Shown one piece after another: positions 1-64,000 of a DNA stretch of 64,000 bases. The position numbers and the translations under genes are program-made. Under the pieces are notes generated by a model. That model saw only the letters and a list, made by a program, of their open reading frames with translations. It was not told where the DNA came from and searched no databases. The DNA is from Thermodesulfovibrionales bacterium (GTDB lineage Bacteria > Nitrospirota > Thermodesulfovibrionia > Thermodesulfovibrionales > SM23-35). The stretch covers positions 4,704 through 68,703 of the forward strand of contig JBAZZX010000002.1 of the NCBI GenBank assembly GCA_041658585.1, written 5' to 3'. Positions within the stretch are counted from its first letter, which is position 1. Each line of letters begins with the position of its first letter.

Positions 1-384
1 GGGACAACAACTGCAACCGGCCAGTCATACAAACACAGGAACATCCCGACAGTGTCCTCAACAGGCTACGGCCTAACAGAGGCGCCGAGGGGTGCGTTGG
101 GCCATTGGATCCGTGTAGACGGCTCCAAGGTCTCCAACTATCAGGCTGTCGTTCCGACAACATGGAACGCGAGCCCGAAAGATAGCTATGGCCAGAACGG
201 AACTATCGAGCAGGCCATTATGGGAACCGCCCTTACCGATGACGCAACAGGCAGGACAAAGATCGGCAGAATCATCCGCTCCTTTGACCCATGTATCGCC
301 TGTGCGGTCCATATCGTTTCGGGAGACAAGAAGACGATCTCTAAATTCGAAGTAATACCGAATGGATTTTCCTCTTGTAAGTAG
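1..384 (+). CDS. [NiFe]-hydrogenase large subunit, C-terminal fragment (5' end lies outside the window)
   Basis: Frame 1 is open from base 1. It contains GLTEAPRGALGHW and the C-terminal metal-site motif DPCIACAVH. A 23-aa tail follows, of the type removed by the maturation endopeptidase. Confidence 0.9.
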   Translation, partial: GTTTATGQSYKHRNIPTVSSTGYGLTEAPRGALGHWIRVDGSKVSNYQAVVPTTWNASPKDSYGQNGTIEQAIMGTALTDDATGRTKIGRIIRSFDPCIACAVHIVSGDKKTISKFEVIPNGFSSCK

Positions 385-401
385 TACAACCTGTCTTTCA
401 A

Positions 402-431
402 AGAGGCGCCTCCGGGCGCCTCTTTTTTTTT
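402..431 (+). terminator. Rho-independent terminator after the hydrogenase large subunit
   Basis: Hairpin agaggcgcc / tccg / ggcgcctct followed by a T-run. Confidence 0.65.
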
Positions 432-482
432 GCAGGTGTCCCATTAACAGTCCGCAACCCTGAAAAGCATAAAAAATCCAGG

Positions 483-732
483 GAGCCTCTTGCAAAAGTA
501 TTAAGTTGTCACCCTGAGCCTGTCGAAGGGTGAGGTCAGGCATCATGGTTCGACAAGCTCACCATGACATCTGCGCTAACCATGACAAGAACACCAATGT
601 CACCCTGAGCTTGTCGAAGGGTTACATAACTTGTTGATTAGTCATGATTCTTTCCGCCCCGGCGGATTCGCTGAGGAGAACGATAAGCTCGGAATGACAT
701 AAAAGCTGTTTTGAGGACTTTTGTAAGAGGCT
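483..732. mobile_element. Family-A MITE-like composite element
   Basis: It starts with gagcctcttgcaaaagt and ends with the inverted gacttttgtaagaggct. Inside are several copies of the hairpin module GTCACCCTGAGCYTGTCGAAGGGTG and its CATGG...CCATG variant. Confidence 0.75.
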
Positions 733-753
733 TATTTGAAAGTTAATTTAGGA

Positions 754-1650
754 TTATGACTGTTTTGTTTCGGTAGGAAATTCAGTCGATTTTGCTTCGA
801 GGATGGCTTCACTCAAGTCCGCACCTTCAAGATTTGCGCCGGTGAGATCGGCCCCTGCGAGATTGGCAGCCTTAAGAATAGTGTTGCTTAGGTTAGCGGA
901 AGTCAGGTTCGCTCCGCTAAGGTTGGCGCCGCTCAGATCCGCTCCGCTGAGGTTAGCTTCGAAGAAACTGGCATTTGTGAGATCGGCAGCGCTCAGATTC
1001 GCCCCGCTTCCATCAGCTCCGTAGAAATTCACATTTTCGCAATTAGCCCCATTAAGTTTGGCGCCGATAAGTTTGCTTTTGTAGAAATTCGCTTCTTTCA
1101 GGTCGGCACTGGTGAGATTGGCAGCCGACAAATCCGCGTCGCTGAAATCGGTCGCATTCATATTCGCCGAACCAAGATCAGCCCCGGTGAGATTTGCTCC
1201 GGCAAGGCTGACCATACTGAGATTGGCCCTCAACAGATTCGCGTTACTGAGATTTACATTATTCATAAAAGACTCGCTCAGATTTGCATTAGTGAGATTT
1301 GCCAGTGTGAGATTAGCGCCGCTGAGGTTGGCCTCAGTCAGATTTGCATCAGTAAGATCAGCTTCGCTGAAATCGGCATCCATGAGATGGGCTCCGTTCA
1401 GATCACATTTGACCAATATCGCCTTCTGAAGATTGCAGCCGCCGAGATTTGCATCGCAAAGAAGCCCTTCGCTCAGTATTGCGCCGCTCAAATTTGTCTC
1501 GGTGAGATCAGCCTCGCTGAGATCAGCGCCTGTGAGGTCCGCTCCGGCAAGGTCCATCTGAAACAGGTCCCATGTAGGATCATCAGGCATAGACCCTTTC
1601 ACTGCGCCCGATTTTTTGAGAAGCTCCCAAGTCTGCTCTTTGCTCAACAT
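754..1650 (-). CDS. Pentapeptide-repeat protein
   Basis: 298 aa that are almost entirely A(D/N)L(S/T)xA(N/D)L pentapeptides. Confidence 0.85.
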   Translation of the reverse strand: MLSKEQTWELLKKSGAVKGSMPDDPTWDLFQMDLAGADLTGADLSEADLTETNLSGAILSEGLLCDANLGGCNLQKAILVKCDLNGAHLMDADFSEADLTDANLTEANLSGANLTLANLTNANLSESFMNNVNLSNANLLRANLSMVSLAGANLTGADLGSANMNATDFSDADLSAANLTSADLKEANFYKSKLIGAKLNGANCENVNFYGADGSGANLSAADLTNASFFEANLSGADLSGANLSGANLTSANLSNTILKAANLAGADLTGANLEGADLSEAILEAKSTEFPTETKQS

Positions 1651-1706
1651 AGTTCAATGATATCATATTAGCGGCTTATTTGTCAGGTGGAAAATATTAA
1701 TATGCC

Positions 1707-1881
1707 GAGCCTCTTGCAAAAGTATTAAGTTGTCACCCTGAGCTTGTCGAAGGGTGAGGTCAGGCATCATGGTTCGACAAGCTCACCATGACAAGAACAC
1801 CAATGTCACCCTGAGCCTGTCGAAGGGTGAGGTCAGGCATCATGGTTCGACAAGCTCACCATGACATCTGCGCTCACCATG
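1707..1881. repeat. Family-A element, left end plus duplicated hairpin modules, no right terminal repeat
   Basis: It has the same first ~90 nt as 483..732, in the same orientation. The inner module pair is repeated twice. Confidence 0.7.
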
Positions 1882-1970
1882 GACAGATTATGTTCTTGCC
1901 ACTTTTAACTGCGGCTCATGGTAAAATAAATAGCTGTTATCGACATAATGTTTGAAAGGACATTCTGATT

Positions 1971-2444
1971 ATGGAAAATCAAAAGAAAATTCTTGTGATG
2001 GGAATCGGCAACATCCTTTTTAAAGATGAGGGAATCGGCATTCATGTTATCGAAAAGTTGCAGACCGTGGATCTTCCCTCCGATGTTGAATTAGTCGACG
2101 GCGGAACGGCATCTAATATCTTTCTGTACATCATCGAAAATAGAGAAAAAGTTATTCTAATCGATGCCATGAAGGGGGGAGGCAGTCCGGGAACGATATA
2201 TCGCCTTGCTGAAAAGGAATTTCTTGAGACGAGAAAAGGTTGGCGGACAACACAGGAGTCGGAATTCGAAGACGCATACAGAACGGCCATCCTGACGAAG
2301 ACTCAACCTAAAGAGCTTGTCGTAATCGGCATTGAACCGGAAGAAACAGGTGAAGAGGCGCACAAGTGCGAAATCGGACTCTCCCCTTCCCTCGAAACGA
2401 GGATACCCGAAATTATTGAGATGGTGATGAAGGAAATAAAATGA
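1971..2444 (+). CDS. Hydrogenase maturation endopeptidase (HyaD/HybD/HycI family), copy 1
   Basis: ILVMGIGNILFKDEGIGIHV...VELVDGGT. Size is 157 aa. Confidence 0.85.
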   Translation: MENQKKILVMGIGNILFKDEGIGIHVIEKLQTVDLPSDVELVDGGTASNIFLYIIENREKVILIDAMKGGGSPGTIYRLAEKEFLETRKGWRTTQESEFEDAYRTAILTKTQPKELVVIGIEPEETGEEAHKCEIGLSPSLETRIPEIIEMVMKEIK

Positions 2445-2445
2445 G

Positions 2446-2760
2446 ACAAGGAACAATTAAAGATAAGGGATCAAGGATTCAAGGGGTCGAGGATTCAAGA
2501 GAAAACAATTAAAGACAAGGGGACAAGGATACCAGGGGTCAAGGGAAAACAATTAAAGACAAGGGGTCAAGGATACCAGGATTCAAGGATTCAAGGGAAA
2601 ACAATTAAAGACAAGGGGACTAAGGATACGAGGATTCAAGGATTCAAGGGAAAACAATTAAAGATAAGGGGACTAAGGATACGAGGATTCAAGGATTCAA
2701 GGGAAAACAATTAAAGATAAGGGGACTAAGGATACGAGGATTCAAGGATTCAAGGGAACA
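2446..2760. repeat. Tandem array, six units of 44-53 bp
   Basis: Units start at acaattaaag (2453, 2505, 2549, 2601, 2654, 2707). The last three units are near identical. Each unit contains GGATTCAAGG sub-motifs. Confidence 0.85.
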
Positions 2761-2823
2761 CTGATAAAACAGGGATCGAGGGAAAATGAAACGACAAATA
2801 CATGGGCAAGGAAACAAAGACAG

Positions 2824-3183
2824 ATGTTAAGAAATTACAAAGATCTAAACGTTTGGCAAAAGGCATATAATTTTTGTTTGGATGTGTATCGTTTCACCGG
2901 AAAATTCCCGAAAGAAGAGAACTTTTGCATGGTGTCTCAAATGAGAAGAGCGGCTATTTCGGTTCCTTCGAATATTGCCGAGGGCTACGGCAGAAAAACT
3001 ACAAAAGAGTATATTCAATTTTTATATATTGCTTAAGGTTCTCTCTGCGAACTGGAAACACAGATTCTTTTATCAGGCGATTTAAAGTATCTCGGTTCCG
3101 AACAACTAATGGAATCGCAAAGCAATCTCGGAGATATCGAAAGGATGCTGAAATCTCTTATCAGAAGCCTGGAAAAGAAATGA
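2824..3183 (+). pseudogene. Four-helix-bundle protein ('23S rRNA intervening-sequence protein' family) with an in-frame TAA
   Basis: N-terminal half: [11 protein letters not shown]...[12 protein letters not shown]...FLYIA. A TAA lies at 3034-3036. The same frame then continues GSLCELETQILLSGDLKYL...LIRSLEKK to a TGA at 3181-3183. Confidence 0.8.
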
Positions 3184-3215
3184 TTAGAACCCTTGTTTCT
3201 TCTTTTCAACTCTGT

Positions 3216-3254
3216 CACTTGAATCCTCGAATCCTTGGATCCTTGAACCCTTTG
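3216..3254. repeat. GGATTCAAGG-motif block, inverted relative to 2446..2760
   Basis: cacttgaatcctcgaatccttggatccttgaaccc is the reverse complement of the motifs in the upstream array. Confidence 0.7.
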
Positions 3255-3298
3255 TTTATACACTTGAACCCTTTAATAGTTTATTATGAGGAGTGGAT

Positions 3299-3775
3299 AT
3301 GACAAATAAGAAACCCGTACTGATCCTCGGCATCGGCAACCTTATCTTGAAGGACGAGGGGTTTGGAGTACATGTAGTCCGGCAGATGGCGGATATCCCC
3401 CTGCCTGATAATGTTGAGCTTATGGATGGGGGCACCATGGGCATCGATCTCCTTTACTATATTGAAGGGAGGAAAAAGGTGGTTGTTATCGACGTAGTCG
3501 ACGCAGGCAGCCCGCCGGGGACACTCTACAGGTTCACCGATAAGAATATCGAATACCACAAGGAAATGTTGCGTTCGGCCCATGAGATCGATTTTGCATA
3601 CATTCTGAAAATGGCTGAACAGCTTGGCACTATTCCGGACGAAGTTGTCTTCATCGGCATAACACCCCGGGAAATCGAACCGGGTGTCGGACTGACTCCT
3701 GTGCTGGAGGAAAAGATCCCTCAGGTTATTGAACTGGTGATGAAGGAGTTAAAACAAGATACTGGAGATAAGTAG
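3299..3775 (+). CDS. Hydrogenase maturation endopeptidase, copy 2
   Basis: VLILGIGNLILKDEGFGVHV...VELMDGGTMG. The ATG at 3299 is preceded by gaggag. The ORF track begins at an alternative GTG at 3293. Confidence 0.85.
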   Translation: MTNKKPVLILGIGNLILKDEGFGVHVVRQMADIPLPDNVELMDGGTMGIDLLYYIEGRKKVVVIDVVDAGSPPGTLYRFTDKNIEYHKEMLRSAHEIDFAYILKMAEQLGTIPDEVVFIGITPREIEPGVGLTPVLEEKIPQVIELVMKELKQDTGDK

Positions 3776-3841
3776 TGTCTGGGTATAAAGTCATGGTTTG
3801 TCACCCTCCGGCTTGTCGAAAGGCGGGTAAACTTGACCGGT

Positions 3842-4366
3842 CTACGAGTCTCCTTCTGTCTCATTCCCATATTCCCCTCTCATCCGAACGTAAGGAATAC
3901 TCAACAATATGTCATCGATAACTTTTTCTTCGATGCCGGTATCTTTTTTCTCATACAGAACGATACGCTGTACGCCGTCCTTAAGTACAGGTGCGATAAG
4001 CTTTCCTCCGGTCTTAAGCTGTGCGAAAAGAAGAGGAGGCACTTCGGTGCAGGCTGCTGTTATGCATATTCTGTCGTAGAGGGCCATTGCCGGATATCCT
4101 TGTCCACCATCACCCAGCACAAGGATGATATTATTAAGGCCCGATTGCTCAACAAATCTCTTGCCTTGCTCAAAGACAACCGGATCGATTTCAATGCATG
4201 CGACAAGCCCCTCTTCTCCGACTGTCTCACATGCAGTTACTGCGCTGTAGCCGCTTCCAAGGCCTATCTCAAGCAATTTATGGCCCTCCGCCAGACCAAG
4301 TGGCTCATAAAGTGTAATCATAGATAAATCATAAAACGTTTTATGAAAAAGTATCAAGCGCAACAA
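3842..4366 (-). CDS. pcm: Protein-L-isoaspartate O-methyltransferase, N-terminally short relative to the family
   Basis: SAM motif LEIGLGSGYSA and LYDRICITAACTEVPPLLFAQLKTGGKLIAPV. The ORF has only a TTG start or an internal ATG at 4321. The usual ~50-aa N-terminal region is absent. Confidence 0.7.
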   Translation of the reverse strand: MLRLILFHKTFYDLSMITLYEPLGLAEGHKLLEIGLGSGYSAVTACETVGEEGLVACIEIDPVVFEQGKRFVEQSGLNNIILVLGDGGQGYPAMALYDRICITAACTEVPPLLFAQLKTGGKLIAPVLKDGVQRIVLYEKKDTGIEEKVIDDILLSIPYVRMRGEYGNETEGDS

Positions 4367-4403
4367 ACACAGATAAAAAGGTCCAAGGAATTAACAAACT
4401 GCA

Positions 4404-4692
4404 GGGTTCAAGGGGTCGAGGATTCAAGGACAAAAACAAAACAGGGGCAAGATAGAGGCACAACAACGACAGAAATCGAGGGTTCGTGCCGTCGATAATC
4501 CAAGCATGTCATGGTGAACTTGTCGAACCACGGCCCTTCGACAAGCTCAGGGTGACACCGAATTCCTCAACATTGGAGTAGACATAAGGTTACCTATCGG
4601 TTGTATAATAAAATAATACGAAAATAGGTTAACTCAAGGAAAGAGAACATTGAATAACACATGACCCCTTGAATCCTCGAATCCTTGAATCC
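4404..4692. repeat. Non-coding segment bounded by inverted GGATTCAAGG blocks, containing a family-A hairpin pair
   Basis: gggttcaaggggtcgaggattcaagga (4404-4430) faces ccccttgaatcctcgaatccttgaatcc (4665-4692). A family-A arm pair lies at 4508-4556. Confidence 0.65.
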
Positions 4693-4718
4693 ATTTTATA
4701 ATAATACAGGGAGGAATC

Positions 4719-5132
4719 ATGCTGATCGACATGAAAAATCAGTTTGAGAAATTGACGGATATTATTGTGAATAATGTTGATTCGTTCCATTTCGGTCACA
4801 GCGAATATCACGGTCCTGTAGACCCCTCGGCAATCGTCACTTTTGGTTCGGACATTATCAAAATTAACGCTCTCGTTTTGGCAGAGTCAGTCCCCACATT
4901 TCAACTTCCGATTAAGTTCGGGATGAATCTCTATGAAACGATCATAGTTCACCTCGACGAGAATTTTGACTTCACTGCTTACGATCCTGATGAAAGATCA
5001 CTGAATGAACTCAACATCTTGATGGGTAATACGGAATATTCATACGACGGCACAATCGCACAGGCAAAAGCCTGTTTCGATCAAATGAACTGGGCTTTCG
5101 ATGTATTGTATCGGAAAATAAATATTGAATAA
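4719..5132 (+). CDS. Hypothetical protein
   Basis: 137-aa ORF with a gggagg RBS 5 nt upstream of the ATG. No motif recognised. Confidence 0.5.
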   Translation: MLIDMKNQFEKLTDIIVNNVDSFHFGHSEYHGPVDPSAIVTFGSDIIKINALVLAESVPTFQLPIKFGMNLYETIIVHLDENFDFTAYDPDERSLNELNILMGNTEYSYDGTIAQAKACFDQMNWAFDVLYRKINIE

Positions 5133-7008
5133 AGAACTATTTGCAAAAATTTCACGCCTTATTCTGTTACTTCTCGTCTTCTTTTTCATTTTTGCCTCTT
5201 TTAATGCAAAAATCTGGGACCCGGATCTCTGGTGGCACCTGAAAACCGGTGAATACATAGCTCAGACGAAATCGATTCCTTCCACCGATCCATTTGCTTT
5301 TACCTCGCTGCCGCAAGATCCGATCCATCCCGAGTCCAAGAGAATAAAATTCATTCTGGGTCAATATTGGATAGCACAGCTTATCTTCTATTGGGTATAT
5401 GAGACGTTCTCTCTCCAGGGGATCATATACATGCGGGCCCTCATCCTCACCCTTCTGATCTTCCTGCTTTACAGAAGCATAAGAAGGGATAGGGTCGGTT
5501 TTTTCTCCGCCCTGCTCTTTCTTCTGCCTGCCGTCACAATTCTTGTCAACTTTACGGGAGAAAGGCCTCAGCTCTTTTCTTTCCTTTTCACGTTCCTGCT
5601 TGTTTTCCTGCTGGAGGGTTATAAAAAGGCGTCACAATCTGAAGCCATGACATCGCACAAAAAAGCCGTGTTGACTTACCTGTTGCCTTTGCCTTTTGTG
5701 ATGATGCTTTGGGCAAATATGCACGGCGGGTTCATCATTGGAATCGCTGTTCTCCTTGGGTACATATGCTGTGAAATTCTCAAGTATCTGACAAAAAAGG
5801 CCGGTCCACATCTTCAACTCCGCTCGTTGAAATATTTAATCGGCGCATGCGTCGCATCAATTATGTTTTCCCTCATCAATCCAAACGGATACAATGTCAT
5901 CCCTTTACTGATCGAGTTAAACAAGAGTCAGTATATGACATCAATCGTGGAGGCAAAGTCACCCCTTGTTTTCATTCAGTACGGGTACTACACGCAGGAG
6001 CTTTATGTATTCTTTTTCCTTCTGGCTGCCGGTTTTCTGCTGTTCCTGATCAATTTGAAGAGAGCAGACCTAACGGATGTCGTCATCTTTTCCGGTCTTG
6101 CGGCTCTTAGTTTGTCCGCGGCGAGGGTCATTCCATTTTTCACACCGGTATCGATCTTTATGCTTGCACGATATTGGAAGAAGAGCGTTCAGATATGGAG
6201 TTCCTCGACACTGATGTCAAGAATTAAAGAGAGGATGGTGAAGCTTCGTTCTCTTGCCGGTCCCGCATTTTCGGAGAGTTTCCTTGCCATAGTCTGCTCT
6301 GTTCTGATTATCGTTATGCTGAATAACGGCAATTATTTTCAGAGCGGCATTCGGAAGGGCCGGTATCCCGAGGGTGCGGTCAAATTCCTTAAGGAGAACA
6401 GGATTTACGGAAATATGTACAACCCTTATGTCTGGGGCGGATATCTGCTCTGGGCCCTCTATCCCGATTACAAAGTCTTCATTGACGGAAGAGGGCTGAT
6501 TGAAGAGGTTTTCTTTCAGTCGGACAGAATCATGGGTGCATCGTCCCTGCAGTTTGCCGGTGTTCCGGAATGGAAAGCTATAATAGATGCATATAACATA
6601 AACTTTATAGTAACATTCAGCGTCTCGGATTTCACCGGAAAACTCATTCCCCTTATCCCGGAGCTCAACTATGACCCTGAGTGGCATCTTGTCTACATGG
6701 ACAATTATTCGTTAATCTTTGTCAAAAATAGCCCGGAGAACCGGGGAATAATTGATAAATTCGACATGCCTAAGAACTGGGTCTGGAACGAAGTCTTGAC
6801 AGAGGCTGCAAAGAAAGCGGCCGATTTTAGGGGGAATGCGAATTATTATATAACAATGGGCGACGCTCTTGTCGCCAGAGAAAACTACCGCGATGCTCTG
6901 ACTGCATATCTCAAAGCCCAACAAAAAGCTCCGGATAACATTATTATCAGAGAAAAATTAAATATGATGCAGAAAACAGGTCGGGCGCCTGGACCCGCAA
7001 GCCCTTGA
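5125..7008 (+). CDS. Polytopic membrane protein with a C-terminal TPR-like tail (possibly GT-C-type glycosyltransferase-like)
   Basis: Many hydrophobic helices, an early-loop WDPDLWWHLKTGEY, and a C-terminal YYITMGDALVARENYRDALTAYLKAQQ. The function is a guess. Confidence 0.55.
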   Translation: MNKELFAKISRLILLLLVFFFIFASFNAKIWDPDLWWHLKTGEYIAQTKSIPSTDPFAFTSLPQDPIHPESKRIKFILGQYWIAQLIFYWVYETFSLQGIIYMRALILTLLIFLLYRSIRRDRVGFFSALLFLLPAVTILVNFTGERPQLFSFLFTFLLVFLLEGYKKASQSEAMTSHKKAVLTYLLPLPFVMMLWANMHGGFIIGIAVLLGYICCEILKYLTKKAGPHLQLRSLKYLIGACVASIMFSLINPNGYNVIPLLIELNKSQYMTSIVEAKSPLVFIQYGYYTQELYVFFFLLAAGFLLFLINLKRADLTDVVIFSGLAALSLSAARVIPFFTPVSIFMLARYWKKSVQIWSSSTLMSRIKERMVKLRSLAGPAFSESFLAIVCSVLIIVMLNNGNYFQSGIRKGRYPEGAVKFLKENRIYGNMYNPYVWGGYLLWALYPDYKVFIDGRGLIEEVFFQSDRIMGASSLQFAGVPEWKAIIDAYNINFIVTFSVSDFTGKLIPLIPELNYDPEWHLVYMDNYSLIFVKNSPENRGIIDKFDMPKNWVWNEVLTEAAKKAADFRGNANYYITMGDALVARENYRDALTAYLKAQQKAPDNIIIREKLNMMQKTGRAPGPASP

Positions 7009-7083
7009 ATCTTCGAACTCCTTCTTCAGATTTAACAAGAGTTTTCTGGTAATACCAGGACTGCAAACAAGTTTATTTTTTCC

Positions 7084-7113
7084 TTGACAGAAAAATGAGA
7101 AAGATGGTATAAA
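7084..7113 (+). promoter_or_regulatory. Sigma-70-type promoter with extended -10
   Basis: TTGACA, an 18-nt spacer ending in TGg, then TATAAA. Confidence 0.55.
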
Positions 7114-7149
7114 ACGCTGATACAAAACTTTAAAATTAGCCGGTTACTG

Positions 7150-7199
7150 CACCCTTCGACAGGCTCAGGGTGACAAAAAAGATTTTTTGCAAGAGCGTC
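7150..7199. repeat. Family-A right half, in the 5' leader of the cytochrome genes
   Basis: cacccttcgacaggctcagggtgacaaaaaagattttttgcaagagcgtc. Confidence 0.7.
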
Positions 7200-7256
7200 A
7201 AAATCGGCTTTAAGAACTATTAAGTTTTATAAATTTTCTAAAAAGGGGGTTTGAAA

Positions 7257-8096
7257 ATGAAGTTAGCCCATGGGAATAGGGAAAAGATTCATGTGTTCCG
7301 GCCGCTGCTGATACTTCTCTTGGCGTGTTTTTTGACTGCGGGACTTTTGGTAAGTAACCAGAACAAAAGCATTGCGGCCTCTCAGCTTTCAAATGATGAC
7401 TGCGTCAAGTGCCACCTTACTGTTCAGGAAATGGTGGACAGCAAGGGAGGCAAGCATAAGACCGCTATTAACTGCATGGGGTGCCATAAGGGACACCCTC
7501 CAATGGTGAGCAAAGAGAAAATAATACCTGTTTGCAGCGATTGTCATGCAGGTAAGAAACACTATGAAATAGGCGGTTGTAATACATGCCATTCAAATCC
7601 CCATGCACCCCTTGATATGAAATTGGCTGCAAATCTCACCGGCCCCTGCCTTTCCTGTCACGAAAAACAGGGGGACGAGCTTAAGACACATCAAACCCGC
7701 CATTCGAAATTGTTCTGCACAACCTGTCACAAGGCTCATAAGGAGATTCCTTCCTGTCTGAAATGCCATCAGGCACATTCAGCAGATATGGTCGAAAAAG
7801 ATTGCCTGATCTGTCATCCAGCGCATCAGCCGCTCACTATTACGTACGGTGCTGATATGCCATCAAAATCCTGCGCAGCCTGCCATAAGACTATTTTCGA
7901 TACCCTGCTGACCGGTACCGAAACGAAGCATTCCAAACTGGCATGCGTTTATTGTCATAAGGATAAACATAGAAATGTTCCAGCCTGTGAAACCTGTCAC
8001 GGAAATCCACATCCTGCTGGAATGACGGCAAAATTCCCCAAATGTAACATGTGCCATACCAGTGCACATAGTTTAGGAAAGGAGGCTCAGAAGTGA
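7257..8096 (+). CDS. Dodecaheme c-type cytochrome
   Basis: 12 CxxCH motifs in ~280 aa, with a hydrophobic N-terminus. The ATG at 7257 follows aaaaggggg. Confidence 0.9.
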   Translation: MKLAHGNREKIHVFRPLLILLLACFLTAGLLVSNQNKSIAASQLSNDDCVKCHLTVQEMVDSKGGKHKTAINCMGCHKGHPPMVSKEKIIPVCSDCHAGKKHYEIGGCNTCHSNPHAPLDMKLAANLTGPCLSCHEKQGDELKTHQTRHSKLFCTTCHKAHKEIPSCLKCHQAHSADMVEKDCLICHPAHQPLTITYGADMPSKSCAACHKTIFDTLLTGTETKHSKLACVYCHKDKHRNVPACETCHGNPHPAGMTAKFPKCNMCHTSAHSLGKEAQK

Positions 8097-9019
8097 TGAA
8101 TCAAAGGAAAAAATCAGTCTTAATTACAATCGGGTTATCGATAGTATTGCTCATCATCGTAGCCTGTGCAACAGAAGAGATAGCCCCGGTAACAGCACAG
8201 CCTGTACCAGAGGCAACTGCACAGCCTGCAGAGACTGCAGTGGAGGCGCCGAAACCCGCACCGAAACCGCTCTCTACCTATGATGTTGAACTGACACCCC
8301 TTACTCCTGCTGATTGTGGCCGCTGCCATGCGAGTGTCTTTAATCAGATCAAAGCTGAAGGCGGCAAGCATAAGATCGACTGTACAAAATGTCATACCAA
8401 GTTTCATGCGTACAATCCGGTGAAACAGAACTGGAACGATATCATGCCTCAATGTAAAACTTGTCATGGCCTTATCCATGGTGAGAAATTCGCAGTATGT
8501 GCGACATGTCACTCAAATCCGCATGCTCCCAAAACACAAATGACCATGAGCGCGGAAATGTCAAAGGTGTGCGGCGATTGTCACGTAAAAGTAGCACCGG
8601 TACTTCAGAACAATCCAAGCAAACATACCAAGGTTGCATGCGCGGCATGCCATCACGACAAGCATGGCTACATCCCATCCTGCATGGAATGTCATAAACC
8701 GCATTCAGCAAATCAGACAGTTAAGGATTGTCTGGCGTGCCACCCGGTACATTCTCCTCTAAAAATCAGCTATGCCATTTCAACTCCTACTGATGTCTGT
8801 GGAGCTTGCCACAGCGCAGTGTATGGTAAACTCAAAGCCAATACCAGTAAACACTCGACATTGACCTGTGCAGCATGTCACACAAAACATAGATTTATCC
8901 CTAAATGTGATGGTTGCCACAGCAAACCTCATGGCGAAGCAATGCTCAAGAAGTTCCCGAACTGTTCAGCTTGTCATGTGAGCGCACACGAAATTCCATC
9001 GAAGTCGGTCGCAAAATAA
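8096..9019 (+). CDS. Dodecaheme c-type cytochrome, lipoprotein-like paralogue
   Basis: 12 CxxCH motifs collinear with the previous gene. The N-terminus ...LLIIVAC is followed by a Pro/Ala-rich linker. The start overlaps the upstream stop (TGATG). Confidence 0.9.
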   Translation: MNQRKKSVLITIGLSIVLLIIVACATEEIAPVTAQPVPEATAQPAETAVEAPKPAPKPLSTYDVELTPLTPADCGRCHASVFNQIKAEGGKHKIDCTKCHTKFHAYNPVKQNWNDIMPQCKTCHGLIHGEKFAVCATCHSNPHAPKTQMTMSAEMSKVCGDCHVKVAPVLQNNPSKHTKVACAACHHDKHGYIPSCMECHKPHSANQTVKDCLACHPVHSPLKISYAISTPTDVCGACHSAVYGKLKANTSKHSTLTCAACHTKHRFIPKCDGCHSKPHGEAMLKKFPNCSACHVSAHEIPSKSVAK

Positions 9020-9036
9020 AAGAGCTTTCCTTTAAA

Positions 9037-9066
9037 CCCCGGGGGAATTCTCCCCCGGGGTTTTTT
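9037..9066 (+). terminator. Rho-independent terminator
   Basis: ccccggggga / attc / tcccccgggg followed by tttttt. Confidence 0.75.
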
Positions 9067-9073
9067 GTCTATA

Positions 9074-9233
9074 GAGCCTCTTGCAAAAGTCTGATAAAGG
9101 GCCCTTCTGTCATTCTGAGCTTGTCGTTCTCCTCAGCGAATCCGCCGGGGCGGAAAGAATCATGACTAAGCAATAAGTTATGTCACCCTTCGACAAGCTC
9201 AGGGTGACAAATTAGGACTTTTGCAAGAGGCTC
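9074..9233. mobile_element. Family-A MITE-like element, complete (both terminal inverted repeats)
   Basis: gagcctcttgcaaaagt ... acttttgcaagaggctc. The inner part is a GTCATTCTGAGCTTGTCG variant with the nested hairpin ccgccggggcgg. Confidence 0.8.
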
Positions 9234-9464
9234 TATAATAATAGATTAAGGAGAACTTACATCTATATTCTTACGCCGCGCGGTAATCATTTGAAAAAAT
9301 GTCTTTGTAAGGGGATTAACCGGTAATCCTCCTTTGAAAAAAGAGAGGGGGGAGTTTTATTGATAAAATAAAAACTACACCAGCCCTTCTTCGCAAACGA
9401 GCGCGAACATATTTGGAGCATTGTGAAGAAATTGTGAAAATTGCTGAATTATCACGGAAATTTA

Positions 9465-9493
9465 TTGACAAAGGGATGTAGAGAAGTTAAAAT
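9465..9493 (+). promoter_or_regulatory. Sigma-70-type promoter
   Basis: TTGACA, a 17-nt spacer, TAAAAT. It lies 60 nt upstream of the 9554 ATG. Confidence 0.6.
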
Positions 9494-9553
9494 TAATTGT
9501 TAACTGTATAAAATATATAAAATTGCACAATACGGAATAGATAAGGAAAAGAA

Positions 9554-10354
9554 ATGCATTTAATGACAAAGACGGCGAGAAATTATATTCTTGCAATTTT
9601 GGTTCCTGCTTTGTATTTTTTGCTGAATCTTCAAGCACTCGCAGCAGAGGGGAATCCGTGCCTTACATGTCATGGTGATCTTAAGGCACAGAAAACCATT
9701 CATCAACCACTTGCTATGGGTTGTGAAGCATGCCACAAGGCGGTAGAAGGCAAAAACCATCCTGAAAAGGGCAGCATGGTTCTCATACAGGGAATGCCGG
9801 CTCTTTGTTACAGTTGTCATGACGAATCAAAATTCAAAGGAAGTTCAATCCATAAGCCCATATCCATTGGTATCTGTAAAGCATGTCATAATCCCCATAG
9901 CTCGAATTTTAAAAACCTCCTTAGAAGTGAATTACCGGAGCTTTGTTATTTTTGTCATGACAAAGGGAAATTCACAAAAAAATACAATCACAAAGTGATC
10001 AATGTGATTGGCTGTGTGACATGCCATAATCCCCATGCGAGCAACAACCCATCGCTTCTGTCCAACCCTGTTAATGAAGTCTGTGTGACCTGTCACAAGG
10101 CCCAGTCATCAGGGTTGCATATTGTCTCACTTCCTGCAAGACAGGTTCATCCGATTAAAGGCGTCAAGGATATCAGCACCCTCAAAATGATCAAAGTTCC
10201 GGACCCTAAAAATCCAAAGGTACAAGTTGAAATACCGGACCCCAACGTTCCCGGCAAGGAATTAAGCTGCGCAAGCTGTCATAACCCGCATAGTTCGGAT
10301 TATCCAAAACTCTTCCTACAGCAAAGGATCTGCCTTAGATGCCACAAATACTGA
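9554..10354 (+). CDS. Nonaheme c-type cytochrome, secreted
   Basis: 9 CxxCH motifs, several as CxxCHNPH. Signal peptide ends ...LQALAAEG. Confidence 0.9.
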   Translation: MHLMTKTARNYILAILVPALYFLLNLQALAAEGNPCLTCHGDLKAQKTIHQPLAMGCEACHKAVEGKNHPEKGSMVLIQGMPALCYSCHDESKFKGSSIHKPISIGICKACHNPHSSNFKNLLRSELPELCYFCHDKGKFTKKYNHKVINVIGCVTCHNPHASNNPSLLSNPVNEVCVTCHKAQSSGLHIVSLPARQVHPIKGVKDISTLKMIKVPDPKNPKVQVEIPDPNVPGKELSCASCHNPHSSDYPKLFLQQRICLRCHKY

Positions 10355-11409
10355 AACCAGGGGGCCGACTATTGCCTAATAAATATCAATCAGCAGTTCT
10401 CAACAGGATATTCGTCTTACTGATACTTGTTATTATGATTGCAGGCTGCGTTACCGCATCAAGTCAGAGTGATCAAGCCATGGGTGAATACGTTTGGCCG
10501 ACTCCGCCTGAGACTCCCAGGATCAAGTTCGTAAGACAGTGGTATCACAAATATGATTTCGGAAAACCAAACAAATTTCTCAATCTATTAATCGGTGAGG
10601 AACGCGGCATACGTCTCCGGAGACCGGCCGGCGTAGTATCGGATTTGGCAGGCAATGTTTACGTGGCGGATTCAGAACACGGGGTTATATTCGTCTTTGA
10701 CCAGGAGAAGAAAGTCCTTCGCTTTCTGGGTGAAGGATTGCTGTCCGCCCCTATCGGTCTTGCAATAAATAACAAGAAAGGGATATTGTTTGTATCCGAC
10801 TCAAGACTTGACAAGGTTTTCGGTATTGACAAAAATAGCGGCAAGGTTTTAATGGATTTGGGTACTCCAGGCCAGTTCAAGAATCCATCCGGGTTGGTCT
10901 ATGATGAAACCAACGATCGGCTCTATGCGTCCGATACCAAAAACCATGTGGTAAGAGTTTTTGATGAAAACGGCAAGTCTTTACTGACAGTCGGAAAGAA
11001 GGGAAATGAAGATGGAGAATTCAGTTATCCAAGCTTCCTGGCTCTGGACAAGTCCGGCAGGCTTTATGTTGTTGACTCTTTGAATTTCAGGGTACAGATA
11101 TTTGACCGCGAAGGCCGGTTTATCAAGAAATTCGGCAAATTGGGTGACTCCTCCGGATCTTTCTCCCGACCCGCAGGAATAGGAGTCGATTCTGAAGGAC
11201 ATGTCTATGTGGTTGATACGTCTTTTAATAACTTCCAGATTTTCAGCGAGGATGGAAAACTCCTGTTGTGGGTCGGACAGGGAGGCGGAAAACCGGGGGA
11301 ATTCTCCCTTCCTACGGGGATGTATATTGACGGAAAAGACATGATTTATGTTTCAGACACATTTACCAGACGAATTCAGGTATTTCAGTATTTGAAGGAA
11401 AATAAATAA
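10339..11409 (+). CDS. NHL-repeat beta-propeller lipoprotein
   Basis: Lipobox MIAGC. Repeated G.F..P.G(I/L)A.D..G..YV.D..N.R(I/V)QIF units. Confidence 0.85.
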   Translation: MPQILKPGGRLLPNKYQSAVLNRIFVLLILVIMIAGCVTASSQSDQAMGEYVWPTPPETPRIKFVRQWYHKYDFGKPNKFLNLLIGEERGIRLRRPAGVVSDLAGNVYVADSEHGVIFVFDQEKKVLRFLGEGLLSAPIGLAINNKKGILFVSDSRLDKVFGIDKNSGKVLMDLGTPGQFKNPSGLVYDETNDRLYASDTKNHVVRVFDENGKSLLTVGKKGNEDGEFSYPSFLALDKSGRLYVVDSLNFRVQIFDREGRFIKKFGKLGDSSGSFSRPAGIGVDSEGHVYVVDTSFNNFQIFSEDGKLLLWVGQGGGKPGEFSLPTGMYIDGKDMIYVSDTFTRRIQVFQYLKENK

Positions 11410-11465
11410 ATGTACGATAAACTGGATGAAAAATATTGCAGCGCCGATCCGTCAAAATTCCATGC

Positions 11466-13463
11466 ATGACATTGAAAGAACGAAAGAATATTTTTACGTT
11501 GATTCCATGCATCATCTTTTCTTGGCTGGGGGAAAAAAATAGGGTTCTCTCTTCCGGGCGCATTGTAATATTTGTATTTGCGCTGTTTTTTTTTTCGGCA
11601 ATCTTCACATTACCCTATAAATCCTTAGCCATGTCAACAAATCAGGGAGGAATGGGAGGAACCGGACCGGAAACAGGAATCTCTTACTCTCAACTTTACG
11701 GAGGCAAAACTAAGGCAAGATATTCCTTCAGATTTGATGGCCTGGTTGAATTGACTTACCGAGACTCTACAATATTGACATCGTACAATGGTATAAGACA
11801 AAAAACCGGCTGGACTTCTTTCGGACAGCGGTACAAACTTGGCGGGCATGGTTTCATTTATCACCACAAGCTGCTTAAATATTACGTAAACGTAGGCTTT
11901 AACTCGGACAAAACAAAAAATGACAATGAGACAGGTTCTGTCAATTCAAAACAAATAACCTATGATCTGGGGTTGATTTTTTTTAACACGAGGCCGGTTA
12001 CTCTGGACCTTTATGCTTCGAGAACACTTTATGCCGGCGGCGGCTCCAACTTGACTGATGATTCTGTCTCCACATCATATGGCATCCGTTTGGTCTCGGT
12101 AAAAAAACCATTGCCTGTAATACGTATGGAATATTCCCATTGGGATTATCATGCCGAACGAATGGGCGGCACGAGGTTTTACGACGAATGGGAGGGGAAG
12201 TCCATAATTGTGAAACAAAAGGTCAAATACGAGACAATCAGCGACAGATTCGATATCTATGCAAACGGCTTTTGGAAGTCCCTAAAAACACGATATTCAT
12301 TCAGTTCCGGCTTTGTAAAATTTTCGACTCTGAACCGGGATTTCGATACGTTTTATATCAGGACCAGTTTCTATACGCAATTTAAAAGTAACCATTCTCT
12401 CTGGAGTTCTTTTCAGTATAGGAAGATTGACACATCAAAGCTTCTAAACATTTCATTTGATTACAAGCCGGTCCCCATCAAAAACATACATCATAGCTAC
12501 AGCTTTGAGTATATGAAATCGGAAACACCGGATACTAAATCAAATGCCTATATATTTGGCAGCCTATGGCGCTACCGGTTTTCTCCCAAGACCAATGCCA
12601 AAGTGGATTTCCATTACAGGCTCGGTTCAAATTCCGGAGACGACGAGACAGCCATAAAATTCGATGCTTCCATTAACCACGGCAGACCGTTAAAAGTATT
12701 CGATTTAATCACCCAGTATAACTTTTTTATCGGACAGGAAACAAACGACAATAATTTCACTTTTCTGGAAAATAGACTTTACCTTTCTCTGGCGACGAGG
12801 AAATACCGATGGGGGAAAATATATACGACTTATGACATCAGATACAATATCTTTAATTTTAAATTCAACTCAACAGACCCCGGCAAGCCCACATCAAAGG
12901 ATACTGACGAAATACAGCATAGATTCAGACTTGGAGCAAAAGTCAAAGGACCTTTAAGGGCTTCATGGTCCGTCGAACTGGAAGCCAGATACCTTGATTC
13001 CTCTGAAAAAAATGCAGGTGCATGGAAGAGTGTGTGGATAGGTGAAAATCAATGGGCGCAGAAGATCAGGCATTATTCCGCGAAGGCGGATCTCCGCTAC
13101 CCTATCGGAAGAAAAGGTACTTTGTCACTCGCCGGAAGCTATACCATGGGTGAGACGAATTCCCAACCGATCAGGAAGTATGATTATGAATCACGGTTGC
13201 ATTACAACATTTTCAGAGACCTCCGCTTTTCCGGCTGGTGGAGAGTTGAATGGCGAAGTGCAGGATGGTGGAGTAACGGCAACTTGCAAAATGTCGACAG
13301 GCAGTTTTACAATGATACGAAAACAACGGATTATCAATTCAACCTTGATTATGCCTGGAGAAAACTCTTTTTTTCGATGGAATACGCATGGACCAAATTT
13401 GAAGAAGGAACAATTGAAACAGATGCAAAACGTATGTATTTAAGGGTAAGCAGACCATTTTGA
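11466..13463 (+). CDS. Large outer-membrane beta-barrel-like protein (putative porin of the cytochrome conduit)
   Basis: ~666 aa from the ATG at 11466 (the ORF track starts at TTG 11436). It has a hydrophobic signal-like segment ...FFFSAIFTLPYKSLA, an aromatic-rich alternating pattern throughout, and a C-terminal ...YLRVSRPF. Confidence 0.65.
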   Translation: MTLKERKNIFTLIPCIIFSWLGEKNRVLSSGRIVIFVFALFFFSAIFTLPYKSLAMSTNQGGMGGTGPETGISYSQLYGGKTKARYSFRFDGLVELTYRDSTILTSYNGIRQKTGWTSFGQRYKLGGHGFIYHHKLLKYYVNVGFNSDKTKNDNETGSVNSKQITYDLGLIFFNTRPVTLDLYASRTLYAGGGSNLTDDSVSTSYGIRLVSVKKPLPVIRMEYSHWDYHAERMGGTRFYDEWEGKSIIVKQKVKYETISDRFDIYANGFWKSLKTRYSFSSGFVKFSTLNRDFDTFYIRTSFYTQFKSNHSLWSSFQYRKIDTSKLLNISFDYKPVPIKNIHHSYSFEYMKSETPDTKSNAYIFGSLWRYRFSPKTNAKVDFHYRLGSNSGDDETAIKFDASINHGRPLKVFDLITQYNFFIGQETNDNNFTFLENRLYLSLATRKYRWGKIYTTYDIRYNIFNFKFNSTDPGKPTSKDTDEIQHRFRLGAKVKGPLRASWSVELEARYLDSSEKNAGAWKSVWIGENQWAQKIRHYSAKADLRYPIGRKGTLSLAGSYTMGETNSQPIRKYDYESRLHYNIFRDLRFSGWWRVEWRSAGWWSNGNLQNVDRQFYNDTKTTDYQFNLDYAWRKLFFSMEYAWTKFEEGTIETDAKRMYLRVSRPF

Positions 13464-13540
13464 CACATACTGATGATCGTGCAAATTTATCAAATACCAG
13501 GGACAATTTCCAAAAATATCATAGCTATTTAGATATTATA

Positions 13541-14599
13541 ATGAAGTCAATAAATTGCTTAAACAAGCTTCTTGCCCTTTGCTTTCTATTCGCAGTTGTG
13601 ACTCTTTCCGGGTGTGCTGCTTCCGGGCTTTTCAATCAGAACGACAGGTTTGCAGAACAGAAGGTTGTGCCGGTCTGGCCGGCCCCTCCCCAGCAGCCAC
13701 GCATAAAATATCTGACGGGCTTTTCCACATCTTCCGAGCTTGGCATTAGAAAATCATGGTTCAAAAAGACAATAGAAACGGTCTTTGGAGAGGAAGAAGT
13801 TCGGGATGTACTGCTTCGGCCCTATGGTATTTTTGCGACAGATGGAAAAATTTATGTTACAGACCCCGGCACAAGGATTCTTCATATCTTTGATCCTGGA
13901 GCGGGGAGGTATTCACGCATCATGGATGCAGATACTGAAGAGTTTCAGTCTCCTATCGGTGTGGCTGCAGACGGGAATGGAGATATCTATATGACCGATT
14001 CCATTCTGAAAAAGGTGTTCGTATTCAACAGAGAAGGGAAGCACATAAGGCAAATTGGTTCCTCAGATGCATTTCTTCGACCCACGGGTATTGCTCTCGA
14101 TCATGAAAGAATTTATATAATTGATACACATGCCCATCATGTGTTAGTATTCAACAAAAAAGGCGAGCACCTCTTCAGTTTTGGCGGCAACGGAGCAAAA
14201 AAAGGCGAATTCAACTATCCAACTAATATTTTCAAAGGCAAAGACGGTCTGCTCTATATCACTGATTCCATGAACTTCCGGGTCCAGATTTTTGACAGAG
14301 ACGGCAAATTTGTATCCGCCTTCGGCAAACCCGGCGACGGTTCGGGCGACCTCTCAAAACCCAAAGGCATAGCAGTCGACTCCGACGGCCATATATATGT
14401 TGCCGATGCTCAATTCGACAACGTACAGATATTCAACAGTGAAGGCAAGCTTTTACTGGGGGTCGGGAAAACAGGAAACAATATTGGGCAGATGATCCTG
14501 CCGGCGGGCGTTTTTATCGACGAGTACGACAGGGTTTATGTAGCCGACTCTTACAACCACAGGATTCAGATATTTCAGTATATAAAAGAGAGGAAGTAA
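13541..14599 (+). CDS. NHL-repeat beta-propeller lipoprotein, paralogue
   Basis: MKSINCLNKLLALCFLFAVVTLSGC lipobox. It has the same VWPAPP..PRIK N-terminal motif and NHL units as 10339..11409. Confidence 0.85.
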   Translation: MKSINCLNKLLALCFLFAVVTLSGCAASGLFNQNDRFAEQKVVPVWPAPPQQPRIKYLTGFSTSSELGIRKSWFKKTIETVFGEEEVRDVLLRPYGIFATDGKIYVTDPGTRILHIFDPGAGRYSRIMDADTEEFQSPIGVAADGNGDIYMTDSILKKVFVFNREGKHIRQIGSSDAFLRPTGIALDHERIYIIDTHAHHVLVFNKKGEHLFSFGGNGAKKGEFNYPTNIFKGKDGLLYITDSMNFRVQIFDRDGKFVSAFGKPGDGSGDLSKPKGIAVDSDGHIYVADAQFDNVQIFNSEGKLLLGVGKTGNNIGQMILPAGVFIDEYDRVYVADSYNHRIQIFQYIKERK

Positions 14600-15514
14600 A
14601 TGTGTTCTGAAAGAAAATATTTTTGCAGGTCATTTATCGGGATGTTCCCAAATAATACCATATATCGTCATTCCTCAACTCAACCGGGAAATCCGGTTTC
14701 CACGATCAGGCCGAAGAATAACAAGATTTATAGTTCAAGTGGTTTGACATACCAACTTGTTGGGTTCGCTATTTTTTTTCTTCTCTCAATTCCCGTAATT
14801 GCCCTCGCAGGCGGTATCAGGGATACAAAGCATAACCTTTCCGGATCACTCAGCAAATGGCAGGGAAAATTTACAGTCAAGGCAGTTGATGAACCGGAAA
14901 TATGCATTTTTTGCCATACTCCTCATAATGCGTCGCCGGCCCAACCCCTTTGGAACCATGACTTAAGCGGGGTCACAAACTATATCAATTACTGGAGCAA
15001 TACCCTTGCATCCTATTCTTCAGAGGCTGAGGCCCCACCCATTGACGGCTACTCCAAACTGTGCCTCAGTTGCCATGACGGAACGGTTGCAGTCGGCTCA
15101 GTGCAAAGCAGATCGCTGGAAATACTCATGGAGGCCGGCGAGTGTGTCGATGGTTCAGGGAAACTCATCGTCGGCGGAGAGTGCAGCGGATACATCGGGA
15201 CCGATCTTTCGGGAGGACATCCGATATCCATTGTTTACAACCAGTTTCTGGTCGACAAGAGAAATGAAAAAACCAACTTATGCCAGCTTAATCCCCCTCC
15301 GAGCAGTGATCCCGATGTGAAACTTTATCCGACACAGGGAGGTCAGCGGGGTGTGCAGTGCACGAGCTGTCATGACCCGCACACAAATAAGTCGGCAGAA
15401 CTCAAAGACGGCCAGTTATGGCCGCCTTTGTGGCAAAAGCCTTCCTACAATGATGTCTGCTATGTCTGCCACAAAGTTGACTGCGGTGAACCAACAGAGA
15501 TATGGCCATGGTAA
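14600..15514 (+). CDS. Tetraheme c-type cytochrome with an N-terminal membrane anchor
   Basis: CIFCH, CLSCH, CTSCH, CYVCH. One TM helix, LVGFAIFFLLSIPVIALAGG. Confidence 0.85.
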   Translation: MCSERKYFCRSFIGMFPNNTIYRHSSTQPGNPVSTIRPKNNKIYSSSGLTYQLVGFAIFFLLSIPVIALAGGIRDTKHNLSGSLSKWQGKFTVKAVDEPEICIFCHTPHNASPAQPLWNHDLSGVTNYINYWSNTLASYSSEAEAPPIDGYSKLCLSCHDGTVAVGSVQSRSLEILMEAGECVDGSGKLIVGGECSGYIGTDLSGGHPISIVYNQFLVDKRNEKTNLCQLNPPPSSDPDVKLYPTQGGQRGVQCTSCHDPHTNKSAELKDGQLWPPLWQKPSYNDVCYVCHKVDCGEPTEIWPW

Positions 15515-16629
15515 AGTTTTTCCGGTTGTCCTTGTTTATTATCTCTTTAAGCATTCCGTTGACTTTTTTTTCTTCAGCCCATTCAAAGTCTCTTATCGAG
15601 AAAACGCATTTTGATAAAACAAAAGTCCCTATGGGATGCGGAAGTTGCCATATAGGTCATGGTAGAATCCGCACCCCCATGCTGCCCGAAAGGAGAGACC
15701 AGTTCTGTTTCATATGCCATGGAGATAGCTATGCCCTCGACAAAGCGCAAAAAGAGGGTCGCATTGCAAAGAGTGTCAGAGAAAATAATATCAAGAAAGA
15801 GTTTGAGAAACCCAACCACCATCCCATAGAACAAAATACCGGTTTGCACACATACGATGAAATTCTCCCTGAAATCGATTCTTCCATGCCGAGGCACGTG
15901 TCATGCGGTGACTGCCACCATCATCATTTTGTGTCAAAAGAAAATAAAATGCTGGGGATAAGGGGCACAACATCACAAAGAGTGAAAGTCGCCGTATCGG
16001 CTGAATATGAACTCTGCTTTAACTGCCATTCTTACAGCGCCAATCTTCCGTTATATCAAACAAACAAGGCAGAATTGTTTAACATATTGAATCCATCCTT
16101 TCATCCCGTTGTCGGTACGGGGAAAAACATTTCAATGACAAGTCTTATTGCGCCGTTGACAGTATCAAGTCAGATCAAATGCACAGACTGCCATGGCAGC
16201 GACGATCCGACCGGACCGAGAGGTCCTCATGGTTCACAATACAAGTATATACTGTCGAAGAACTTTTCCGATTCTGATGGGCCTGAGAATATTACACAAT
16301 ACGAACTCTGCTACAGTTGTCACAGAAGAAATAGTATATTGAACAACGAAAGCTTCTCTTATCACAATCTGCATATTTCAGATGTGGGGACTTCTTGCAG
16401 GACATGCCACAATCCCCATGGCAGCACAAAGAACCAGCATCTGATTGACTTTGAATCCACCTTTGTTATCAGGCCGTCAACAAGCGGGAGGATGGCTTAT
16501 ACATCAATGGGACCGAATACCGGACAATGCTATCTAACCTGTCACGATAAAGACCATAATCCGGAAGTCTACCCGAAAGGTTCATCAAAACCGGCAGCAC
16601 AGACGTCTTCTTCCAAAAAGAAAAAATAG
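15502..16629 (+). CDS. Multiheme c-type cytochrome (7 CxxCH plus 1 CxxxCH), secreted
   Basis: Motifs counted in the translation. Signal peptide ...FFSSAHSKS. Lys-rich C-terminus. Confidence 0.85.
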   Translation: MAMVKFFRLSLFIISLSIPLTFFSSAHSKSLIEKTHFDKTKVPMGCGSCHIGHGRIRTPMLPERRDQFCFICHGDSYALDKAQKEGRIAKSVRENNIKKEFEKPNHHPIEQNTGLHTYDEILPEIDSSMPRHVSCGDCHHHHFVSKENKMLGIRGTTSQRVKVAVSAEYELCFNCHSYSANLPLYQTNKAELFNILNPSFHPVVGTGKNISMTSLIAPLTVSSQIKCTDCHGSDDPTGPRGPHGSQYKYILSKNFSDSDGPENITQYELCYSCHRRNSILNNESFSYHNLHISDVGTSCRTCHNPHGSTKNQHLIDFESTFVIRPSTSGRMAYTSMGPNTGQCYLTCHDKDHNPEVYPKGSSKPAAQTSSSKKKK

Positions 16630-16650
16630 TATAGGTGGGCAATATATTTT

Positions 16651-16718
16651 CATCCTGAGCTTGTCGAACCATGACATTTGCTAAATCGCCGGTAGCCCTT
16701 CGACAAGCTCAGGACGAC
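16651..16718. repeat. Family-A hairpin arm pair without terminal repeats
   Basis: catcctgagcttgtcgaaccatgac ... cccttcgacaagctcaggacgac. Confidence 0.65.
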
Positions 16719-16735
16719 AGATTCTCCAACCGAAT

Positions 16736-17455
16736 TTAGATTCGCTGTATCAGAGTCTTCATTTCCCCGACAGCCCGTTCCATCCCAACTAGCACAGCCC
16801 TTGATATGATGCTGTGTCCGATGTAAAGACCCCTCAACCCCTGTATTGAGGCTATTTTTTGAACATTAAAATAATTTAATCCGTGGCCGGCATTGACCAG
16901 AAGACCCGAATCCAGGGCGTGCTTAATTGCGCTTACAATACGGATGAATTCCTTTTCCGCTTTTTTCCCTCTTGCATTGGCATACATGCCCGTATGGATC
17001 TCGACCATATCAGCGCCTATCTCTCTTGTTATTTCAATATCCTTTGCCTCAGGATTAATAAACAGACTGACAGGGATTCCGGAGTCATGGATTTTCTTTA
17101 TTGCTTCGCTGACAGCTTTTTTATGGGACTTCACATCCAGTCCGCCTTCTGTTGTCAATTCCTGTCTTTTTTCAGGGACCAGAGTAACCATATCGGGCTT
17201 TATTTTGGATGCAATGTCTATCATTTCTTTGGTTGCTGCCATTTCGAGGTTGAGTTCCACCGGAACAAATTCCCTCAATATCTTCAAATCCCGGTCCTGA
17301 ATATGACGTCTGTCTTCTCTAAGGTGGACTGTGATGCCATCTGCGCCACCAAGGATAGCAAAGGTTGCAGCCATAACAGGATCAGGCTCAACACCCAGCC
17401 GCGACTGTCTCAGGGTTGCGACATGATCTATGTTAACACCCAATAACATAAACAC
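16736..17455 (-). CDS. pdxJ: Pyridoxine 5'-phosphate synthase
   Basis: [15 protein letters not shown]..., 239 aa. Confidence 0.9.
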
Positions 17456-17464
17456 CTCTACGAG

Positions 17465-18463
17465 TTAACAGATTCTCGGCAATTGGTCTCCGGAGAGCAT
17501 ATCTATCATCCTTGTGCCGCCGATTACTGTCTTTAATAGAATCATGCCTTTGGGTTTTTTCTCAACCTCTCCGATGATGCAGGCTTCCCGTGCCAATGGA
17601 TTCTTCCTCATGGTTTTGACAAGCGGCTCTGCTACGTCACTGCTTACTATTGCAATCAGTATTCCTTCATTGGCAACGTAAAGAGGGTCAAGGCCAAGTA
17701 GTTCACAGGCGCCTTTAACACCGGATGGCACCGGTATGGCATTTTCATGAATAGTAATACAATACCCTGAATCTACTGCGATCTCCTTAAGGGTTGTTGC
17801 AAGACCTCCTCTGGTAGGGTCCCTCATGGCGTGTATTTTCTTTGTTTTTCTCAGCATCTCACGGACAAGACCGTTCAGAGGCGCTGTATCGCTTAAAACT
17901 GGAGGATTAAAGGTAAGTCCGTTTCTTTCCGCGATAATCGAGATACCGTGGTTTCCGATAGGACCGCTCAGGATAACCTTGTCAGTCGGCTTAACTCTTA
18001 AAGGAGATACGTCAACACCTTCATCAATCACTCCGATACCTGAAGTATTAATAAAGATACCGTCGCCTTTTCCTTTGTTGACTACTTTTGTATCGCCGGC
18101 TACTATTTTTACTCCTGCCTTTTGCGCCGCCTCGGACATGGATGAAAGTATCTTTTTTAGATCTTTAAGGGGGAACCCTTCCTCAAGAATAAGGCCTGAT
18201 GAAATATATAGTGGTTTTGCTCCTACCATGGAAAGATCATTTACCGTTCCGTAGACGGCAAGCTCTCCGATGTTGCCCCCGGGGAAAAATACGGGTGATA
18301 CGACATAGGAATCGGTTGTAAAAGCCATTTTCCCTTTGTTAATTGCTTTTAGTATTGCAGAATCATTGAGTGCTTTGAGTTCAAATTCAGGGACAAAATG
18401 CTCCCTGATTAGTTGATACATTAATTTTCCCCCGCTGCCATGACCAAGCAGAATACGCTCCAT
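17465..18463 (-). CDS. hypE: Hydrogenase maturation protein HypE
   Basis: PurM-like fold sequence with the diagnostic C-terminal ...DQLPRIC. Confidence 0.92.
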   Translation of the reverse strand: MERILLGHGSGGKLMYQLIREHFVPEFELKALNDSAILKAINKGKMAFTTDSYVVSPVFFPGGNIGELAVYGTVNDLSMVGAKPLYISSGLILEEGFPLKDLKKILSSMSEAAQKAGVKIVAGDTKVVNKGKGDGIFINTSGIGVIDEGVDVSPLRVKPTDKVILSGPIGNHGISIIAERNGLTFNPPVLSDTAPLNGLVREMLRKTKKIHAMRDPTRGGLATTLKEIAVDSGYCITIHENAIPVPSGVKGACELLGLDPLYVANEGILIAIVSSDVAEPLVKTMRKNPLAREACIIGEVEKKPKGMILLKTVIGGTRMIDMLSGDQLPRIC

Positions 18464-18516
18464 GAGTTAATCCCTCCGTTTAAAATTCTCTATATTTACA
18501 AAATCCATTAATGATT

Positions 18517-18646
18517 GAGGCTCTTGCAAATGTCTTGAAAAGATCAAAATGTCATGGTGAGCCTGTCGAACCATGGCAATAATTCAACTTCTTACAGCAC
18601 CCTTCGACAAGCTCAGGGTGACAAAAAGGACTTTTGCAATAAGCTC
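18517..18646. mobile_element. Family-A MITE-like element, complete 130-bp form
   Basis: Near-identical to 54836..54965. Terminal repeats are gaggctcttgcaaatgt ... acttttgcaataagctc. Confidence 0.8.
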
Positions 18647-18740
18647 GATTATATAATCAAATAATGTTAAATGCTATTTTAACATATTTATGGTCTCAGA
18701 ATTGAACAGACATTGACTATACCACTCCCTGCTAATTTGC

Positions 18741-18809
18741 CTTCCTTCGACAAGCTCAGGATGACACGATTGGAATGACATGTGTCATGGTGAGCCTGTC
18801 GAACCATGG
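18741..18809. repeat. Family-A hairpin arms
   Basis: ccttcgacaagctcaggatgac ... gtcatggtgagcctgtcgaaccatgg. Confidence 0.65.
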
Positions 18810-18912
18810 CTCCGCTTTACAAAAGTGCGGTTATGATTGGTATTATATATTTTTCGTTTGCCTACTCCCCCGAATCCTTGAACCCTTTTTTATGTTCCTT
18901 GAACCCTGTCTT

Positions 18913-19542
18913 TTACGGCGGTATCCAGATATCTGAAAGAAACAACGGCAGCTCGGCTGCGCATACCGGCCCTACCCTTGCGTTCCATCCAGTCAGGGTT
19001 TCTATCTCATTCTTCAAGGATGATGCAAGGCCGGGTATTATAAAATCTTTTGCGGTAACCTTGTTATCCATGCCTGTCTTTGTCAGAGAATTATATATTC
19101 TATCGGCCGTCAGGGTTTTATAAACCATAGACATATCCACTGTGTTCCCATCCGTATCAACAAACAAGACATAGAAGGGGCAAACTGTTGTGCTAAGGAC
19201 AGTCAGAAGGACCTGTTCCGTGTATTCATTGTTCCCGGATATAATCGTCAGAGACCTTTCATCAGGCTGATTGAGCTCTACAAGTCCGGTAAATGCCGGG
19301 CGTGGATGCGTAAGCAATGGCACCTCGGGCCATGACTCTTCAATCTTTCTGACCGCTTCAAAAGCATAAGCTTTATTCCTGCCGATAAAAGGACATTCCT
19401 GCGGGAGTTTTTCCCCTCTTTTTATTGCATCGATAAATGAATCACAGGAGGAGAACCCGCATTGAACGCAGTCATTTTGATTCAGATATCTTTGAAAATC
19501 TATTTTGTCTATATATAAATCTGCTTTTGGCAATAAGGCCAC
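18913..19542 (-). CDS. Small Fe-S protein with a CFeSP-gamma/HgcA-like C-terminal domain
   Basis: The N-terminal CVQCGFSSCDSF...ECPFI resembles the CxxCGxxxC...CP 4Fe-4S domain of RnfB/AcsC. The C-terminal half is collinear, from memory, with the HgcA/CFeSP corrinoid domain (LFVDTDGNTV..., ...RVGPVCAAELPLFL). Confidence 0.5.
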   Translation of the reverse strand: MALLPKADLYIDKIDFQRYLNQNDCVQCGFSSCDSFIDAIKRGEKLPQECPFIGRNKAYAFEAVRKIEESWPEVPLLTHPRPAFTGLVELNQPDERSLTIISGNNEYTEQVLLTVLSTTVCPFYVLFVDTDGNTVDMSMVYKTLTADRIYNSLTKTGMDNKVTAKDFIIPGLASSLKNEIETLTGWNARVGPVCAAELPLFLSDIWIPP

Positions 19543-19670
19543 CTGCTTAATACTTTTTCTTCATTATATGCAGGTATTATGATTAGGGTATATGATTGCA
19601 TAGGGTCAAATTATAGGTTTTGCCATTCATTTTGCATTGTTAATTGTCCATTGATAATTAATCTTTTCTA

Positions 19671-20738
19671 CTATTTCACCACTCCTGAATACTTGTAATA
19701 CGCCGCGCAGCTGCCTTCGGTGCTTACCATACAGGCGCCGACAGGGTGTTCGGGAGTGCATGTCTTTCCAAATAGTTTGCAGTCTGTGGGTATCTTTATG
19801 CCTCTGAGCACCTGGCCGCACTGACAGCCTTTCGGTTCCTGTGAGTCAGGGACTTGAATATTCAGTATGCGGTTAATGTCCAAACGAGCTTTACTCGCTT
19901 TTAAAGCCAGACCGCTTCCCGGTATCACGCCGATACCCCTCCAGTTTGCGTCACAGGGTTCAAAGTATTCATTGATCAGGGTCACGGCCTTCCTGTTGCC
20001 TTCGGGTTTCACAACCCTCGTGTACTGGATCTCAACTGCCGCCCTGCCCTCAACCGTCTGGGTCATAAGCATCATAATAGAGGTCAGGATATCTTCCGCA
20101 TCAAACCCGGTTACAACCGACGGTATTTTGTAATCGGACGCAAGAAATTCATAGGGAGCGGTCCCTATAATGGCGCTTACATGTCCGGGAAGAATAAAGC
20201 CGTCGATCTTTAAATCCGGAGAACTAAGCAATGCCTTGAGTGCAGGCGGCACAACTTTATGCGCGGAGTATATATAGAAATTCTTCGCTCCTGCCCTTTC
20301 TGCCTCAAAAAGGGTCCCGGCAATGGACGGCGATGTCGTTTCAAATCCGGTTGCAAAGAAAACTACTTTCTTGTCTTTATGCTTCAATGCAAGATCAAGG
20401 GCATCCATAGGTGAATAGACAATATGGATATTGGCGCCTTCGGCCTGTGCGTGAAAGAGTGATTGCCTTTTGCTGCCAGGCACCCTCATCATGTCGCCAA
20501 ATGTGGTAAGCACAAAACCGTCTGTTTTAGAAATTGCCATAGCAATATCTACATCTTTGATGGGAGTTACACAGACAGGGCATCCGGGCCCGCTGAGAAG
20601 GCTTATCTCTTTTGGTATGACTCCTCTGATACCGTGTCTGAATATGGCAACGGTATGCGTCCCGCAAACCTCCATCAACTTAACGGGTCTGCCGATAGCT
20701 TTTGTAAGGCTGTGTATCCTCTCGATTATCTTTTGCAT
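19671..20738 (-). CDS. hypD: Hydrogenase maturation protein HypD
   Basis: CGTHT and GPGCPVCVTP motifs. Confidence 0.92.
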   Translation of the reverse strand: MQKIIERIHSLTKAIGRPVKLMEVCGTHTVAIFRHGIRGVIPKEISLLSGPGCPVCVTPIKDVDIAMAISKTDGFVLTTFGDMMRVPGSKRQSLFHAQAEGANIHIVYSPMDALDLALKHKDKKVVFFATGFETTSPSIAGTLFEAERAGAKNFYIYSAHKVVPPALKALLSSPDLKIDGFILPGHVSAIIGTAPYEFLASDYKIPSVVTGFDAEDILTSIMMLMTQTVEGRAAVEIQYTRVVKPEGNRKAVTLINEYFEPCDANWRGIGVIPGSGLALKASKARLDINRILNIQVPDSQEPKGCQCGQVLRGIKIPTDCKLFGKTCTPEHPVGACMVSTEGSCAAYYKYSGVVK

Positions 20739-20772
20739 TGTCGACTCCTTCTATAGAAATATTCTAATTCCC

Positions 20773-23187
20773 CTACTCAATCCCTGCCTTTATCCTCTCC
20801 CTTATTATATACGCCTGGCCGAGAGATATTCCCGCATCATTAGTTGGGACCTTATCATGTATATGAACTTTCATGCCTTTTGACAGGAGTCTGTCAACCG
20901 TCCTTTCAAGAAGATACATATTCTGGAAAACCCCTCCGCACAGGGCCACATCTTTCAGATTATACAAGGATGAAAGTTTTTCAACTACCCTTGTGATAGC
21001 AGTCACGACAGAGTTATGGAACTTTGATGATATAATACCTTTATCCACTCCCTTTTGCATATCCTCAATGATGCTCAGCAGAGCCGGAGAAAAATCGACC
21101 TCCATTGTATCCCAGGATTTTATATCAACAGGGTAGTCATCGGCAATATCAGGTCTTGCTGCGGCTTCAAGTGCGATTGCAGCCTCTCCCTCAAAGGTGC
21201 TCTTATCACATATGCCCATCAGGGCGGATACGGCGTCGAATAACCTTCCCGCGCCGGATGAAAGAGGCGAGAACTGTTTTTTATCTATAATATTCAGAAT
21301 ATCCTTTATTTTATGCTCACCGTATCTTTTGATAAAACCTGTGGATTCGAGATATTCTCCGGTCTTGTCTCCGGCGCAGTCTTTGATATAACTTACCGCT
21401 ATCCTCCAGGGTTCTTTTAAAGCTCCTTCTCCGCCCGGCAGCGGAATATTTTTCAGATGTCCTGCCCTTTTAAAACCCTTTATATCGGCGATTAGAAATT
21501 CCCCGCCCCAGAGGTTCCCGTCCGTGCCGTATCCAGTGCCGTCGAAGGCAACCCCTATGATCTTGTCCTTGAGGCCCTTTTCAGCCATAATTGAGCCGAC
21601 ATGGGCATAGTGATGCTGGACAGGGATCTTCTTTATGCCTTCCTGTCTTAATGCCCATTGAGTAGAAAGATACATGGGGTGAAGATCATATACAAGCGCT
21701 ACAGGATTCACCCTGTAGACGTCTTTCAGGTTCCTGAGACTTTCTTCAAAGAATTGTAGTGTCTCATAGTTTTCCATGTCCCCGATATGCTGGCTTGGTA
21801 TGGCAAAACTCCCTTTTGTGAGCGTGAATATATTTTTCATGTCAGCGCCGCAACCCAATACCTCCGGCCCATCTTCATGAAGCTGAATCGGATCAGGGAC
21901 ATATCCCCTTGAACGACGGACAAAGTATGTCAGCGATTGTGGTACGCGGGTTGTCAATTGTGATTTTTGGCTATTGACTATCGACTGTTGACTGATGACT
22001 TTGACGACCGAGTCATCCACCCGCATAAAGATGTCCCTGTTGTGAACAAGAAAAGCCTCGGCAATATCGGAAAGTTTTGATACAGCCTCATCGTTGTCGA
22101 TAACAATCGGCTCCTCGGAAATATTTCCGCTTGTCATAACCAAAGCATCAAAATTAGGTACAAGGGATGAAGAGGAATAATAAAACAGCAAATAATGCAA
22201 AGGTGTATACGGCAGCATAAAGCCGATGCAGGGGTTGTTCGGAGATACTGCATCCGGAAGGTTATTCGGCAATTTTTTCAGCAGGACGATCGGCCTTCTG
22301 TTTGAAGTTAAAACTTCCTCTTCTTCCCTGGAAACTTCACAAAACTTTCTGATGGTCTCGATATCAGGGCACATGAGCGCAAAAGGCTTATTGCTCTTTC
22401 TCTTTTTCAGCCGCAGTTTCTCAACGGCCTCTTTGTTTGTAGCGTCACAGGCGATATGAAAACCGCCGAGACCTTTCACGGCAAGGATAGCTCCCTGCTT
22501 GAGAAGCATAATTGTTTCTTCTATCGGGTTTTGTATTTTGTTTGGACTTTTGACTTTCTGATTTTTAATTTTTAATTTTGTCGCCCCAGGCGACTCGCTG
22601 AGGTGAGATTTCTGAATTTTATATTTCAATTCAACCTTCGGCCCGCATACAGGGCATGCATTAGGCTGAGCATGAAATCTCCTGTCCTGCGGGTCATGGT
22701 ATTCTCTGCTGCAATCAGAGCACAATTTAAAAACCGACATCGTGGTATTTGGTCTGTCATATGGGACCGATTTTGTTATTGTATATCTCGGCCCGCAGTT
22801 GGTACAGTTTATAAACGGATACAGATATCGCCTGTCATGTTCATCGAGCATCTCCCGGAAGCAGTCTTTGCATATGGACACATCCGGAGAAACAAGGGTG
22901 AAGCTGCCCTCGTCCCTGCTTTCTCTTATCTCGAAATCCTTATAGCCTTGATAGGGGATTGAGACGACCTCTACGCTCATTATCTGCGACAAAGGCGGAG
23001 CGTCTCTGGTGAGCCGGTCAATAAAGGCGCCGCTTTCCTTGCCTTCTATCTCGATCATAACGCCTTTTGACGAGTTTATGACAAAGCCTTTAAGATTCAG
23101 CGCGTTGGCGAGGTTGTACACAAAGGGCCTGAAACCCACTCCCTGTACAATGCCTTTAACTGATAGCCGTGTTCCGGTCCTTTTCAT
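20773..23187 (-). CDS. hypF: Carbamoyltransferase HypF
   Basis: Acylphosphatase N-terminus VQGVGFRPFVY, two CxxC...CxxCGPR zinc fingers, and YrdC and Kae1-like parts. 804 aa with two low-complexity inserts. Confidence 0.92.
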   Translation of the reverse strand: MKRTGTRLSVKGIVQGVGFRPFVYNLANALNLKGFVINSSKGVMIEIEGKESGAFIDRLTRDAPPLSQIMSVEVVSIPYQGYKDFEIRESRDEGSFTLVSPDVSICKDCFREMLDEHDRRYLYPFINCTNCGPRYTITKSVPYDRPNTTMSVFKLCSDCSREYHDPQDRRFHAQPNACPVCGPKVELKYKIQKSHLSESPGATKLKIKNQKVKSPNKIQNPIEETIMLLKQGAILAVKGLGGFHIACDATNKEAVEKLRLKKRKSNKPFALMCPDIETIRKFCEVSREEEEVLTSNRRPIVLLKKLPNNLPDAVSPNNPCIGFMLPYTPLHYLLFYYSSSSLVPNFDALVMTSGNISEEPIVIDNDEAVSKLSDIAEAFLVHNRDIFMRVDDSVVKVISQQSIVNSQKSQLTTRVPQSLTYFVRRSRGYVPDPIQLHEDGPEVLGCGADMKNIFTLTKGSFAIPSQHIGDMENYETLQFFEESLRNLKDVYRVNPVALVYDLHPMYLSTQWALRQEGIKKIPVQHHYAHVGSIMAEKGLKDKIIGVAFDGTGYGTDGNLWGGEFLIADIKGFKRAGHLKNIPLPGGEGALKEPWRIAVSYIKDCAGDKTGEYLESTGFIKRYGEHKIKDILNIIDKKQFSPLSSGAGRLFDAVSALMGICDKSTFEGEAAIALEAAARPDIADDYPVDIKSWDTMEVDFSPALLSIIEDMQKGVDKGIISSKFHNSVVTAITRVVEKLSSLYNLKDVALCGGVFQNMYLLERTVDRLLSKGMKVHIHDKVPTNDAGISLGQAYIIRERIKAGIE

Positions 23188-23258
23188 TTTTCTTCAGGGT
23201 CGATGTTATATTCCGCTAACCAGGATAATACAATAGCGAACAATACAACAATCCCTTC

Positions 23259-23300
23259 AAAAAAAAACGGGTTCAGATGTTGTTTTTAAACCTGAACCCG
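23259..23300 (-). terminator. Terminator after hypB (minus strand)
   Basis: cgggttcag ... ctgaacccg hairpin followed on the minus strand by a T9 run. Confidence 0.6.
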
Positions 23301-23338
23301 AATCACAATGTATCTGAAACCTTAGCCTTTTGAGTTTT

Positions 23339-23986
23339 TTATTTCTTCACAATTGTTAACAACCAGTTCACCCAATCGCCGATCCCTTCGCCAGTCCTGC
23401 AGGACACATCAAATATCTTCAATTTCGGGTTGAGGGACAGGGAGTCTTTCCTCATTTTTTCCAGATCGGCATTGGTATACGGGAGGAGATCAATTTTATT
23501 TAAAAGTAATGCTGTTGATTCCTGGAACATCAAAGGATATTTAAGAGGTTTGTCATGGCCCTCGGCTATGCTGAGTAGCATGACCTTTATGTCTTCGCCG
23601 ACCTTGAACTCGGCAGGACAGACGAGATTGCCTACATTCTCGATGAAAAGTATATCAATATCCCTGAGAGGCAGATCATTCATCACCTCTCTGATCATGT
23701 TTGCATCCAGGTGGCACGCTCCGCCGGTGTTTATCTGAACAACAGGTATGCCGAGGTTTTCAATCCTCTGCGCGTCATCGGTTCCGGCAATGTCGCCTTC
23801 TATAACGCCAAGCCTGAGTCTGCCGTTTATCTCCTTTATCGTCCTCTCTAAAACAGACGTCTTGCCGGCACCCGGAGCGCTCATAAGATTGATGACATAA
23901 ACACCTGCTTCCCGGAAAATGTCTCTGTTTTCGGCGGCAAGCCTCTCATTCGCCTCAAGGATATTCGTTACAACCTTAACCTTCAT
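23339..23986 (-). CDS. hypB: Hydrogenase nickel-insertion GTPase HypB
   Basis: P-loop SAPGAGKTS and ENVGNLVCP. Confidence 0.9.
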   Translation of the reverse strand: MKVKVVTNILEANERLAAENRDIFREAGVYVINLMSAPGAGKTSVLERTIKEINGRLRLGVIEGDIAGTDDAQRIENLGIPVVQINTGGACHLDANMIREVMNDLPLRDIDILFIENVGNLVCPAEFKVGEDIKVMLLSIAEGHDKPLKYPLMFQESTALLLNKIDLLPYTNADLEKMRKDSLSLNPKLKIFDVSCRTGEGIGDWVNWLLTIVKK

Positions 23987-24330
23987 TAAAAAACCTCCAT
24001 CTCATCAATATTTAGTTCCCGTCCCGTATCTATCCGCAGAGACAGGTGGCCGCATTTCGGACATGTTATGACGTACGCATCATCAACGGAGAAATCACTG
24101 CTGCATCCGTTGCAGTAACCGCTTACAGGGATTTCATCGATAATCAGAACAGCTTTCTCGGCTATGGTGCCGACCTTCATGGCTTCAAAAGCAAAAAGGA
24201 GGGAATCCGGCATTACACCGGCAGCCTTTCCTATCTTCACTTTTATTGATTCAATGCCTGTATAACCTCGCTTCTTACAGTTCTCTATAGCTATATCGAG
24301 AATACCCTGGGTTATACCGACTTCATGCAT
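23986..24330 (-). CDS. hypA: Hydrogenase nickel-insertion protein HypA
   Basis: MHE N-terminus and a CNGC...CPKCG zinc site. 114 aa. Confidence 0.9.
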   Translation of the reverse strand: MHEVGITQGILDIAIENCKKRGYTGIESIKVKIGKAAGVMPDSLLFAFEAMKVGTIAEKAVLIIDEIPVSGYCNGCSSDFSVDDAYVITCPKCGHLSLRIDTGRELNIDEMEVF

Positions 24331-24643
24331 TCTCTTCTTTTGAAAACCTCTCTTTCTCTTTTTCGTATGCCTCTTTCCCCGCTTCGATAGCCGAAGATAG
24401 TATGGTTTTTTTCTCTTCGTAAAGCTCTTTACCCTTGTCGATGCCGCTTGTTACTTTCTCTTTCACATCTTCCACATAATCCACGGCTTTCTCTTTGACG
24501 TCTTCGGTGAACTGTCTTATCTTCTGACGTGTTTCACGGCCCGACTGGGGCGCTAAAAGCAGCGCAAAGCCCGCGCCTACGACTCCTCCGAGTATAAAGG
24601 AAAGAAAGATACTACCTGTGCCATATCCGCATTCATCTCTCAT
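24323..24643 (-). CDS. YtxH-domain protein
   Basis: GGVVGAGFALLLAPQSGRETRQKI followed by a Glu/Lys-rich helix. Confidence 0.7.
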   Translation of the reverse strand: MRDECGYGTGSIFLSFILGGVVGAGFALLLAPQSGRETRQKIRQFTEDVKEKAVDYVEDVKEKVTSGIDKGKELYEEKKTILSSAIEAGKEAYEKEKERFSKEENA

Positions 24644-25041
24644 TTTCCGCCTCCTATCCTTGAAAAAAGATTACTCATTAAAACTCCCATGCCTGCTTTC
24701 ACGCCGGCCCTGAGACCGGAAGCCTTCATCGCCGCCAATGACGTTACAGTGCTTATGAGGCCGCTTACATGACTGACGTTTTCGCCTACATCTCTGACCG
24801 ATTTTGACAAAACCTTTACGTCCGACGTTACCTCATTTATATCGTCGGTTACATTTCTCAAACTCCTTAAGGTCTGCTGCAATTCCTCAAGGGTCGGGTT
24901 AAGATTGTCCTCTGTCGTTTTCAATAATTCATTGACCGAGCGGACAGTCTTCTTCAGTTCGATAATAAGGGATATAATATAACCGGCAAGTGCAACTGCG
25001 GCTATTGCAATTATTCCCAGCCAAATGTTGTTCCAATCCAT
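24640..25041 (-). CDS. DUF948-like membrane-anchored protein
   Basis: An N-terminal TM helix followed by a coiled segment. The likely ATG is MDWNNIW at 25041. Confidence 0.6.
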   Translation of the reverse strand: MDWNNIWLGIIAIAAVALAGYIISLIIELKKTVRSVNELLKTTEDNLNPTLEELQQTLRSLRNVTDDINEVTSDVKVLSKSVRDVGENVSHVSGLISTVTSLAAMKASGLRAGVKAGMGVLMSNLFSRIGGGK

Positions 25042-25108
25042 GATGATATTATACCAGAATAAATAATGAGTTAGAAGCAAATTATATTTTATGGTATCCT
25101 AATAACTC

Positions 25109-26197
25109 ATGAATGACGCTTTTTATATAAAGCGGACCCTCAGTCTTGCAAAAAAGGCCGTGGGGATGACGAGCCCCAATCCGATGGTCGGCGCCGTACT
25201 TGTTAAAGACGGGGAGATAATAGCCGCGGATTTTCACAGGAAACCCGGAACGCCCCATGCCGAAGCCCTTGTTCTATCAAAATCCGGCGGAAAGGCTGCC
25301 GGCGCAACATTGTATGTGAATCTCGAACCCTGCTGCCATACCGACAAAAGGACCCCGCCGTGTACAAAGGCCATCATCAATGCAGGCGTCAGGAGGGTGG
25401 TAGCTGCAATGACTGATCCGAATCCCAGGGTGTCGGGCATGGGGCTTAGGGAGCTTGCAAAGGCAGGGATAGAGGTTACGTCAGGCATCCTTGAACAAGA
25501 AGCCATGCGCCTGAACGAATTCTACATCAAATATATAACCACAGGGAAACCCTTTGTAATTCTGAAAGCAGCCATGACCCTTGACGGCAAAATCGCCACT
25601 CCGGAAGGCCGGTCAAAATGGATTACAGGTGAAAAGGCGCGAAGGACCGTGCACCGTTTGAGAAGTAGTGTGGACGCCGTTATGACTGCTATCGGTACGG
25701 TAAAAGCCGATGACCCCGGTCTAACAGCAAGGATTAAAGGCGGCAAAAATCCAATACGGATCGTTATAGATCCAAACCTCGAAACACCTCTCAACTCAAA
25801 AATCCTGCAGACTCCTCCGGAAACAATTTTTGTCGCAAACGAAAACAGCAATAGACAACGGTATTCTGAAATACCGGGCATTCACATAATCTATTTCAAA
25901 AATAAACTTGATTTGCATTGGCTGCTCGCAAAACTCGGGGAACGGCAGATTACATCAGTGCTGACAGAAGGAGGTTCGTCCTTAAACGCCCATGCCCTCG
26001 AAGACGGGATCGTCGACAAAGTCATGTTCTTCATTGCCCCCAAAATCATCGGCGGAAAAGACTCGTTTCCAGTCGTGGGAGGAAAAACCTTCAGAAGACT
26101 CGAAGAAGCCCATGCCATAAAGGATGTAACGGTAAAAAAACTCGGGGAAGATATACTCGTAGAGGGGTATATCAAAAACTGCGAATGTCCAAAATAA
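25109..26197 (+). CDS. ribD: Riboflavin biosynthesis deaminase/reductase RibD
   Basis: HAEALVL and LEPCCHTDKRTPPC deaminase motifs plus a reductase half. The last 8 codons lie in MITE sequence. Confidence 0.9.
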   Translation: MNDAFYIKRTLSLAKKAVGMTSPNPMVGAVLVKDGEIIAADFHRKPGTPHAEALVLSKSGGKAAGATLYVNLEPCCHTDKRTPPCTKAIINAGVRRVVAAMTDPNPRVSGMGLRELAKAGIEVTSGILEQEAMRLNEFYIKYITTGKPFVILKAAMTLDGKIATPEGRSKWITGEKARRTVHRLRSSVDAVMTAIGTVKADDPGLTARIKGGKNPIRIVIDPNLETPLNSKILQTPPETIFVANENSNRQRYSEIPGIHIIYFKNKLDLHWLLAKLGERQITSVLTEGGSSLNAHALEDGIVDKVMFFIAPKIIGGKDSFPVVGGKTFRRLEEAHAIKDVTVKKLGEDILVEGYIKNCECPK

Positions 26198-26328
26198 ATC
26201 TATTTAACTCGATAAATTTATTTAAAAAGATATTCCATGGTAATTGCATAAAAATAATTTGGTAACACATCTATATAAGTACACTATGGTATCGAAAACT
26301 AAATTTATTTTGGACATCCGCAGTTTTT
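26174..26328. mobile_element. Family-B MITE-like element
   Basis: Terminal inverted repeats aaaaactgcgaatgtccaaaataaat ... atttattttggacatccgcagttttt. A reverse-complement copy lies at 59291..59445. Confidence 0.8.
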
Positions 26329-26377
26329 CAGACAGTTTAATTGAATTTTTCGGATTAAACTAAAATAACTTCTCAAA

Positions 26378-26547
26378 ATGAAAGGCAGATATGATAAAAA
26401 AAGCTTTTAGGCGACTCCTTAATGCACTATTAACACTGTTCGATATGCATTTATCTAAAATACACATTATGTTAAAAGTGCCGTCAGGTGAATATGGATT
26501 ATCTTTTGTCGCGTTCTAAATGTTTTTTTATCATATCTGCCTTTCAT
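26378..26547. mobile_element. Family-C MITE-like element
   Basis: atgaaaggcagatatgataaaaaa ... ttttttatcatatctgcctttcat. Other copies lie at 29327..29493 and 61450..61616. Confidence 0.8.
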
Positions 26548-26583
26548 GCTATGCGACTGATGAGTTAATTATCCAAATCATCG

Positions 26584-26612
26584 TTGACATATCCGCCGGT
26601 TACTGGTAAATT
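26584..26612 (+). promoter_or_regulatory. Sigma-70-type promoter immediately abutting the start codons
   Basis: TTGACA, a 17-nt spacer, TAAATT. ATGs lie at 26615 and 26621. Confidence 0.45.
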
Positions 26613-26614
26613 GA

Positions 26615-27859
26615 ATGATTATGACTGAGAAAACAATATTAGTAATCGATACTGACGCCGAGACTTCTCAGCGGGTCAAATCAATCCTTGAATCCGAAGG
26701 CTATACCGTCCATAACTCAGCCGGCAGAAACGACAGTATTTCCGCAGCCGTAAAAATAAAGCCTTCCCTGATATTCATCAATATCGCCATGCGGGACACC
26801 AGCGGGCTGGAAATAGCCAAGGGCATACACGAAACGGAATCTCTGAAAGACGTCCCTATAATTATCATCACCCCTCACGGCGGCACAATAGAGCCGCGCT
26901 ACACAGCCATGTACGGCATTGTTGATTTCATCAAAAAAGCCTTCAGTCCGGAAGAACTTATCTCCAAAACCATAGACGTCGTTGAAATGAAATCTCCGGA
27001 TCAACCGGCAGTCGGAGAAATACTTCCCGTACAGGCGCATGAACAGGAAGCCGCCGCGCTTCCGCCTTATGAAGAGCCGGTTTTTAAAAAGCTTCAGGCG
27101 GAAGAAATACCTGCCACGGGAATAGTCCCTCTTCAAGTCGCGGGAAAAGATGCTTTTTCAGATATTTCTGAAAAGACAACGACGGAAATTATACCTGAAC
27201 ATCAAAAAGAAGCCGCGCACGAAGGTCTTTCGGAAAAGCCTGTGCCGGAATACATTCGGGAGCCGGAAGCGGTTGAGAGCGAAGAACCTGCGGGAAAAAG
27301 TGGATCGGATATCCATTCGACGGAACCCGAGGTTGCCCTGCCTGATGAAGAAATCTATGAGAATATATCAGAGACTGTCGGGAGCAAACCCGGACGTAGA
27401 AACATGACCCTTGTTCTCTTTATTATCCTTGTCATTACTGCAGCCGGAGCAGGGTTTTATTTCTATACCGATTCATCCGGGAAGCCGGAGACACTGCAAC
27501 CTGCGCCTGTAAAATCTCCTCAGCCCATCATACAGGAAGCGCAAAAAGTCGAGCCGACGCGTGAACAGCAGGAAGCTAAGAAGGAGATAGCGTCTGCGGA
27601 AAAAAAGAAACCTTTTTATTCCGTTCAGCTCGGGATATTTAAAAAGGAGACAAATGCCTCCGCACTTGTAAAACACTTTACCAAACTCAACTACAAAACC
27701 TTTTCTTACAAGACCATCGGAAAAAATAAGAAAGCCCTTTACAGGGTCCTCATCGGAAGTTTCGACAACAAAAAGGAAGCCGACGCCCTGGCAAAGACTA
27801 TCATGTCAAAAGAGAACACAAAAGCACTTATCTTCCGGGAATCGGGCAAACCGCTATAA
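26615..27859 (+). CDS. Receiver-like domain / TM helix / SPOR-domain protein
   Basis: N-terminal CheY-like fold. One TM helix (LVLFIILVITAAGAGFYFY). C-terminal SPOR (YSVQLGIF...YRVLIGSFDNKKEADALA). Confidence 0.8.
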   Translation: MIMTEKTILVIDTDAETSQRVKSILESEGYTVHNSAGRNDSISAAVKIKPSLIFINIAMRDTSGLEIAKGIHETESLKDVPIIIITPHGGTIEPRYTAMYGIVDFIKKAFSPEELISKTIDVVEMKSPDQPAVGEILPVQAHEQEAAALPPYEEPVFKKLQAEEIPATGIVPLQVAGKDAFSDISEKTTTEIIPEHQKEAAHEGLSEKPVPEYIREPEAVESEEPAGKSGSDIHSTEPEVALPDEEIYENISETVGSKPGRRNMTLVLFIILVITAAGAGFYFYTDSSGKPETLQPAPVKSPQPIIQEAQKVEPTREQQEAKKEIASAEKKKPFYSVQLGIFKKETNASALVKHFTKLNYKTFSYKTIGKNKKALYRVLIGSFDNKKEADALAKTIMSKENTKALIFRESGKPL

Positions 27860-27935
27860 GATTTTAAGAACAATTTCTTTTCTCCCTTGATCCGCCTCAG
27901 ACACAGGGGTTTTAGTTTATTGTAAAATAAAAGAT

Positions 27936-29309
27936 ATGCTTAAAACCCTTGAAAACCAACCATCGAATCTCACTATAGGAAACCTCTGGTCGAACATCTG
28001 GCATATTTCCTGGCCTATGTTTCTCATCATGGTATTCAATTTTTTTGTCGGCTTTGCCGATGTTTATGTGGCAGGGCTTATTAATCCCGAGGTGCAGGCA
28101 GCGGTCGGTTTTATAAGCCAGATCTACTTCTTTATCATCATAATTGCAAATGCAGTCAGCATTGGGACTATAGCTCTGGTTTCACGGGCAACCGGCTCGG
28201 GGAACAGGCGTGAAGCTGTAAATGTGTCAAAACAGTCTCTGATCTTCAGCATCGTAATTGCCCTCGGATTAACGGCAACCGGACTCGTATTTAATCATGA
28301 AATACTCTCCCTGTCCGGGTTTCCGCCAACAATCAGAGATATTTCAGAAAAATTTTTCAAGGTCTTTGCCCTGGCTCTGGGACCCAACTATATCCTGATC
28401 GTTTCTAATGCAATATTCCGTGCAAGCGGCGAGGTGAAAAAACCGTTGTTCACCATGTTTCTTGTCGCCATCATAAATATTATAGGAGACTTTCTTCTTG
28501 TCTTCGGTATGCTCTCGTTTCCAAAAATGGGCTACATCGGCATTGCCGTCTCTACAGCCTCGTCGGTAACGGTCGGGATGATGATTAATCTCCTGTTTTT
28601 TTCAACAGCGAAGTGGAAAGACTTTTATCTGAGCAGATGGGGTATCGCGGCGTCCACTATAAAAAAGATTGTCCGCATCGGTTGGCCTTCAGCCCTGCTC
28701 CAGATAGCCTGGAATGCCGGGAGCATCGTCCTTTATAACATTCTTGGCAGATTGGGAGACGCAAGTATTACGGCCCTTGCCTCTCTTACCAACGGATTGA
28801 GGATAGAGGCGATAGTTTATCTTCCAGCCTTTGCCCTTAATATGTCGGCGTCCGTATTGATAGGGCAAAACCTTGGCGCAAAAAACTTTGAGCGCGCGGA
28901 AAATTTAGGATGGAAGATAGCCATGACGGGAGTAATGCTTATGAGTTCTATGGCTTGCATACTTTTTATCTATGCCGGAACAGTCGCCTCAGTCCTCACA
29001 CAAGACCATGCCGTTCTTGAGGAAACAACAAGGTATCTCAGGATCAATATGTTGTCGGAGCCTTTTATGGCCTTGAGCGTTATTCTGGCAGGCGCGCTTC
29101 AGGGAGCGGGCGACACAAGGGGCGCTATGTGGATCATAATCACGGCTATGTGGTTCATCAGGCTTCCCCTTGCGTACTTCCTTGCTGTTATAATGGATTA
29201 TGGAGCATCCGGTGTCTGGGTTGCGATGATAACCTCGATGACCGCACAGGGTCTGCTCATGACATGGAGATTCCATAAGGGACACTGGAAATATCTGAAG
29301 CTGAAGTAA
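27936..29309 (+). CDS. MATE-family efflux transporter
   Basis: 457 aa with a 12-TM-like pattern and family-typical N-terminus. Confidence 0.75.
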   Translation: MLKTLENQPSNLTIGNLWSNIWHISWPMFLIMVFNFFVGFADVYVAGLINPEVQAAVGFISQIYFFIIIIANAVSIGTIALVSRATGSGNRREAVNVSKQSLIFSIVIALGLTATGLVFNHEILSLSGFPPTIRDISEKFFKVFALALGPNYILIVSNAIFRASGEVKKPLFTMFLVAIINIIGDFLLVFGMLSFPKMGYIGIAVSTASSVTVGMMINLLFFSTAKWKDFYLSRWGIAASTIKKIVRIGWPSALLQIAWNAGSIVLYNILGRLGDASITALASLTNGLRIEAIVYLPAFALNMSASVLIGQNLGAKNFERAENLGWKIAMTGVMLMSSMACILFIYAGTVASVLTQDHAVLEETTRYLRINMLSEPFMALSVILAGALQGAGDTRGAMWIIITAMWFIRLPLAYFLAVIMDYGASGVWVAMITSMTAQGLLMTWRFHKGHWKYLKLK

Positions 29310-29326
29310 CTCTTCAGTTGCATAAA

Positions 29327-29493
29327 ATGAAAGGCAGGCATGACAAAAAACCTTTTGAATGCGACAAAAATTGAGCCATATTCACCTGAAGGCACTTTTA
29401 ACCTAAAGTGCATTTTAGATAAATGCAAGCTGCCATGTGTAAATAGTACATTATGGAGTCGCCAAAAGCTCTTTCATCATGCCTGCCTTTCAT
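29327..29493. mobile_element. Family-C MITE-like element
   Basis: atgaaaggcaggcatgacaaaaaa ... tcatcatgcctgcctttcat. The internal sequence is homologous to 61450..61616. Confidence 0.8.
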
Positions 29494-29543
29494 TTTGAGA
29501 ATATCTTATGCAACGTTTATAGTAATAGACGAGGAGAAATTAT

Positions 29544-30776
29544 ATGTTAAAGTTTTACAACACGCTGGGCAGGAAGACGGAGGTCTTTCATCCTGTAAAC
29601 AAAAAAGTCGTAACGATCTTCACCTGCGGTCCATCGGTTTACCAAAGGGCCCATATAGGGAATTTCAGGACCTTTCTTTTTGAAGATATACTCGAACGGT
29701 ACCTCGAATATTCAGGGTTTTCCGTCAGGAGGGGGATGAACTTTACGGATATTGAGGATAAGGCGATTAAGGAAGCTGAACAGAGAAAGCTGACGCTGTC
29801 TCATCTTACGGGGAAAAACATCAAACATTTTCTCCACGAAATGAAACTGCTACGCATGAAGATTCCTGATTACCTGCCCAAGGCGTCGGAAAGCGTCCAT
29901 GAGTCGGTGAAGATCATAGAAAAGCTGCTCGAAGAGGGGATTGCATACCGGCACAAGGGAAATATCTATTTTGATCCGTTAAAATTTCAGGGGTTCGGAA
30001 AACTCTACGGCCTCGACATGTCGCGCTGGCCTGCCCGTAAAAAGCGTTTCCACAAGGATACGTATCCGGGCGTTCAATGGAATCTTGGAGACTTCATCTT
30101 ATGGCATGGGTATAAGCCGGGCGAGCGCTATTACTGGGATACGGGTATCGGAAGAGGAAGGCCGTCCTGGAATGTCCAGGACCCCGGAATGGTCGTCAGA
30201 TATTTCGATGAGACCCTGTCTATTTATTGCGGCGGGATAGACAACCTTTACAGGCATCACGACTATAACCTGGCGATTCTTGAATCCTTCAGACCTTATC
30301 CTATGGCAAGATACTGGCTGCACTGCAATCATCTTTATGTGGACGGCCGGAAGATGTCGAAAAGCAAAGGGAATATACTGCATATCGATGACCTCAAAAA
30401 ACGGGGGTATAACCGGTCTGAAATACGGTTCTTCCTGATCTACGGGAACTACCGCAAAAGGATGAATTATTCGGATGAAAACATGCGGGCATCCGCGAAT
30501 AAACTGAGGGGTTTACAGAAGACGGTTAAACAGATAGAGAAAGCTTTAAAGAAAAAACCGTCCTCTTCGCTTTCGGGAAAAAGCGGACATTCGGATAACC
30601 AACTGAAAAGAATTTTTATCAAACATATGGATAACGACTTAAATGTAAAAGACGCCTTTGACGGCTTTTGTGAAATAATATCCGGGATAAAGGTTGACGG
30701 ACTAAACCCTGCAGAGGCGTCGGAAATTATTAAAAGCCTGAAGGATATAGATGAGGTTCTTAAGGTTATTTTCTGA
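29544..30776 (+). CDS. Cysteinyl-tRNA-synthetase-like class I ligase (divergent, short)
   Basis: MLKFYNTLGRK..., TCGPSVY, HIGN in place of HIGH, and KMSKS. 410 aa. See the findings for the altered zinc-site positions. Confidence 0.7.
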   Translation: MLKFYNTLGRKTEVFHPVNKKVVTIFTCGPSVYQRAHIGNFRTFLFEDILERYLEYSGFSVRRGMNFTDIEDKAIKEAEQRKLTLSHLTGKNIKHFLHEMKLLRMKIPDYLPKASESVHESVKIIEKLLEEGIAYRHKGNIYFDPLKFQGFGKLYGLDMSRWPARKKRFHKDTYPGVQWNLGDFILWHGYKPGERYYWDTGIGRGRPSWNVQDPGMVVRYFDETLSIYCGGIDNLYRHHDYNLAILESFRPYPMARYWLHCNHLYVDGRKMSKSKGNILHIDDLKKRGYNRSEIRFFLIYGNYRKRMNYSDENMRASANKLRGLQKTVKQIEKALKKKPSSSLSGKSGHSDNQLKRIFIKHMDNDLNVKDAFDGFCEIISGIKVDGLNPAEASEIIKSLKDIDEVLKVIF

Positions 30777-30874
30777 TATACCGGCAAACAAAGGTTTATG
30801 TCGGGATACACAATATTTAAATATACATGTTACCTTGCAGATCCGTTGCGGGGTATTTCATTCAGGAGGGACCA

Positions 30875-32500
30875 ATGGCACAGGCATTTCAGGACGCGGC
30901 GTCCTGCTGGAAAGCTATCCTTTCAAATGTCGTTGAAAACAGGCAGTTGCTGCAGGTTATCGAAAAATTTGCGCGGGATAACCCGAGGCCGGCGCCGATC
31001 ATCTTCGGCACATCCGGCTGGCGGGGAGAGATAGGAACCGATTTCACATTCAACAACATCAGGATTGTAACTGCAGCGATTATTGAAATGTTCAGGAGTA
31101 AAGACCCTGCCGTCCTTAAAGCGCTGGGCGTCCCGGGATTTGATGAAATAAAAAATCGCGGGGTCATAGTCGGTCATGACAACCGTTTTCTTGGACGGGA
31201 TTTTGCCATGGAGGTCATAGGACTTCTTCAGAAAGCGGGTATCAAGACATGGTACGCAGGCGAAGCGCCCACACCTCAATTCTCGACAGGCATAGAAATG
31301 CTGAAGGCTGCGTGCTCCATCAACCTCACTCCCTCCCATAATCCGGCAAATTATGCCGGGTTTAAATTCAACCCATCCGACGGCGGCCCGGCAGGCAGCG
31401 AGATAACCATGAAGATTGAAGAAATCGCAAACGCCATGATGAAAAAATCGGCAGTCATACAGCCGTTTAAACCCGGGCACGTCGAGCCGATAGACCTTAA
31501 TGAGCTTTATATCCGTTTCATAAACGAAAGAAAGACAATTGCTTTGGAAAATATCCGTTCCTTTATCGACAGGGAAGACTGCCTGATCTGCATCGATAAT
31601 GTGCACGGTTCGACAAGGGGCTGCATCGAAAAGATCCTCGGCAAAAGCGCCAAGATCGTCTATCTCAGAACGGAGGATGATTATCTTTTCGGAGGCGTGG
31701 CTCCGGAGCCTTCTGAAAAAAATATGCAGCGGGTGGAAAAGGTTTTGGCTGAAAGCAGGTCCCGATTTAAACTGGGAGTCATTATGGACCCCGACGGAGA
31801 CCGGATAAGATATTCCGACGGTTCCATGCAGATACCGATGAACTACTTCGGCGCAATGGCATTCCATTTCCTTCATGTCCATAAAGGTTTTTCAGGAGTT
31901 GTTGCAAAGTCGGTCGGCACAAGCAATCTTGTCAATGCCGTTGCTGAAAAACTCGGCGTAACGGTCAGGGAAACAAAGGTCGGATTCAAAAACTTCAGGC
32001 CCTTTATGGTTCAGGAAGCATCCGAGAAAGCCGTCGTCGCGTTCGAGGAATCAGACGGCATCTCCGGATTTAATCATACCCTTGAGAAAGACGCGCTCTT
32101 CGGACTTCTCCTCGCCGTCGAAATGATGTCCGTCACGGGAAAGAATCCGGGCGCGTATCTGAAGGACATCATGGATGAATTCGGCTACTATTATCCGGAC
32201 CGTTCCGGCATATCGGTAGACCCTTCGCTTGTCGGCGAGACCCTCGTCAAAAGGCTTTCGACAATTCAACAGAGCTATGGGAAAGGTACCGGGATTGTTA
32301 TCGGCAATAAAAAAAGAACGGTCCGGGACGTCATAACGGTTGACGGTACTAAACTCGTTTTCGACGACGGTTCATGGCTGATGATAAGGCCTTCGGGAAC
32401 CGAACCCAAGGTCAGGTTCTATATCGAAGCGCGGACCGAAGAAGACAAAAAGGCCGTCTTTGAGGTCGCGGAAAAACTTACCAGAGAAGCAATAAGTTAA
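30875..32500 (+). CDS. Alpha-D-phosphohexomutase (phosphoglucomutase/phosphomannomutase family)
   Basis: Active-site LTPSHNPANYAGFKF and the metal loop DPDGDR. The ATG at 30875 follows aggaggg. Confidence 0.85.
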   Translation: MAQAFQDAASCWKAILSNVVENRQLLQVIEKFARDNPRPAPIIFGTSGWRGEIGTDFTFNNIRIVTAAIIEMFRSKDPAVLKALGVPGFDEIKNRGVIVGHDNRFLGRDFAMEVIGLLQKAGIKTWYAGEAPTPQFSTGIEMLKAACSINLTPSHNPANYAGFKFNPSDGGPAGSEITMKIEEIANAMMKKSAVIQPFKPGHVEPIDLNELYIRFINERKTIALENIRSFIDREDCLICIDNVHGSTRGCIEKILGKSAKIVYLRTEDDYLFGGVAPEPSEKNMQRVEKVLAESRSRFKLGVIMDPDGDRIRYSDGSMQIPMNYFGAMAFHFLHVHKGFSGVVAKSVGTSNLVNAVAEKLGVTVRETKVGFKNFRPFMVQEASEKAVVAFEESDGISGFNHTLEKDALFGLLLAVEMMSVTGKNPGAYLKDIMDEFGYYYPDRSGISVDPSLVGETLVKRLSTIQQSYGKGTGIVIGNKKRTVRDVITVDGTKLVFDDGSWLMIRPSGTEPKVRFYIEARTEEDKKAVFEVAEKLTREAIS

Positions 32501-32546
32501 ATGACGGCCTTTATTAAAACCCGGAATGTAAATGAACTATATGATT

Positions 32547-32674
32547 GAACTGAGGATAGAGTATTTTCGCTCATTCTCGGTCGTTCCTCCCTGCGAGGCT
32601 TTTGCCTCTTTATTTTTATATACCTTATTTGACTATCGGCAAAAAAAACCGCTCAAATACTCTATCCTCAGTTC
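32547..32674. mobile_element. Family-D MITE-like element
   Basis: gaactgaggatagagtatttt ... aaatactctatcctcagttc. A second copy lies at 42613..42740. Confidence 0.8.
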
Positions 32675-32703
32675 CTGTTGCCATTTTTACTAATAATTCG
32701 GAG

Positions 32704-32752
32704 AAACTACGTCGGACTAAAATAAATTTATTTTAGACATTTGCAGTTTTTG
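32704..32752. repeat. Family-B terminal repeats joined head to head (collapsed element)
   Basis: aaactacgtcggactaaaataaa / tttattttagacatttgcagttttt with no internal segment. Confidence 0.6.
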
Positions 32753-32760
32753 AATTAATA

Positions 32761-33096
32761 TCACCCGGAAAACGCCAAAGAGATTGAAAAGAACGGCTCC
32801 TCTATTGTTTCACTGCGGCAGACAGGACATCTGCCAGGTTTTCTAAGTCTGTCCCTTTTTCTGAAAAGAAATCCGCATTTCCTGCAGACGGCAGGCTTAA
32901 TAATAAATCCGCGTTCGCCCTTGCCGATGCTTTTCCGGATATGCTCGAGATGTTCATATACTTCTTTTTCAGAGATGCCAACCTCTGCGGATATTGCCTT
33001 TGCTGAAAGTTCATTGGCCTTAAGCAGGGACAATATCTCCCGGCGGATGGTTTCGCGCCGTTCAACAGGGACACTTGGTTCCTTCTTTTTTTTCAT
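32761..33096 (-). CDS. HTH domain fused to a zinc-ribbon regulator
   Basis: LSAKAISAEVGISEKEVYEHLEHI plus CRKCG...CPVC. Confidence 0.65.
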   Translation of the reverse strand: MKKKKEPSVPVERRETIRREILSLLKANELSAKAISAEVGISEKEVYEHLEHIRKSIGKGERGFIIKPAVCRKCGFLFRKRDRLRKPGRCPVCRSETIEEPFFSISLAFSG

Positions 33097-33103
33097 ATCG
33101 GTA

Positions 33104-34216
33104 CTACTCAGTGAAAGCCTTATGTATTATTCTCACAAAGTTGTCCGCCAAACGGGGGTTAAACATGCCTTCAGACTTGTTTTTTATGATATAGACGACT
33201 TCCTTAAACTCTGAAGCCTCCCGATAGGGTCTCCGGCTCCTCAAGGCATCGAAGAAATCTGCAATTGCTATAATCTGCGCGCAGAGATGCTGCTTCTTGC
33301 CGTTCAACCGTAGTGCAGGGTATCCTTTTCCATCATATCTCATGTGATGTTCAAAAGCCGCTATAGCTGCAAGCCGCGTAATACCATCAAGCCTTGCGAG
33401 ATATACGGCCCCATACAGAGGATGAAGCTCGATCTGTTGCCACTCTGTCGGGTCAAGAGATCCTTTTTTTTCAAGCACTTCCTGAGCGATGAATAACTTG
33501 CCGATATCATGCAGAAGCCCTGCGATACCGATTTCACGGAGCAGATCATTCCCGATACCCAGTGACTCCGCCTGGAATATGGAGAGGACCGCAACATTTG
33601 TTGCATGGGTAAAGGTATATTCACTGTATGTTTTTATGGGACTTATAACTTTTAAGATATTAACTCCCTTCTTGCAGCTTATGATGAAATTGGACACAAT
33701 CTCCTCAAGGCCGGCGATATTCATCGTTTTAGAAGAAGATATCTCGGAGAAAACTTCCCGAACTTTTTGAACTTGTTCCAAAGAAAAGGCCGGAAGATTT
33801 TCAAGGTTGATATGAATATCCGTCTTTGATCCTCCTGTTTTTACGTCGACGACGCCTATCCTGATATGCGGTGACGACTTGAGATCCGCTTTTGCATCAG
33901 ACAGAGCAAGAATCATTTGTTTCATTTCTTCAAAGTTAATATCCTTTAAAAAATCCACGCGGGAAATGCCTTTCCGTTTCAGGTTCTTGATAAAACTCTT
34001 ACCCTGTACCCCGATCTTTCTAAAAGGTTTTTTATTCACGATAATATCTTCGTCCACAACCATGATTTCAAGAACCTCTGATTCCTCATGAATGCCCCGT
34101 AACAAATCGAGAGCCCTCCGGGTGAAATCGTCAACCGAAGAATGGCCTTTATCATAGAGCATACAAATAGATACGGCCGACATAAGCGTTGAAAGATATG
34201 TCTTAACGTCTTTCAT
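33104..34216 (-). CDS. HD-GYP domain protein (putative c-di-GMP phosphodiesterase)
   Basis: HDIGK and HHMRYDGKGYP. Confidence 0.85.
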   Translation of the reverse strand: MKDVKTYLSTLMSAVSICMLYDKGHSSVDDFTRRALDLLRGIHEESEVLEIMVVDEDIIVNKKPFRKIGVQGKSFIKNLKRKGISRVDFLKDINFEEMKQMILALSDAKADLKSSPHIRIGVVDVKTGGSKTDIHINLENLPAFSLEQVQKVREVFSEISSSKTMNIAGLEEIVSNFIISCKKGVNILKVISPIKTYSEYTFTHATNVAVLSIFQAESLGIGNDLLREIGIAGLLHDIGKLFIAQEVLEKKGSLDPTEWQQIELHPLYGAVYLARLDGITRLAAIAAFEHHMRYDGKGYPALRLNGKKQHLCAQIIAIADFFDALRSRRPYREASEFKEVVYIIKNKSEGMFNPRLADNFVRIIHKAFTE

Positions 34217-37392
<3,176 letters not shown>

Positions 37393-37452
37393 TTACTTAT
37401 ATTGTATCAGATAAACGGGAAGGATATTTCCGGGAGGACCGTTAGCGACAAC

Positions 37453-37477
37453 AAAAAAGGCGGGACTTAAGCCCGCC
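37453..37477 (-). terminator. Terminator after rpmA
   Basis: A ggcggg / cccgcc hairpin with a T-run on the minus strand. Confidence 0.6.
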
Positions 37478-37502
37478 TTTTGCTTTTCTTTTTAAAGATA
37501 TT

Positions 37503-37769
37503 CTACAGCGCCGGGGCTGCCGGATAGATGCTGATCTGCAGTCTTGTACGGTCTTTGCGTTCGAAAGTGACGACGCCGTCGACCTTTGCGAAGAGGGTGT
37601 CATCCGAACCCTTGCCGACATTCATGCCTGGATGGAATTTGGTGCCCCGCTGCCTGACGAGAATGCTGCCTGCGCGGACAAGCTGACCGCCGTATCTTTT
37701 TATTCCAAGGCGTTTTGACTCGCTGTCACGCCCGTTCCTTGAACTTCCAACACCTTTTTTATGCGCCAT
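37503..37769 (-). CDS. rpmA: Ribosomal protein L27
   Basis: [22 protein letters not shown]. Confidence 0.95.
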
Positions 37770-37771
37770 AT

Positions 37772-38089
37772 CTAGGCCTCCAGAATAATCTCTTTTATTT
37801 TCAGAGAAGTATAGAACTGCCTGTGTCCGTTTGTCTTTCTGTAAACTTTACGGGGTCTCTGTTTGTGCACAAGGACCTTGCGCGTTTTACCGATACCCTC
37901 AACGGAAGCGATAACCTTTGCGCCCCGGACATAAGGAGCGCCATAAATGCTCCCGTCATCTTTTGTCACCATCAACACCTTGTCGATAGTGACATCCATA
38001 CCTGTTTCCTGAGGGAGTTTTTCCACTTTTATCATCTCACCCTGTGAAACTTTGTACTGTTTTCCACCGGTCTCTATTATTGCGTACAT
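37772..38089 (-). CDS. rplU: Ribosomal protein L21
   Basis: [14 protein letters not shown]. Confidence 0.95.
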
Positions 38090-38232
38090 TTCTTAACACC
38101 TCCGAATAAATAAAATAACATAAAAAAGGTTTAAAAAACAACCCGCACAAAATATTGCAACATTTCAATGCCTTTTTCGACGTCAAGGAGCCCGGAAGCT
38201 TTCGGAACCCTTTTTGCACACAACTAATGAGA

Positions 38233-38913
38233 CTACATCTCTTCCATCGTATCCAGAAATTCCTGTAATATCCGTTCATCGTCTTCCGATATTTCAAAGA
38301 ACTCGATGCCGATTTCGTATTTGGCAATATTATCGACTACGACTTCCTTGCTATAGGCGACTCTTCCGACAATGTTCAGATTACGGTCATTAATAATCAA
38401 TTCAATATTATAGTGCGCTTCGATATCAAGAGGATATTCCGTCTCTACAAGCATTCCGGAAAAGCTGATTTTTATTACTTTATATTCATGCGGCAGGTCG
38501 ACTTTCATATGCTCTTTGGAGAAGATATTAAACCTCACCCCTCCGAGTCTGTTTTCGCGTTTTTTTATTCTGTTGTCCTCAATGAATTGCAGGAGCATAT
38601 TGGCTTTTTCGCTCAGGGTATCGGTGAATCTGATGCCGGCCCTGTAAACAGGGGTAACGGCTCCGTTATTCTTGTCTACTTTTGATACGAGTATTGCCCA
38701 GACAACGCGGCCTCTTAAACTTATAAAAGAATCATGATATTTTATCTTGAAGGTATATTCACGATTTAATTCAAGCCGTTTTGCAGTCTCTATCGCGGCC
38801 CCGTCAATGCTGAGATTGAGCACTTCTATGTCGGAGGTGTAAAGGACGTTCCCTTCAATGCCTTCTACGACATGCCTCTTGTTTCGTCTGTTATCGCCGT
38901 CTTTTTCTTTCAT
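38233..38913 (-). CDS. Tandem PilZ-domain protein
   Basis: RRNKRH...LSIDGA, followed by a second ...RF...ISFSGMLVE unit. Confidence 0.7.
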   Translation of the reverse strand: MKEKDGDNRRNKRHVVEGIEGNVLYTSDIEVLNLSIDGAAIETAKRLELNREYTFKIKYHDSFISLRGRVVWAILVSKVDKNNGAVTPVYRAGIRFTDTLSEKANMLLQFIEDNRIKKRENRLGGVRFNIFSKEHMKVDLPHEYKVIKISFSGMLVETEYPLDIEAHYNIELIINDRNLNIVGRVAYSKEVVVDNIAKYEIGIEFFEISEDDERILQEFLDTMEEM

Positions 38914-38934
38914 ACGTTTTGCCTGTTTAGTTGT

Positions 38935-39738
38935 TCACCGTACCGCTATTCCCGCATAGCCGACGACGCGCTCATAATCTCCGCTTACTTCTCCGGAGGT
39001 TGTGTATTTTACAAGTTTTGCGGACTGCGCTCCAAGCGCTTTTGCCGCAAAAAGCATCGTCGTGACCGGCAGATAACCGCACATGGAAATCTTCTCTTTT
39101 GTTACGGTTTCATAAAGCCCTACAGGATCGAGATCCAATATCCTCTTTATGGCTTTATCGTCTTTTTTTCTCGCAACGCTATCCGGCACGTAATGACTCA
39201 TATCAGAGCTTGCCACAAGGACAACGGAATATCCCGCGCCTTTCACCGCTTTCGCAATTCCCTCTCCAAGCAGCCTGCATTCCTCGAGAGTCGCCGTAAG
39301 GATTGAAATGGGCACAATTTTGGCATTCCCGGAGAAACAGGAAATAAAAGGCAACTGGACTTCAAGGGAATGCTCAAACATATGGCCCCTGCCGTCTTTT
39401 GTGACAAAAGGTACATTCATGGCGATTTTATAGGCGATCTTTTCATCTATCTCAAAGGTCCCGGTCGGTATTTCCCATTGCCCCGATTCCATTATTGATA
39501 TCTGCGACCCGAGTCCCGTATGATTAGGCCCCAAAAGCACAAAGGTTTCAGGAAACTCGATGGCGGAGAAAACGGCGCCTGCTACGGAACCGGAATATAT
39601 GAGGCCTGCATGGGGAGAAACAATACCGATCGCCTTTTCCTTACCGGCATTTCTGTCTATGTATTGCTCGACCTGCTCTGCCAGCTTGGAGGCTGATCCG
39701 TAATAAAACTGGCCTGCTACCGCCGGAGACCTCTTCAA
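38935..39738 (-). CDS. MEMO1-family protein (AmmeMemoRadiSam system protein B type)
   Basis: PAVAGQFY...GIVSPHAGLIYSG. Confidence 0.8.
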   Translation of the reverse strand: MKRSPAVAGQFYYGSASKLAEQVEQYIDRNAGKEKAIGIVSPHAGLIYSGSVAGAVFSAIEFPETFVLLGPNHTGLGSQISIMESGQWEIPTGTFEIDEKIAYKIAMNVPFVTKDGRGHMFEHSLEVQLPFISCFSGNAKIVPISILTATLEECRLLGEGIAKAVKGAGYSVVLVASSDMSHYVPDSVARKKDDKAIKRILDLDPVGLYETVTKEKISMCGYLPVTTMLFAAKALGAQSAKLVKYTTSGEVSGDYERVVGYAGIAVR

Positions 39739-41111
39739 AATACATCCTCCCCTTCATAATCCTGATAATCCCTGTCCGACCTGTTCATAAACCTCGTGCA
39801 TTGAGAAATGAAAGATAGATTAATCGCTACTCCTGCGGGACCGTTCCTTTGTTTGGCGATATCCACTTCCGCTTTTCCCTTAACCGCCGGGTTATCTTTA
39901 TTGTAAACTTCGTCCCTGTAAAGAAACAGTATAACGTCCGCGTCCTGCTCAATAGCGCCTGATTCCCTCAGGTCGGCTAACATAGGTTTCGGGGGTTTCC
40001 GGGATTCCACGCTCCTGTTGAGCTGGCTTACTGCAATAACAGGGATGCTTAATTCTTTTGCCAGGGCCTTCAAAGAACGGGAGATATCGGATATCTCCTG
40101 TTCGCGTCTTTCAAAGCTGCCCTTCCCCCGCATTAACTGCAGATAGTCGACTATTACAAGGCTGAGGCCGTGCTCCATTTTCAGACGCCTCGCCTTGGCC
40201 CTAACCTCAAGGGCGGTGATTGCCGATGAATCATCAATAAAGATCGGCGCCCCCGTAAGATTGCCGGCTGCGCCGGTCAGTTTGTGCCAGTCTTCTTTTT
40301 TAATGAAACCCTTTCTGATGCTGTTTGAATTCACCATCGCTTCGGAACAGAGCATCCTGAGGGCAAGCTGTTCTTTTGACATTTCAAGACTGAATATGGC
40401 GACAGGCTCTTTTAATTCAAGGCCGACATATTGTGCAATATTGAGGGCAAATGCGGTTTTGCCCATCGACGGCCTGCCGCCGATTATGATGAGATCGCCT
40501 TTCTGAAAGCCTGTTGTCAGATCATCAAGGTCCCTGAAGCCTGAAGGGACTCCGGTCACGGTCTCCTTCTTATTATACAGGTGCTCTATCATCTCGAAGC
40601 TGTCTTTTATAACACTTTTCAGGGTCGAAAAGGACGCCTTGACCCTTTTCTCCGAGATATCAAAGATAGATTTTTCCGCATAATCAACAAGATCTTCCGC
40701 ATCAAGATTTTCCTCATAGACCTTGCCAGCAATATCGTTGGCAGAGTGTAGAAGACCCCTGAGAAGCGCTTTTTCACGAACAATATGGCAATGATATCTG
40801 ACATTTGCCGCAGTCGGGATCATGTTGACAAGCGCGGAAAGATACGAAATCCCTCCGATAGCATCCAGCTCTTCCCGCTTTTTCAGTTCATCGGTAAGGG
40901 TGATAATATCGATGGGCTCGTTCTTTTCAAAAAGCTCCGTCATAGCGTTGAAGATCTTACGGTGGGACAGCTTGTAAAAATCTCCTGCGTCAATGATCTC
41001 AAGGGCCTTGGGCAAGGCGTCATTGTCGATAAGAATGGCGCCGACGATAGATTGTTCCGCTTCTACATTTTGTGGAGGGAGCCTGTCTAATTGAACATCA
41101 ACTTCTTTCAT
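39735..41111 (-). CDS. dnaB: Replicative DNA helicase DnaB
   Basis: PPQNVEAEQSIVGAIL and Walker A GRPSMGKT. Confidence 0.93.
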   Translation of the reverse strand: MKEVDVQLDRLPPQNVEAEQSIVGAILIDNDALPKALEIIDAGDFYKLSHRKIFNAMTELFEKNEPIDIITLTDELKKREELDAIGGISYLSALVNMIPTAANVRYHCHIVREKALLRGLLHSANDIAGKVYEENLDAEDLVDYAEKSIFDISEKRVKASFSTLKSVIKDSFEMIEHLYNKKETVTGVPSGFRDLDDLTTGFQKGDLIIIGGRPSMGKTAFALNIAQYVGLELKEPVAIFSLEMSKEQLALRMLCSEAMVNSNSIRKGFIKKEDWHKLTGAAGNLTGAPIFIDDSSAITALEVRAKARRLKMEHGLSLVIVDYLQLMRGKGSFERREQEISDISRSLKALAKELSIPVIAVSQLNRSVESRKPPKPMLADLRESGAIEQDADVILFLYRDEVYNKDNPAVKGKAEVDIAKQRNGPAGVAINLSFISQCTRFMNRSDRDYQDYEGEDVF

Positions 41112-41134
41112 TCTTAATAATACCTTTAGATGAG

Positions 41135-41578
41135 TTATTCCTCAACAACCTGCACATTCACCTGTGTCGGTATTTCGGAATGCAGCTTGAGGTTTACCTT
41201 ATAGACGCCCAGTCTTTTGATCGGCTCTTCAATGTCTATCTTCTTCTTGTCGATCTCTATACCCTCATTTTTCAGGGCCTCGGCAATATCCATGGAAGTG
41301 ACGGAACCGAAGAGTTTTCCTTCTTCCCCTGACTTGGTCTTTATAACCAGGGTCATGGCCGAAATTTTGGCCGAAAGGTCGTGCGCCTGGTTTTTAATCT
41401 TCTTTGCCTTTTCCTGGATAATCCTTTTTTGATGCTCAAGGGATTTGATATTCTTTACATTCGCCTCAACGGCAAGCCCCCTCGGCGACAGAAAATTCCT
41501 TACATATCCGACGGATACATCGATAATCTGCCCCATGGCGCCTAAATTCTTAACGTCTTCTTTCAGTATAACCTTCAT
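41135..41578 (-). CDS. rplI: Ribosomal protein L9
   Basis: MKVILKEDVKNLG... Confidence 0.9.
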   Translation of the reverse strand: MKVILKEDVKNLGAMGQIIDVSVGYVRNFLSPRGLAVEANVKNIKSLEHQKRIIQEKAKKIKNQAHDLSAKISAMTLVIKTKSGEEGKLFGSVTSMDIAEALKNEGIEIDKKKIDIEEPIKRLGVYKVNLKLHSEIPTQVNVQVVEE

Positions 41579-41746
41579 CCGGTATCTCCTTTTCAAAAAA
41601 ATTATTTAATTTATTGTAATTGAAAGATATTGCAAAAAGATTTTGCCCTGCTACAACACACCTATTATACCATAAAGAACAGCCCTATTCGTGACACCTG
41701 CAGGACTCCGATAATCGTTGCAGGAAATCGCTAAATATGTTTTGGT

Positions 41747-42580
41747 TTACACCACCTTGAATGGGACAGGGATAAAGGTTAGGATGAATATGAACAGGGA
41801 CAGCCATCCTATAAAAGTTCTCTTACGGTCCAGGGGGACCTCCCAGTAAATTATAGGGGGATGCCGGAGACCGAGAACGAGCAGCAGAAGCGACCATACG
41901 ATCCAGCCTTCCCATAAGAATATCCCCAGGAGCGCCATCAACACAACAAGCAGGAATGAAAGCCTTTTGTGTTTTTCCCCAAGGAGCGCATAGGCAATAT
42001 GGCCGCCGTCGAGCTGTCCCACAGGGATAAGGTTCATTGAAGTCACAAAAAGTCCGATCCACCCTGCAAAGGCAACCGGATGCAATAGGATATCATAGCC
42101 TGCAGGCGCAACTCCCATAGTTACACGGGTAAGAAAAGAAAAGAGGAGAGAGTCCCCAAGGAAAAAGTCGGCTTTCGTAGAAGTTAACGGCGCCACTGCC
42201 GACATATTGAGGCCGATCACAGAGGCTATAACCGATATGATAAATCCGGCTACAGGACCTGACGCCCCGATATCTATAAGGGATTTCCTTGTCGCAATGG
42301 GCGACTTCATTTTTATGAACGCACCGAAGGTACCTATAAAATTCGGCGCCGGGATAAAATAAGGAAGCGAGGCGTTTACTCCGTGTTTCTTTGAAGCATA
42401 ATAATGCGAAAATTCATGGCTCAGGAGAATCGTCATCAAACTTGCGGCAAAGGGAATTCCTTTAGAAATGCTGCCCGGCTCACCGAGAATATCCGCGCCT
42501 GTCTGCAATGCGCCGACTGTCAGGGTCGAAAGCATTGTCAGGAGAAACAGGATTAGATGCAAAAAGGGAAATTTTTTCAT
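41747..42580 (-). CDS. M50-family site-2 metalloprotease
   Basis: HEFSHY motif, polytopic. Confidence 0.8.
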   Translation of the reverse strand: MKKFPFLHLILFLLTMLSTLTVGALQTGADILGEPGSISKGIPFAASLMTILLSHEFSHYYASKKHGVNASLPYFIPAPNFIGTFGAFIKMKSPIATRKSLIDIGASGPVAGFIISVIASVIGLNMSAVAPLTSTKADFFLGDSLLFSFLTRVTMGVAPAGYDILLHPVAFAGWIGLFVTSMNLIPVGQLDGGHIAYALLGEKHKRLSFLLVVLMALLGIFLWEGWIVWSLLLLVLGLRHPPIIYWEVPLDRKRTFIGWLSLFIFILTFIPVPFKVV

Positions 42581-42612
42581 TTAACCCGGATTATTTGTAG
42601 ATTTTTCTGATT

Positions 42613-42740
42613 GAACTGCAGATAGAGTACTTTCGCTCATTCTCGGTCGTTCCTCCCTGCGAGGCTTTTGCCTCTTTATTTTCATATACCGTATTTGACT
42701 ATCGGCAAAAAAAACCGCTCAAATACTCTATCCGCAGTTG
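42613..42740. mobile_element. Family-D MITE-like element
   Basis: Near-identical to 32547..32674. Confidence 0.8.
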
Positions 42741-42858
42741 CTGTTGCCAATTTTATGAATAATATAGGTTAGTTTATGTATCTTTATTATATTCCATTAC
42801 CAAACAAAAGGGCCTCTTTATAGAGACCCTTTCAGAATTTTGCGGAATTATAATATTT

Positions 42859-43293
42859 TTACGCCGTTCTTACGATATAAACCGAACAGGGCGCATGTGC
42901 TGCCACCTTTGAGGCTACACTCCCCATAAGGAACCTTGAGGCAGCCCCTCCAAGTCCGCGATTCCCTATGATAATCAGGTTAGTCTTGTCTTTCTCAGCC
43001 GTGCCAAGAATCTCGTCGGCAGCAGAGATGGCTGAAGAAAGGATCGTCTTTGAACTAACTCCTTCCGCCTTTAAGATGTTCTGCGCATTCTCAAGCACTT
43101 CCTCGCCACGTCTCTTCATAGACTCATTCAGACTGGCCATCTCTTTGGCAGAGATCTCGAGGTCAAGACCTGCGACAAAAGGAGAGACTGTCATTAAGGT
43201 GATATCAGCTCCCTTTGTCTTTGCATAATCCAGTGCCACCTTAACGCCTTCCGTCGAATATTTTGAACCGTCTACAGGAACCAGTATTTTCAT
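42859..43293 (-). CDS. Universal stress protein (cassette copy A)
   Basis: UspA pattern MKILVPVDGS...IIGNRGLGG...GSVA. Confidence 0.85.
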   Translation of the reverse strand: MKILVPVDGSKYSTEGVKVALDYAKTKGADITLMTVSPFVAGLDLEISAKEMASLNESMKRRGEEVLENAQNILKAEGVSSKTILSSAISAADEILGTAEKDKTNLIIIGNRGLGGAASRFLMGSVASKVAAHAPCSVYIVRTA

Positions 43294-43303
43294 TTTATCC
43301 TCC

Positions 43304-44032
43304 TTAGACTTCCTTCTTTACTTTGGCCTTTGACATCGTCAGTCCTATTCCCTCAAAGATGAAGAATATGGCAAAGCCCCACCACAAAGTATAAAAAACA
43401 TAAAATACCAGCAGGCCCGTCATCAGTCCGGCTTTATCTTTTACCTGTACGGCGTCTACCTTATAAAAATTATATGCCGCCTCAACCGCTTTTTTCATAA
43501 CGTCAGAGACAAGCTTCGCTTCCTCTACCATTTTCTCTTTTTTAAATGCCTTATCCATCTTTGTAAGGGCGGCATGCCAGTTTTTCAGAACATCTTTTTC
43601 ATTATATCCGTAGAGAGCGGTAACTTTGGCGCCGTCATTATGATACATGGCGTCCGCATCGTTAAGCACTGCAGTCATAGTCTTCCCGAGGTCCCCTTCT
43701 ATCTTCAATTCGGTTCCCGTAACTTCCACTTTAGCGCCTGCCGTAATAAATAGTTTTGCCGTGTTTTCAACCGTCTCCGGCTTATCAAGATTAATGCTAA
43801 GCATGAAATTTTTACCGATGAACTTTTCATTGCTCTTTACAACCTTCGGGATAAAATATGATGAGCCCTTCGCAAGTGTGTTAAACATTTCATCAGCCCA
43901 CTGTAATCCGTTTTGAGGCTGTCCGTCTACAGTCTTAGGAAAAATGGGTGAGAAAATAAGAAACAACACCACCCAGAACGATAGCGCGAGGACTATCCCA
44001 TAACCTAAATGTTTTTTTGCCGAACCTGCCAT
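43304..44032 (-). CDS. Two-TM protein of unknown function (cassette copy A)
   Basis: One N-terminal and one C-terminal hydrophobic helix flank a ~170-aa soluble domain. No motif recognised. Confidence 0.7.
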   Translation of the reverse strand: MAGSAKKHLGYGIVLALSFWVVLFLIFSPIFPKTVDGQPQNGLQWADEMFNTLAKGSSYFIPKVVKSNEKFIGKNFMLSINLDKPETVENTAKLFITAGAKVEVTGTELKIEGDLGKTMTAVLNDADAMYHNDGAKVTALYGYNEKDVLKNWHAALTKMDKAFKKEKMVEEAKLVSDVMKKAVEAAYNFYKVDAVQVKDKAGLMTGLLVFYVFYTLWWGFAIFFIFEGIGLTMSKAKVKKEV

Positions 44033-44033
44033 G

Positions 44034-45290
44034 TTAGCCCTCCTCTCTTAACTTTCCGATGTTAGTGACAAACTTGCTGATGACCCAGAAGCCGAAGAAT
44101 GCGACAACTATCCAGAAGATGATATTCCCTGCAAATTCTATGTTCGTAGTAAGAGATTTGTCCATATTGATATATTCAAGCTCGGTCAACTTTTTCGGCA
44201 GGGTTGAAGCCCTATTGATAAAACCGGCTATGATTGACATGGCATAGAATCCTCTGATTTGGATGCCCTTAACAACCTTTGTCGTGAGCGCACCAACCTG
44301 AATCCCTATCAGCGATCCGATAAGCATACCCATGGCAAGTGTATAGAAGACATACCCGTAAATCGCATACTGGAATATTGATGCAAGACCCGCCGTGAAG
44401 ATGATCTGCAGGATGTCGGTGCCGACTGTGGTTGCCGTTGAGACGCCGAAGATGTAGACGAACATCGGGAAGGTGACAAAGCCGCCGCCCACGCCCATGA
44501 TTGCGGCTAAAGCACCCACGATAACTCCGCCAATTGCTACAAACAGCCAGGAGATTCTTCTTCCGCCTATGTCCTCATCGAAGGTTATCATAGGAGGGAT
44601 ATTGATCTTCTGTATGTTTATTGATAGTCCTGTCATGCCTGAAGGACCGCCGTGTGCATCGTGTCCACCACCGCCTCCACCTGCCGGTTTCCTCGTGGAC
44701 TTGATAAAGTCAGCCATTGCATAGAACCCGAGGAACCCGAGCAATATGGCATAGACTGTACTAATAAATGCCTCGCTCAGCAACGGGTCTTTGTTGTAAA
44801 TTGTTTTATTGATCCAGCCGCCGATAAAGGTGCCACCGCTGGACCCTACAAGAAACGCTATCGCGAGCTTCACAGAAACGTTACCGAGTTTCTTATGAAC
44901 AGTAGTTCCCATAATAGCTTTTGCAAAGATATGGAAAACGTCCGTTCCAACAGCAAGGATGCCTTTTACTCCGGCTGCCATCAATGCCGGAGTGATGATG
45001 AATCCGCCTCCAGCGCCGATGCAGCCTGTTATCAGACCCGCTGCCAGACCTACAGCTATCGAAACCATGAAAATCATGTTCGAATAGTGCGCAGGGGCAT
45101 ACGCGGTCTTACCTCCTATCATATCTGCTGCCTGCAGGAATGATATCCCCAGTATCGGCAGCAGCATGAGACCCAGGATTAAAAGTTTCTTCCTGCTTTT
45201 AATGATGCTCATTGAAACCTCGTAATCCCACTTCGCGTGAGCTATGGACGCCATCTTAAGGAACTCATATATCTTTCTTGGAAAACTCAT
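44034..45290 (-). CDS. TauE/SafE-type (DUF81) permease, extended form (cassette copy A)
   Basis: GAGGGFIITPALM and GVGGGFVTFPMF half-repeats. Central loop GGGGGGHDAHGGPSG. Confidence 0.8.
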   Translation of the reverse strand: MSFPRKIYEFLKMASIAHAKWDYEVSMSIIKSRKKLLILGLMLLPILGISFLQAADMIGGKTAYAPAHYSNMIFMVSIAVGLAAGLITGCIGAGGGFIITPALMAAGVKGILAVGTDVFHIFAKAIMGTTVHKKLGNVSVKLAIAFLVGSSGGTFIGGWINKTIYNKDPLLSEAFISTVYAILLGFLGFYAMADFIKSTRKPAGGGGGGHDAHGGPSGMTGLSINIQKINIPPMITFDEDIGGRRISWLFVAIGGVIVGALAAIMGVGGGFVTFPMFVYIFGVSTATTVGTDILQIIFTAGLASIFQYAIYGYVFYTLAMGMLIGSLIGIQVGALTTKVVKGIQIRGFYAMSIIAGFINRASTLPKKLTELEYINMDKSLTTNIEFAGNIIFWIVVAFFGFWVISKFVTNIGKLREEG

Positions 45291-45429
45291 GGAAAATCCT
45301 CCTTTTGATTATTGGAATTTCTCCGGTAGCTATTAATATCGATCTCCCGTTATCCCCCTCCTCTCAATGAATATTTTTTAACGCCGCTAAGATGGATTTG
45401 ATGAATATCACAACCGCGAATCCAACCAC

Positions 45430-45575
45430 TTATTAGAGTCTGTGTATAAACTGCGATTCAAGCAGTCCGTCATTCTCCGACTCGATCGGGGAATCCAGTC
45501 TTTTCAATGGGCTATAGATCCCCCGGTCAAGCCGGAGGATGACAAAACCTGAGTTTATACACAGACACTTATTAA
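45430..45575. mobile_element. Inverted-repeat element (family E, single copy in the window)
   Basis: ttattagagtctgtgtataaact ... agtttatacacagacacttattaa. Confidence 0.6.
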
Positions 45576-45784
45576 TCATCATTATTTCATATCTTTATGA
45601 CATTAAAGTAATAAGCATCTGCAATATAAATTGATAACGGGTGGAATGTCAAGATTTTTCTTTATCACTGCTTAATTAACGGAAATAAGAGATATTTTAT
45701 AGTAATAAATCTATAAATTATTCCGTACAAATCAAGCATATAAATGTTATTGAATTTTATTATATGAAGACAGGCCCAGGCAGG

Positions 45785-45813
45785 AAAAAAAGGGGGCCTC
45801 CGTAAGGAGGCCC
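45785..45813 (-). terminator. Terminator after the cassette-B usp gene
   Basis: gggcctcc / ttac / ggaggccc followed by a T-run on the minus strand. Confidence 0.7.
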
Positions 45814-45854
45814 TGAATCTGTATTGAAAGAGGGGTTGGATGAGTCTTACGTTC

Positions 45855-46289
45855 TTATGCCGCTTTAACTATATAAACCGAACAGGGCGCATGTGCTGCC
45901 ACCTTTGAGGCTACACTCCCCATAAGGAACCTTGAGGCAGCCCCTCCAAGTCCGCGATTCCCTATGATAATCAGGTTAGTCTTGTCTTTCTCAGCCGTGC
46001 CAAGAATCTCGTCAGCAGCGGAGATGGCCGAAGAAAGGATCGTCTTTGAGCTCACCCCTTCCGCCTTTAAGATGTTCTGCGCATTCTCAAGCACTTCCTC
46101 GCCGCGTCTCTTCATAGACTCATTCAGACTGGACATCTCTTTGGCAGAGATCTCGAGGTCAAGACCTGCGACAAAAGGAGAGACTGTCATTAAGGTAATA
46201 TCAGCCCCCTTTGTCTTTGCATAGTCCAGCGCCACCTTAACGCCTTCCGTCGAATATTTAGAACCGTCTACAGGAACCAGTATTTTCAT
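45855..46289 (-). CDS. Universal stress protein (cassette copy B)
   Basis: Differs from copy A at 3 of 144 residues. Confidence 0.85.
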   Translation of the reverse strand: MKILVPVDGSKYSTEGVKVALDYAKTKGADITLMTVSPFVAGLDLEISAKEMSSLNESMKRRGEEVLENAQNILKAEGVSSKTILSSAISAADEILGTAEKDKTNLIIIGNRGLGGAASRFLMGSVASKVAAHAPCSVYIVKAA

Positions 46290-46299
46290 TTTATCCTCC

Positions 46300-47067
46300 T
46301 TAGACTTCCTTCTTTACTTTGGCCTTTGACATCGTCAGTCCTATTCCCCCGAAGATGAAGAATATCGCAAAGCCCCACCACAAAGTATAGAAAACATAGA
46401 ATACCAGCAGGAACGTCATCAGAAAAACCTCATCCTTGACCTTTTTTGCATCAACTCCGTAGAAGTTGTATGAGGCCTCAACCGCCTTCTTGGTCACATC
46501 AGAGACGATCTTCGCTTCCTCGATCTTTCCTTCTTTCTTGAAGGCCTTGTCTATCTTGGGCAATACATTATTCCACTGCCTGAACAGCTGCTTCATATCG
46601 TCAGTGCCCATTGCCTCTGCATATTTGGCCTTGATCTTGTCACCTTCATTCTTAAACATCATATCTGCATCCTCTAAAGCTGCCTTCAGCACAACACCAA
46701 GGTCTCCTTCGATCTTTAGTTGAGCGCCGTTGACTACAACCTTGGCGCCCGGATTAATCATAAACAGCTTGGATGCCCGTTCAGCCCTTTTCTCAGCGTC
46801 ACCCGGCTTGTCCTCAGGCTTACTCACATTGATAGTAGCTGAAAACATTTTGCCCATAAACTTCTCATTGCTCTTTTGTACCTTGGGAATGAAATATGAC
46901 GAACCCTTCGCAAGCTGGTTGAACAACTCATCAGCCCAGTCTAATCCATTCTGAGGTTGTCCCTCTGGAGTTTTCGGGAAAATTGGCGAAAATATCAGAA
47001 ATAATACTACCCAAAAGGAGAGGGCCATGACTATCCCGAAACCCAAATGTTTTTTTGCCTGTGCCAT
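46300..47067 (-). CDS. Two-TM protein of unknown function (cassette copy B)
   Basis: The termini are conserved with 43304..44032 and the centre is divergent. 255 aa. Confidence 0.7.
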   Translation of the reverse strand: MAQAKKHLGFGIVMALSFWVVLFLIFSPIFPKTPEGQPQNGLDWADELFNQLAKGSSYFIPKVQKSNEKFMGKMFSATINVSKPEDKPGDAEKRAERASKLFMINPGAKVVVNGAQLKIEGDLGVVLKAALEDADMMFKNEGDKIKAKYAEAMGTDDMKQLFRQWNNVLPKIDKAFKKEGKIEEAKIVSDVTKKAVEASYNFYGVDAKKVKDEVFLMTFLLVFYVFYTLWWGFAIFFIFGGIGLTMSKAKVKKEV

Positions 47068-47069
47068 TT

Positions 47070-48326
47070 CTATCCCTCCTCTCTTAATTTTCCGATGTTT
47101 GCAAAGAACTTGCTGATGACCCAGAAGCCGAAGAATCCGACAACGATCCAGAAGATGATATTCCCGGCATATTCTATTTTCGAAGTAATAGACGGCGATA
47201 TGTTGATATATTCAAGTTCGGTCAGTTTTTTCGGCAGGGTTGAGGCCCTGTTGATAAAACCTGCTATGATAGACATAGCATAGAATCCCCTGATGTGGAT
47301 TCCCTTCACGACTTTTGTCGTGAGCGCGCCGACCTGGATTCCGATCAGCGAACCGATAAGCATTCCCATCGCGAGCGTATAGAACACATAGCCGTAAATC
47401 GCATACTGGAATATCGATGCAAGACCTGCGGTGAAGATGATCTGGAGGATGTCAGTGCCGACTGTCGTGGCTGTTGAAACGCCGAAGATGTAAACAAACA
47501 TCGGGAAAGTGACAAAGCCGCCGCCGACACCCATGATTGCGGCTAAAGCACCCACGATCAATCCGCCTATTGCAACAAAGAGCCAGGAGATCCTTCTTCC
47601 GCCGAAGTCTTCATCAAAGGTTATCATAGGAGGGATATTGATCTTTTGTATGCTTATTGACAGGGGAGTCATCCCTGATGGCCCGCCATGGGCGTCGTGT
47701 CCGCCACCGCCTCCGCCTGCCGGTTTCCTCGTTGATTTGATAAAATCTATCATGGCATATGTACCGAGGAAGCCTAACAATACTGCATAGACCGTACTGA
47801 TAAATGCTTCACTTAACAAGGGGTCTTTGTTGTAGATTGTTTTATTGAGCCAGCCGCCAATAAAGGTGCCACCGCTCGAACCGATAAGAAATGCGATTGC
47901 TAATTTTACCGATACGTTACCGAGCTTCTTGTGAACTGTCGTCCCCATAATAGCTTTCGCAAAGATATGGAAAACATCTGTTCCAACGGCAAGGATACCT
48001 TTAACGCCTGCTGCCATAAGTGCCGGAGTGATAATAAACCCTCCTCCTGCACCGATACAACCGGTTATAAGACCCGCTGCCAGCCCCACTGCTATCGAAA
48101 CCATGAATATCATGTTCGAATAGTGTGCAGGGGCATATGCGGTCTTACCGCCTATCATATCAGCTGCCTGCAAGAGTGTTATAGCCAGTATCGGCATTAA
48201 AAGAATAAAAAGGATAAGAAGTTTCTTTCGATTTTTAATGATGCTCATCGAAACTTCATAATCCCACTTCGCATGGGCTATACTGGCTGCTTTCAGAAAT
48301 TCATACATCTGTCTCGGAAAACTCAT
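47070..48326 (-). CDS. TauE/SafE-type permease, extended form (cassette copy B)
   Basis: Collinear with 44034..45290 and also 418 aa. Confidence 0.8.
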   Translation of the reverse strand: MSFPRQMYEFLKAASIAHAKWDYEVSMSIIKNRKKLLILFILLMPILAITLLQAADMIGGKTAYAPAHYSNMIFMVSIAVGLAAGLITGCIGAGGGFIITPALMAAGVKGILAVGTDVFHIFAKAIMGTTVHKKLGNVSVKLAIAFLIGSSGGTFIGGWLNKTIYNKDPLLSEAFISTVYAVLLGFLGTYAMIDFIKSTRKPAGGGGGGHDAHGGPSGMTPLSISIQKINIPPMITFDEDFGGRRISWLFVAIGGLIVGALAAIMGVGGGFVTFPMFVYIFGVSTATTVGTDILQIIFTAGLASIFQYAIYGYVFYTLAMGMLIGSLIGIQVGALTTKVVKGIHIRGFYAMSIIAGFINRASTLPKKLTELEYINISPSITSKIEYAGNIIFWIVVGFFGFWVISKFFANIGKLREEG

Positions 48327-48360
48327 CTCAAAACCTCCTTTTTAGGCATATTTACTTTTG

Positions 48361-49098
48361 TCACTTAATTCTATCAAATTCCATCTGTAACTTTTGTCTT
48401 GTCCCGCAACCTGTCAATCTTGAAAAAGCAATAGGGATTCCATCCGAGCTGATAATGGTCCTGCTTATAAGCAATGCCCAATCCCCGTCCCTGCCCTTTA
48501 CCGCTGAAGGCACATTATCGGTAGTCTTTGTCACCTCAACAGACTGTATAACCTTGAATATCTTTTTGACGCCTTTATCCTCTATCAAGTCATAAATTGA
48601 TCTGCCGGACAGATTCTCACTGTCAATATCAGGGAGGATAAAAAGCGGAATAAATAATTCTTCTCTGTAAGATTCATCGTTAACGGTTTTTTTATAAAGA
48701 ATGTAGTATATTTCACCCTCATTCATAAAAATCTTTCTTATCTCTTCCGTCACTCCCCTTAACCCCCTGTCTAAAATTTCTTTTTCCGTTTTCACCTCCT
48801 CTCCAAAGACGTCTTCCGATAATCTTGCCCTCATGATAATCCCCTGATGCGGCTCCGACAATGTTACAAAGGTTCCCTTTCCTTGTAGTCTCTTAAGATA
48901 ACCTTCCCTTACTAATTCCTGAATGGCTTCACGGACCGTCACCTTGCTTACATGATAGATTCTGCAGAGTTCGTCTTCGGGAGGGATCTGCGCCCCTGCA
49001 GGCCATTCTCCGTTTTCGATCTTTTCCAGAAAGATCGAATATATCTGGACATAAAGTTTTTCCTTGCTTCCTCTGTCTACTGTTTTTTCAATCTTCAT
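48361..49098 (-). CDS. GntR-family (HutC/UTRA-type) transcriptional regulator
   Basis: YHVSKVTVREAIQELVREGYLKRLQGKGTFV plus a C-terminal effector domain. Confidence 0.8.
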   Translation of the reverse strand: MKIEKTVDRGSKEKLYVQIYSIFLEKIENGEWPAGAQIPPEDELCRIYHVSKVTVREAIQELVREGYLKRLQGKGTFVTLSEPHQGIIMRARLSEDVFGEEVKTEKEILDRGLRGVTEEIRKIFMNEGEIYYILYKKTVNDESYREELFIPLFILPDIDSENLSGRSIYDLIEDKGVKKIFKVIQSVEVTKTTDNVPSAVKGRDGDWALLISRTIISSDGIPIAFSRLTGCGTRQKLQMEFDRIK

Positions 49099-49138
49099 AT
49101 GCTTATTAATTCATGTCTTTATAACTAATCATAAATAA

Positions 49139-49154
49139 AGCAATGAATGTGCCA
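49139..49154 (-). promoter_or_regulatory. Sigma-54 (-24/-12) promoter
   Basis: The minus strand reads TGGCAC-attca-TTGCT. It lies ~40 nt upstream of the gntR start. Confidence 0.7.
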
Positions 49155-49206
49155 TACGCGTAACATGCCGATACTAAAGCTATATTTTAATTATTGAAGA
49201 ATAAAT

Positions 49207-49281
49207 TGCAACTTATTGTTGCAATTACCTTGCAATAAACACTGTTTTGTGGCTTTTTTAGATGTGCAATTTAATGTTGCG
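49207..49281. promoter_or_regulatory. Two palindromic candidate enhancer (UAS) sites
   Basis: TGCAAC-ttatt-GTTGCA (49207-49223, perfect) and TGCAAT-ttaat-GTTGCG (49265-49281). Confidence 0.5.
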
Positions 49282-49289
49282 GAGAAACA

Positions 49290-50591
49290 TTATGTTTCTA
49301 TTTTTAGTTTTCTGAGTTTTCTTTGGAGCTGCTGCCGGTGTATGCCGAGTTCAAAGGCTGCCTTTGAGATATTACCGCCTGACTTTTGCAGGGAAGACCA
49401 GATTAATTCTTTCTCGACATTTTTAATAGTCTCTTTCAGCTTTAGAGAAGGGCTTATCTTTTGCGACGGGAATTGCTGCAAACTTGCAGGCAGGTCCGCA
49501 GGGAGTATATCGGGACTGTTTGCAAAAGATACGGCGCGTTCTATAATATTCTCAAGTTCCCTGATATTACCGGGATAGGAATAGTTTGTCAGAATGCTCA
49601 TGGCTTCTTCGCTTATGTTTTTGATCAGCAGGTCCTTCCTCTTGTGGGCATGTTTTTCGATAAAATGATTCACTAAAACGGAAATATCTTCAATCCTGTT
49701 TCTTAAAGGCGGCAGATGGATGTTTATAACATTCAGCCTGTAAAACAGGTCTTCCCTGAAAACGCCCTTTTTGCAGGCCATATCAAGGTCTATGTTGGTT
49801 GCGGAAATGATCCTCAGATTCACTTTCTTTTGCCGGGAACCGCCTATTCTCATAACATCGCCTTCCTGCAATACCCTCAGGATTTTTACCTGGAAGAGTG
49901 GAGATACGTCTCCGATCTCGTCAAAGAATACGGTACCTCCGTCGGCAATCTCAAGCAGACCTTTTTTTGTATAATTGGCGCCGGTGAAGGCCCCCTTTTC
50001 GAAACCGAAAAGTTCCGATTCAAGCAGGGTATCGGGGATGGCGCTGCAGTTGATGACGGCAAAAGACCTTTCGTTCCTCGGGCTCCATTTATGAATCGCG
50101 CGTGCGACAAGCTCCTTTCCTGTACCGCTTTCTCCCGTAATCAATACGTTGCTCTCGCTTACGGCAGCCTTTTTGATAAGACCGAAGACCCCCTGCATCA
50201 GCGCGCTCGTTCCTATAGTTTCATCAAAACCATATTCCGTATTGAGTATCTTCTTTTTGTGTCCCTTGATGATGTCGCTTAAGATTTCAGCGGTAAGGGG
50301 TTTTTCGATGTAATCCGTTGCGCCGAGCCTCATTGCTTCTACGGCCTTTTTTACATCAGGAGTTGAAAAGGTGATGACGGGGATCTGCTGCCGCAGGTCT
50401 AATAAACTCTGTTTCCATTCCTTGACGTCAAGGTCGAGGAGGGCTAAATCATATTGCAGCAAATTCACGGGATCGGTGCCGACCGGAATGCCTTTTTGTT
50501 TCATGTCCTGCTTGCCGGCCGTAATCCTTACGGATTTAAATAATGCGGCTATTTTTTTCGATTCGCCGGAAATAACGAGCACATTGCGCAT
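49290..50591 (-). CDS. Sigma-54-dependent activator (NtrC family: receiver, AAA+, Fis-type HTH)
   Basis: GESGTGKELVARAIH and GAFTGA. C-terminal HTH AAFELGIHRQQLQRKLRKL. Confidence 0.88.
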   Translation of the reverse strand: MRNVLVISGESKKIAALFKSVRITAGKQDMKQKGIPVGTDPVNLLQYDLALLDLDVKEWKQSLLDLRQQIPVITFSTPDVKKAVEAMRLGATDYIEKPLTAEILSDIIKGHKKKILNTEYGFDETIGTSALMQGVFGLIKKAAVSESNVLITGESGTGKELVARAIHKWSPRNERSFAVINCSAIPDTLLESELFGFEKGAFTGANYTKKGLLEIADGGTVFFDEIGDVSPLFQVKILRVLQEGDVMRIGGSRQKKVNLRIISATNIDLDMACKKGVFREDLFYRLNVINIHLPPLRNRIEDISVLVNHFIEKHAHKRKDLLIKNISEEAMSILTNYSYPGNIRELENIIERAVSFANSPDILPADLPASLQQFPSQKISPSLKLKETIKNVEKELIWSSLQKSGGNISKAAFELGIHRQQLQRKLRKLKIET

Positions 50592-50647
50592 AGAGGTATT
50601 TTACCCCTAATAAGGCAGATATTGTTAAATGTTTTTTAAAATTCCTA

Positions 50648-50676
50648 TTGACAGGTCGCTTTTTACATCCTAATAA
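50648..50676 (+). promoter_or_regulatory. Sigma-70-type promoter with no intact gene downstream
   Basis: TTGACA, a 17-nt spacer, TAATAA. Confidence 0.4.
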
Positions 50677-50766
50677 TGCTTCTATAGTTAAAGATAGTCA
50701 TGTCAGGTTTTACATGTTTGTCCGAATGAATCGGTGTTGGTTCCAAGAGTTTTGCAATAACGTTAA

Positions 50767-50877
50767 TTTTCTGTATCAACTATCGGTTATGGCGAATCAA
50801 AACCCGTCACATTAAACGATACGGCGGAAGGAAGGGCCGCAAACAGGAGAGCTGAAATACTCGTACTCTCTAAGTAA
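50767..50877 (+). pseudogene. OmpA/MotB C-terminal domain remnant
   Basis: ...STIGYGESKPVTLNDTAEGRAANRRAEILVLSK-stop. An in-frame TAA lies immediately upstream, and the rest of the gene is absent. Confidence 0.65.
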
Positions 50878-50910
50878 GCCTATTTTTCTATCTTATAACT
50901 GATTTGACAT

Positions 50911-50953
50911 AAAGGCTTTTCGGGGGCGACACAATAACCTCCGAAAAGCCTTT
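50911..50953. terminator. 13-bp hairpin between convergent units
   Basis: aaaggcttttcgg ... ccgaaaagccttt. The T-run is weak. Confidence 0.4.
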
Positions 50954-50968
50954 ATAATTGGAACGGGT

Positions 50969-51466
50969 CTATCTGTAGTTTATAAATTCGATATTAAAAT
51001 CAAACTCTTTGCTTTTCAGCATTGCTATGACAGACTGAAGGTCGTCTATCTTTTTTGCTCTTACCCTCACCTGATCTTTCTGTATTTCCGCCTGGGCCTT
51101 GATCTTGGTGTCTTTAATGAGTTTTACGATTTCCTTTGCCCTCTCAGTGGAAATTCCCTGCTGGAGAGTAAGCGTCTGCCTGAGCGTTTCACCGGCTGCT
51201 TTTTCGATTTTGCCGAAAAGCAAGGTTTTCAGAGGCACATTACGTTTTACCAGTTTATTTTTCAGGATTTCAATTACGCTCTTGAGTTTATATTCATCAT
51301 CCGAAATGATTCCAATCTCCGACTTGTCCTTATCAAGTTCAAGGCTTGTTTTACTTCCCTTGAAATCAAACCTTTGTCCTATTTCCTTTACCGCCTGCTG
51401 GACCGCATTTGAGACCTCCTGCAAATCCACCCTGCTCACAATATCAAAAGAATGTTCATCCGCCAT
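50969..51466 (-). CDS. yajQ: YajQ-family nucleotide-binding protein
   Basis: SFDIVSRVDLQEVSNAVQQAVKEIGQRFDFKGS. Confidence 0.85.
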   Translation of the reverse strand: MADEHSFDIVSRVDLQEVSNAVQQAVKEIGQRFDFKGSKTSLELDKDKSEIGIISDDEYKLKSVIEILKNKLVKRNVPLKTLLFGKIEKAAGETLRQTLTLQQGISTERAKEIVKLIKDTKIKAQAEIQKDQVRVRAKKIDDLQSVIAMLKSKEFDFNIEFINYR

Positions 51467-51626
51467 ATATTACTCCTTTAAAGTTGAGTTTAGCTGAATC
51501 ATTATACCCAAATTGAGCGCTTCTACGCCATAGGTAAAAAAGTGAAGTGTTTGAACATCATGAGGTTGATAAATAGAAACTTTCCCCCCTTGCAAAAAGG
51601 GGGGCAGACTATTGATTTAAAAAAAC

Positions 51627-51771
51627 TTAAGCAATCTCTACGAACTGGATATCAAAGGCAAGATCTTTACCGGCCAGAGGATGATTCGCATCAAAGGTAA
51701 CAGATCTTACCGTCATGCAATTTGCCGGTATAATGAACCTTTACGGTATCGCCGCTTTTTGCTTGGTCCAC
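51627..51771 (-). pseudogene. FKBP-type peptidyl-prolyl isomerase remnant with an internal deletion
   Basis: The N-terminal part is GTG-DQAKSGDTVKVHYTGKLHDGKI. It joins out of frame to the family C-terminus VTFDANHPLAGKDLAFDIQFVEIA-stop. Confidence 0.65.
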
Positions 51772-51773
51772 GG

Positions 51774-51968
51774 TTATTCTTTTCTCTTGGTCCTGAAGGA
51801 TTTCATCCTCTTCTTCCGCGCTTCTCTCTGTTTGCGTTTCTCCTTGGTAGAAGGTTTCTCAAAATAACTGCGCTTTTTTATCTCCCTGAAGAGCCCTTCT
51901 TTCTGGAGCTTGTTCTTAAGTGTTTTTAATGCTTTTTCTATATCGTTGCCAAATACTCTAATCTCCAA
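51774..51968 (-). CDS. rpsU: Ribosomal protein S21
   Basis: Basic 64-aa protein, ...LKNKLQKEGLFREIKKRSYFEKPS. Confidence 0.9.
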   Translation of the reverse strand: MEIRVFGNDIEKALKTLKNKLQKEGLFREIKKRSYFEKPSTKEKRKQREARKKRMKSFRTKRKE

Positions 51969-51974
51969 GATATT

Positions 51975-52313
51975 TTATCTCCATCCTCTCCCTGTTTCCT
52001 TTTTCTTTCCAAATCCCCCGCCTCCGCCTGGTCTGCCTCCCGGCCCGCCGTGTCTTTCCTTCGGCGGTCTCGGTTTTGCCTCGCTTACGGTAAGTTTCCT
52101 TTCCATAAACAGTGTTTCGTTAAGGGCTCCTATTGCCTTCTGGGCATCTTCAGACGTTGCCATCTCGACAAACCCGAAACCCCGGGGAACTCCGGTATTG
52201 AGGTCGGTTATTATCTTTACCGATTCAACTTCTCCGTGCTCCGAAAAAAGCTTCCTGATGTCTTCTTCTGTTGCCTGAAAAGGTAAGTTGCCCACGTAAA
52301 TCTTCTTTTCCAT
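51975..52313 (-). CDS. RRM-type RNA-binding protein with a Gly/Arg tail
   Basis: KIYVGNLPF (RNP2) and RGFGFVEM (RNP1). Confidence 0.88.
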   Translation of the reverse strand: MEKKIYVGNLPFQATEEDIRKLFSEHGEVESVKIITDLNTGVPRGFGFVEMATSEDAQKAIGALNETLFMERKLTVSEAKPRPPKERHGGPGGRPGGGGGFGKKKETGRGWR

Positions 52314-52564
52314 TCCCGCTCTCCTGTTTCTATCAATAATAAAAAACCCCGGGGGCTTCTAAAGTACCCGGGATTGCCCTAACTTCAAAAGTTCAGAATC
52401 ATTATAAATAAAAATGACCTCATTTGTAAATTAAATATTACAATAGCCGTAAAAAAATATCAATAAACTCAAAGGATAACCCTTTTCCGCGGTTTTCGAT
52501 ATAATTTAAGTATATTAAAAAGGTCAAACCGAAAATCGTATTATTTGGTTTAAGGAGGAATCGA

Positions 52565-54415
52565 ATGTCAGATATAGCACAACTGGAAAAAATCTCAAAA
52601 TCAATCCGCTATTATATTATCACTTCAACCATAGAGGCCGGTTCAGGGCATCCCTCATCCTCTTTGTCTGCAACAGACCTGATGACGGGTCTTTTATTCG
52701 GCGGCGTCTTCAGATTTGATGCGGACAATCCGGAGCAGCCGAATAATGACCGCCTGATCTTTTCCAAAGGCCATGCGTCGCCCCTTTTCTATGCATTATG
52801 GGCCGCCGCAGGAAAAGTGTCCGAAGCGGAACTTATGACGTTGAGAAAATTCGGAAGTCCCCTCGAAGGTCATCCGACGACTGCCTTTAAATATACTGAA
52901 GCCGCAACCGGTTCACTTGGACAAGGTCTCTCTATCGGATTAGGGATGGCTCTAAATGCAAAATATATCGATAAGCTGCCTTACAGGACCTATGTGCTTC
53001 TCGGAGACAGTGAAATGTCCGAGGGATCTCAATGGGAAGCGATACAGGTTGCCGCCTATTACAAATTAAATAACCTTATCGGGATTATCGACGTCAACCG
53101 TCTCGGACAGCGCGGCGAAACAATGTATGGTCATGACCTCCATGCTTATGAGCAAAGGGTCTCCTCCTTCGGCTGGGAAACAATACTGATTGACGGCCAC
53201 TCTTTCCCGGAGATCCTCTCAGCCTATGAGAAAGCCGTTCAGGTTAATTATAAACCGGTCATGATAATTGCAAAAACTATAAAAGGAAAAGGAATCTCTT
53301 TTATTGAGGACAAAAACGGGTGGCACGGAAAACCTCCTAAAAAAGAAGATTTGGATAAGGCTTTACATGAATTGGGAACTGTCGATACCTCGACCAAAGG
53401 AAAAATTACAAAACCGGATGATCTAAAGCCGGCGACCGAGGCCCCGAAAAAAATACTGGAAATAAATTATCCCTCCGACAAACCCGTAGCTACACGCAAG
53501 GCATACGGTAAAGCCCTTGTCCGCATATTTCCGAAATATCCCGGCATAGTGGTTTTGGACGCCGAGGTAAGCAATTCCACATTTTCCGAAATGTTTAAGG
53601 AACAATTTCCCTGGCGTTTTTTTGAAATGTTTATAACCGAACAGAACATGGTCGGTACGGCTTTAGGTCTGAGCAGGAGGGGAAAGATTCCTTTTATCTC
53701 AACCTTCGCGGCATTTTTTACAAGGGCTTTCGACCAGATAAGGATGAGTCAATACTCGGAGGCAAATATAAAATTCTGCGGATCACACGCCGGCGTGTCT
53801 ATTGGAGAGGACGGCTCTTCACAAATGGGACTTGAAGATATTGCGATGTTCAGGGCGGTGCTGAACAGCGTTGTCCTCTATCCCTCTGATGCAGTGTCGG
53901 CTGAAAAGCTCGTTGAAGAGGCTGCAAAACATTACGGTATTGTCTATATACGCACTACGAGAAACGATACTCCCGTTCTTTACGGAAGCGATGAAGCCTT
54001 TTATATCGGAGGGTGCAAAGTCCTGAGATCAAGCGGGGATGACCATGTTACGGTTATCGCTGCAGGCATTACTCTCTACGAAGCTCTCAAAGCCTATGAT
54101 GAGCTGATTAAAGAAGGCATATTTATTCGTGTTATCGATCTTTACAGCGTAAAGCCGGCTGACATAAAAACACTTTGTGAAGCGGCCCGGAATACAAAAG
54201 CAATTATTACCGTAGAAGACCATTTCGCCGAAGGCGGCATCGGAGAAGCCGTCGGAAGCGCGCTCCGCAATCAGCCTGTCCCTGTCCACTCCCTTGCGGT
54301 TCGGAAAATGCCGAAAAGCGGAAAGACACGGGAGCTTCTCGATTATGAGGAAATTTCCGGGGATGCAATTATTAAGAAGGTAAAGGAATTGCTCACTGCT
54401 CTGCCGCCTTTTTAA
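52565..54415 (+). CDS. tkt: Transketolase
   Basis: SGHPSSSLS, GDSEMSEGSQWEA, and a pyrimidine-binding/C-terminal domain. Confidence 0.88.
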   Translation: MSDIAQLEKISKSIRYYIITSTIEAGSGHPSSSLSATDLMTGLLFGGVFRFDADNPEQPNNDRLIFSKGHASPLFYALWAAAGKVSEAELMTLRKFGSPLEGHPTTAFKYTEAATGSLGQGLSIGLGMALNAKYIDKLPYRTYVLLGDSEMSEGSQWEAIQVAAYYKLNNLIGIIDVNRLGQRGETMYGHDLHAYEQRVSSFGWETILIDGHSFPEILSAYEKAVQVNYKPVMIIAKTIKGKGISFIEDKNGWHGKPPKKEDLDKALHELGTVDTSTKGKITKPDDLKPATEAPKKILEINYPSDKPVATRKAYGKALVRIFPKYPGIVVLDAEVSNSTFSEMFKEQFPWRFFEMFITEQNMVGTALGLSRRGKIPFISTFAAFFTRAFDQIRMSQYSEANIKFCGSHAGVSIGEDGSSQMGLEDIAMFRAVLNSVVLYPSDAVSAEKLVEEAAKHYGIVYIRTTRNDTPVLYGSDEAFYIGGCKVLRSSGDDHVTVIAAGITLYEALKAYDELIKEGIFIRVIDLYSVKPADIKTLCEAARNTKAIITVEDHFAEGGIGEAVGSALRNQPVPVHSLAVRKMPKSGKTRELLDYEEISGDAIIKKVKELLTALPPF

Positions 54416-54818
54416 GGTCCTTTAAAAAAATCCCGGTAAGAGTCTTCATCCTTTTCACGGGAAGAAGCAAACCTGAACCGACGGTCAACATACCAGTAAA
54501 GGTCTCCCTGCTGATAACATGGGTTCCCTTTTCATTTCTTTCAAAAAGGAATTCATGCCTCGCTTCAAGTCCTTTCTTTCTCGCAATCCAGACGATACGC
54601 TCCTGCGGGACTATTTCCTCTATCTGAAGTTTTACATGGATAGGTAAAAAAAACGGCCGCAGGGTGCATTTCAGCGATTTACCGTCCGTTAAGCTCCGGC
54701 CTTTCGTGCGCACATCTTTTAAAACCGTATTCCAGTTGACCCAGCACGCAAGATCGGTAAAAGTATCCCAGACTTTTTCTAATGTTGAGTTAATGGTTAT
54801 TGTTTCTTTAATTACCAT
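54393..54818 (-). CDS. SRPBCC-superfamily protein
   Basis: 141 aa with a typical ...VWDTFTDLACWVNWN... start. Weak call. Confidence 0.5.
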   Translation of the reverse strand: MVIKETITINSTLEKVWDTFTDLACWVNWNTVLKDVRTKGRSLTDGKSLKCTLRPFFLPIHVKLQIEEIVPQERIVWIARKKGLEARHEFLFERNEKGTHVISRETFTGMLTVGSGLLLPVKRMKTLTGIFLKDLKKAAEQ

Positions 54819-54835
54819 ATATTATTTATCAGATT

Positions 54836-54965
54836 GAGGCTCTTGCAAAAGTCTTGAAAAGATCAAAATGTCATGGTGAGCCTGTCGAACCATGTCTATA
54901 ATTCAACTACTTACATCACCCTTCGACAAGCTCAGGGTGACAAAAAGGACTTTTGCAAGAGGCTC
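54836..54965. mobile_element. Family-A MITE-like element, complete 130-bp form
   Basis: gaggctcttgcaaaagtc ... gacttttgcaagaggctc. The left arm is the CATGG variant and the right arm is the CACCC variant. Confidence 0.85.
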
Positions 54966-55138
54966 AGATTAAACGACTTTGTTCCTGCCGGTATTTTTGG
55001 CTCTGTAAAGACATTCATCGGCGCTTTTGATAATATCTTCAACATCTTTTTTAATATCGTCTTTGATAACTACGTAAGATACCCCGATGCTAATCGTAAC
55101 CGGTATATCCTGTCTGATTTCTTATCTAAGGATATCTT

Positions 55139-56293
55139 TCATTTTTTTGCCGCTTCTTTAATGAGCGCCTGTCCTATTACATTCCTCTGTATCTGGTTTG
55201 TGCCTTCGTATATCTGGAGTATCTTGGCGTCTCTCATCATCTTTTCAACAGGGTATTCCCTCATATAACCTGACCCGCCCATGACCTGGACGGCATTGGT
55301 TGTCACCCTCATAGCCAGATCAGTTGCATAGACTTTCGCCATAGCCGATTCCTTTGTCACATCCTTTGCGCCGCTGTCCATATATCTCGCAACCGAATAG
55401 ACGAGCGCCCTTGCAGCTTCAATTTCTATGGCCATGTCTGCAAGCATATGCTGGACCGCCTGAAAAGTTATGATAGGGTGCCCGAACTGGACACGCTGCC
55501 GTGAAAACTTCAATGCCTCCTCAAAAGCTCCCTGTGCAACACCCACTCCCTGTGCGCCCACGCCGGCTCTTGCGTTGTCCAATGTCTTCATCGCAATGAT
55601 AAAACCCATGCCTTCCTTTCCGATGATATTCTCTTTCGGGATCCGGCAATTATCGAAAATCAGTTCTCTGGTTGATGACGTCCTTATCCCCATCTTCTTT
55701 TCTTTTTTGCCGAAAGTAAAGCCCGGCGTCCCTTTTTCTATAACAAAAGCCGAGGCGCCCCGGGCCCCTTTTGATTTGTCTGTAATGGCGATAATGGTAT
55801 ATATCTCGGCTTCACCGCCGTTTGTAATCCACTGTTTTGTTCCGTTCAGAACATATTCATTGCCGTCACGCTTTGCTGTTGTCTGTATGCCTGCAGCGTC
55901 GCTGCCTGCGTTTGCTTCGGTCAGTCCGAAAGCGACAAGTCTCTTACCGGAGGCAATATCGGGCAGAAACCTCTTTTTCTGTTCATCAGCGCCGAAAAGC
56001 AGCATCGGAAAAGTGCCGAGGGCGTTTGCGGCATAGGTCGTTGCAACGCCAAGACACGCCCGTGACAGTTCTTCCACTGTAAGACACAATTCAAGGCATC
56101 CCTTTCCAATACCTCCGTATTCCTCGGGTATAAAAAGCCCGAACATGTCGGATTGCGCAAGCGCCTGCATTATCTCCCATGGGAATTCTTCCGTTTCATC
56201 AAGTTCCGCCCTGACAGGAACGATTTTCTCCTCCGCTATTTGCCTGGCGAGGTCTCTTATCATAATCTGCTCTTCATTCAAAAAATAGTCCAT
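55139..56293 (-). CDS. Acyl-CoA dehydrogenase
   Basis: LTEANAGSDA and ...QIYEGTNQIQR. The likely start is MDYFLNEEQ. Confidence 0.88.
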   Translation of the reverse strand: MDYFLNEEQIMIRDLARQIAEEKIVPVRAELDETEEFPWEIMQALAQSDMFGLFIPEEYGGIGKGCLELCLTVEELSRACLGVATTYAANALGTFPMLLFGADEQKKRFLPDIASGKRLVAFGLTEANAGSDAAGIQTTAKRDGNEYVLNGTKQWITNGGEAEIYTIIAITDKSKGARGASAFVIEKGTPGFTFGKKEKKMGIRTSSTRELIFDNCRIPKENIIGKEGMGFIIAMKTLDNARAGVGAQGVGVAQGAFEEALKFSRQRVQFGHPIITFQAVQHMLADMAIEIEAARALVYSVARYMDSGAKDVTKESAMAKVYATDLAMRVTTNAVQVMGGSGYMREYPVEKMMRDAKILQIYEGTNQIQRNVIGQALIKEAAKK

Positions 56294-56480
56294 TCTCAGT
56301 CCTCCGCTTACAATTTTTGATCTCAATCTCATGTGCAAGACTCAAATGTATGTGATAAAGTCGTCGAGCATGAATTTTAACAGAAAAGGAAAGGATTTTA
56401 AAATGTTATTAATAGGTTAAGGTATGTATGCAAATATCAGGTCCGATATGACCGATGGTTGGAACAGAGTTCACCTTGCG

Positions 56481-56864
56481 CTAATCAACTAAACTTATTC
56501 CTTCGTTCAATATCTTCAGCCCAGTTAAAGATGAATAGGGTTCTTTCATGACCCACATGATCCGGGCACTTAGATTGGAATTCCTCCATTGGATATCCAT
56601 GAGATCTCCGATCGGCAAGACGGGAGGGGACGATATTTTAACGGTAAGGCCGTTTCTGGAAACATTCAAAGGGGTTGCCTGAAGGTTTGCGCCTTTATAA
56701 GAAAAGGCCATATCGACGGGCTTGACTAAACGGTCTTCATCCCTTCTTTCCATACCATGTTTTCCGCTGTAAACTATCCCGCAATATGGACAGGGTTTAA
56801 AGGCCTCTGCCGAAGCACTGTAGGAGTCCTTCCGGCAAGACGGACATGAAAGTCTTAAAATCAA
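56481..56864 (-). CDS. Zinc-ribbon plus PilZ-domain protein
   Basis: CPSC...CPYCG, then RRDEDR ... NVSRNG. Confidence 0.6.
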   Translation of the reverse strand: MILRLSCPSCRKDSYSASAEAFKPCPYCGIVYSGKHGMERRDEDRLVKPVDMAFSYKGANLQATPLNVSRNGLTVKISSPPVLPIGDLMDIQWRNSNLSARIMWVMKEPYSSLTGLKILNEGISLVD

Positions 56865-57015
56865 TTCTTCTCCCCTCGGGGAATTTTTATAATTTAACCG
56901 TCAGATGTACCTAACACATATATAAATACTAAATACAAATACATTTTGCAACTGATTAAAGGTTTGAGCTAAAGCACAAAAGGTTTTAAACAGGCCTGAT
57001 ACTTTTGTTGTAATA

Positions 57016-57636
57016 TCAGAAGGAGCCCGGCCACAGCCGGTGGGTGTAGAGGGCAAGCTGTAGTCTGTCCGTAACGCCGACTTTCTTATATATACGGTTG
57101 CAATGGGACTTTACAGTCTGCTCGCTGATGTCAAGCTTCTGGGCGATTTCCTTGTTTCTGTACCCAAGGCAGATAAGGCTTACTATCTCTCTTTCCCTTT
57201 TGGTAAGGTCTATGCTCTTTTCCTCGTGGTTTATGCGACAGAGGATGTTCTTGATAATCTTCCGGTCCAGCCATAGTTCTCCGGAATGTGCAACCCTTAT
57301 CGCCTCTTTTAATATCACGGAATCCGCATCAGAAGAAAGGATGCCGTATACCCCTTTTAAGATCAGGTCCGGTATCTTCCGTTCCGACTCGGGCGTCCAG
57401 GAACTATCGCCGATCAGGAGAAACTTAACCCTGTTGTTCAGGGATGCTTCGGGAAAGGTGCGGAATATTTTATGGTCAACGAGCGCCAGGTCGGGTTCAA
57501 GCTTCAGGATTTCCTCGATGTCGGCGCCTTCATCAAAAATGCCGATAATTTCAACGCCTTCGTCATCCTTCAGGAGTTTTTTTATTCCCTCTCCAAGCAG
57601 ATAGCTGTGGCAGCCTATGACAATCCGTATCTTCAT
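57016..57636 (-). CDS. LuxR/NarL-type response regulator with a degenerate receiver
   Basis: C-terminal HTH LTKREREIVSLICLGYRNKEIAQKL. The receiver lacks the N-terminal acidic pair. Confidence 0.8.
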   Translation of the reverse strand: MKIRIVIGCHSYLLGEGIKKLLKDDEGVEIIGIFDEGADIEEILKLEPDLALVDHKIFRTFPEASLNNRVKFLLIGDSSWTPESERKIPDLILKGVYGILSSDADSVILKEAIRVAHSGELWLDRKIIKNILCRINHEEKSIDLTKREREIVSLICLGYRNKEIAQKLDISEQTVKSHCNRIYKKVGVTDRLQLALYTHRLWPGSF

Positions 57637-58004
57637 TCCTCAAAATAGGTGGCAGAGGCTGTTTCAGACTCCCAGACCGTTACGCCGGAAAGGTGGATGT
57701 AATCGTCGTTGATCTTCTTCTTAAGGGAATCAAAAATCCATTTGGCGATGTTTTCCGATGACGGGTTCTTCTCGGTAAAGGGGAAAATATCGTTTAAATA
57801 ACTGTGGTCAAGCGGCGCCACCACTTCCTCCGTCATCTTTTTAAGGTCCCGGAAATCCAGGGCAATATCTATGTCGTTCAGCCTATCTGCAAGCACATAG
57901 ACCTGGACCTTCCAGCTGTGCCCGTGAAGCTTTTCACATTCGCCTTTATATCCGCGCAGTTGGTGGGCCGACGCAAAATTCGTTTCTATCATTAATTCAA
58001 ACAT
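57633..58004 (-). CDS. queD: 6-carboxy-5,6,7,8-tetrahydropterin synthase
   Basis: FASAHQLRGYKGECEKLHGHSWKV. Confidence 0.88.
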   Translation of the reverse strand: MFELMIETNFASAHQLRGYKGECEKLHGHSWKVQVYVLADRLNDIDIALDFRDLKKMTEEVVAPLDHSYLNDIFPFTEKNPSSENIAKWIFDSLKKKINDDYIHLSGVTVWESETASATYFEE

Positions 58005-58007
58005 ATT

Positions 58008-58532
58008 TTAGTACATCTTCTTTTTGAAAATGGATATATACGGCAGGTTTCTGAATTTATTGTCGTAGTCAAGACCGTAGCCGACAACAAACTCGTTTGG
58101 GATGATAAAACCTACATAATCAAGCGGTACGTCCACCAGCCTTCTCTCTTTTTTGTCCAGGAATGTACAAATCTTCAGGCTCAGCGGAGTTCTTGAAAGA
58201 ATGCGCTCCCTTATATGATTAAGCGTAACGCCGGTATCCACGATATCCTCGATCAGCAGCACATGCTTATCGGAGATATCCCCCTTTATATCGTAATGTA
58301 TCTTAATCTCGCCGGACGTCTCGGTCTTCACATAGCTCGAAGCAATAACAAAATCAAGAGTCATAGGGATTTCAATATTCCTTACGATGTCTGAAAAAAA
58401 CATGAAGGCGCCTTTAAGAATTCCTACGGCGAGTAATTCCTTGCCGCTGTAATCTTCCGATATCCTCGCGGCAAGTTCTTTAACCTTTGCTTGTATCCGT
58501 TCCGTCGAAAAAAGGGGTTTACCGGTAATCAT
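58008..58532 (-). CDS. hpt: Hypoxanthine phosphoribosyltransferase
   Basis: VLLIEDIVDTGVTL PRPP motif. 174 aa. Confidence 0.88.
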   Translation of the reverse strand: MITGKPLFSTERIQAKVKELAARISEDYSGKELLAVGILKGAFMFFSDIVRNIEIPMTLDFVIASSYVKTETSGEIKIHYDIKGDISDKHVLLIEDIVDTGVTLNHIRERILSRTPLSLKICTFLDKKERRLVDVPLDYVGFIIPNEFVVGYGLDYDNKFRNLPYISIFKKKMY

Positions 58533-58636
58533 AGGCCTGCTCCTTTGTTTCCTTGTAATGTAACATTTTTCTCTTAAAATTAGAATACTTGCGTTAATCC
58601 GGGGCTGGTTGTCAAATCATGTTCAATTATTCATCA

Positions 58637-59374
58637 TTAAATCTTCTCTTCATTCTTGGTTATAAAAACATTGTATCCTTCGTCTGCAAGCGTCCTGCCG
58701 AGTTTTTGCACTTCGCTTTTCACCTGAAATTTCCCGATTCTGACGCGGTAAAATCTCTCACCGTTTATTTCAGCCTCGGTAATATAGACCTTGCCATACT
58801 TCAGTTCGAGACCCGTCTTGAGTCTTGAGGCATTCGATGCATCCCTGAATGAACCGACCTGTATGGTAAAAGGTCCGGAATCCGACAGGTATTTTACCTC
58901 CCGGATATAAGAAGTATCCCTGCCTAATTTATCTATTCTGACGGTTGCGGTACCGCTTTCTATCAGCTCTATATCCTTTGCAGCGGCATAAGATAAATCA
59001 ACATCCCTTCCCTGTACAAAGGGCCCTCTGTCGTTGACTACACAAGAAATGCTTTTATCATTAATGGTGTTTGTGACCTTCAGCTTTGTTCCGAATGGGT
59101 ATTCCCTATGGGCGCAGGTATATCCGTACATATCGAATATTTCACCGGAGGCTGTCGGTTTCCCGTGAAATTCAGAGCCATACCAGGAGGCTATGGCATA
59201 ACCGGATGGCGGTTTATAGGGCGTAGAACAAGACGCAATAAAAATTATTAATAAAATAAAGTTAACGAATTTGAAAGGCAGATATTCGGAGAAACTGCGG
59301 ATGTCTAAAATAAATTTATTTTTCGATACCATAATGTACTTATATAGATGTGTTACCAAAATATTTTTATGCAA
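58637..59374 (-). CDS. rlpA: RlpA-like lipoprotein (DPBB domain plus SPOR)
   Basis: ASWYGSEFHGKPTASGE, lipobox FIASC, and a C-terminal SPOR domain. The 5' end lies inside MITE sequence, so the start is uncertain. Confidence 0.8.
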   Translation of the reverse strand: MHKNILVTHLYKYIMVSKNKFILDIRSFSEYLPFKFVNFILLIIFIASCSTPYKPPSGYAIASWYGSEFHGKPTASGEIFDMYGYTCAHREYPFGTKLKVTNTINDKSISCVVNDRGPFVQGRDVDLSYAAAKDIELIESGTATVRIDKLGRDTSYIREVKYLSDSGPFTIQVGSFRDASNASRLKTGLELKYGKVYITEAEINGERFYRVRIGKFQVKSEVQKLGRTLADEGYNVFITKNEEKI

Positions 59375-59445
59375 TTACCATGAACTATCTTTTTATATAA
59401 AATTATCGAGTTAAATAAATTTATTTTGGACATCCGCAGTTTTTG
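59271..59445. mobile_element. Family-C end fragment (59271-59285) abutting a complete family-B element (59291-59445)
   Basis: ttgaaaggcagatat, followed by gaaactgcggatgtctaaaataaat ... tttattttggacatccgcagttttt. Confidence 0.75.
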
Positions 59446-59447
59446 GG

Positions 59448-60788
59448 TTAAAGAATATACCGGCTCAGATCCTCATCCTTGACAATCTCGCTCAGCTTGT
59501 CTTTTACATATTTTTCATCGATCAACAGTTTGCAGTTCTTTTTCTCAGGTGCCTCAAAGGATATGTCTTCGAGCAGTTTTTCGAGGACCGTATGGAGCCT
59601 GCGTGCGCCAATGTTTTCAGTCTTCTCATTGACATAAGCCGCGATATCCGCAATCTCTTCTATAGAATCTTCGGTAAAGTCGAGGGCAACTTCTTCCGTG
59701 GCAAGAAGGGCCGTATATTGCTTTATCAATGCATTATACGGTTCGGTAAGGATCCTGATAAATTCAGCTTTTCCAAGGTGGTCAAGCTCGACTCTTATCG
59801 GGAAACGCCCCTGAAGCTCCGGGATGAGGTCGGAAGGTTTCGACATATGAAATGCGCCTGCAGCAATAAAAAGGATATGCTCCGTCTTGACCGGACCATG
59901 CTTTGTTGATACTGTCGTGCCTTCAACGATAGGCAGGAGATCTCTCTGTACGCCTTCACGGGAGATGTCAGGGCCGTGGGCATGACCTCTGCTTGCAATC
60001 TTGTCGATCTCGTCAACAAACACAATCCCTGACTGCTCGGCCCTTTCAATAGCCTCCTTCGTCACCTTCTCTATATCGATAAGCTTATTCGCCTCTTCCT
60101 GCATGATAATATTCAATGCTTCCGGAACTTTCACCTTTCGTCTCTTTGATTTTTCCGGCATGAAACTACCAAGCATCTCTTTAAGGTTTATTTCAAGCTC
60201 TTCAAGTCCGACATTCGAGACTACTCCGAAAGGAATAACCTTTTCCTTCACCTCTATATCAACATATCTGTTATCGAGCTTTCCGGCTCTCAGTTGCGCG
60301 CGCAGTCTCTCTCTTGTATCCTTGTGATTTTCCCGCTCTTCTTCCTCAAGACCCGCGCCCTTCGTAGTCCTCGGAGGCGGCAGGAGCAGGTCAAGAAGCC
60401 GCTCCTCTGCAAGCGTTTTCGCCTTTTCCTGGATTTTCTCGATATGTTCCGCTTTAACCATGCTGATGGATATTTCTGTCAGGTCTCGCACCATAGACTC
60501 TACATCACGTCCCACATACCCTACTTCGGTAAACTTTGACGCCTCGACTTTTACAAAAGGGGCGTTTGCCAGCCTCGAAAGTCTTCTTGCAATCTCCGTC
60601 TTTCCAACTCCCGTAGGGCCTATCATGATAATATTCTTGGGAAGGACCTCGTCCTTCAGCTCCGGAGAAAGCCTCTGTCTTCTCCATCTGTTCCTCATGG
60701 CGATAGCTACAGCCTTCTTTGCCTTATTCTGACCTATAATATAGTTGTCAAGTTCTTCAACAATTTTTCTCGGCGTTAAATCATCCAT
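59448..60788 (-). CDS. hslU: ATP-dependent protease ATPase subunit HslU
   Basis: [15 protein letters not shown] and [15 protein letters not shown]-like sequence. Confidence 0.93.
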
Positions 60789-61324
60789 TATACAAGTTCC
60801 TCTATCACGGTATTTTCATTAGTGTATATGCAAATATCGGCGGCGATCTTCATCGCTTTTTCCACAATGTCCCTTGCAGAAAACTCCGTATTTCCGGTAA
60901 GCGCCCTTGCAGCAGCCTGCGCATAAGGACCTCCCGAGCCGATAGCCGCCACTCCGTCCTCCGGCTCAATGACGTCACCGGTGCCGGATATGATAAAAGT
61001 ATGCTCAAGATCGGCCACGATCAAAAGGGCCTCAAGCCTCCGCAATATCTTGTCGGTCCTCCAGTCCTTTGCAAGTTCCACGGAAGCCCTTGTAATGTTC
61101 CCTCTGTAGGATTCCAGTTTTCCCTCGAATTTCTCAAACAGGGTAAGCGCATCCGCGGTAGCCCCTGCAAAGCCTGTCAGAACTTTATCGTTATATGTCT
61201 TTCTGATCTTTTTCGCATTATGCTTTAAGACCGTATTGCCCAGGGTAACCTGACCGTCTCCCCCGATTGCCACCTTACCGTTGCGTCTTACACATAAAAT
61301 GGTCGTACTTTTAATCATTCTCAC
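60788..61324 (-). CDS. hslV: ATP-dependent protease subunit HslV
   Basis: [21 protein letters not shown]. The exact start relative to the catalytic Thr is unclear. Confidence 0.9.
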
Positions 61325-61449
61325 CTCTCAAAGATTAAGCAAATGGACATGTAGTATTCTAAAATATTAAGGATATTTTTTGTTGATCTTCTCTTTTTAT
61401 TCATCCTTCATAATTCATAACCTGAACATTGCAAAAAGACATTCTCAAC

Positions 61450-61616
61450 TTGAAAGGCAGACATGATTAAAAATCTTTTGGCGACTCCATAATGTACTAT
61501 TTACACATGGCAGCACACGTTCATCTAAAATGCACTTTAGGTTAAAAGTGCCGTCAGGTGAATATGGATTATTTTCTGTCGCATTCAAAAGGTTTTTAAT
61601 CATGACTGCCTTTCAT
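61450..61616. mobile_element. Family-C MITE-like element
   Basis: ttgaaaggcagacatgattaaaaa ... tttttaatcatgactgcctttcat. Confidence 0.8.
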
Positions 61617-61647
61617 TTTATACAACTGATGAAATAATTTTAGAGAG

Positions 61648-62523
61648 TCATTTGTCCTTTGCCATTGGATGCGCTTTATCGTATATATCCATCAGATGGG
61701 CTACATCCAGATGGGTATACTTCTGAGTCGTTGAAAGCGAAGCGTGCCCCAGAAGCTCCTGGATAACCCTGAGGTCGGCGCCGCCCTGAAGCAAATGGCT
61801 TGCAAAAGAATGTCTCAGGGTATGCGGACCTATACTGCCGTTTATAGCTATAGCCCTTGCGTATTTTACGACAATCCGTCTTACACCCCTGTCAGTCAAC
61901 CGCGTGCCGAGTCTGTTAAGAAATACGGCTTTCTCCTTACTCTTTAACAATATCCTTTCAACCAGATATGTTTTAATGGCATCCAAAGCCTTAGACCCTA
62001 TCGGCACAATCCTCTCCTTTTTCCCTTTCCCCCGTGCCTTTACCAGAGCTTCCCTTACATTTATATCTTCCACATTCAGACCGGCAAGTTCTCCCACCCT
62101 CAATCCGCTTGAGTAAAGTAGTTCTAATATGGCCCTGTCCCGTGCCGGGGCAAAGCCGATCCCTTCGGGTTTTTCCACAAGGGCAAAAGCGTCGTCAACA
62201 GAGAGGTATTTGGGCAGAAGTTTGGGAAGCCTGGGGCTGGATACCAATTTCGCAGGGTTTGATTTCATGTACCCCTCTCTGTAAAGAAACTTGAAAAAAG
62301 ACCTTACACTTGATAACCTCCTGCTGACGGTTGTTTTATTCAGTCCTTTTCTGATCTGTTCCGCAATAAACCCCCGCACATCAAGCATGTCTATTTTTTC
62401 AGGTTCCGTATTCACATGGGCGATAAAATCCGTCAGGTCCTTCCTGTATGCTCTGAGAGTATGCGCTGACACGCCTTTCTCCAATTCAAGATACCGCAAG
62501 AATTCTTCGATATAGTCATTCAT
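61648..62523 (-). CDS. xerC: Tyrosine recombinase XerC/XerD type
   Basis: HTLRHSFASHLL and LGHASLSTTQKYTH. It sits in the conserved xerC-hslVU neighbourhood. Confidence 0.85.
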   Translation of the reverse strand: MNDYIEEFLRYLELEKGVSAHTLRAYRKDLTDFIAHVNTEPEKIDMLDVRGFIAEQIRKGLNKTTVSRRLSSVRSFFKFLYREGYMKSNPAKLVSSPRLPKLLPKYLSVDDAFALVEKPEGIGFAPARDRAILELLYSSGLRVGELAGLNVEDINVREALVKARGKGKKERIVPIGSKALDAIKTYLVERILLKSKEKAVFLNRLGTRLTDRGVRRIVVKYARAIAINGSIGPHTLRHSFASHLLQGGADLRVIQELLGHASLSTTQKYTHLDVAHLMDIYDKAHPMAKDK

Positions 62524-62539
62524 AACTGAAAACCGCTCG

Positions 62540-62977
62540 TTAAAAAAGTATCCCTAGTCCAAGAAATACCTGAATAAGGTAAAGACCCAGGATCCCAATG
62601 CCGAGGATGAAATGCGGGGTCCTTAAAGGTGATTCAGCGCCGCTGATTCTTTTTGAAATCAGATAAGTTGCAATAAGTGAAAATGTTATGACTAACCCCA
62701 CAATAAAATGGAGGGGATATTCGAAAATCCTGCCTTCGTCAAGGTAAATAATTATTATACCGGCAATAAATCCCAGGCATCCTAATATAGTGAAAAAGGG
62801 ACCATTCTTTCTGTGTCTTTTTATCATCCTGAAATCCGGAGGTTTTCCCGCCCTCCTTATCTTTCTTATTCTTAACCCAACCCATCCCTGATAGATTAAG
62901 AGTAACATCACAAGCGTATTGAAAGCGCCATGAATTAGTTTAAGGTAGTCTATTATTAGTAAAAGGTTTTTTATCAT
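62540..62977 (-). CDS. Small four-TM membrane protein
   Basis: 145 aa with four hydrophobic helices. The start codon lies in a family-C terminal repeat. Confidence 0.5.
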   Translation of the reverse strand: MIKNLLLIIDYLKLIHGAFNTLVMLLLIYQGWVGLRIRKIRRAGKPPDFRMIKRHRKNGPFFTILGCLGFIAGIIIIYLDEGRIFEYPLHFIVGLVITFSLIATYLISKRISGAESPLRTPHFILGIGILGLYLIQVFLGLGILF

Positions 62978-63013
62978 GTCTGTCTTTCATTTTATGCAAC
63001 TGACGGGTAAAGT
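62966..63013. repeat. Solo family-C terminal repeat
   Basis: The reverse complement, ccgtcagttgcataaaatgaaagacagacatgataaaaaac, matches the left end of 29327..29493 and its flank. Confidence 0.7.
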
Positions 63014-63907
63014 CTTTGTATCCTCAAAATTCAATATCTTTGCTTCAGGAACAATCCTCTTTATTAATCCCGTCAGGACCTTCCCGGGTCCGACTTCTAT
63101 AAATAAATCAATTCCGGAAGCGTATATTGCTTTTATGGAATCTTCCCATAACAACGGGCTGTTGAGTTGACGAATGAGGGACGGTTTTATTTCTTCCGCA
63201 GTTTTAAGGAACTTTGCGTCTGCATTATTGACCAGAGGTATGAAGGGGTCTTTTAATTCTATGGTTCCAAGCAGCTCGCCAAGTCTTTTAGATGCGCCGT
63301 TCATTAACTTGCAGTGAGATGGAACACTGACGGCAAGTGCAATTGCCCTTTTTGCTCCCGCGCTTTTGCAGAGTTCTATCGCTTCTTCTACGGCAGTTTT
63401 TTCTCCTGCAATGACGATCTGTCCGGGACAGTTGTAATTGGCGGCGGCGGCATAACCTGATATTAAAGAATTGCAGATTTCGTCAACTTTTTCTCTCTCT
63501 AACCCGAGAATTGCGGCCATAAGCCCTTTGCCCTCCGGCACGGCCTCCTGCATGAACCGCCCTCTTTTCTCCGTAAGGCTGACTGAATCTCTTAATGATA
63601 TAACTTCTGCCGCAACCAGCGCGGAATATTCGCCGAGGCTGTGGCCCGCAACTACGGACGGTTGAATGCCTTTTTCCTTTAAAACGCTATTGAGCGCGCT
63701 GCTGACCGTAAGGATGCACGGCTGGGTTCTGAAGGTCCGGTTCAACTCCTCAACAGGTCCGTTAAAACAAAGATTTGCAACATCATAGCCAAGAGCATCG
63801 GATGCTTGTTGGAAAACCTCTTTTGCAACCGGATAATGCTCATAAATGTCTTTGCCCATCCCGACATATTGAGAACCCTGACCGGGGAAAACGAATGCAA
63901 TTTTCAT
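62987..63907 (-). CDS. fabD: Malonyl-CoA:ACP transacylase
   Basis: FVFPGQGSQYVGMG and GHSLGEYSA. Confidence 0.92.
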   Translation of the reverse strand: MKIAFVFPGQGSQYVGMGKDIYEHYPVAKEVFQQASDALGYDVANLCFNGPVEELNRTFRTQPCILTVSSALNSVLKEKGIQPSVVAGHSLGEYSALVAAEVISLRDSVSLTEKRGRFMQEAVPEGKGLMAAILGLEREKVDEICNSLISGYAAAANYNCPGQIVIAGEKTAVEEAIELCKSAGAKRAIALAVSVPSHCKLMNGASKRLGELLGTIELKDPFIPLVNNADAKFLKTAEEIKPSLIRQLNSPLLWEDSIKAIYASGIDLFIEVGPGKVLTGLIKRIVPEAKILNFEDTKTLPVSCIK

Positions 63908-64000
63908 TTATATTCCTTTAGCTTCTTTTATCTTTTTAATCAACAAGGGAACAATTTCATACAGATCGCCGACGATGCCGTAACTTGCGACATTGAATAT
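63908..64000 (-). CDS. 3' end of an unidentified upstream gene (partial)
   Basis: The open frame ...[30 protein letters not shown]-stop abuts the fabD ATG. Family not recognised. Confidence 0.3.

Follow-up and report, generated by a model that had tools for sequence, protein, structure and literature searches.

The six-gene cluster on the forward strand of the 64,000-nucleotide window (the whole stretch of DNA that was analysed) is, by homology, a rearranged version of the OmcE-type trans-outer-membrane cytochrome cluster in a probable member of the Nitrospirota. The best explanation, to which we assign a probability of about 0.6, is that it represents an OmcE/Uet-type module for electron transfer at the outer membrane, with a permuted gene order and operating by the mechanism proposed below. 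The system is real, but it is not of a new kind. The first-pass annotation had suggested that this may be a distinct conduit architecture, whereas the same six-component set has already been reported for omcE nanowire clusters (bioRxiv 10.1101/2025.10.22.684050). All six tightly packed plus-strand ORFs (9554-16629) were present (Table 1), in the order cytochrome-NHL-barrel-NHL-OmcE-cytochrome. The heme motifs were confirmed as first read, with 9 CxxCH in ORF1, 4 in ORF5, and 7 CxxCH plus 1 CxxxCH in ORF6. The same was true of the junctions, where ORF1 and ORF2 overlap by 16 nt (10339/10354), ORF5 and ORF6 overlap by 13 nt (15502/15514), and ORF4 and ORF5 abut (14599/14600). ORF3 and ORF4 overlap by 4 nt (13460/13463) provided that the TTG start of ORF4 is used; ORF4 probably starts at the ATG at 13541.

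Table 1 Coordinates of the six-gene cluster and of the features upstream of it.
Feature	Position	Strand	Description
Possibly associated upstream operon	5125..9019	+	Membrane/TPR protein and two 12-heme cytochromes
Polytopic membrane protein	5125..7008	+	C-terminal TPR; assigned by membrane/TPR character
12-heme cytochrome, first of upstream pair	7251..8096	+	Assigned by heme count
12-heme cytochrome, second of upstream pair	8093..9019	+	Assigned by heme count; lipobox indicates a lipoprotein
Hairpin terminator	9034..9063	+	13-bp stem with 9 GC pairs, then T-run; closes the upstream 12-heme cytochrome operon
Sigma-70-like promoter	9465..9493	+	TTGACA-17-TAAAAT; 11/12 match, best of the region
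ORF1	9554..10354	+	Secreted 9-heme cytochrome related to MtrA/DmsE; probable true start 9563
ORF2	10339..11409	+	NHL lipoprotein 1, six-bladed beta-propeller
ORF3	11466..13463	+	28-strand outer-membrane beta-barrel without plug domain (modelled); mature part from near 11631
ORF4	13460..14599	+	NHL beta-propeller lipoprotein 2, paralogue of ORF2; probable start 13541
ORF5	14600..15514	+	Secreted tetraheme cytochrome of the OmcE family; possible starts at 14600, 14642 or 14744
ORF6	15502..16629	+	Secreted 8-heme cytochrome, 7 CxxCH + 1 CxxxCH; 13-nt overlap with ORF5

ORF3 encodes a protein of 665-675 aa with a signal peptide and the C-terminus ..YLRVSRPF, of which the final ..RPF is conserved. 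Its family counts 58 representatives at E<1e-30. No match to its sequence was found in Pfam, NCBIfam or the PDB. Its AlphaFold2 model (mean pLDDT 80) formed a plug-less barrel of 28 strands, in agreement with the outer-membrane barrel named in the first-pass annotation. The view of an outer-membrane operon rich in cytochromes, with a genuine large barrel at its core, is supported. A Foldseek search with the model retrieved only large outer-membrane barrels, among which MtrB gave the top TM-score (0.43). ORF3 is neither LptD nor an alginate porin. ORF1, with its signal peptide and probable true start at Met4 (9563), is an MtrA/DmsE-like cytochrome, matching MtrA (6r2q_A) with E=6.4e-16. The cluster resembles MtrCAB/Pcc of Shewanella and Geobacter (PDB 6R2Q) in that the gene of an MtrA-like periplasmic cytochrome adjoins that of a large plug-less barrel whose closest structural match is MtrB. 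It differs in the strand number of the barrel (28 versus 26) and its lack of a Pfam match, in the score of ORF1 against TIGR03508 (101.5 bits, under the DmsE-family cut-off of 192.2), and in that an MtrC/OmcA-type lipoprotein cytochrome is absent, its place being taken by the NHL lipoproteins and the OmcE-like protein.

Alternatively, the cytochromes could form a periplasmic network that stores electrons or is linked to hydrogenase, without any trans-outer-membrane role, the barrel being an unrelated, co-located porin. A periplasmic location is common for multiheme cytochromes of these Pfam types, and the operon just upstream, which lies near hydrogenase genes, contributes two 12-heme cytochromes. 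Nevertheless, the barrel gene is embedded in the operon through overlapping or abutting junctions, the same partner genes recur with it in many phyla, and its 28-strand, plug-less model is too large for a general porin, all of which make this reading highly improbable.

The closest known counterpart is the minimal omcE cluster, consisting of two multiheme cytochromes, two beta-propeller lipoproteins, an OmcE-family tetraheme cytochrome and a large barrel, and the phyla for which putative OmcE homologues are listed include Nitrospirota (bioRxiv 10.1101/2025.10.22.684050). The reference loci were the GSU0618 region of Geobacter sulfurreducens and Desulfuromonas soudanensis, with the OmcE filament PDB 7TFS; G. 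sulfurreducens and two fuller Desulfuromonadia-type loci were compared directly. The same six-part component list was recovered, with clear homologues for the NHL lipoproteins (E about 1e-60 for ORF2, and about 1e-47 to 1e-63 for ORF4), for ORF1, which corresponds to the first cytochrome of the Desulfuromonadia clusters (about 1e-36 to 1e-41), and for OmcE (about 1e-27). The barrels have an N-terminal motif in common, to which their similarity is confined: hhalign aligned ORF3 with the Geobacter-type barrel at 91% probability and E=1e-6 over the N-terminal 77 columns only, and a jackhmmer search from ORF3 gave no link to that barrel. The two types are also set apart by barrel length (665 aa here versus about 750 aa) and by gene order, which is cytochrome-cytochrome-NHL-OmcE-NHL-barrel in Desulfuromonadia. 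Moreover, ORF6 had no detectable relation to the 8-heme cytochrome that comes second in the Desulfuromonadia clusters. Here, a glycosyltransferase block is missing downstream, and pdxJ/hyp genes take the place of resB/ccsB in the neighbourhood. The order found here was preserved in five related metagenomic loci (barrel identity 25 to 68%). Across 60 related loci from many phyla, NHL genes lay on both sides of the barrel in 34; the NHL-barrel-NHL order is conserved.

[quoted passage not shown] Tenderia electrophaga' and Gallionella (bioRxiv 10.1101/2022.05.06.490989; PMC10734462). It likewise comprises a tetraheme cytochrome, two NHL proteins, a large multiheme cytochrome and a barrel for which 28 strands are predicted, the Tenderia cluster being likened by its description. 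Uet-like loci such as L063 carry an OmcE-like tetraheme, c7 trihemes, a pair of NHL genes and a protein with 11 hemes whose N-terminal domain is OmcE-like, and the barrel was matched by a jackhmmer profile seeded from the window (E=1e-6). Three c7 trihemes, a cupredoxin, a peptidyl-prolyl isomerase and the undecaheme cytochrome belong to Uet but are missing from the cluster described here. As summarised in PMC13194489, the osc (omcS-companion) cluster of G. sulfurreducens combines the beta-propeller OscD with the channel-like OscEFG (Shen et al. 2025). By that summary it shares the set of nanowire cytochrome gene, beta-propeller and channel-like proteins, but its cytochrome is the hexaheme OmcS rather than an OmcE-like protein.

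The two paralogous NHL lipoproteins were borne out by Pfam NHL matches (E=1e-33 for ORF2 and 1e-30 for ORF4) and by lipoboxes in both, ..MIAG-C at Cys37 followed by the signature VWPTPPETPRIKF in ORF2 and TLSG-C followed by VWPAPPQQPRIKY in ORF4, giving mature proteins that start with VWP(T/A)PP..PRIK. ORF2 was also related to the TRIM71/Thin NHL propellers in the PDB. The arrangement of lipobox, linker and WPxPPxxPRI signature is common to NHL proteins from Nitrospirota to Geobacter, including those of the omcE clusters. It had been suggested that these propellers replace the surface lipoprotein cytochromes of a new conduit, as plugs, scaffolds or substrate-binding modules, and that this conduit is coupled to H2 oxidation. 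The flanking of the barrel by NHL genes in the 34 loci, the lipoprotein nature of both ORF2 and ORF4, and the lack of a lipoprotein cytochrome among the six genes are in line with such a replacement. However, it is not needed, as the secreted ORF5, an OmcE homologue, and ORF6 are available as the likely outward-facing cytochromes. Furthermore, the association of NHL genes with OmcE-like genes is closer than that with barrels; a role as cytochrome partner fits better than one as barrel plug, because 115 of 137 OmcE-like domains have a directly adjoining NHL gene. NHL propellers are also named parts of Uet and of the cytochrome clusters of Desulfovibrio ferrophilus IS5. In the latter (DFE_0448-0451 and DFE_0461-0465), multiheme cytochromes are co-expressed with NHL beta-propeller proteins, which the authors proposed to stabilise an outer-membrane cytochrome complex, and the clusters were linked to extracellular electron uptake (PMC5815863, PMC9769857). 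Likened by description, they share the pairing of NHL proteins with cytochromes but differ in that no barrel gene was reported. In D. ferrophilus, NHL proteins accompany cytochromes where no porin-cytochrome genes are apparent, and they do so in the Gram-positive Dethiobacter as well. With the architecture already described in Uet and omcE clusters, the replacement model appears improbable.

The H2-coupled part of that model draws on the genomic flanks. The gene at 1-384, annotated as a [NiFe]-hydrogenase, indeed encodes the C-terminus of a large subunit (..DPCIACAVH), the genes of the downstream hyp cluster are real, and the pdxJ-hypE neighbourhood is kept among related Nitrospirota-type loci. 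In other lineages, however, the cluster is located elsewhere without a hydrogenase neighbourhood, as in Desulfuromonadia, where it adjoins resB/ccsB. The strong hairpin terminator at 9034-9063 marks the 5' boundary of the transcription unit. Downstream of it, the sigma-70-like promoter noted in the first pass was upheld by its 11/12 match and by both hexamers being identical in L005, a relative, where they lie in the orthologous intergenic region, while promoter-like sites in the region as a whole were not above chance (19 versus 17.4 expected from shuffles). L005 carries the same trio of membrane/TPR protein and two 12-heme cytochromes upstream, 12-heme cytochromes adjoin the cluster in L008 and L009, and in L084 a full-length homologue of the membrane/TPR protein (E=3e-64) lies beside NHL-NHL-OmcE-like-8-heme genes.

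ORF5 matched the G. sulfurreducens OmcE filament 7tfs_A (E=2.6e-22) and 9yuq_N (E=6.2e-13). Its four CxxCH motifs and four distal His, all eight heme-ligand positions, were invariant among 46 sequences including Geobacter OmcE. It had been taken for membrane-anchored, whereas its hydrophobic stretch aligns with the OmcE signal peptide, indicating secretion; the annotated start is uncertain because it gives about 50 more N-terminal residues than in homologues. AlphaFold gave only a poor model of ORF5 (pLDDT 57), for which no structural match was returned. In ORF6, all heme motifs were conserved among 50 homologues, and the CxxxCH is a real site because at least 96% of them retain it. There are 12-heme proteins of 535-670 aa in which an OmcE-like N-terminal third is followed by a part colinear with ORF6 that makes up the other two-thirds. 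Among 62 proteins matched by both ORFs, 40 listed are colinear ORF5-like plus ORF6-like fusions, mostly with 12 hemes and 535-690 aa. ORF5 and ORF6 therefore appear to correspond to the two pieces of a 12-heme protein that occurs in many phyla, which makes the formation of a homopolymeric nanowire uncertain.

In a classical OmcE nanowire, ORF5 alone would polymerise to micrometre length, the barrel would mainly be an usher-like secretion or anchoring pore, the NHL proteins would be periplasmic chaperones, and ORF1 and ORF6 would be periplasmic feeders. ORF5 is 30-32% identical to the two cryo-EM-proven filament formers (7tfs, 9yuq) with all heme ligands retained, and it is the sole candidate subunit because the window holds only one OmcE-like gene. 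A porin-based mounting of OmcE/OmcS filaments, with an analogy to chaperone-usher systems, has also been proposed (bioRxiv 10.1101/2025.10.22.684050). In contrast, ORF5 classes with the N-terminal domain of the 12-heme fusions (198 bits) rather than with stand-alone OmcE-like proteins (134 bits), whereas OmcEs proven to form nanowires obtain equal scores from the two classes, and ORF5 is therefore not necessarily orthologous to the nanowire subunit. The tight genetic fusion or coupling of ORF5 with ORF6 likewise favours a heteromeric unit over an ORF5 homopolymer, and no sequence feature was found that distinguishes polymerising from non-polymerising OmcE-family members. We consider the classical nanowire unlikely, although it deserves some weight.

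Under the preferred reading, that of a permuted OmcE/Uet-type module, all six products would be exported, four by ordinary signal peptides and two as lipoproteins, as read from the sequence. By analogy with MtrAB, ORF1 would be seated inside the ORF3 barrel as the carrier of electrons through the outer membrane. Beyond it, in either export or uptake, they would pass to or from a 12-heme unit of tetraheme ORF5 and 8-heme ORF6, a partnership suggested because the two form a single polypeptide in many genomes. An OmcE-type inter-subunit His-heme link may allow this unit to grow into a filament. Each NHL lipoprotein may serve as an outer-membrane-tethered docking or assembly partner of the OmcE-like cytochrome, possibly through its conserved N-terminal WPxPPxxPRI segment. 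Relative to the published cluster, the new detail is that a widespread 12-heme protein would here be divided between ORF5 and ORF6.

Six co-oriented genes (ORF1 to ORF6) with overlapping or abutting junctions were delimited at 9554-16629, and the ORF listing agreed with the first-pass annotation in this respect. Motif counting returned the heme numbers previously assigned to the three cytochromes ORF1, ORF5 and ORF6, all of which contain paired-CXXCH domains (Pfam). The two paralogous lipoproteins, ORF2 and ORF4, each possess a lipobox followed by VWP(T/A)PP..PRIK, and both were identified as NHL propellers (Pfam). The sigma-70 promoter proposed ahead of ORF1 scored best in the region, where sites of this kind are no more frequent than chance predicts; its two hexamers recur unchanged in the orthologous spacer of L005, a relative that shares the gene order of the cluster. 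The cluster is real, and its limits as originally drawn are correct. The start of ORF1 is probably the fourth codon (9554-9563 region), because L005 has ATA at the position of the first ATG of the window. ORF5 as listed has about 50 N-terminal residues more than its homologues (245-280 aa), and its start is therefore uncertain (14600, 14642 or 14744).

Features of the cytochrome-NHL-barrel cluster and its flanks (window positions)
Feature	Position	Strand	Remarks
[NiFe]-hydrogenase gene	1-384	+	Large-subunit C-terminus (..DPCIACAVH)
Pentapeptide-repeat protein	754-1650	-	298 aa; between hydrogenase gene end and HycI genes
HycI-type hydrogenase maturation protease	1971-2444	+	First of two separate proteases
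HycI-type hydrogenase maturation protease	3293-3775	+	Second of two separate proteases
Upstream operon	5125-9019	+	627-aa polytopic membrane protein with C-terminal TPR; two 12-heme cytochromes
Terminator	9034-9063		Strong; closes upstream operon
Candidate promoter	9465-9493		Sigma-70 type
ORF1	9554-10354	+	Cytochrome, 9 CxxCH
ORF2	10339-11409	+	NHL lipoprotein
ORF3	11466-13463	+	Barrel
ORF4	13460-14599	+	NHL lipoprotein
ORF5	14600-15514	+	Cytochrome, 4 CxxCH
ORF6	15502-16629	+	Cytochrome, 7 CxxCH and one CxxxCH
pdxJ, hypE, hypD, hypF, hypB	16736-23986	-	hyp cluster
CdhD-like/Fe-S domain protein	18913-19542	-	Between hypE and hypD

ORF5 had been described as a membrane-anchored cytochrome, a view that was abandoned once its hydrophobic segment was found to align with the signal peptides of the 7TFS and 9YUQ chains. 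ORF5 is homologous to the G. sulfurreducens OmcE nanowire subunit (7tfs_A, E=2.6e-22) and matched a second tetraheme chain, 9yuq_N (E=6.2e-13), from a structure taken to be the D. soudanensis OmcE filament on the basis of a 2025 preprint (bioRxiv 10.1101/2025.10.22.684050). Its four CxxCH motifs together with H30, H61, H159 and H213 were invariant in a 46-sequence alignment that included Geobacter OmcE. A distance-based placement of Geobacter OmcE among two context classes gave an ambiguous result and was replaced by class HMMs, with which ORF5 scored 198 bits for the N-terminal domain of fused 12-heme proteins versus 134 bits for the other OmcE-like class, whereas nanowire OmcEs of proven status scored about equally in both. 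ORF5 is thus a member of the OmcE family and only a possible orthologue of the filament subunit. An AlphaFold2 model from the 46-sequence alignment reached a pLDDT of only 57 and yielded no meaningful Foldseek match in the PDB, an outcome to be anticipated when a coil-rich cytochrome is modelled heme-free; the model was given no evidential weight. A ninth histidine (PLWNH) was considered as a 'stopper' ligand and ruled out, since the position is occupied by H, R or K and does not track the class.

The annotation of ORF3 (665-675 aa) as an outer-membrane barrel was upheld by structure prediction. An AlphaFold2 model built from an eight-sequence alignment (mean pLDDT 80) showed 28 beta-strands without a plug domain, and Foldseek against the PDB retrieved large outer-membrane barrels only, with a top TM-score (TMq) of 0.43 to MtrB of MtrCAB; the modelled structure resembles MtrB in general form only. 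The C-terminal ..RPF is conserved. No match to ORF3 was found in Pfam, NCBIfam (E<=0.01) or PDB sequences, and the two well-known families raised at the outset as possible identities, LptD and the alginate porin, could both be dismissed. A word-indexed search recovered only seven relatives, and a full HMMER profile search extended the family to 451 cluster representatives at E<1e-3, of which 58 had E<1e-30. Profile-profile comparison matched ORF3 with the ~750-aa barrels of Desulfuromonadia over 77 N-terminal columns only (probability 91%, E=1e-6), hhalign against single Geobacter-type sequences was weak (probability about 20%), and neither hmmsearch nor jackhmmer reached the Geobacter-type barrel from ORF3.

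Compared with MtrCAB/Pcc conduits, the window differs in several parts. ORF1 shows homology to MtrA (6R2Q chain A, 6r2q_A, E=6.4e-16), yet it is not a decaheme of the DmsE/MtrA family, having nine hemes and a TIGR03508 score of 101.5 bits, under the cut-off of 192.2. The barrel lacks an MtrB/PioB or Pcc family match and is predicted to have 28 strands, not 26. Among the six products, none of the cytochromes carries the lipobox of a surface lipoprotein multiheme cytochrome (MtrC/OmcA/OmcB type), and MtrC/MtrF domain matches were partial and under or barely over the cut-off. A resemblance in description exists to the Uet cluster of Tenderiales, in which a tetraheme and an undecaheme are encoded together with a 28-strand barrel and two NHL proteins (bioRxiv 10.1101/2022.05.06.490989; PMC10734462). 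The tetraheme, the barrel and the NHL pair all occur in the window, whereas the three c7 trihemes, cupredoxin, peptidyl-prolyl isomerase and undecaheme of Uet are not encoded within 9465-16629. The Geobacter osc cluster is reported to combine the beta-propeller OscD with channel-like proteins (cited in PMC13194489); no OmcS-like hexaheme is present here, as there is no 6-heme protein and none of the cytochromes matched an OmcS structure in PDB sequence searches.

The first-pass annotation proposed a distinct new conduit architecture. This proposal did not survive comparison with the omcE nanowire gene cluster of Desulfuromonadia, for which a preprint gives the same parts list as that of the window and reports putative OmcE homologues in Nitrospirota (bioRxiv 10.1101/2025.10.22.684050). 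The comparison drew on four loci, that of G. sulfurreducens omcE and three related to it, the full form being resB-ccsB-cytochrome(9-10 heme)-cytochrome(8 heme)-NHL-OmcE-NHL-barrel(~750 aa). The window shares most families with this cluster in a different gene order, including an OmcE-homologous tetraheme with four CxxCH and four distal histidines and two beta-propeller lipoproteins. ORF1 matched the first (9-10-heme) cytochrome of the reference loci (E=1e-36 to 1e-41) and ORF5 their OmcE (E about 1e-24 to 1e-27). ORF6 did not match their second (8-heme) cytochrome and gave a weak hit (1e-12) to the first. ORF2 and ORF4 matched the NHL proteins of the G. sulfurreducens-type locus L087 and the related loci L090 and L091 with E about 1e-47 to 1e-63, and a lipobox-linker-[VILF]WPxPPxxPR[IV] signature is common to NHL proteins from Nitrospirota to Geobacter. 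The window cluster is a further example of a recently described kind. As for NHL gene numbers, L090 and L091 each have two intact copies; L087 (8338-10001) has one, with a 578-bp non-coding gap before omcE, and in a second assembly (L088, 8340-9423) that gene is interrupted, giving two ORFs.

The order cytochrome-NHL-barrel-NHL-OmcE-like-8-heme was retained in relatives with barrel identities of 25-68%, from records labelled Nitrospirota. In one of them, L001, a gene for a 620-aa beta-helix/CARDB protein (4588-6450) separates the second NHL gene from the OmcE-like gene. Scanning species-representative genomes with the OmcE-like alignment confirmed at least 591 among the 600 candidate stretches listed, and the 80 loci retained span many phyla. 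In these and the earlier loci, a jackhmmer profile seeded on the barrel of the window gave 68 barrel matches. The expected NHL-barrel-NHL synteny was present in 34 of the 60 loci with a barrel, and another 23 had an NHL gene on one side. For OmcE-like genes, 115 of the 137 cases had an NHL gene as immediate neighbour. Multiheme cytochromes accompanied by NHL proteins are also documented in D. ferrophilus (PMC5815863, PMC9769857) and, from the literature, in Dethiobacter. The commonest arrangement was OmcE-like(4 heme)-NHL-small cytochrome-barrel-NHL-12-heme cytochrome; Uet-like arrangements also occurred, sharing the OmcE-like tetraheme with the window and having distantly related barrels. Two loci, L019 and L084, were initially counted as lacking a barrel, which was withdrawn: L084 is short upstream, and L019 (a Deferrimicrobium contig) encodes a 729-aa ORF (596-2785) with an OmcE-like gene on one side and an NHL-OmcE-like-8-heme triad on the other. 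Neither a family match nor any resemblance to the barrel profile was obtained for this ORF, which may be a strongly diverged barrel.

The 12-heme proteins, mostly of 535-670 aa, are colinear fusions, with ORF5 aligning to an OmcE-like domain and mature ORF6 to the rest. Both queries matched 62 proteins (E down to 1e-79), and the two genes overlap by 13 nt in the window. Homologues of ORF6 retain its eight heme motifs as well as ten or more additional histidines. The Desulfuromonadia omcE operons are reported to encode no candidate for a filament base or tip (bioRxiv 10.1101/2025.10.22.684050). On a more novel reading, with a probability of roughly 0.3, ORF5 and ORF6 are the two halves into which a widespread 12-heme cytochrome (OmcE-like module plus 8-heme extension) has been split, and this cytochrome would be the conserved outward element of NHL-barrel modules instead of a plain OmcE homopolymer. 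It could serve as a base or tip adaptor from the barrel cytochrome to OmcE-type filaments or as a separate 12-heme surface wire, and each NHL lipoprotein would serve a single OmcE-like module as its own partner.

The hydrogenase gene and the hyp cluster reported on the two flanks were both confirmed. Three of the four relative loci (L001, L003 and L005) have pdxJ and hypE after the cluster on the opposite strand, even at barrel identities of 25-35%, and the contig of the fourth, L004, ends just beyond the cluster; the hyp neighbourhood was conserved only among Nitrospirota-type loci. In the upstream operon, the 627-aa ORF (5125-7008) was considered as a second porin and rejected, because its product is a helical, polytopic membrane protein ending in a TPR region. 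It had no detectable relation to the 500-aa membrane/TPR protein of the Geobacter cluster. A full-length homologue of the 627-aa protein (28% identity, E=3e-64) adjoins NHL-NHL-OmcE-like-8-heme genes on the Fischerbacteria contig L084, and the 627-aa protein may be part of the cluster's system, with a role for example in modifying or assembling cytochromes. The second of the operon's 12-heme cytochromes is a lipoprotein and contains a Pro/Ala-rich linker. The operon's trio also precedes the cluster in L005, and 12-heme cytochromes adjoin it in L008 and L009.

A trans-outer-membrane electron-transfer module is the best-supported interpretation of the cluster, and the sequences show all six products to be exported. 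Homology, gene fusion and synteny suggest that the MtrA-like ORF1 would lie inside the 28-strand barrel, that ORF5 and ORF6 would form an outward 12-heme unit, polymerising or not, and that the NHL lipoproteins would act as partners of OmcE-like cytochromes. Testable leads are the NHL/OmcE-like pairing, the N-terminal NHL signature, the fusion or split of OmcE-like and 8-heme modules, and the 28-strand family of about 450 representatives. They bear on how cytochrome nanowires are secreted, anchored, begun and ended. The window adds a well-delimited OmcE-type extracellular-electron-transfer cluster from a genome that is probably Nitrospirota, located beside hydrogenase genes, and supports the view that OmcE-type modules are common well outside Geobacter.

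What the first reader, a model, noticed from the sequence alone, without database searches (positions are those of the whole stretch)
18913..19542. Mini CFeSP/HgcA-like Fe-S protein sitting between hypD and hypE in a hyp cluster that lacks hypC
Seen in sequence:
- The minus-strand maturation genes run hypA-hypB / terminator / hypF-hypD / this 209-aa ORF / 450 bp of repeats / hypE.
- No HypC-like ORF (about 80 aa, starting MC...) is present anywhere in that interval.
- The 209-aa protein starts with NDCVQCGFSSCDSFIDAIKRGEKLPQECPFI, the CxxCGxxxC...CP pattern of the small 4Fe-4S domain found at the N-terminus of RnfB and the CFeSP large subunit.
- The rest is collinear, from my memory of HgcA/CFeSP corrinoid-domain alignments, with ...LVLDTKGINVWCAAGKGTFGT...LILPQLGA...TGF.VVYGPVRAADLPAFL. 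Here it reads ...VLFVDTDGNTVDMSMVYKTLTAD...FIIPGLAS...TGWNARVGPVCAAELPLFL.
- The WCAAGK cap-helix motif is therefore not conserved, and the CFeSP TIM-barrel domain is missing.

Inference, speculative: an Fe-S protein of the corrinoid-protein superfamily embedded in a hyp cluster could take part in hydrogenase cofactor assembly. It could, for example, act in one-carbon/CO-ligand chemistry or substitute for a scaffold function.
Basis: partly seen in the sequence, partly recalled or inferred. Interest (0 to 1): 0.65.

Follow-up and report, generated by a model that had tools for sequence, protein, structure and literature searches.

The report
Barrel-less corrinoid iron-sulfur protein gene

Summary
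Window 18913-19542 (-) encodes a 209-aa protein, more likely 206 aa from the TTG at 19533. It has an RnfB/CFeSP-type 4-Cys Fe-S domain and the C-terminal corrinoid-binding domain of the CFeSP large subunit, with no TIM barrel. It lies between hypD and hypE, and the 64-kb window holds no hypC.

It belongs to a large unnamed family of about 206-212 aa in anaerobic Nitrospirota and Desulfobacterota. Asp136-Met137, Cys194 and Glu197 are invariant or nearly so. Met137 sits where CFeSP has Thr374 and HgcA has Cys93. The residues that hold the cobamide nucleotide loop are kept, but the Fe-S cysteines are incomplete in many Desulfobacterota members.

The hypD>X>hypE order is conserved only in Thermodesulfovibrionales. 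It accounts for 11 of 108 informative family loci in a context-blind metagenome scan. Elsewhere the gene follows hisG, sits beside hisC/glgC, or follows sir2 or folC.

Best reading: a stand-alone, redox-activatable corrinoid protein with partners encoded elsewhere, not a dedicated Hyp factor. A role in hydrogenase maturation is not excluded (about 5-10%). The location of hypC could not be determined.

The parts
18913..19542 (-). ORF X, the barrel-less CFeSP-like protein. It is 209 aa from the GTG at 19542, or more probably 206 aa from the TTG at 19533.
   Evidence: 400+ homologs of 206-212 aa; AF2 pLDDT 95.7
19539..19544 (-). Shine-Dalgarno-like AGGTGG, 5 nt upstream of the TTG at 19533
   Evidence: sequence; most homologs are 206 aa and start M-x-x-ADLY
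19387..19485 (-). N-terminal [4Fe-4S]-type domain (aa 20-52) with Cys25, Cys28, Cys33 and Cys50
   Evidence: PF04060 E 8e-8; rnfB TIGR01944 E 6.8e-7; aligns with CFeSP residues 6-58
18928..19290 (-). [quoted passage not shown]
   Evidence: PF03599 positions 270-383; PDB 4djd_C and 2h9a_A; Foldseek rmsd 1.4 A over 122 residues
19132..19137 (-). Invariant Asp136-Met137 at the start of the cap helix. Met137 aligns with CFeSP Thr374 and HgcA Cys93.
   Evidence: 261 of 261 family members and 130 of 130 loci; alignments; Cooper et al. 2020
18952..18963 (-). Cys194-Ala-Ala-Glu197 within GPVCAAELPLFL; Cys194 is nearly invariant and Glu197 invariant
   Evidence: Cys in 260 of 261, Glu in 261 of 261
19671..20738 (-). 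hypD, upstream neighbour, 128-bp gap to X
   Evidence: PF01924 E 1e-148
17465..18463 (-). hypE, downstream neighbour
   Evidence: AIRS/AIRS_C domains; C-terminal PRIC motif in the translation
18464..18912 (.). X-hypE spacer holding two copies each of two dispersed repeat units
   Evidence: the spacer is 80 bp in L001
20773..23187 (-). hypF
23339..24330 (-). hypA (23986-24330) and hypB (23339-23986)
23259..23299 (-). terminator-like hairpin plus T9 between hypB and hypF
   Evidence: sequence; not reported by the scanner
16736..17455 (-). pdxJ, an unrelated gene that travels with the cluster
   Evidence: PF03740 E 4e-97; syntenic in relatives

Best explanation
X is a stand-alone member of the CFeSP/HgcA corrinoid-protein superfamily. 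[quoted passage not shown]

Shown: the N-terminal four-cysteine domain is the RnfB/CFeSP type. The C-terminal alpha/beta domain is the corrinoid-binding domain.

Inferred mechanism: the C-terminal domain holds a cobamide base-off, with its nucleotide loop gripped by the conserved S/T102-x-N104-x3-T108 loop and by backbone amides near V135 and PGLA. The invariant Asp136-Met137 at the tip of the cap helix faces the lower side of the cobalt. The Fe-S domain, where intact as in this organism, feeds a low-potential electron to return Co(II) to Co(I). The upper face of the corrin is left open for a partner enzyme encoded elsewhere, as a methyl or other alkyl carrier.

Its position between hypD and hypE is inherited gene order in Thermodesulfovibrionales. 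It is probably co-transcribed with hyp genes there, but it is not a dedicated part of the Hyp machinery.
For: Homology and fold: E 1e-34 to CFeSP, both domains; pLDDT 95.7, pTM 0.90; rmsd 1.4 A over 122 residues to 4djd_C; the HgcA model 9a0b also matches.

Cofactor-site conservation: N104, T108, G132, D136, M137, P170, G171, G191, P192, C194, E197 and P199 are invariant or nearly so across 261 sequences. All lie at the C-terminal ends of the predicted beta-strands. The T-x-N-x3-T pattern matches the CFeSP/HgcA residues that Cooper et al. list as B12 contacts.

Electron input: a relative (P0196) is fused to an extra FeS plus ferredoxin module.

Not Hyp-specific: there are at least eight recurrent contexts among 145 loci. 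hyp accounts for 25 in all, and for 11 of 108 informative loci in the context-blind scan. The hisG clade is nested inside the hyp-context Nitrospirota in a rough NJ tree. pdxJ is carried in the same block.
Against: No cofactor was shown, and corrinoid binding is inferred only from homology.

The cap residue differs from both characterised relatives.

Many Desulfobacterota members lack one or more Fe-S cysteines. Internal reductive activation therefore cannot be the conserved core of the family's function.

No methyltransferase or barrel partner recurs next to the gene.

In Thermodesulfovibrionales the 1-6 bp hypD-X spacing fits operon membership, and hypC was found nowhere in the DNA I could read. 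A lineage-specific Hyp role therefore remains possible.
Confidence: 0.55

Rival explanations
1. X is a lineage-specific accessory factor of anaerobic [NiFe]-cofactor assembly in Thermodesulfovibrionales. It might deliver low-potential electrons to the HypD cluster, or take part in making the CO ligand from a one-carbon unit.
For: The gene lies between hypD and hypE on the same strand in 25 loci, often 1-6 bp after hypD. The Fe-S motif is intact in 21 of the 24 full-length hyp-context loci scored. No hypC lies near any of these clusters. The 2025 review states that the anaerobic CO source and the electron donor to HypD are both unresolved, and that C1 metabolism is suspected.
Against: Orthologs with identical invariant residues sit behind hisG or elsewhere in sister lineages, and never near hyp in Desulfobacterota. 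In several genomes opposite-strand genes or 2-3 kb inserts separate X from hypD or hypE. Unrelated pdxJ shares the same synteny. E. coli builds the cofactor anaerobically with six Hyp proteins and no such protein. A methyl-carrying corrinoid is not an obvious chemical route to CO.
Confidence: 0.08
2. The C-terminal domain no longer binds a corrinoid. The invariant Asp136, Met137, Cys194 and Glu197 form a new site for a metal ion or another ligand, which would make X a small redox or metal-handling protein.
For: The cap motif of both characterised relatives is replaced. Soft and hard ligands (Met, Cys, Asp, Glu) are invariant or nearly so. No cobalamin riboswitch or cobalamin gene lies nearby in the window.
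Against: The loop that binds the nucleotide tail of B12 in CFeSP and HgcA is strictly kept. The fold superposes at 1.4 A.
Confidence: 0.2
3. X serves folate, one-carbon, purine or histidine metabolism, as a methyl acceptor from methyl-tetrahydrofolate or in a related role.
For: Independent neighbourhoods include hisG (14 loci, Nitrospirota), hisC (TIGR01141 above cutoff, Desulfobacterota), and folC with purH. CFeSP itself is methylated from methyl-tetrahydrofolate (established knowledge).
Against: All these neighbours are housekeeping genes. hisC is divergent rather than co-transcribed. No pterin-binding methyltransferase is adjacent. The association was noticed after the fact.
Confidence: 0.12

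Closest known systems
CFeSP large subunit (AcsC / CdhE gamma subunit; PDB 2H9A, 2YCL, 4DJD, 9FZY)
   Same: It shares the N-terminal C-x2-C-x4-C-x16-C Fe-S domain and the C-terminal corrinoid-binding alpha/beta domain (33% identity, rmsd 1.4 A). It also shares the T-x-N-x3-T and DT.G..V motifs.
   Different: X lacks the roughly 260-residue TIM barrel that pairs with the small subunit. Its NCBIfam score is 92 bits against a cutoff of 306. No acs/cdh genes lie in the window. The cap residue Thr374 is replaced by an invariant Met preceded by Asp. Cys194 and Glu197 are additional near-invariant or invariant residues.
HgcA corrinoid-binding domain (mercury methylation)
   Same: Both have a corrinoid domain without a TIM barrel. 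The C-terminal motif GPV.AA[DE]LP.FL is similar. X hits HgcAB_like at E 6e-16 and HgcA_corrinoid at E 1.4e-9. The HgcAB model 9a0b matches by fold.
   Different: X lacks the N(V/I)WC(A/S) motif and its Cys93 ligand, having Met at that position. It has no transmembrane domain and no adjacent hgcB. It carries its own N-terminal Fe-S domain. Its scores are far below the family cutoffs (275-285 bits).
RnfB N-terminal Fe-S domain (PF04060)
   Same: The same small four-cysteine domain (PDB 7zc6_B and 8ahx_B).
   Different: No ferredoxin-type clusters, no membrane anchor and no rnf genes.
HypC/HybG/HupF chaperones and HypX
   Same: Only the genomic neighbourhood (hyp genes), and, for HypX, the idea of a C1-linked accessory protein.
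   Different: There is no sequence or fold similarity. X has no Cys2 and no OB-fold (HypC features), and no formyltransferase or crotonase-like domains (HypX features).

Membership tests
CFeSP large subunit (AcsC/CdhE) | N-terminal [4Fe-4S] domain with four Cys | tested here: met
   PF04060 E 8e-8. Cys25, 28, 33 and 50 align with the CFeSP cysteines. Cluster binding itself was not tested.
CFeSP large subunit (AcsC/CdhE) | Central TIM-barrel domain that pairs with the small subunit | tested here: not met
   Only PF03599 positions 270-383 of 387 are matched. The protein is 206-209 aa, against about 445 aa for CFeSP. The NCBIfam score is 91.9 bits against a cutoff of 306.
CFeSP large subunit (AcsC/CdhE) | C-terminal Rossmann-like corrinoid-binding domain | tested here: met
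   Profile E 1e-34; Foldseek rmsd 1.4 A over 122 residues.
CFeSP large subunit (AcsC/CdhE) | Encoded with acsD/acsE/acsB (cdh) genes | tested here: not met
   None of the window ORFs of 150 aa or more that were scanned is an acs/cdh gene. None appears in 145 related loci.
CFeSP large subunit (AcsC/CdhE) | Binds a cobamide base-off and cycles Co(I)/CH3-Co(III) | not testable with these tools
   Only the conservation of the nucleotide-loop contacts can be seen.
HgcA | Cap-helix motif N(V/I)WC(A/S) with the Cys ligand | tested here: not met
   The sequence reads TVDMS; Met137 is at the Cys93 position.
HgcA | C-terminal domain with five transmembrane helices | tested here: not met
   The protein ends 10 residues after the corrinoid domain.
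HgcA | Adjacent hgcB ferredoxin gene | tested here: not met
   The neighbours are hypD and hypE.
HypC/HybG/HupF | About 80-aa OB-fold protein starting Met-Cys, with the MC[LI].[VI]P motif | tested here: not met
   X starts M(ALL)PKADLY and folds as alpha/beta. No HypC-like ORF lies in the window or in 1.34 Mb of related loci.
Dedicated Hyp accessory gene | Conserved linkage to hyp genes across the lineages that carry it | tested here: not met
   Linkage is found only in Thermodesulfovibrionales: 11 of 108 informative loci in the blind scan, and none in Desulfobacterota.

The most novel reading that the evidence does not exclude
In Thermodesulfovibrionales this corrinoid/Fe-S protein is a seventh maturation factor. 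It would work with HypD and HypE under anoxic conditions, either supplying low-potential electrons to HypD or handling the one-carbon precursor of the CO ligand, in genomes whose hyp clusters carry no hypC.
Probability: 0.06. Interest if true: 0.85.

Novelty: new variant of a known kind. Interest (0 to 1): 0.4.

Why it matters
Published phylogenies of the PF03599 superfamily recognise three branches: CdhD, CdhE and HgcA. This roughly 208-aa architecture, Fe-S domain plus corrinoid domain with an invariant Asp-Met at the axial position, appears to be a fourth, unnamed branch. It is common in anaerobic sulfate-reducing and syntrophic lineages. Public sources label it a CODH/ACS gamma subunit or a hypothetical protein.

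If Met137 contacts cobalt, that would be a lower-ligand environment I know of in no B12 protein, alongside His-on, Cys-on and ligand-free binding.

For hydrogenase research the gene is a weak candidate for the unsolved anaerobic CO-ligand and HypD electron-donor questions. The comparative evidence here argues against giving it priority.

Tried and rejected
- HypC hidden as a small ORF. tblastn, an N-terminal motif regex, an HxGFA regex and a three-sequence HMM found nothing in the window or in 162 sequences totalling 1.34 Mb.
- Cobalamin riboswitch or other RNA near the gene. Rfam gave only sub-threshold hits, and these fall on the dispersed repeats.
- The 450-bp repeats as part of the system. 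Rejected: they are dispersed elements found throughout the window and are absent from the closest relative.
- Rosetta-stone fusions. The longer ORFs in the family are N-terminal over-calls. One fusion is to an FeS plus ferredoxin module; none is to a methyltransferase or a Hyp domain.
- A universal neighbour. None was found across 145 loci.
- Scanning metagenome contigs with the distant-member alignment. This failed because no stretch was conserved enough. It was replaced by a back-translated motif scan.
All three HypD relatives that were looked up (74-76% identical) again carry X.
- Measuring distances between Met137, Cys194 and the cofactor site. Model coordinates are not exposed by the tools.

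Full report
WHAT IS THERE

The minus strand of window 16.7-24.3 kb reads hypA, hypB, a hairpin with a T-run, hypF, hypD, X, a 449-bp spacer, hypE, pdxJ. X (18913-19542) is a 209-aa ORF from a GTG. That GTG lies inside an AGGTGG Shine-Dalgarno-like sequence, 5 nt ahead of an in-frame TTG at 19533. Most homologs are 206 aa and begin M-x-x-ADLY, so the 206-aa form is more likely.

The closest genomic relative, 93% identical in X and 97% in HypD, is a Thermodesulfovibrionales MAG.

DOMAIN IDENTITY

Pfam finds PF04060 (the RnfB/CFeSP-type Fe-S domain) at aa 20-52. It finds only the last quarter of PF03599 (profile 270-383 of 387) at aa 85-198.

NCBIfam ranks the acetyl-CoA synthase gamma subunit first (E 3.9e-26, 92 bits against a cutoff of 306). 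HgcAB-like (6e-16), HgcA (1.4e-9) and RnfB follow.

Against the PDB, the single sequence hits the CFeSP large subunit at 2.4e-14. A 36-sequence family profile hits it at 1.1e-34. In both searches there are two separate matches, to CFeSP residues 6-58 and about 315-444.

AlphaFold2 with the family alignment gives pLDDT 95.7 and pTM 0.90. Foldseek superposes the C-terminal domain on 4djd_C at 1.4 A over 122 residues, and also retrieves the published HgcAB model.

THE FAMILY

The protein belongs to a large family of 206-212-aa proteins. There are 400 hits at E<=1e-3 with the single sequence. A profile of distant members gives 486 hits at E<=1e-10. In the 50%-identity representative library, 25 clusters score below 1e-30.

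Members come from Thermodesulfovibrionales and other Nitrospirota, and from Desulfobacterota (Desulfobaccales, Syntrophales, Syntrophobacteria). Sources call them hypothetical, '(Fe-S)-binding protein' or, wrongly, CODH/ACS gamma subunit. No NCBIfam model reaches its cutoff.

Across 261 members the invariant or near-invariant residues are Y10, Y19, N104, T108, G132, D136, M137, P170, G171, G191, P192, C194, E197 and P199. In the model all of those from N104 onward lie at the C-terminal ends of the beta-strands, which is the cofactor face.

The S/T102-x-N104-x3-T108 loop has the spacing and chemistry of the CFeSP TTNFSLT loop. Cooper et al. list Thr60 and Thr66, plus the backbone amides of Val91 and Ala153, as the conserved B12 contacts shared by CFeSP and HgcA. 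Mapping those onto S/T102, T108, V135 and the PGLA turn is my inference from motif spacing.

Gap-free alignment of DTDG(T/N)(S/T)V puts invariant Met137 exactly on CFeSP Thr374.

The four Fe-S cysteines are complete in all 120 close homologs. In the distant set they are incomplete in many members. They are also incomplete in nearly all loci of two Desulfobacterota context classes. The conserved core of the family is therefore the corrinoid-type domain, not the cluster.

IS IT A HYP GENE?

Among 22 GTDB species genomes carrying a close homolog, 13 have hypD>X>hypE>pdxJ on one strand. Five have hisG>X with a 1-6 bp gap, convergent on znuCBA (one of these five shows only the znu side). One has X convergent on pdxJ-hypE. 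Three have other contexts.

Three HypD relatives that are 74-76% identical again show ribD / DUF948-ytxH-hypA-hypB-hypF-hypD-X-hypE-pdxJ(-hycI). The whole region is colinear in this order, and unrelated pdxJ is carried in the block.

In several genomes, opposite-strand TPR genes or 2-3 kb of other DNA separate X from hypD or hypE.

A rough NJ tree places the hisG-context proteins as a derived clade inside the hyp-context Nitrospirota (no support values). This suggests the hyp position is ancestral for the order and was left more than once without loss of the gene or its invariant residues.

Desulfobacterota members looked up on long contigs show no hyp genes.

For a context-blind sample I back-translated the invariant GPxCAAELPLF and scanned the metagenome contigs. 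Of the 120 loci returned, 113 carry a family ORF and 108 have at least one neighbour. Neighbour labels were checked.

| Context | Loci |
|---|---|
| hisC< X >response regulator>glgC>His_Phos | 27 |
| prmA>MBL>sir2>X | 14 |
| hypD>X>hypE | 11 |
| hisG>X | 7 |
| next to a B12-radical SAM/PCC/HD group | 5 |
| folC>X (once with purH) | 4 |
| acpS< X> <pdxJ<hypE | 2 |
| unique contexts | 38 |

The hyp linkage is thus real and more than chance within one order. It is not a property of the family.

hypC

No HypC-like ORF exists in the window, in any of the hyp-cluster loci, or anywhere in the 1.34 Mb fetched.

The window itself begins inside a [NiFe]-hydrogenase operon. Positions 1-384 encode the C-terminal end of a large subunit (DPCIACAVH). 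Two HycI-type endopeptidase genes follow at 1971-2444 and 3293-3775.

A colinear contig (L160) shows a LuxR regulator, a tetrahaem cytochrome, the small subunit and the large subunit upstream, again without hypC.

X cannot replace HypC on any structural ground.

MECHANISM

Shown:
- the domain homology;
- the predicted fold;
- conservation of the cofactor-face residues;
- the variable gene contexts.

Inferred:
- X binds a cobamide base-off as CFeSP does;
- Asp136-Met137 form the lower-face environment of cobalt, possibly a thioether contact;
- the Fe-S domain, intact in this organism, re-reduces Co(II), as the equivalent cluster does in CFeSP (established knowledge, cited);
- a partner acting on the exposed upper face is encoded elsewhere.

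A relative fused to an additional FeS/ferredoxin module (P0196) fits a redox-activated corrinoid.

The recurrence of hisG, hisC, folC and purH as neighbours is a weak, post-hoc hint towards one-carbon/AICAR metabolism.

A Hyp role would matter, because the anaerobic CO source and the electron donor to HypD are open questions. I put it at 5-10%.

OTHER CHECKS

The scanner called no intrinsic terminator in the hypD-X gap or in the X-hypE spacer. Its only terminator-like matches lie inside the X coding sequence, and there were only chance-level promoter matches. Rfam found nothing relevant. The spacer repeats are dispersed elements. The window ORFs of 150 aa or more that were scanned include no acetyl-CoA-pathway or cobalamin genes.

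VERDICT

- X is a new architectural variant within a known superfamily, uncharacterised and moderately interesting in its own right.

Noticed in passing
L160:3590-3650 (upstream of the window start; the same in L159 and L161); the C-terminal end of the gene is window 1-384 (+): The [NiFe]-hydrogenase large-subunit gene has two in-frame TGA codons at both cysteine positions of the N-terminal RxCGxCxxxH nickel-binding motif (AQRI*GV*PTGH). Gene callers therefore split it into 62 + 484 aa. It is seen in three assemblies of near-identical strains. The cause could be double selenocysteine at an unusual site, or a pseudogene. No strong hairpin follows the codons (z = +0.9).
   Followed up: partly
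window 1971-2444 (+) and 3293-3775 (+): Two paralogous HycI/HybD-type hydrogenase maturation endopeptidase genes lie downstream of the hydrogenase operon. A 23S-rRNA-IVP-type four-helix-bundle ORF (2824-3036) separates them. Relatives instead carry a hycI after pdxJ, which this window lacks.
   Followed up: partly
window 508-620, 1732-1865, 4508-4556, 7153-7174, 9187-9208, 16697-18808, 54870-54941: There are two dispersed repeat units of about 22-28 nt (GTCATGGTGAGCCTGTCGAACCATG and CCTTCGACAAGCTCAGGGTGAC), with 7 and 11 copies and zero expected by chance, mostly in intergenic DNA. They inflate the X-hypE spacer and draw weak Rfam 'AaHKsRNA41' hits.
   Followed up: partly
window 43304-45290 (-) and 46300-48326 (-): A tandem duplication of a two-gene unit: a 418-aa TauE/SafE-family exporter plus a 242/255-aa protein with no Pfam match. 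A GntR/UTRA regulator gene lies next to it at 48361-49098 (-).
   Followed up: no
window 7251-16629 (+): A cluster of multihaem cytochromes c (paired CXXCH), two NHL-repeat beta-propeller proteins and a 675-aa protein with no Pfam match. The cluster is conserved next to the hyp region in relatives (L157, L158, L160).
   Followed up: no
L030:4434-9176, L027, L029, L031 and about 27 metagenome loci: In Desulfobacterota the family gene sits divergent from hisC-cmk-rpsA. It is followed by a single-domain response regulator, glgC, and a His_Phos_1 phosphatase that scores just under the CobC alpha-ribazole phosphatase cutoff (160.3 against 162.9 bits). In these proteins the Fe-S cysteine motif is incomplete.
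   Followed up: partly
L013:10822-12162 (-), L126:2606-3952, L073: In one Nitrospirota subgroup, a B12-binding radical SAM gene (PF02310 + PF04055) with PCC-domain and HD-domain genes lies convergent to the family gene.
   Followed up: no

Follow-up and report, generated by a model that had tools for sequence, protein, structure and literature searches.

The closest described relatives of the proteins reported here are permeases of the TSUP/TauE-SafE family (PF01925; TC 2.A.102), whose members have been linked to sulfite, sulfonate, or sulfate transport although what TSUP proteins carry is poorly defined (PMC5840216). The family includes TauE of Cupriavidus necator, TsaS, and the TSUP-type "CysZ" of Corynebacterium glutamicum. 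One further member, Desor_1745 of Desulfosporosinus orientis, has been listed as a putative sulfate transporter, and an island beside sat/aprAB was described in that organism (Marietou et al. 2018, PMC5840216). The same work names DVU2958, Adeg_0175, and Dret_2118 as "clade B" TSUP candidate sulfate transporters; neither its text nor its supplement assigns Desor_1745 to a clade. Higher levels of a TauE protein and a "co-occuring transmembrane protein" were recorded in Dissulfuribacter when it disproportionated thiosulfate (PMC13490349); the annotation is a co-occurrence label that says nothing of structure, topology, fusion, or function.

The window analyzed here is a 64,000-nt stretch of DNA from a Thermodesulfovibrionales bacterium. 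It carries two cassettes whose permeases share with the TSUP family both the core match and a 4+4 repeat with GxGGGF motifs. Unlike the Pfam TSUP core, the cassette permease is ∼170 residues longer, with a conserved N-terminal helix (MSFPRxxYEFLKxASxAHAKWDYEV), TM0, and TM9, and in every case a protein that has two transmembrane helices and a periplasmic domain (the 2-TM protein) accompanies it or is fused to it; we found no such partner described for characterized TSUP members. Desor_1745 is orthologous to the window permease (58% identity over the full length), and the next gene encodes a protein 39% identical to the window 2-TM protein. PMC5840216 treats the Desor_1745 permease alone, and we found no mention there of a 2-TM partner or a Usp. 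The Dissulfuribacter pair, in which the TauE gene adjoins that of the unnamed transmembrane protein DITHS69_1989, is similar to ours by description. An earlier note on this DNA, made from the sequence alone, could assign the permease/2-TM/Usp trio to no described system; this holds insofar as the 2-TM protein matches no characterized family, but the pairing had not gone wholly unnoticed. We consider the architecture and evolutionary history of the cassettes set out below to be very probable, and the best overall explanation, which blends architecture and history with a sulfur-oxyanion substrate, to be fairly probable.

Two tandem three-gene cassettes

Comparison by blastn delimited two head-to-tail units, A (42856-45306) and B (45852-48342), offset by 2996-3038 nt. 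Each encodes a permease, a 2-TM protein, and a Usp, and all six ORFs lie on the minus strand:

42859-43293, minus strand: Usp A, 144 aa; PF00582, 1.6e-25
43304-44032, minus strand: 2-TM protein type A, 242 aa; begins 1 nt after the permease stop codon
44034-45290, minus strand: permease A, 418 aa; Pfam TauE
45855-46289, minus strand: Usp B, 144 aa; near-identical paralogue of Usp A
46300-47067, minus strand: 2-TM protein type B, 255 aa; conserved insert DKPGDAEKRA
47070-48326, minus strand: permease B, 418 aa; 93% amino acid identity to permease A

The ORFs and blastn units bear out the tandem duplication that the earlier note had described, including its observation that the repeat edges nearly coincide with the first and last codons of the cassette: they lie 16 nt 5' of the permease ATG and 3 nt beyond the usp stop codon. 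Housekeeping genes flank the window cassettes. The possibility of an assembly artifact, also raised at the time, is set aside because three independent assemblies share the arrangement. Loci L081 (ENA), L091 (NCBI GCA_964532535.1), and L001 of our survey each have the B cassette, the A cassette, and then M50-rplI-dnaB, where the contig reaches; nucleotide identity to the window is ∼89-90% for L081 and 97-99% for L091, a conspecific of the window genome. The trio proved to be widely conserved beyond its source. Of the 73 informative cases among 80 related genome loci, all 73 have the permease gene immediately 5' of the 2-TM gene, mostly with a gap of <10 nt, and in 57 of 72 cases a Usp gene lies no more than 700 nt downstream.

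An extended TSUP permease and its 2-TM partner

Permease A was identified as a TauE protein by Pfam (PF01925; 6.5e-36, 124.6 bits against a gathering cutoff of 32.6, residues 78-356), and all 120 of the closest permease homologues carry the same domain. It has an internal 4+4 TM repeat with a Gly-rich motif in helix 1 of each half (GAGGGFIITPALM and GVGGGFVTFPMF), giving the GAGGGF and GVGGGF motifs of the TSUP core. Beyond this core lie an N-terminal cytoplasmic helix and two additional transmembrane helices, TM0 and the C-terminal TM9, as mapped on the model of a natural fusion, P0424, in which the helices at both Gly-rich motifs are broken. No TSUP chain was detectable by sequence among PDB sequences; among structures, BacA/UppP (6fmt) alone matched the model meaningfully, with a probability of 0.94.

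The permease and 2-TM genes are 1 nt apart in cassette A and 2 nt apart in cassette B; the linkage was strict in all 73 informative cases, and in most the spacing was as tight as translational coupling would require. The two proteins also occur as a single chain: we identified >50 distinct natural full-length TauE::2-TM fusions of 592-770 aa, covering 92-98% of the query, in Kiritimatiellales, Victivallales, Planctomycetes, Sumerlaeota, Firmicutes, and Deltaproteobacteria. In these fusions the permease C-tail is joined to the 2-TM N-tail, consistent with a cytoplasmic location of both. P0424, whose identity to the window proteins is 50% for the permease and 31% for the 2-TM protein, was modeled as one compact protein (pLDDT, 91.3; pTM, 0.86), a result that describes the natural fusion and not the window proteins. 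Because of this adjacency, the fusions, and the compact, confident model, the 2-TM protein is most likely an integral transporter subunit with a periplasmic cap; the suggestion that it partners the permease is thereby upheld. The cassette would then encode a secondary transporter of two membrane proteins, an extended TSUP/TauE permease and an obligate 2-TM subunit whose ∼165-residue domain would cap the periplasmic face of the permease. The two proteins presumably make physical contact in the source organism.

Regulatory and intergenic elements

The regions 5' of the two cassettes contain the following features:

49290-50591, minus strand: σ54 enhancer-binding protein, 433 aa, directly upstream of the B operon; GAFTGA in translation
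49204-49235, minus strand: TTGCAA-containing dyad repeats, AATTGCAACAATAAGTTGCAATT; candidate upstream activating site for the enhancer-binding protein
49140-49154, minus strand: predicted σ54 −24/−12 promoter, TGGCACATTCATTGC, 42 nt upstream of the gntR ATG
48361-49098, minus strand: GntR/HutC-type regulator (GntR HTH plus UTRA; Pfam GntR, 7.8e-19; UTRA, 5.6e-09), first gene of the B operon
45794-45813, minus strand: predicted intrinsic terminator after uspB, GGGCCTCC-TTAC-GGAGGCCC and then a T run; 8 pairs, 7 of them G-C
45623-45652, minus strand: predicted σ70-like promoter of cassette A, TTGACA-18-TATATT; 11/12 matches, joint best in the scanned region, a consensus match only
45430-45568, unstranded: MITE-like hairpin of 139 nt in the cassette A leader; terminal inverted repeats GTGTCTGTGTATAAACT, flanking TAATAAG duplication

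Cassette B is preceded by a −24/−12 element and by an adjoining gene for an enhancer-binding protein with an AAA+ domain and GAFTGA (Pfam Sigma54_activat, 3.8e-66; AAA_lid_14; HTH_8). Nowhere else in the 64-kb window is TGGCAC-N5-TTGC matched exactly; TGGCA[CT]-N5-TTGCT occupies the same position in L091, L005, L007, and L019, and an exact σ54 consensus lies 100-440 nt 5' of the permease gene in seven other loci. The same enhancer-binding gene precedes gntR-permease in L005, L006, L007, L019, and L091, and similar TTGCA..TGCAA dyads are found at the same place in L007, L019, L006, and L005; the protein probably binds these dyads. Pfam recognized no sensor domain strongly in the window enhancer-binding protein and gave only a weak receiver-domain match in its L091 orthologue. 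The gntR gene is 34 nt from permease B, and a GntR homologue is upstream of the permease in 25 of the 59 loci with enough sequence. As predicted from these elements, cassette B is cotranscribed with gntR from a conserved σ54 promoter, and cassette A is driven by its own predicted σ70-like promoter. The cassettes would thus differ in control, B through σ54/gntR and the adjoining enhancer-binding protein and A through the σ70-like promoter. The MITE-like hairpin (fold z = −5.1) is absent at exactly that point in L081 and present in L091; its relatives are a partial copy at 3774-3815 and one copy in L031.

Gene neighborhoods and candidate substrate

The neighborhoods of related cassettes suggest a sulfur oxyanion as substrate, a plausible but tentative assignment made because SulP/DASS, aprA, and sulfatase and maturase genes are repeatedly adjacent. 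The substrate would most likely be sulfate and possibly sulfite or thiosulfate. In D. orientis (CP003108) the order is aprA, SulP plus Usp, DASS, and then the cassette orthologue and Usps, which fits the published loci (SulP, 1738; DASS, 1742; TSUP, 1745); this is the published island beside sat/aprAB (PMC5840216). A DASS gene is 1.7 kb downstream of the cassette in D. gibsoniae, and DASS adjoins the cassette in L012, L028, L034, L035, and L049. The Pfam family concerned, Na_sulph_symp, also covers carboxylate carriers. SulP adjoins the cassette in L072 and also a Kiritimatiellales fusion gene. Elsewhere a sulfatase gene and then an anaerobic sulfatase maturase-like radical-SAM/SPASM gene run collinearly into a fusion gene, which follows after 18 nt. 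The abundance of the Dissulfuribacter pair during thiosulfate disproportionation may be a further link to sulfur oxyanions. The D. hafniense cassette is <5 kb from a molybdopterin oxidoreductase cluster, and the contexts of L088, L090, and L093 were uninformative.

A different substrate for the same two-subunit transporter, namely, an organic acid or other small solute under GntR/HutC, two-component, and σ54 control, is the alternative that survives best, and we consider it unlikely. It is supported by the recurrent neighbors, namely, GntR/UTRA, kinases of the HAMP or dCache-PAS kind, NtrC-type regulators, and a PPDK_N/PEP-utilizer protein (26 loci); GntR/UTRA, dCache kinases, and the PPDK_N/PEP-utilizer protein fit an organic substrate equally well, no sulfur-metabolism gene adjoins the cassettes in the window, and the poor definition of TSUP substrates (PMC5840216) leaves room for it. 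However, adjacency to SulP/DASS recurs in three phyla, the D. orientis cassette is beside aprA, and a sulfatase and maturase precede a fusion gene. The family is, moreover, concentrated in sulfate reducers and sulfur disproportionators and in those Kiritimatiellales, Victivallales, and Planctomycetes lineages that have the fusion.

If the substrate is a sulfur oxyanion, a bolder proposal can be made, which we regard as rather doubtful: the cassette would be the chief means by which dissimilatory sulfate reducers and disproportionators take up sulfate (sulfur oxyanions), its cap a tethered substrate-capturing or gating module of undescribed fold that exists in A and B modes and is alone spared by gene conversion. 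Cap types A (σ70-like) and B (σ54/GntR) would then be high- and low-affinity modes or serve different oxyanions; in any case, the difference between them probably has functional meaning. Given its genomic neighbors, the cassette can be put forward, in a form open to testing, as a candidate for the long-sought transporter that brings sulfate into sulfate-reducing bacteria.

Topology and conservation of the 2-TM protein

Type A has both termini in the cytoplasm and a periplasmic domain of ∼165 aa, and its AF2 model is of high confidence (pLDDT, 94.4). In Pfam and NCBIfam no family reached the cutoff for the 2-TM protein and none was common to more than 3 of 35 members; the best hit of a profile search of the PDB was noise (E value, 0.23), and Foldseek gave a best E value of 0.29 against PDB folds. 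The 2-TM protein therefore matches no characterized family. Family conservation peaks at the membrane-proximal DxxFNxLSKGSxYFIP, at AVEPAYNFYGI, and in TM2, and the A/B differences are in the distal domain.

The layout of TM, periplasmic domain, and TM resembles sensor input modules, and we considered whether the 2-TM protein might serve in the periplasm as a sensor or cosensor that reports ligand or transporter state to the neighboring kinases or to the enhancer-binding protein, rather than as a structural part of the transport pathway. The frequent presence of kinases (39/80 loci) and σ54 regulators (38/80 loci) as neighbors would suit such a role, as would the want of a strongly recognized sensor domain in the window enhancer-binding protein. 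This role is nonetheless improbable. The 2-TM protein has no output domain, since its cytoplasmic tails are ≤11 residues long; >50 members are covalently fused to the permease, and the fusion loci examined have no adjoining two-component genes; and TM2 and the membrane-proximal motifs are the most conserved parts, as expected of a packing interface.

TeaD, an ATP-binding Usp of Halomonas elongata, is encoded with the TRAP transporter TeaABC and regulates its activity. The cassette Usp is likewise small and encoded directly downstream of transporter genes in the same operon, and by analogy it may be a transport modulator: a small cytoplasmic, cotranscribed Usp would modulate transport as TeaD does for TeaABC. 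The transporter class differs, and the spacing of the Gly motif is atypical (GNRG-LGGAASRFLM-GS). ATP binding by the Usp is uncertain because 10 residues separate G-x2-G and G-S, rather than the 9 of the UspFG type, G-2x-G-9x-G(S/T).

Divergence and gene conversion

Sliding-window comparison confirmed that A/B divergence is very uneven. The last ∼580 nt (2-TM C-terminal helix, junction, and usp) are ∼96% identical; the permease genes are ∼83% identical, and the center of the 2-TM gene is 32-65% identical in 60-nt windows (172/256 aligned amino acids; synonymous sites saturated). Synonymous divergence rises in steps: dS is 0.16 in usp, 0.87 in the permease gene, and >2 in the 2-TM gene. Usp A and Usp B are identical at 141/144 residues and the permeases at 387/418. 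The permease differences are spread as unevenly as the earlier note had indicated, with 11/77 in the N-terminal extension and 10/62 in the C-terminal extension, versus 10/279 in the Pfam TauE core.

The 2-TM types form separate clades of 23 (A) and 100 (B) proteins, the B members being 254-256 aa long. Window type B is 78-84% identical to the B types of most genomes compared (72% for L007), versus 71% to copy A. From these separate clades and the saturated synonymous divergence of the central domains (pN, 0.23; pS, 0.83), it follows that the duplication is ancient and that the cassettes are ancient paralogues. It had been suggested that the exposed domain may be diversifying. We reject this: the window and L081 share 95-99% identity in the central domain of type A, with ω of ∼0.07-0.08 between these orthologues, and a search of the exposed domain for dN/dS of >1 or excess nonsynonymous change found neither. 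As dN/dS was 0.05-0.18 across all comparisons, there is no sign of diversifying selection.

One tract stands out in the four-copy comparison of the window with L081:

42860-43440, minus strand: recent B-to-A gene-conversion tract covering the 2-TM C-terminal helix, junction, and usp; A/B identity of 0.90-1.00 in sliding windows, dS of 0.16

In the 5' half of usp, window copy A matches window copy B at.94-.98 and the L081 B copy at.97-.98, but the L081 A copy at only.73-.88; in the 3' half, the two L081 copies match at.98-1.0. The A copy of L082 is ≥99% identical to that of L081 elsewhere and only.81-.86 in the usp 3' half. Within usp, window copy A thus groups with B copies, apart from its A orthologues in L081 and L082. 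At 44123-43989 the L081 B copy is A-like (.92-.97), versus.71-.89 for window copy B. Further tracts were found at the permease-3'/2-TM-5' junction and inside the permease, in both directions. Homogenization of the 3' part by conversion, suggested earlier, therefore stands, but conversion is not confined to that part. With phylogenetic incongruence along the cassette and step changes in synonymous divergence both seen, we conclude that the mosaic reflects recurrent gene conversion or recombination in both directions, and that usp and TM2 were overwritten from B to A in the source lineage.

Different constraint on the three genes after a single duplication without conversion, or an assembly artifact, is a highly improbable source of the mosaic and was rejected: purifying selection on Usp and permease (ω, ∼0.06) is strong enough alone to keep the proteins similar, but synonymous divergence differs 5- to >13-fold between adjoining segments, the Usps of other genomes are 64-78% identical to the window Usp, the high identity of the window pair is not simply constraint because the L001 copies are only 70% identical to each other, the trees are incongruent along the cassette with two further genomes, and three independent assemblies are collinear over the tandem arrangement.

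Recurrent conversion and recombination, between the copies and with outside alleles, homogenize usp, TM2, and parts of the permease, and the cap types stay distinct throughout; we therefore read the distinct caps as selection for two functional variants. The translocation cores of A and B are nearly identical, with the differences in the cap and in the permease extensions, which probably lie beside it. As in concerted evolution of tandem paralogues, the flanks are homogenized, tract edges are abrupt, conversion runs both ways, and a divergent center is kept. The mechanism is ordinary, and the cassettes provide a multigenome example of it in an uncultivated Thermodesulfovibrionales lineage. Some tracts may have arisen by recombination with outside alleles instead of the neighboring copy, since differences between the window and its L081 orthologues are heterogeneous, with dS ranging from 0.14 to 0.68.

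Tandem copies of a permease/2-TM protein/Usp cassette

The head-to-tail duplication of three minus-strand genes described in the earlier note was recovered by ORF translation, repeat finding, and blastn. Each copy encodes a permease, a protein with two transmembrane helices (2-TM protein), and a Usp. The six ORFs are as follows.

44034-45290, minus strand, permease A (418 aa)
43304-44032, minus strand, 2-TM protein A (242 aa)
42859-43293, minus strand, Usp A (144 aa)
47070-48326, minus strand, permease B (418 aa)
46300-47067, minus strand, 2-TM protein B (255 aa)
45855-46289, minus strand, Usp B (144 aa)

The repeat units (A, 42856-45306; B, 45852-48342) begin 16 nt before the permease ATG, end 3 nt past the usp stop codon, and are separated by 545 nt of unique sequence. 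An assembly artefact was rejected as the source of the duplication, since the tandem arrangement is collinear in three independent assemblies. L091 (NCBI MAG contig GCA_964532535.1) is conspecific, at 97 to 99.4% identity to the window, with the gene order YajQ, enhancer-binding protein, GntR, cassette B, cassette A, M50, L9, DnaB. L081, an ENA Thermodesulfovibrionales contig, is ∼89 to 90% identical, and the more distant L001 (72 to 84% amino acid identity) reads 2-TM(256)-usp-permease-2-TM(242)-usp-M50-rplI-dnaB.

Duplicated cassettes were also seen elsewhere. In a Desulfobulbus sp. MAG, two 2-TM proteins from one 90% cluster (P0278 and P0279) are encoded on a single contig, seven genes apart by locus tag, and the cassette has therefore been duplicated in a distant lineage too. 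Locus L005 has two B-type cassettes, with the enhancer-binding protein and gntR genes between them.

Ancient paralogues homogenized by gene conversion

Divergence between the copies is as uneven as first noticed, and it is stepped in both nucleotide identity and dS. The permeases share ∼83% of nucleotides and 387 of 418 residues (dS 0.87). The center of the 2-TM gene falls to 32 to 65% nucleotide identity in 60-nt windows with saturated dS (pS 0.7 to 0.8), and the whole protein matches at 172 of 256 aligned residues. The last ∼580 nt, comprising the 2-TM C-terminal helix, the gene junction, and usp, are ∼96% identical (dS 0.16; Usp, 141/144 residues).

The duplication is ancient, and A and B are old paralogous operons. 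A set of 123 close 2-TM homologues forms two clades, A (n = 23; 237 to 261 aa, mostly 242) and B (n = 100; nearly all 254 to 256 aa), and the insert DKPGDAEKRA is common to the B-type proteins inspected. The window's B protein is 78 to 84% identical to most B proteins of other genomes (72% to that of L007) versus 71% to its neighbor A.

For the window (W), L081, L082, and L001, cassettes A and B were aligned and compared in 90-nt windows. Orthologues group in the 2-TM center (43850-43450), where identities are 0.95 to 0.99 for W_A/L81_A, 0.79 to 0.94 for W_B/L81_B, and 0.49 to 0.69 for W_A/W_B. The pattern flips in the 5' half of usp: W_A matches W_B (0.94 to 0.98) and L81_B (0.97 to 0.98) better than its positional orthologue L81_A (0.73 to 0.88), and copy B sequence therefore replaced this part of the window's copy A once the lineages had split. 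The 3' homogenization by gene conversion proposed at the outset is thus supported. The 3' half of usp in L081 records a separate, very recent event: L81_A and L81_B are 0.98 to 1.0 identical there, and L82_A is 0.81 to 0.86 identical to L81_A over this stretch versus at least 99% elsewhere. At 44123-43989, the 3' end of the permease gene and the 5' end of the 2-TM gene, L81_B is A-like (0.92 to 0.97), which indicates a tract in the opposite direction. A patch at 44072-43872 sets L091 apart from the window and yields a 237-aa A protein; among the loci compared, L091 itself excluded, the patch best matches a third lineage, L008 (86.5%), and exchange with outside alleles therefore contributes too. 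The mosaic results from recurrent gene conversion and recombination.

Two other accounts of the mosaic were weighed. Diversification of the exposed domain, suggested in the earlier note, is not supported: dN/dS is 0.05 to 0.18 in every comparison, the central domain between orthologues included, as expected of purifying selection. Constraint alone was rejected because the L001 Usp pair shares only 70% identity (Usp proteins of other genomes share 64 to 78% with the window's) and because the tree pattern flips along the cassette. The 2-TM center is old, conserved within each type, and consistently spared by conversion. Tandem paralogues are well known to evolve in concert; this locus offers a clean natural example in which one domain is spared, with regulatory divergence between the copies.

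The 2-TM protein as a probable permease subunit

Pfam identified the permease as TauE (PF01925, residues 78 to 356) and the small protein as Usp; the 2-TM protein had no match. By sequence, the permease clearly belongs to TSUP/TauE, as an extended subtype. The 2-TM partner belongs to no described family, with neither a Pfam match nor a PDB relative. Its family comprises 1,886 matches at 90% clustering, all unnamed or "hypothetical," and 339 clusters at 50% identity; a cluster look-up of ten distant representatives likewise returned "hypothetical protein" for every named member. At least 592 species genomes contain a relative, and the top matches come chiefly from Nitrospirota/Thermodesulfovibrionales and Syntrophobacteraceae.

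The trio is conserved well beyond this genome. Across 80 loci, the extended permease lies immediately upstream of all 73 2-TM genes with room for it, mostly with gaps of <10 nt, and a Usp gene follows within 700 nt in 57 of 72. Starting from a single fused protein, a search returned more than 50 distinct full-length permease::2-TM fusions (592 to 770 aa) from Kiritimatiellales, Victivallales, Planctomycetes, Sumerlaeota, Firmicutes, and Deltaproteobacteria, in which the permease C-tail continues into the 2-TM N-tail. This joint fits a positive-inside reading of the charges flanking the helices (KKH ahead of TM1, KAKVKKEV after TM2), a reading that would place both 2-TM termini in the cytoplasm and the ∼165-residue domain in the periplasm.

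AlphaFold2 predicted the window 2-TM protein with a pLDDT of 94.4, as two TM helices, a helical bundle, and a small α/β subdomain. The permease and 2-TM genes of the window occupy different reading frames, and the natural fusion P0424, whose parts are 50% and 31% identical to the window proteins, served as a stand-in for the pair; it was modeled as one compact protein (pLDDT 91.3, pTM 0.86). Given the linkage, the fusions, and this model, the 2-TM protein is most likely a subunit of the permease, which agrees with the partnership first proposed, and it appears to be an obligate one. Since the partner appears to be required, a permease expressed alone may fail, and the two are better studied together.

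PDB fold and profile searches found no solved structure resembling the 2-TM domain: Foldseek gave nothing below E = 0.29. Residues ∼83 to 144 aligned below significance with the MTH1187/YkoF-like UPF0045 ligand-binding fold (MJ1052; E 0.29 by fold, 0.43 by profile). No TSUP chain was detectable in the PDB by sequence, and the sole meaningful structural match to the TSUP core of the P0424 model was BacA/UppP (6fmt; probability 0.94, TM-score 0.50), an undecaprenyl-pyrophosphate phosphatase that is likewise an interdigitated inverted-repeat membrane protein.

Conservation in the 2-TM family is highest in DxxFNxLSKGSxYFIP, AVEPAYNFYGI, and TM2, and the positions that distinguish A from B map to the distal domain. 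The permeases differ at 10 of 279 positions in the TauE core versus 11 of 77 and 10 of 62 in the family-specific extensions. The A/B-variable loop INMDKSLTTNIEF / INISPSITSKIEY precedes the extra last helix and is periplasmic on our topology reading. The translocation core is therefore common to both cassettes, and it is in the periplasmic accessory parts that they differ; we infer contact between the periplasmic domain of the 2-TM protein (the cap) and the periplasmic extensions of the permease.

Residues 1 to 31 of the permease (in 44034-45290), outside the Pfam TauE core, form an N-terminal cytoplasmic helix, MSFPRxxYEFLKxASxAHAKWDYEV, whose conservation extends from Nitrospirota to Firmicutes and Kiritimatiellales. 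Usp or another regulator may dock on this helix.

Promoter elements of the two copies

The following elements were located around the cassettes.

49140-49154, minus strand, σ54 -24/-12 consensus TGGCACATTCATTGC, the sole exact match in the whole 64-kb window
45813-45794, minus strand, predicted strong terminator after uspB
45652-45623, minus strand, σ70-like promoter TTGACA-18-TATATT (consensus match) ahead of cassette A

The σ54 element occupies the interval that separates gntR from the enhancer-binding protein gene, 42 nt ahead of gntR. The gap from gntR to permease B is 34 nt, so that cassette B would be read together with gntR, as gntR-permB-2TMB-uspB. The putative σ54 promoter and an upstream TTGCAA dyad are kept in L091, L005, L007, and L019, and an exact σ54 consensus precedes the permease in seven other loci. 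From these distinct promoter elements, the two cassettes are predicted to be wired differently.

Rfam gave no match at E ≤ 1 over 42400-49400. A 139-nt hairpin in the cassette A leader (45430-45568) was rejected as a riboswitch; it is a mobile, MITE-like insertion with terminal inverted repeats GTGTCTGTGTATAAACT and a flanking TAATAAG duplication, absent at the exact site in L081, present in L091, and with a related copy in L031 (12551-12697).

Genomic neighbors and possible substrate

Sulfate import in dissimilatory sulfate reducers is an open question, and none of the three SulP permeases of Desulfovibrio vulgaris is essential for sulfate transport (PMC5840216, PMC5947623). The neighborhoods bearing on substrate are as follows.

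Desulfosporosinus orientis (L083, CP003108): aprA, SulP plus Usp, DASS, and after these the orthologous permease and 2-TM genes (58% and 39% identity) with Usps
Desulfoscipio gibsoniae: DASS gene 1.7 kb downstream of the cassette
Five Nitrospirota loci: DASS gene adjoining the cassette
L072, a MAG labelled "uncultured delta proteobacterium": SulP adjoining the cassette
Kiritimatiellales: SulP adjoining the fusion gene
L089, one metagenomic contig: sulfatase, radical-SAM/SPASM maturase-like gene, then the fusion gene after 18 nt
Desulfitobacterium hafniense: molybdopterin oxidoreductase cluster within 5 kb of the cassette

The D. orientis order matches Desor_1738/1742/1745, placed beside sat-aprAB in PMC5840216, where its permease appears only as an item in a list of putative sulfate transporters. 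During thiosulfate disproportionation by Dissulfuribacter thermophilus, levels rose for a TauE protein and for its "co-occuring transmembrane protein," a putative counterpart of the 2-TM protein (PMC13490349); there the pairing was noted as an annotation label only. The literature reachable by search held no paper describing the 2-TM partner, the fusions, or the Usp linkage.

A sulfur-oxyanion signal in gene neighborhood thus recurs across phyla. Three loci had uninformative contexts, the DASS Pfam family covers carboxylate carriers too, and the recurrent regulators (GntR/UTRA, dCache kinases, and a PPDK_N/PEP-utilizer protein in 26 of 80 loci) do not point to sulfate. Judged on gene neighborhood, the chances that the substrate is a sulfur oxyanion are about even. 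The cassette is a concrete, widespread (at least 592 species genomes), and testable candidate for the sulfate-uptake step of dissimilatory sulfate reducers, one that brings a previously unappreciated second subunit without a known fold and a dedicated Usp.

Three ∼205-aa paralogues without a Pfam match (CP003108 4213-4830, 5340-5972, and 12232-12852; motif NYPIW..NPK.P) are scattered between the genes for putative sulfate transporters in the D. orientis island. The PPDK_N plus PEP-utilizer mobile domain protein (867 aa; for example, L056:9833-12436) has no recognized C-terminal domain and recurs beside the cassette in company with kinases and receiver proteins.

Proposed mechanism

The analysis documented ancient paralogous operons, strict permease/2-TM linkage and fusion, a compact and confident fold, purifying selection, conversion tracts, and distinct promoter elements. 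In the mechanism we propose, the periplasmic cap would cover the TSUP core at its external mouth and set access, affinity, or selectivity. Usp would bind the cytoplasmic face, perhaps through the permease's conserved N-terminal helix or its Gly/His-rich central loop, and tune activity by energy or stress state. TeaD tunes TeaABC in a comparable way and serves as the model for this role. Types A and B may be two operating modes expressed under different conditions, and selection for both could explain why conversion has never fixed across the cap.

Other insertions and ORFs

A partial second copy of one arm of the MITE-like element (88% over 42 nt) lies at 3774-3815, adjoining ORFs at 3293-4366. 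A second insertion, of ∼190 nt with inverted ends CTGCAGATAGAGTA ... TACTCTATCCGCAG, lies at ∼42590-42780 in the spacer separating uspA from the M50 peptidase gene; it is absent from L091, whose uspA-M50 spacer is 87 nt versus 278 nt in the window. The rplI-dnaB spacer shows a further insertion/deletion polymorphism, 23 nt in the window (41112-41134) versus ∼90 nt in L091 (9951-10040). Two plus-strand ORFs, 5125-7008 (627 aa) and 11436-13463 (675 aa), had no Pfam match at E ≤ 1e-5 and belong to a run of plus-strand ORFs at about 5 to 16.6 kb.
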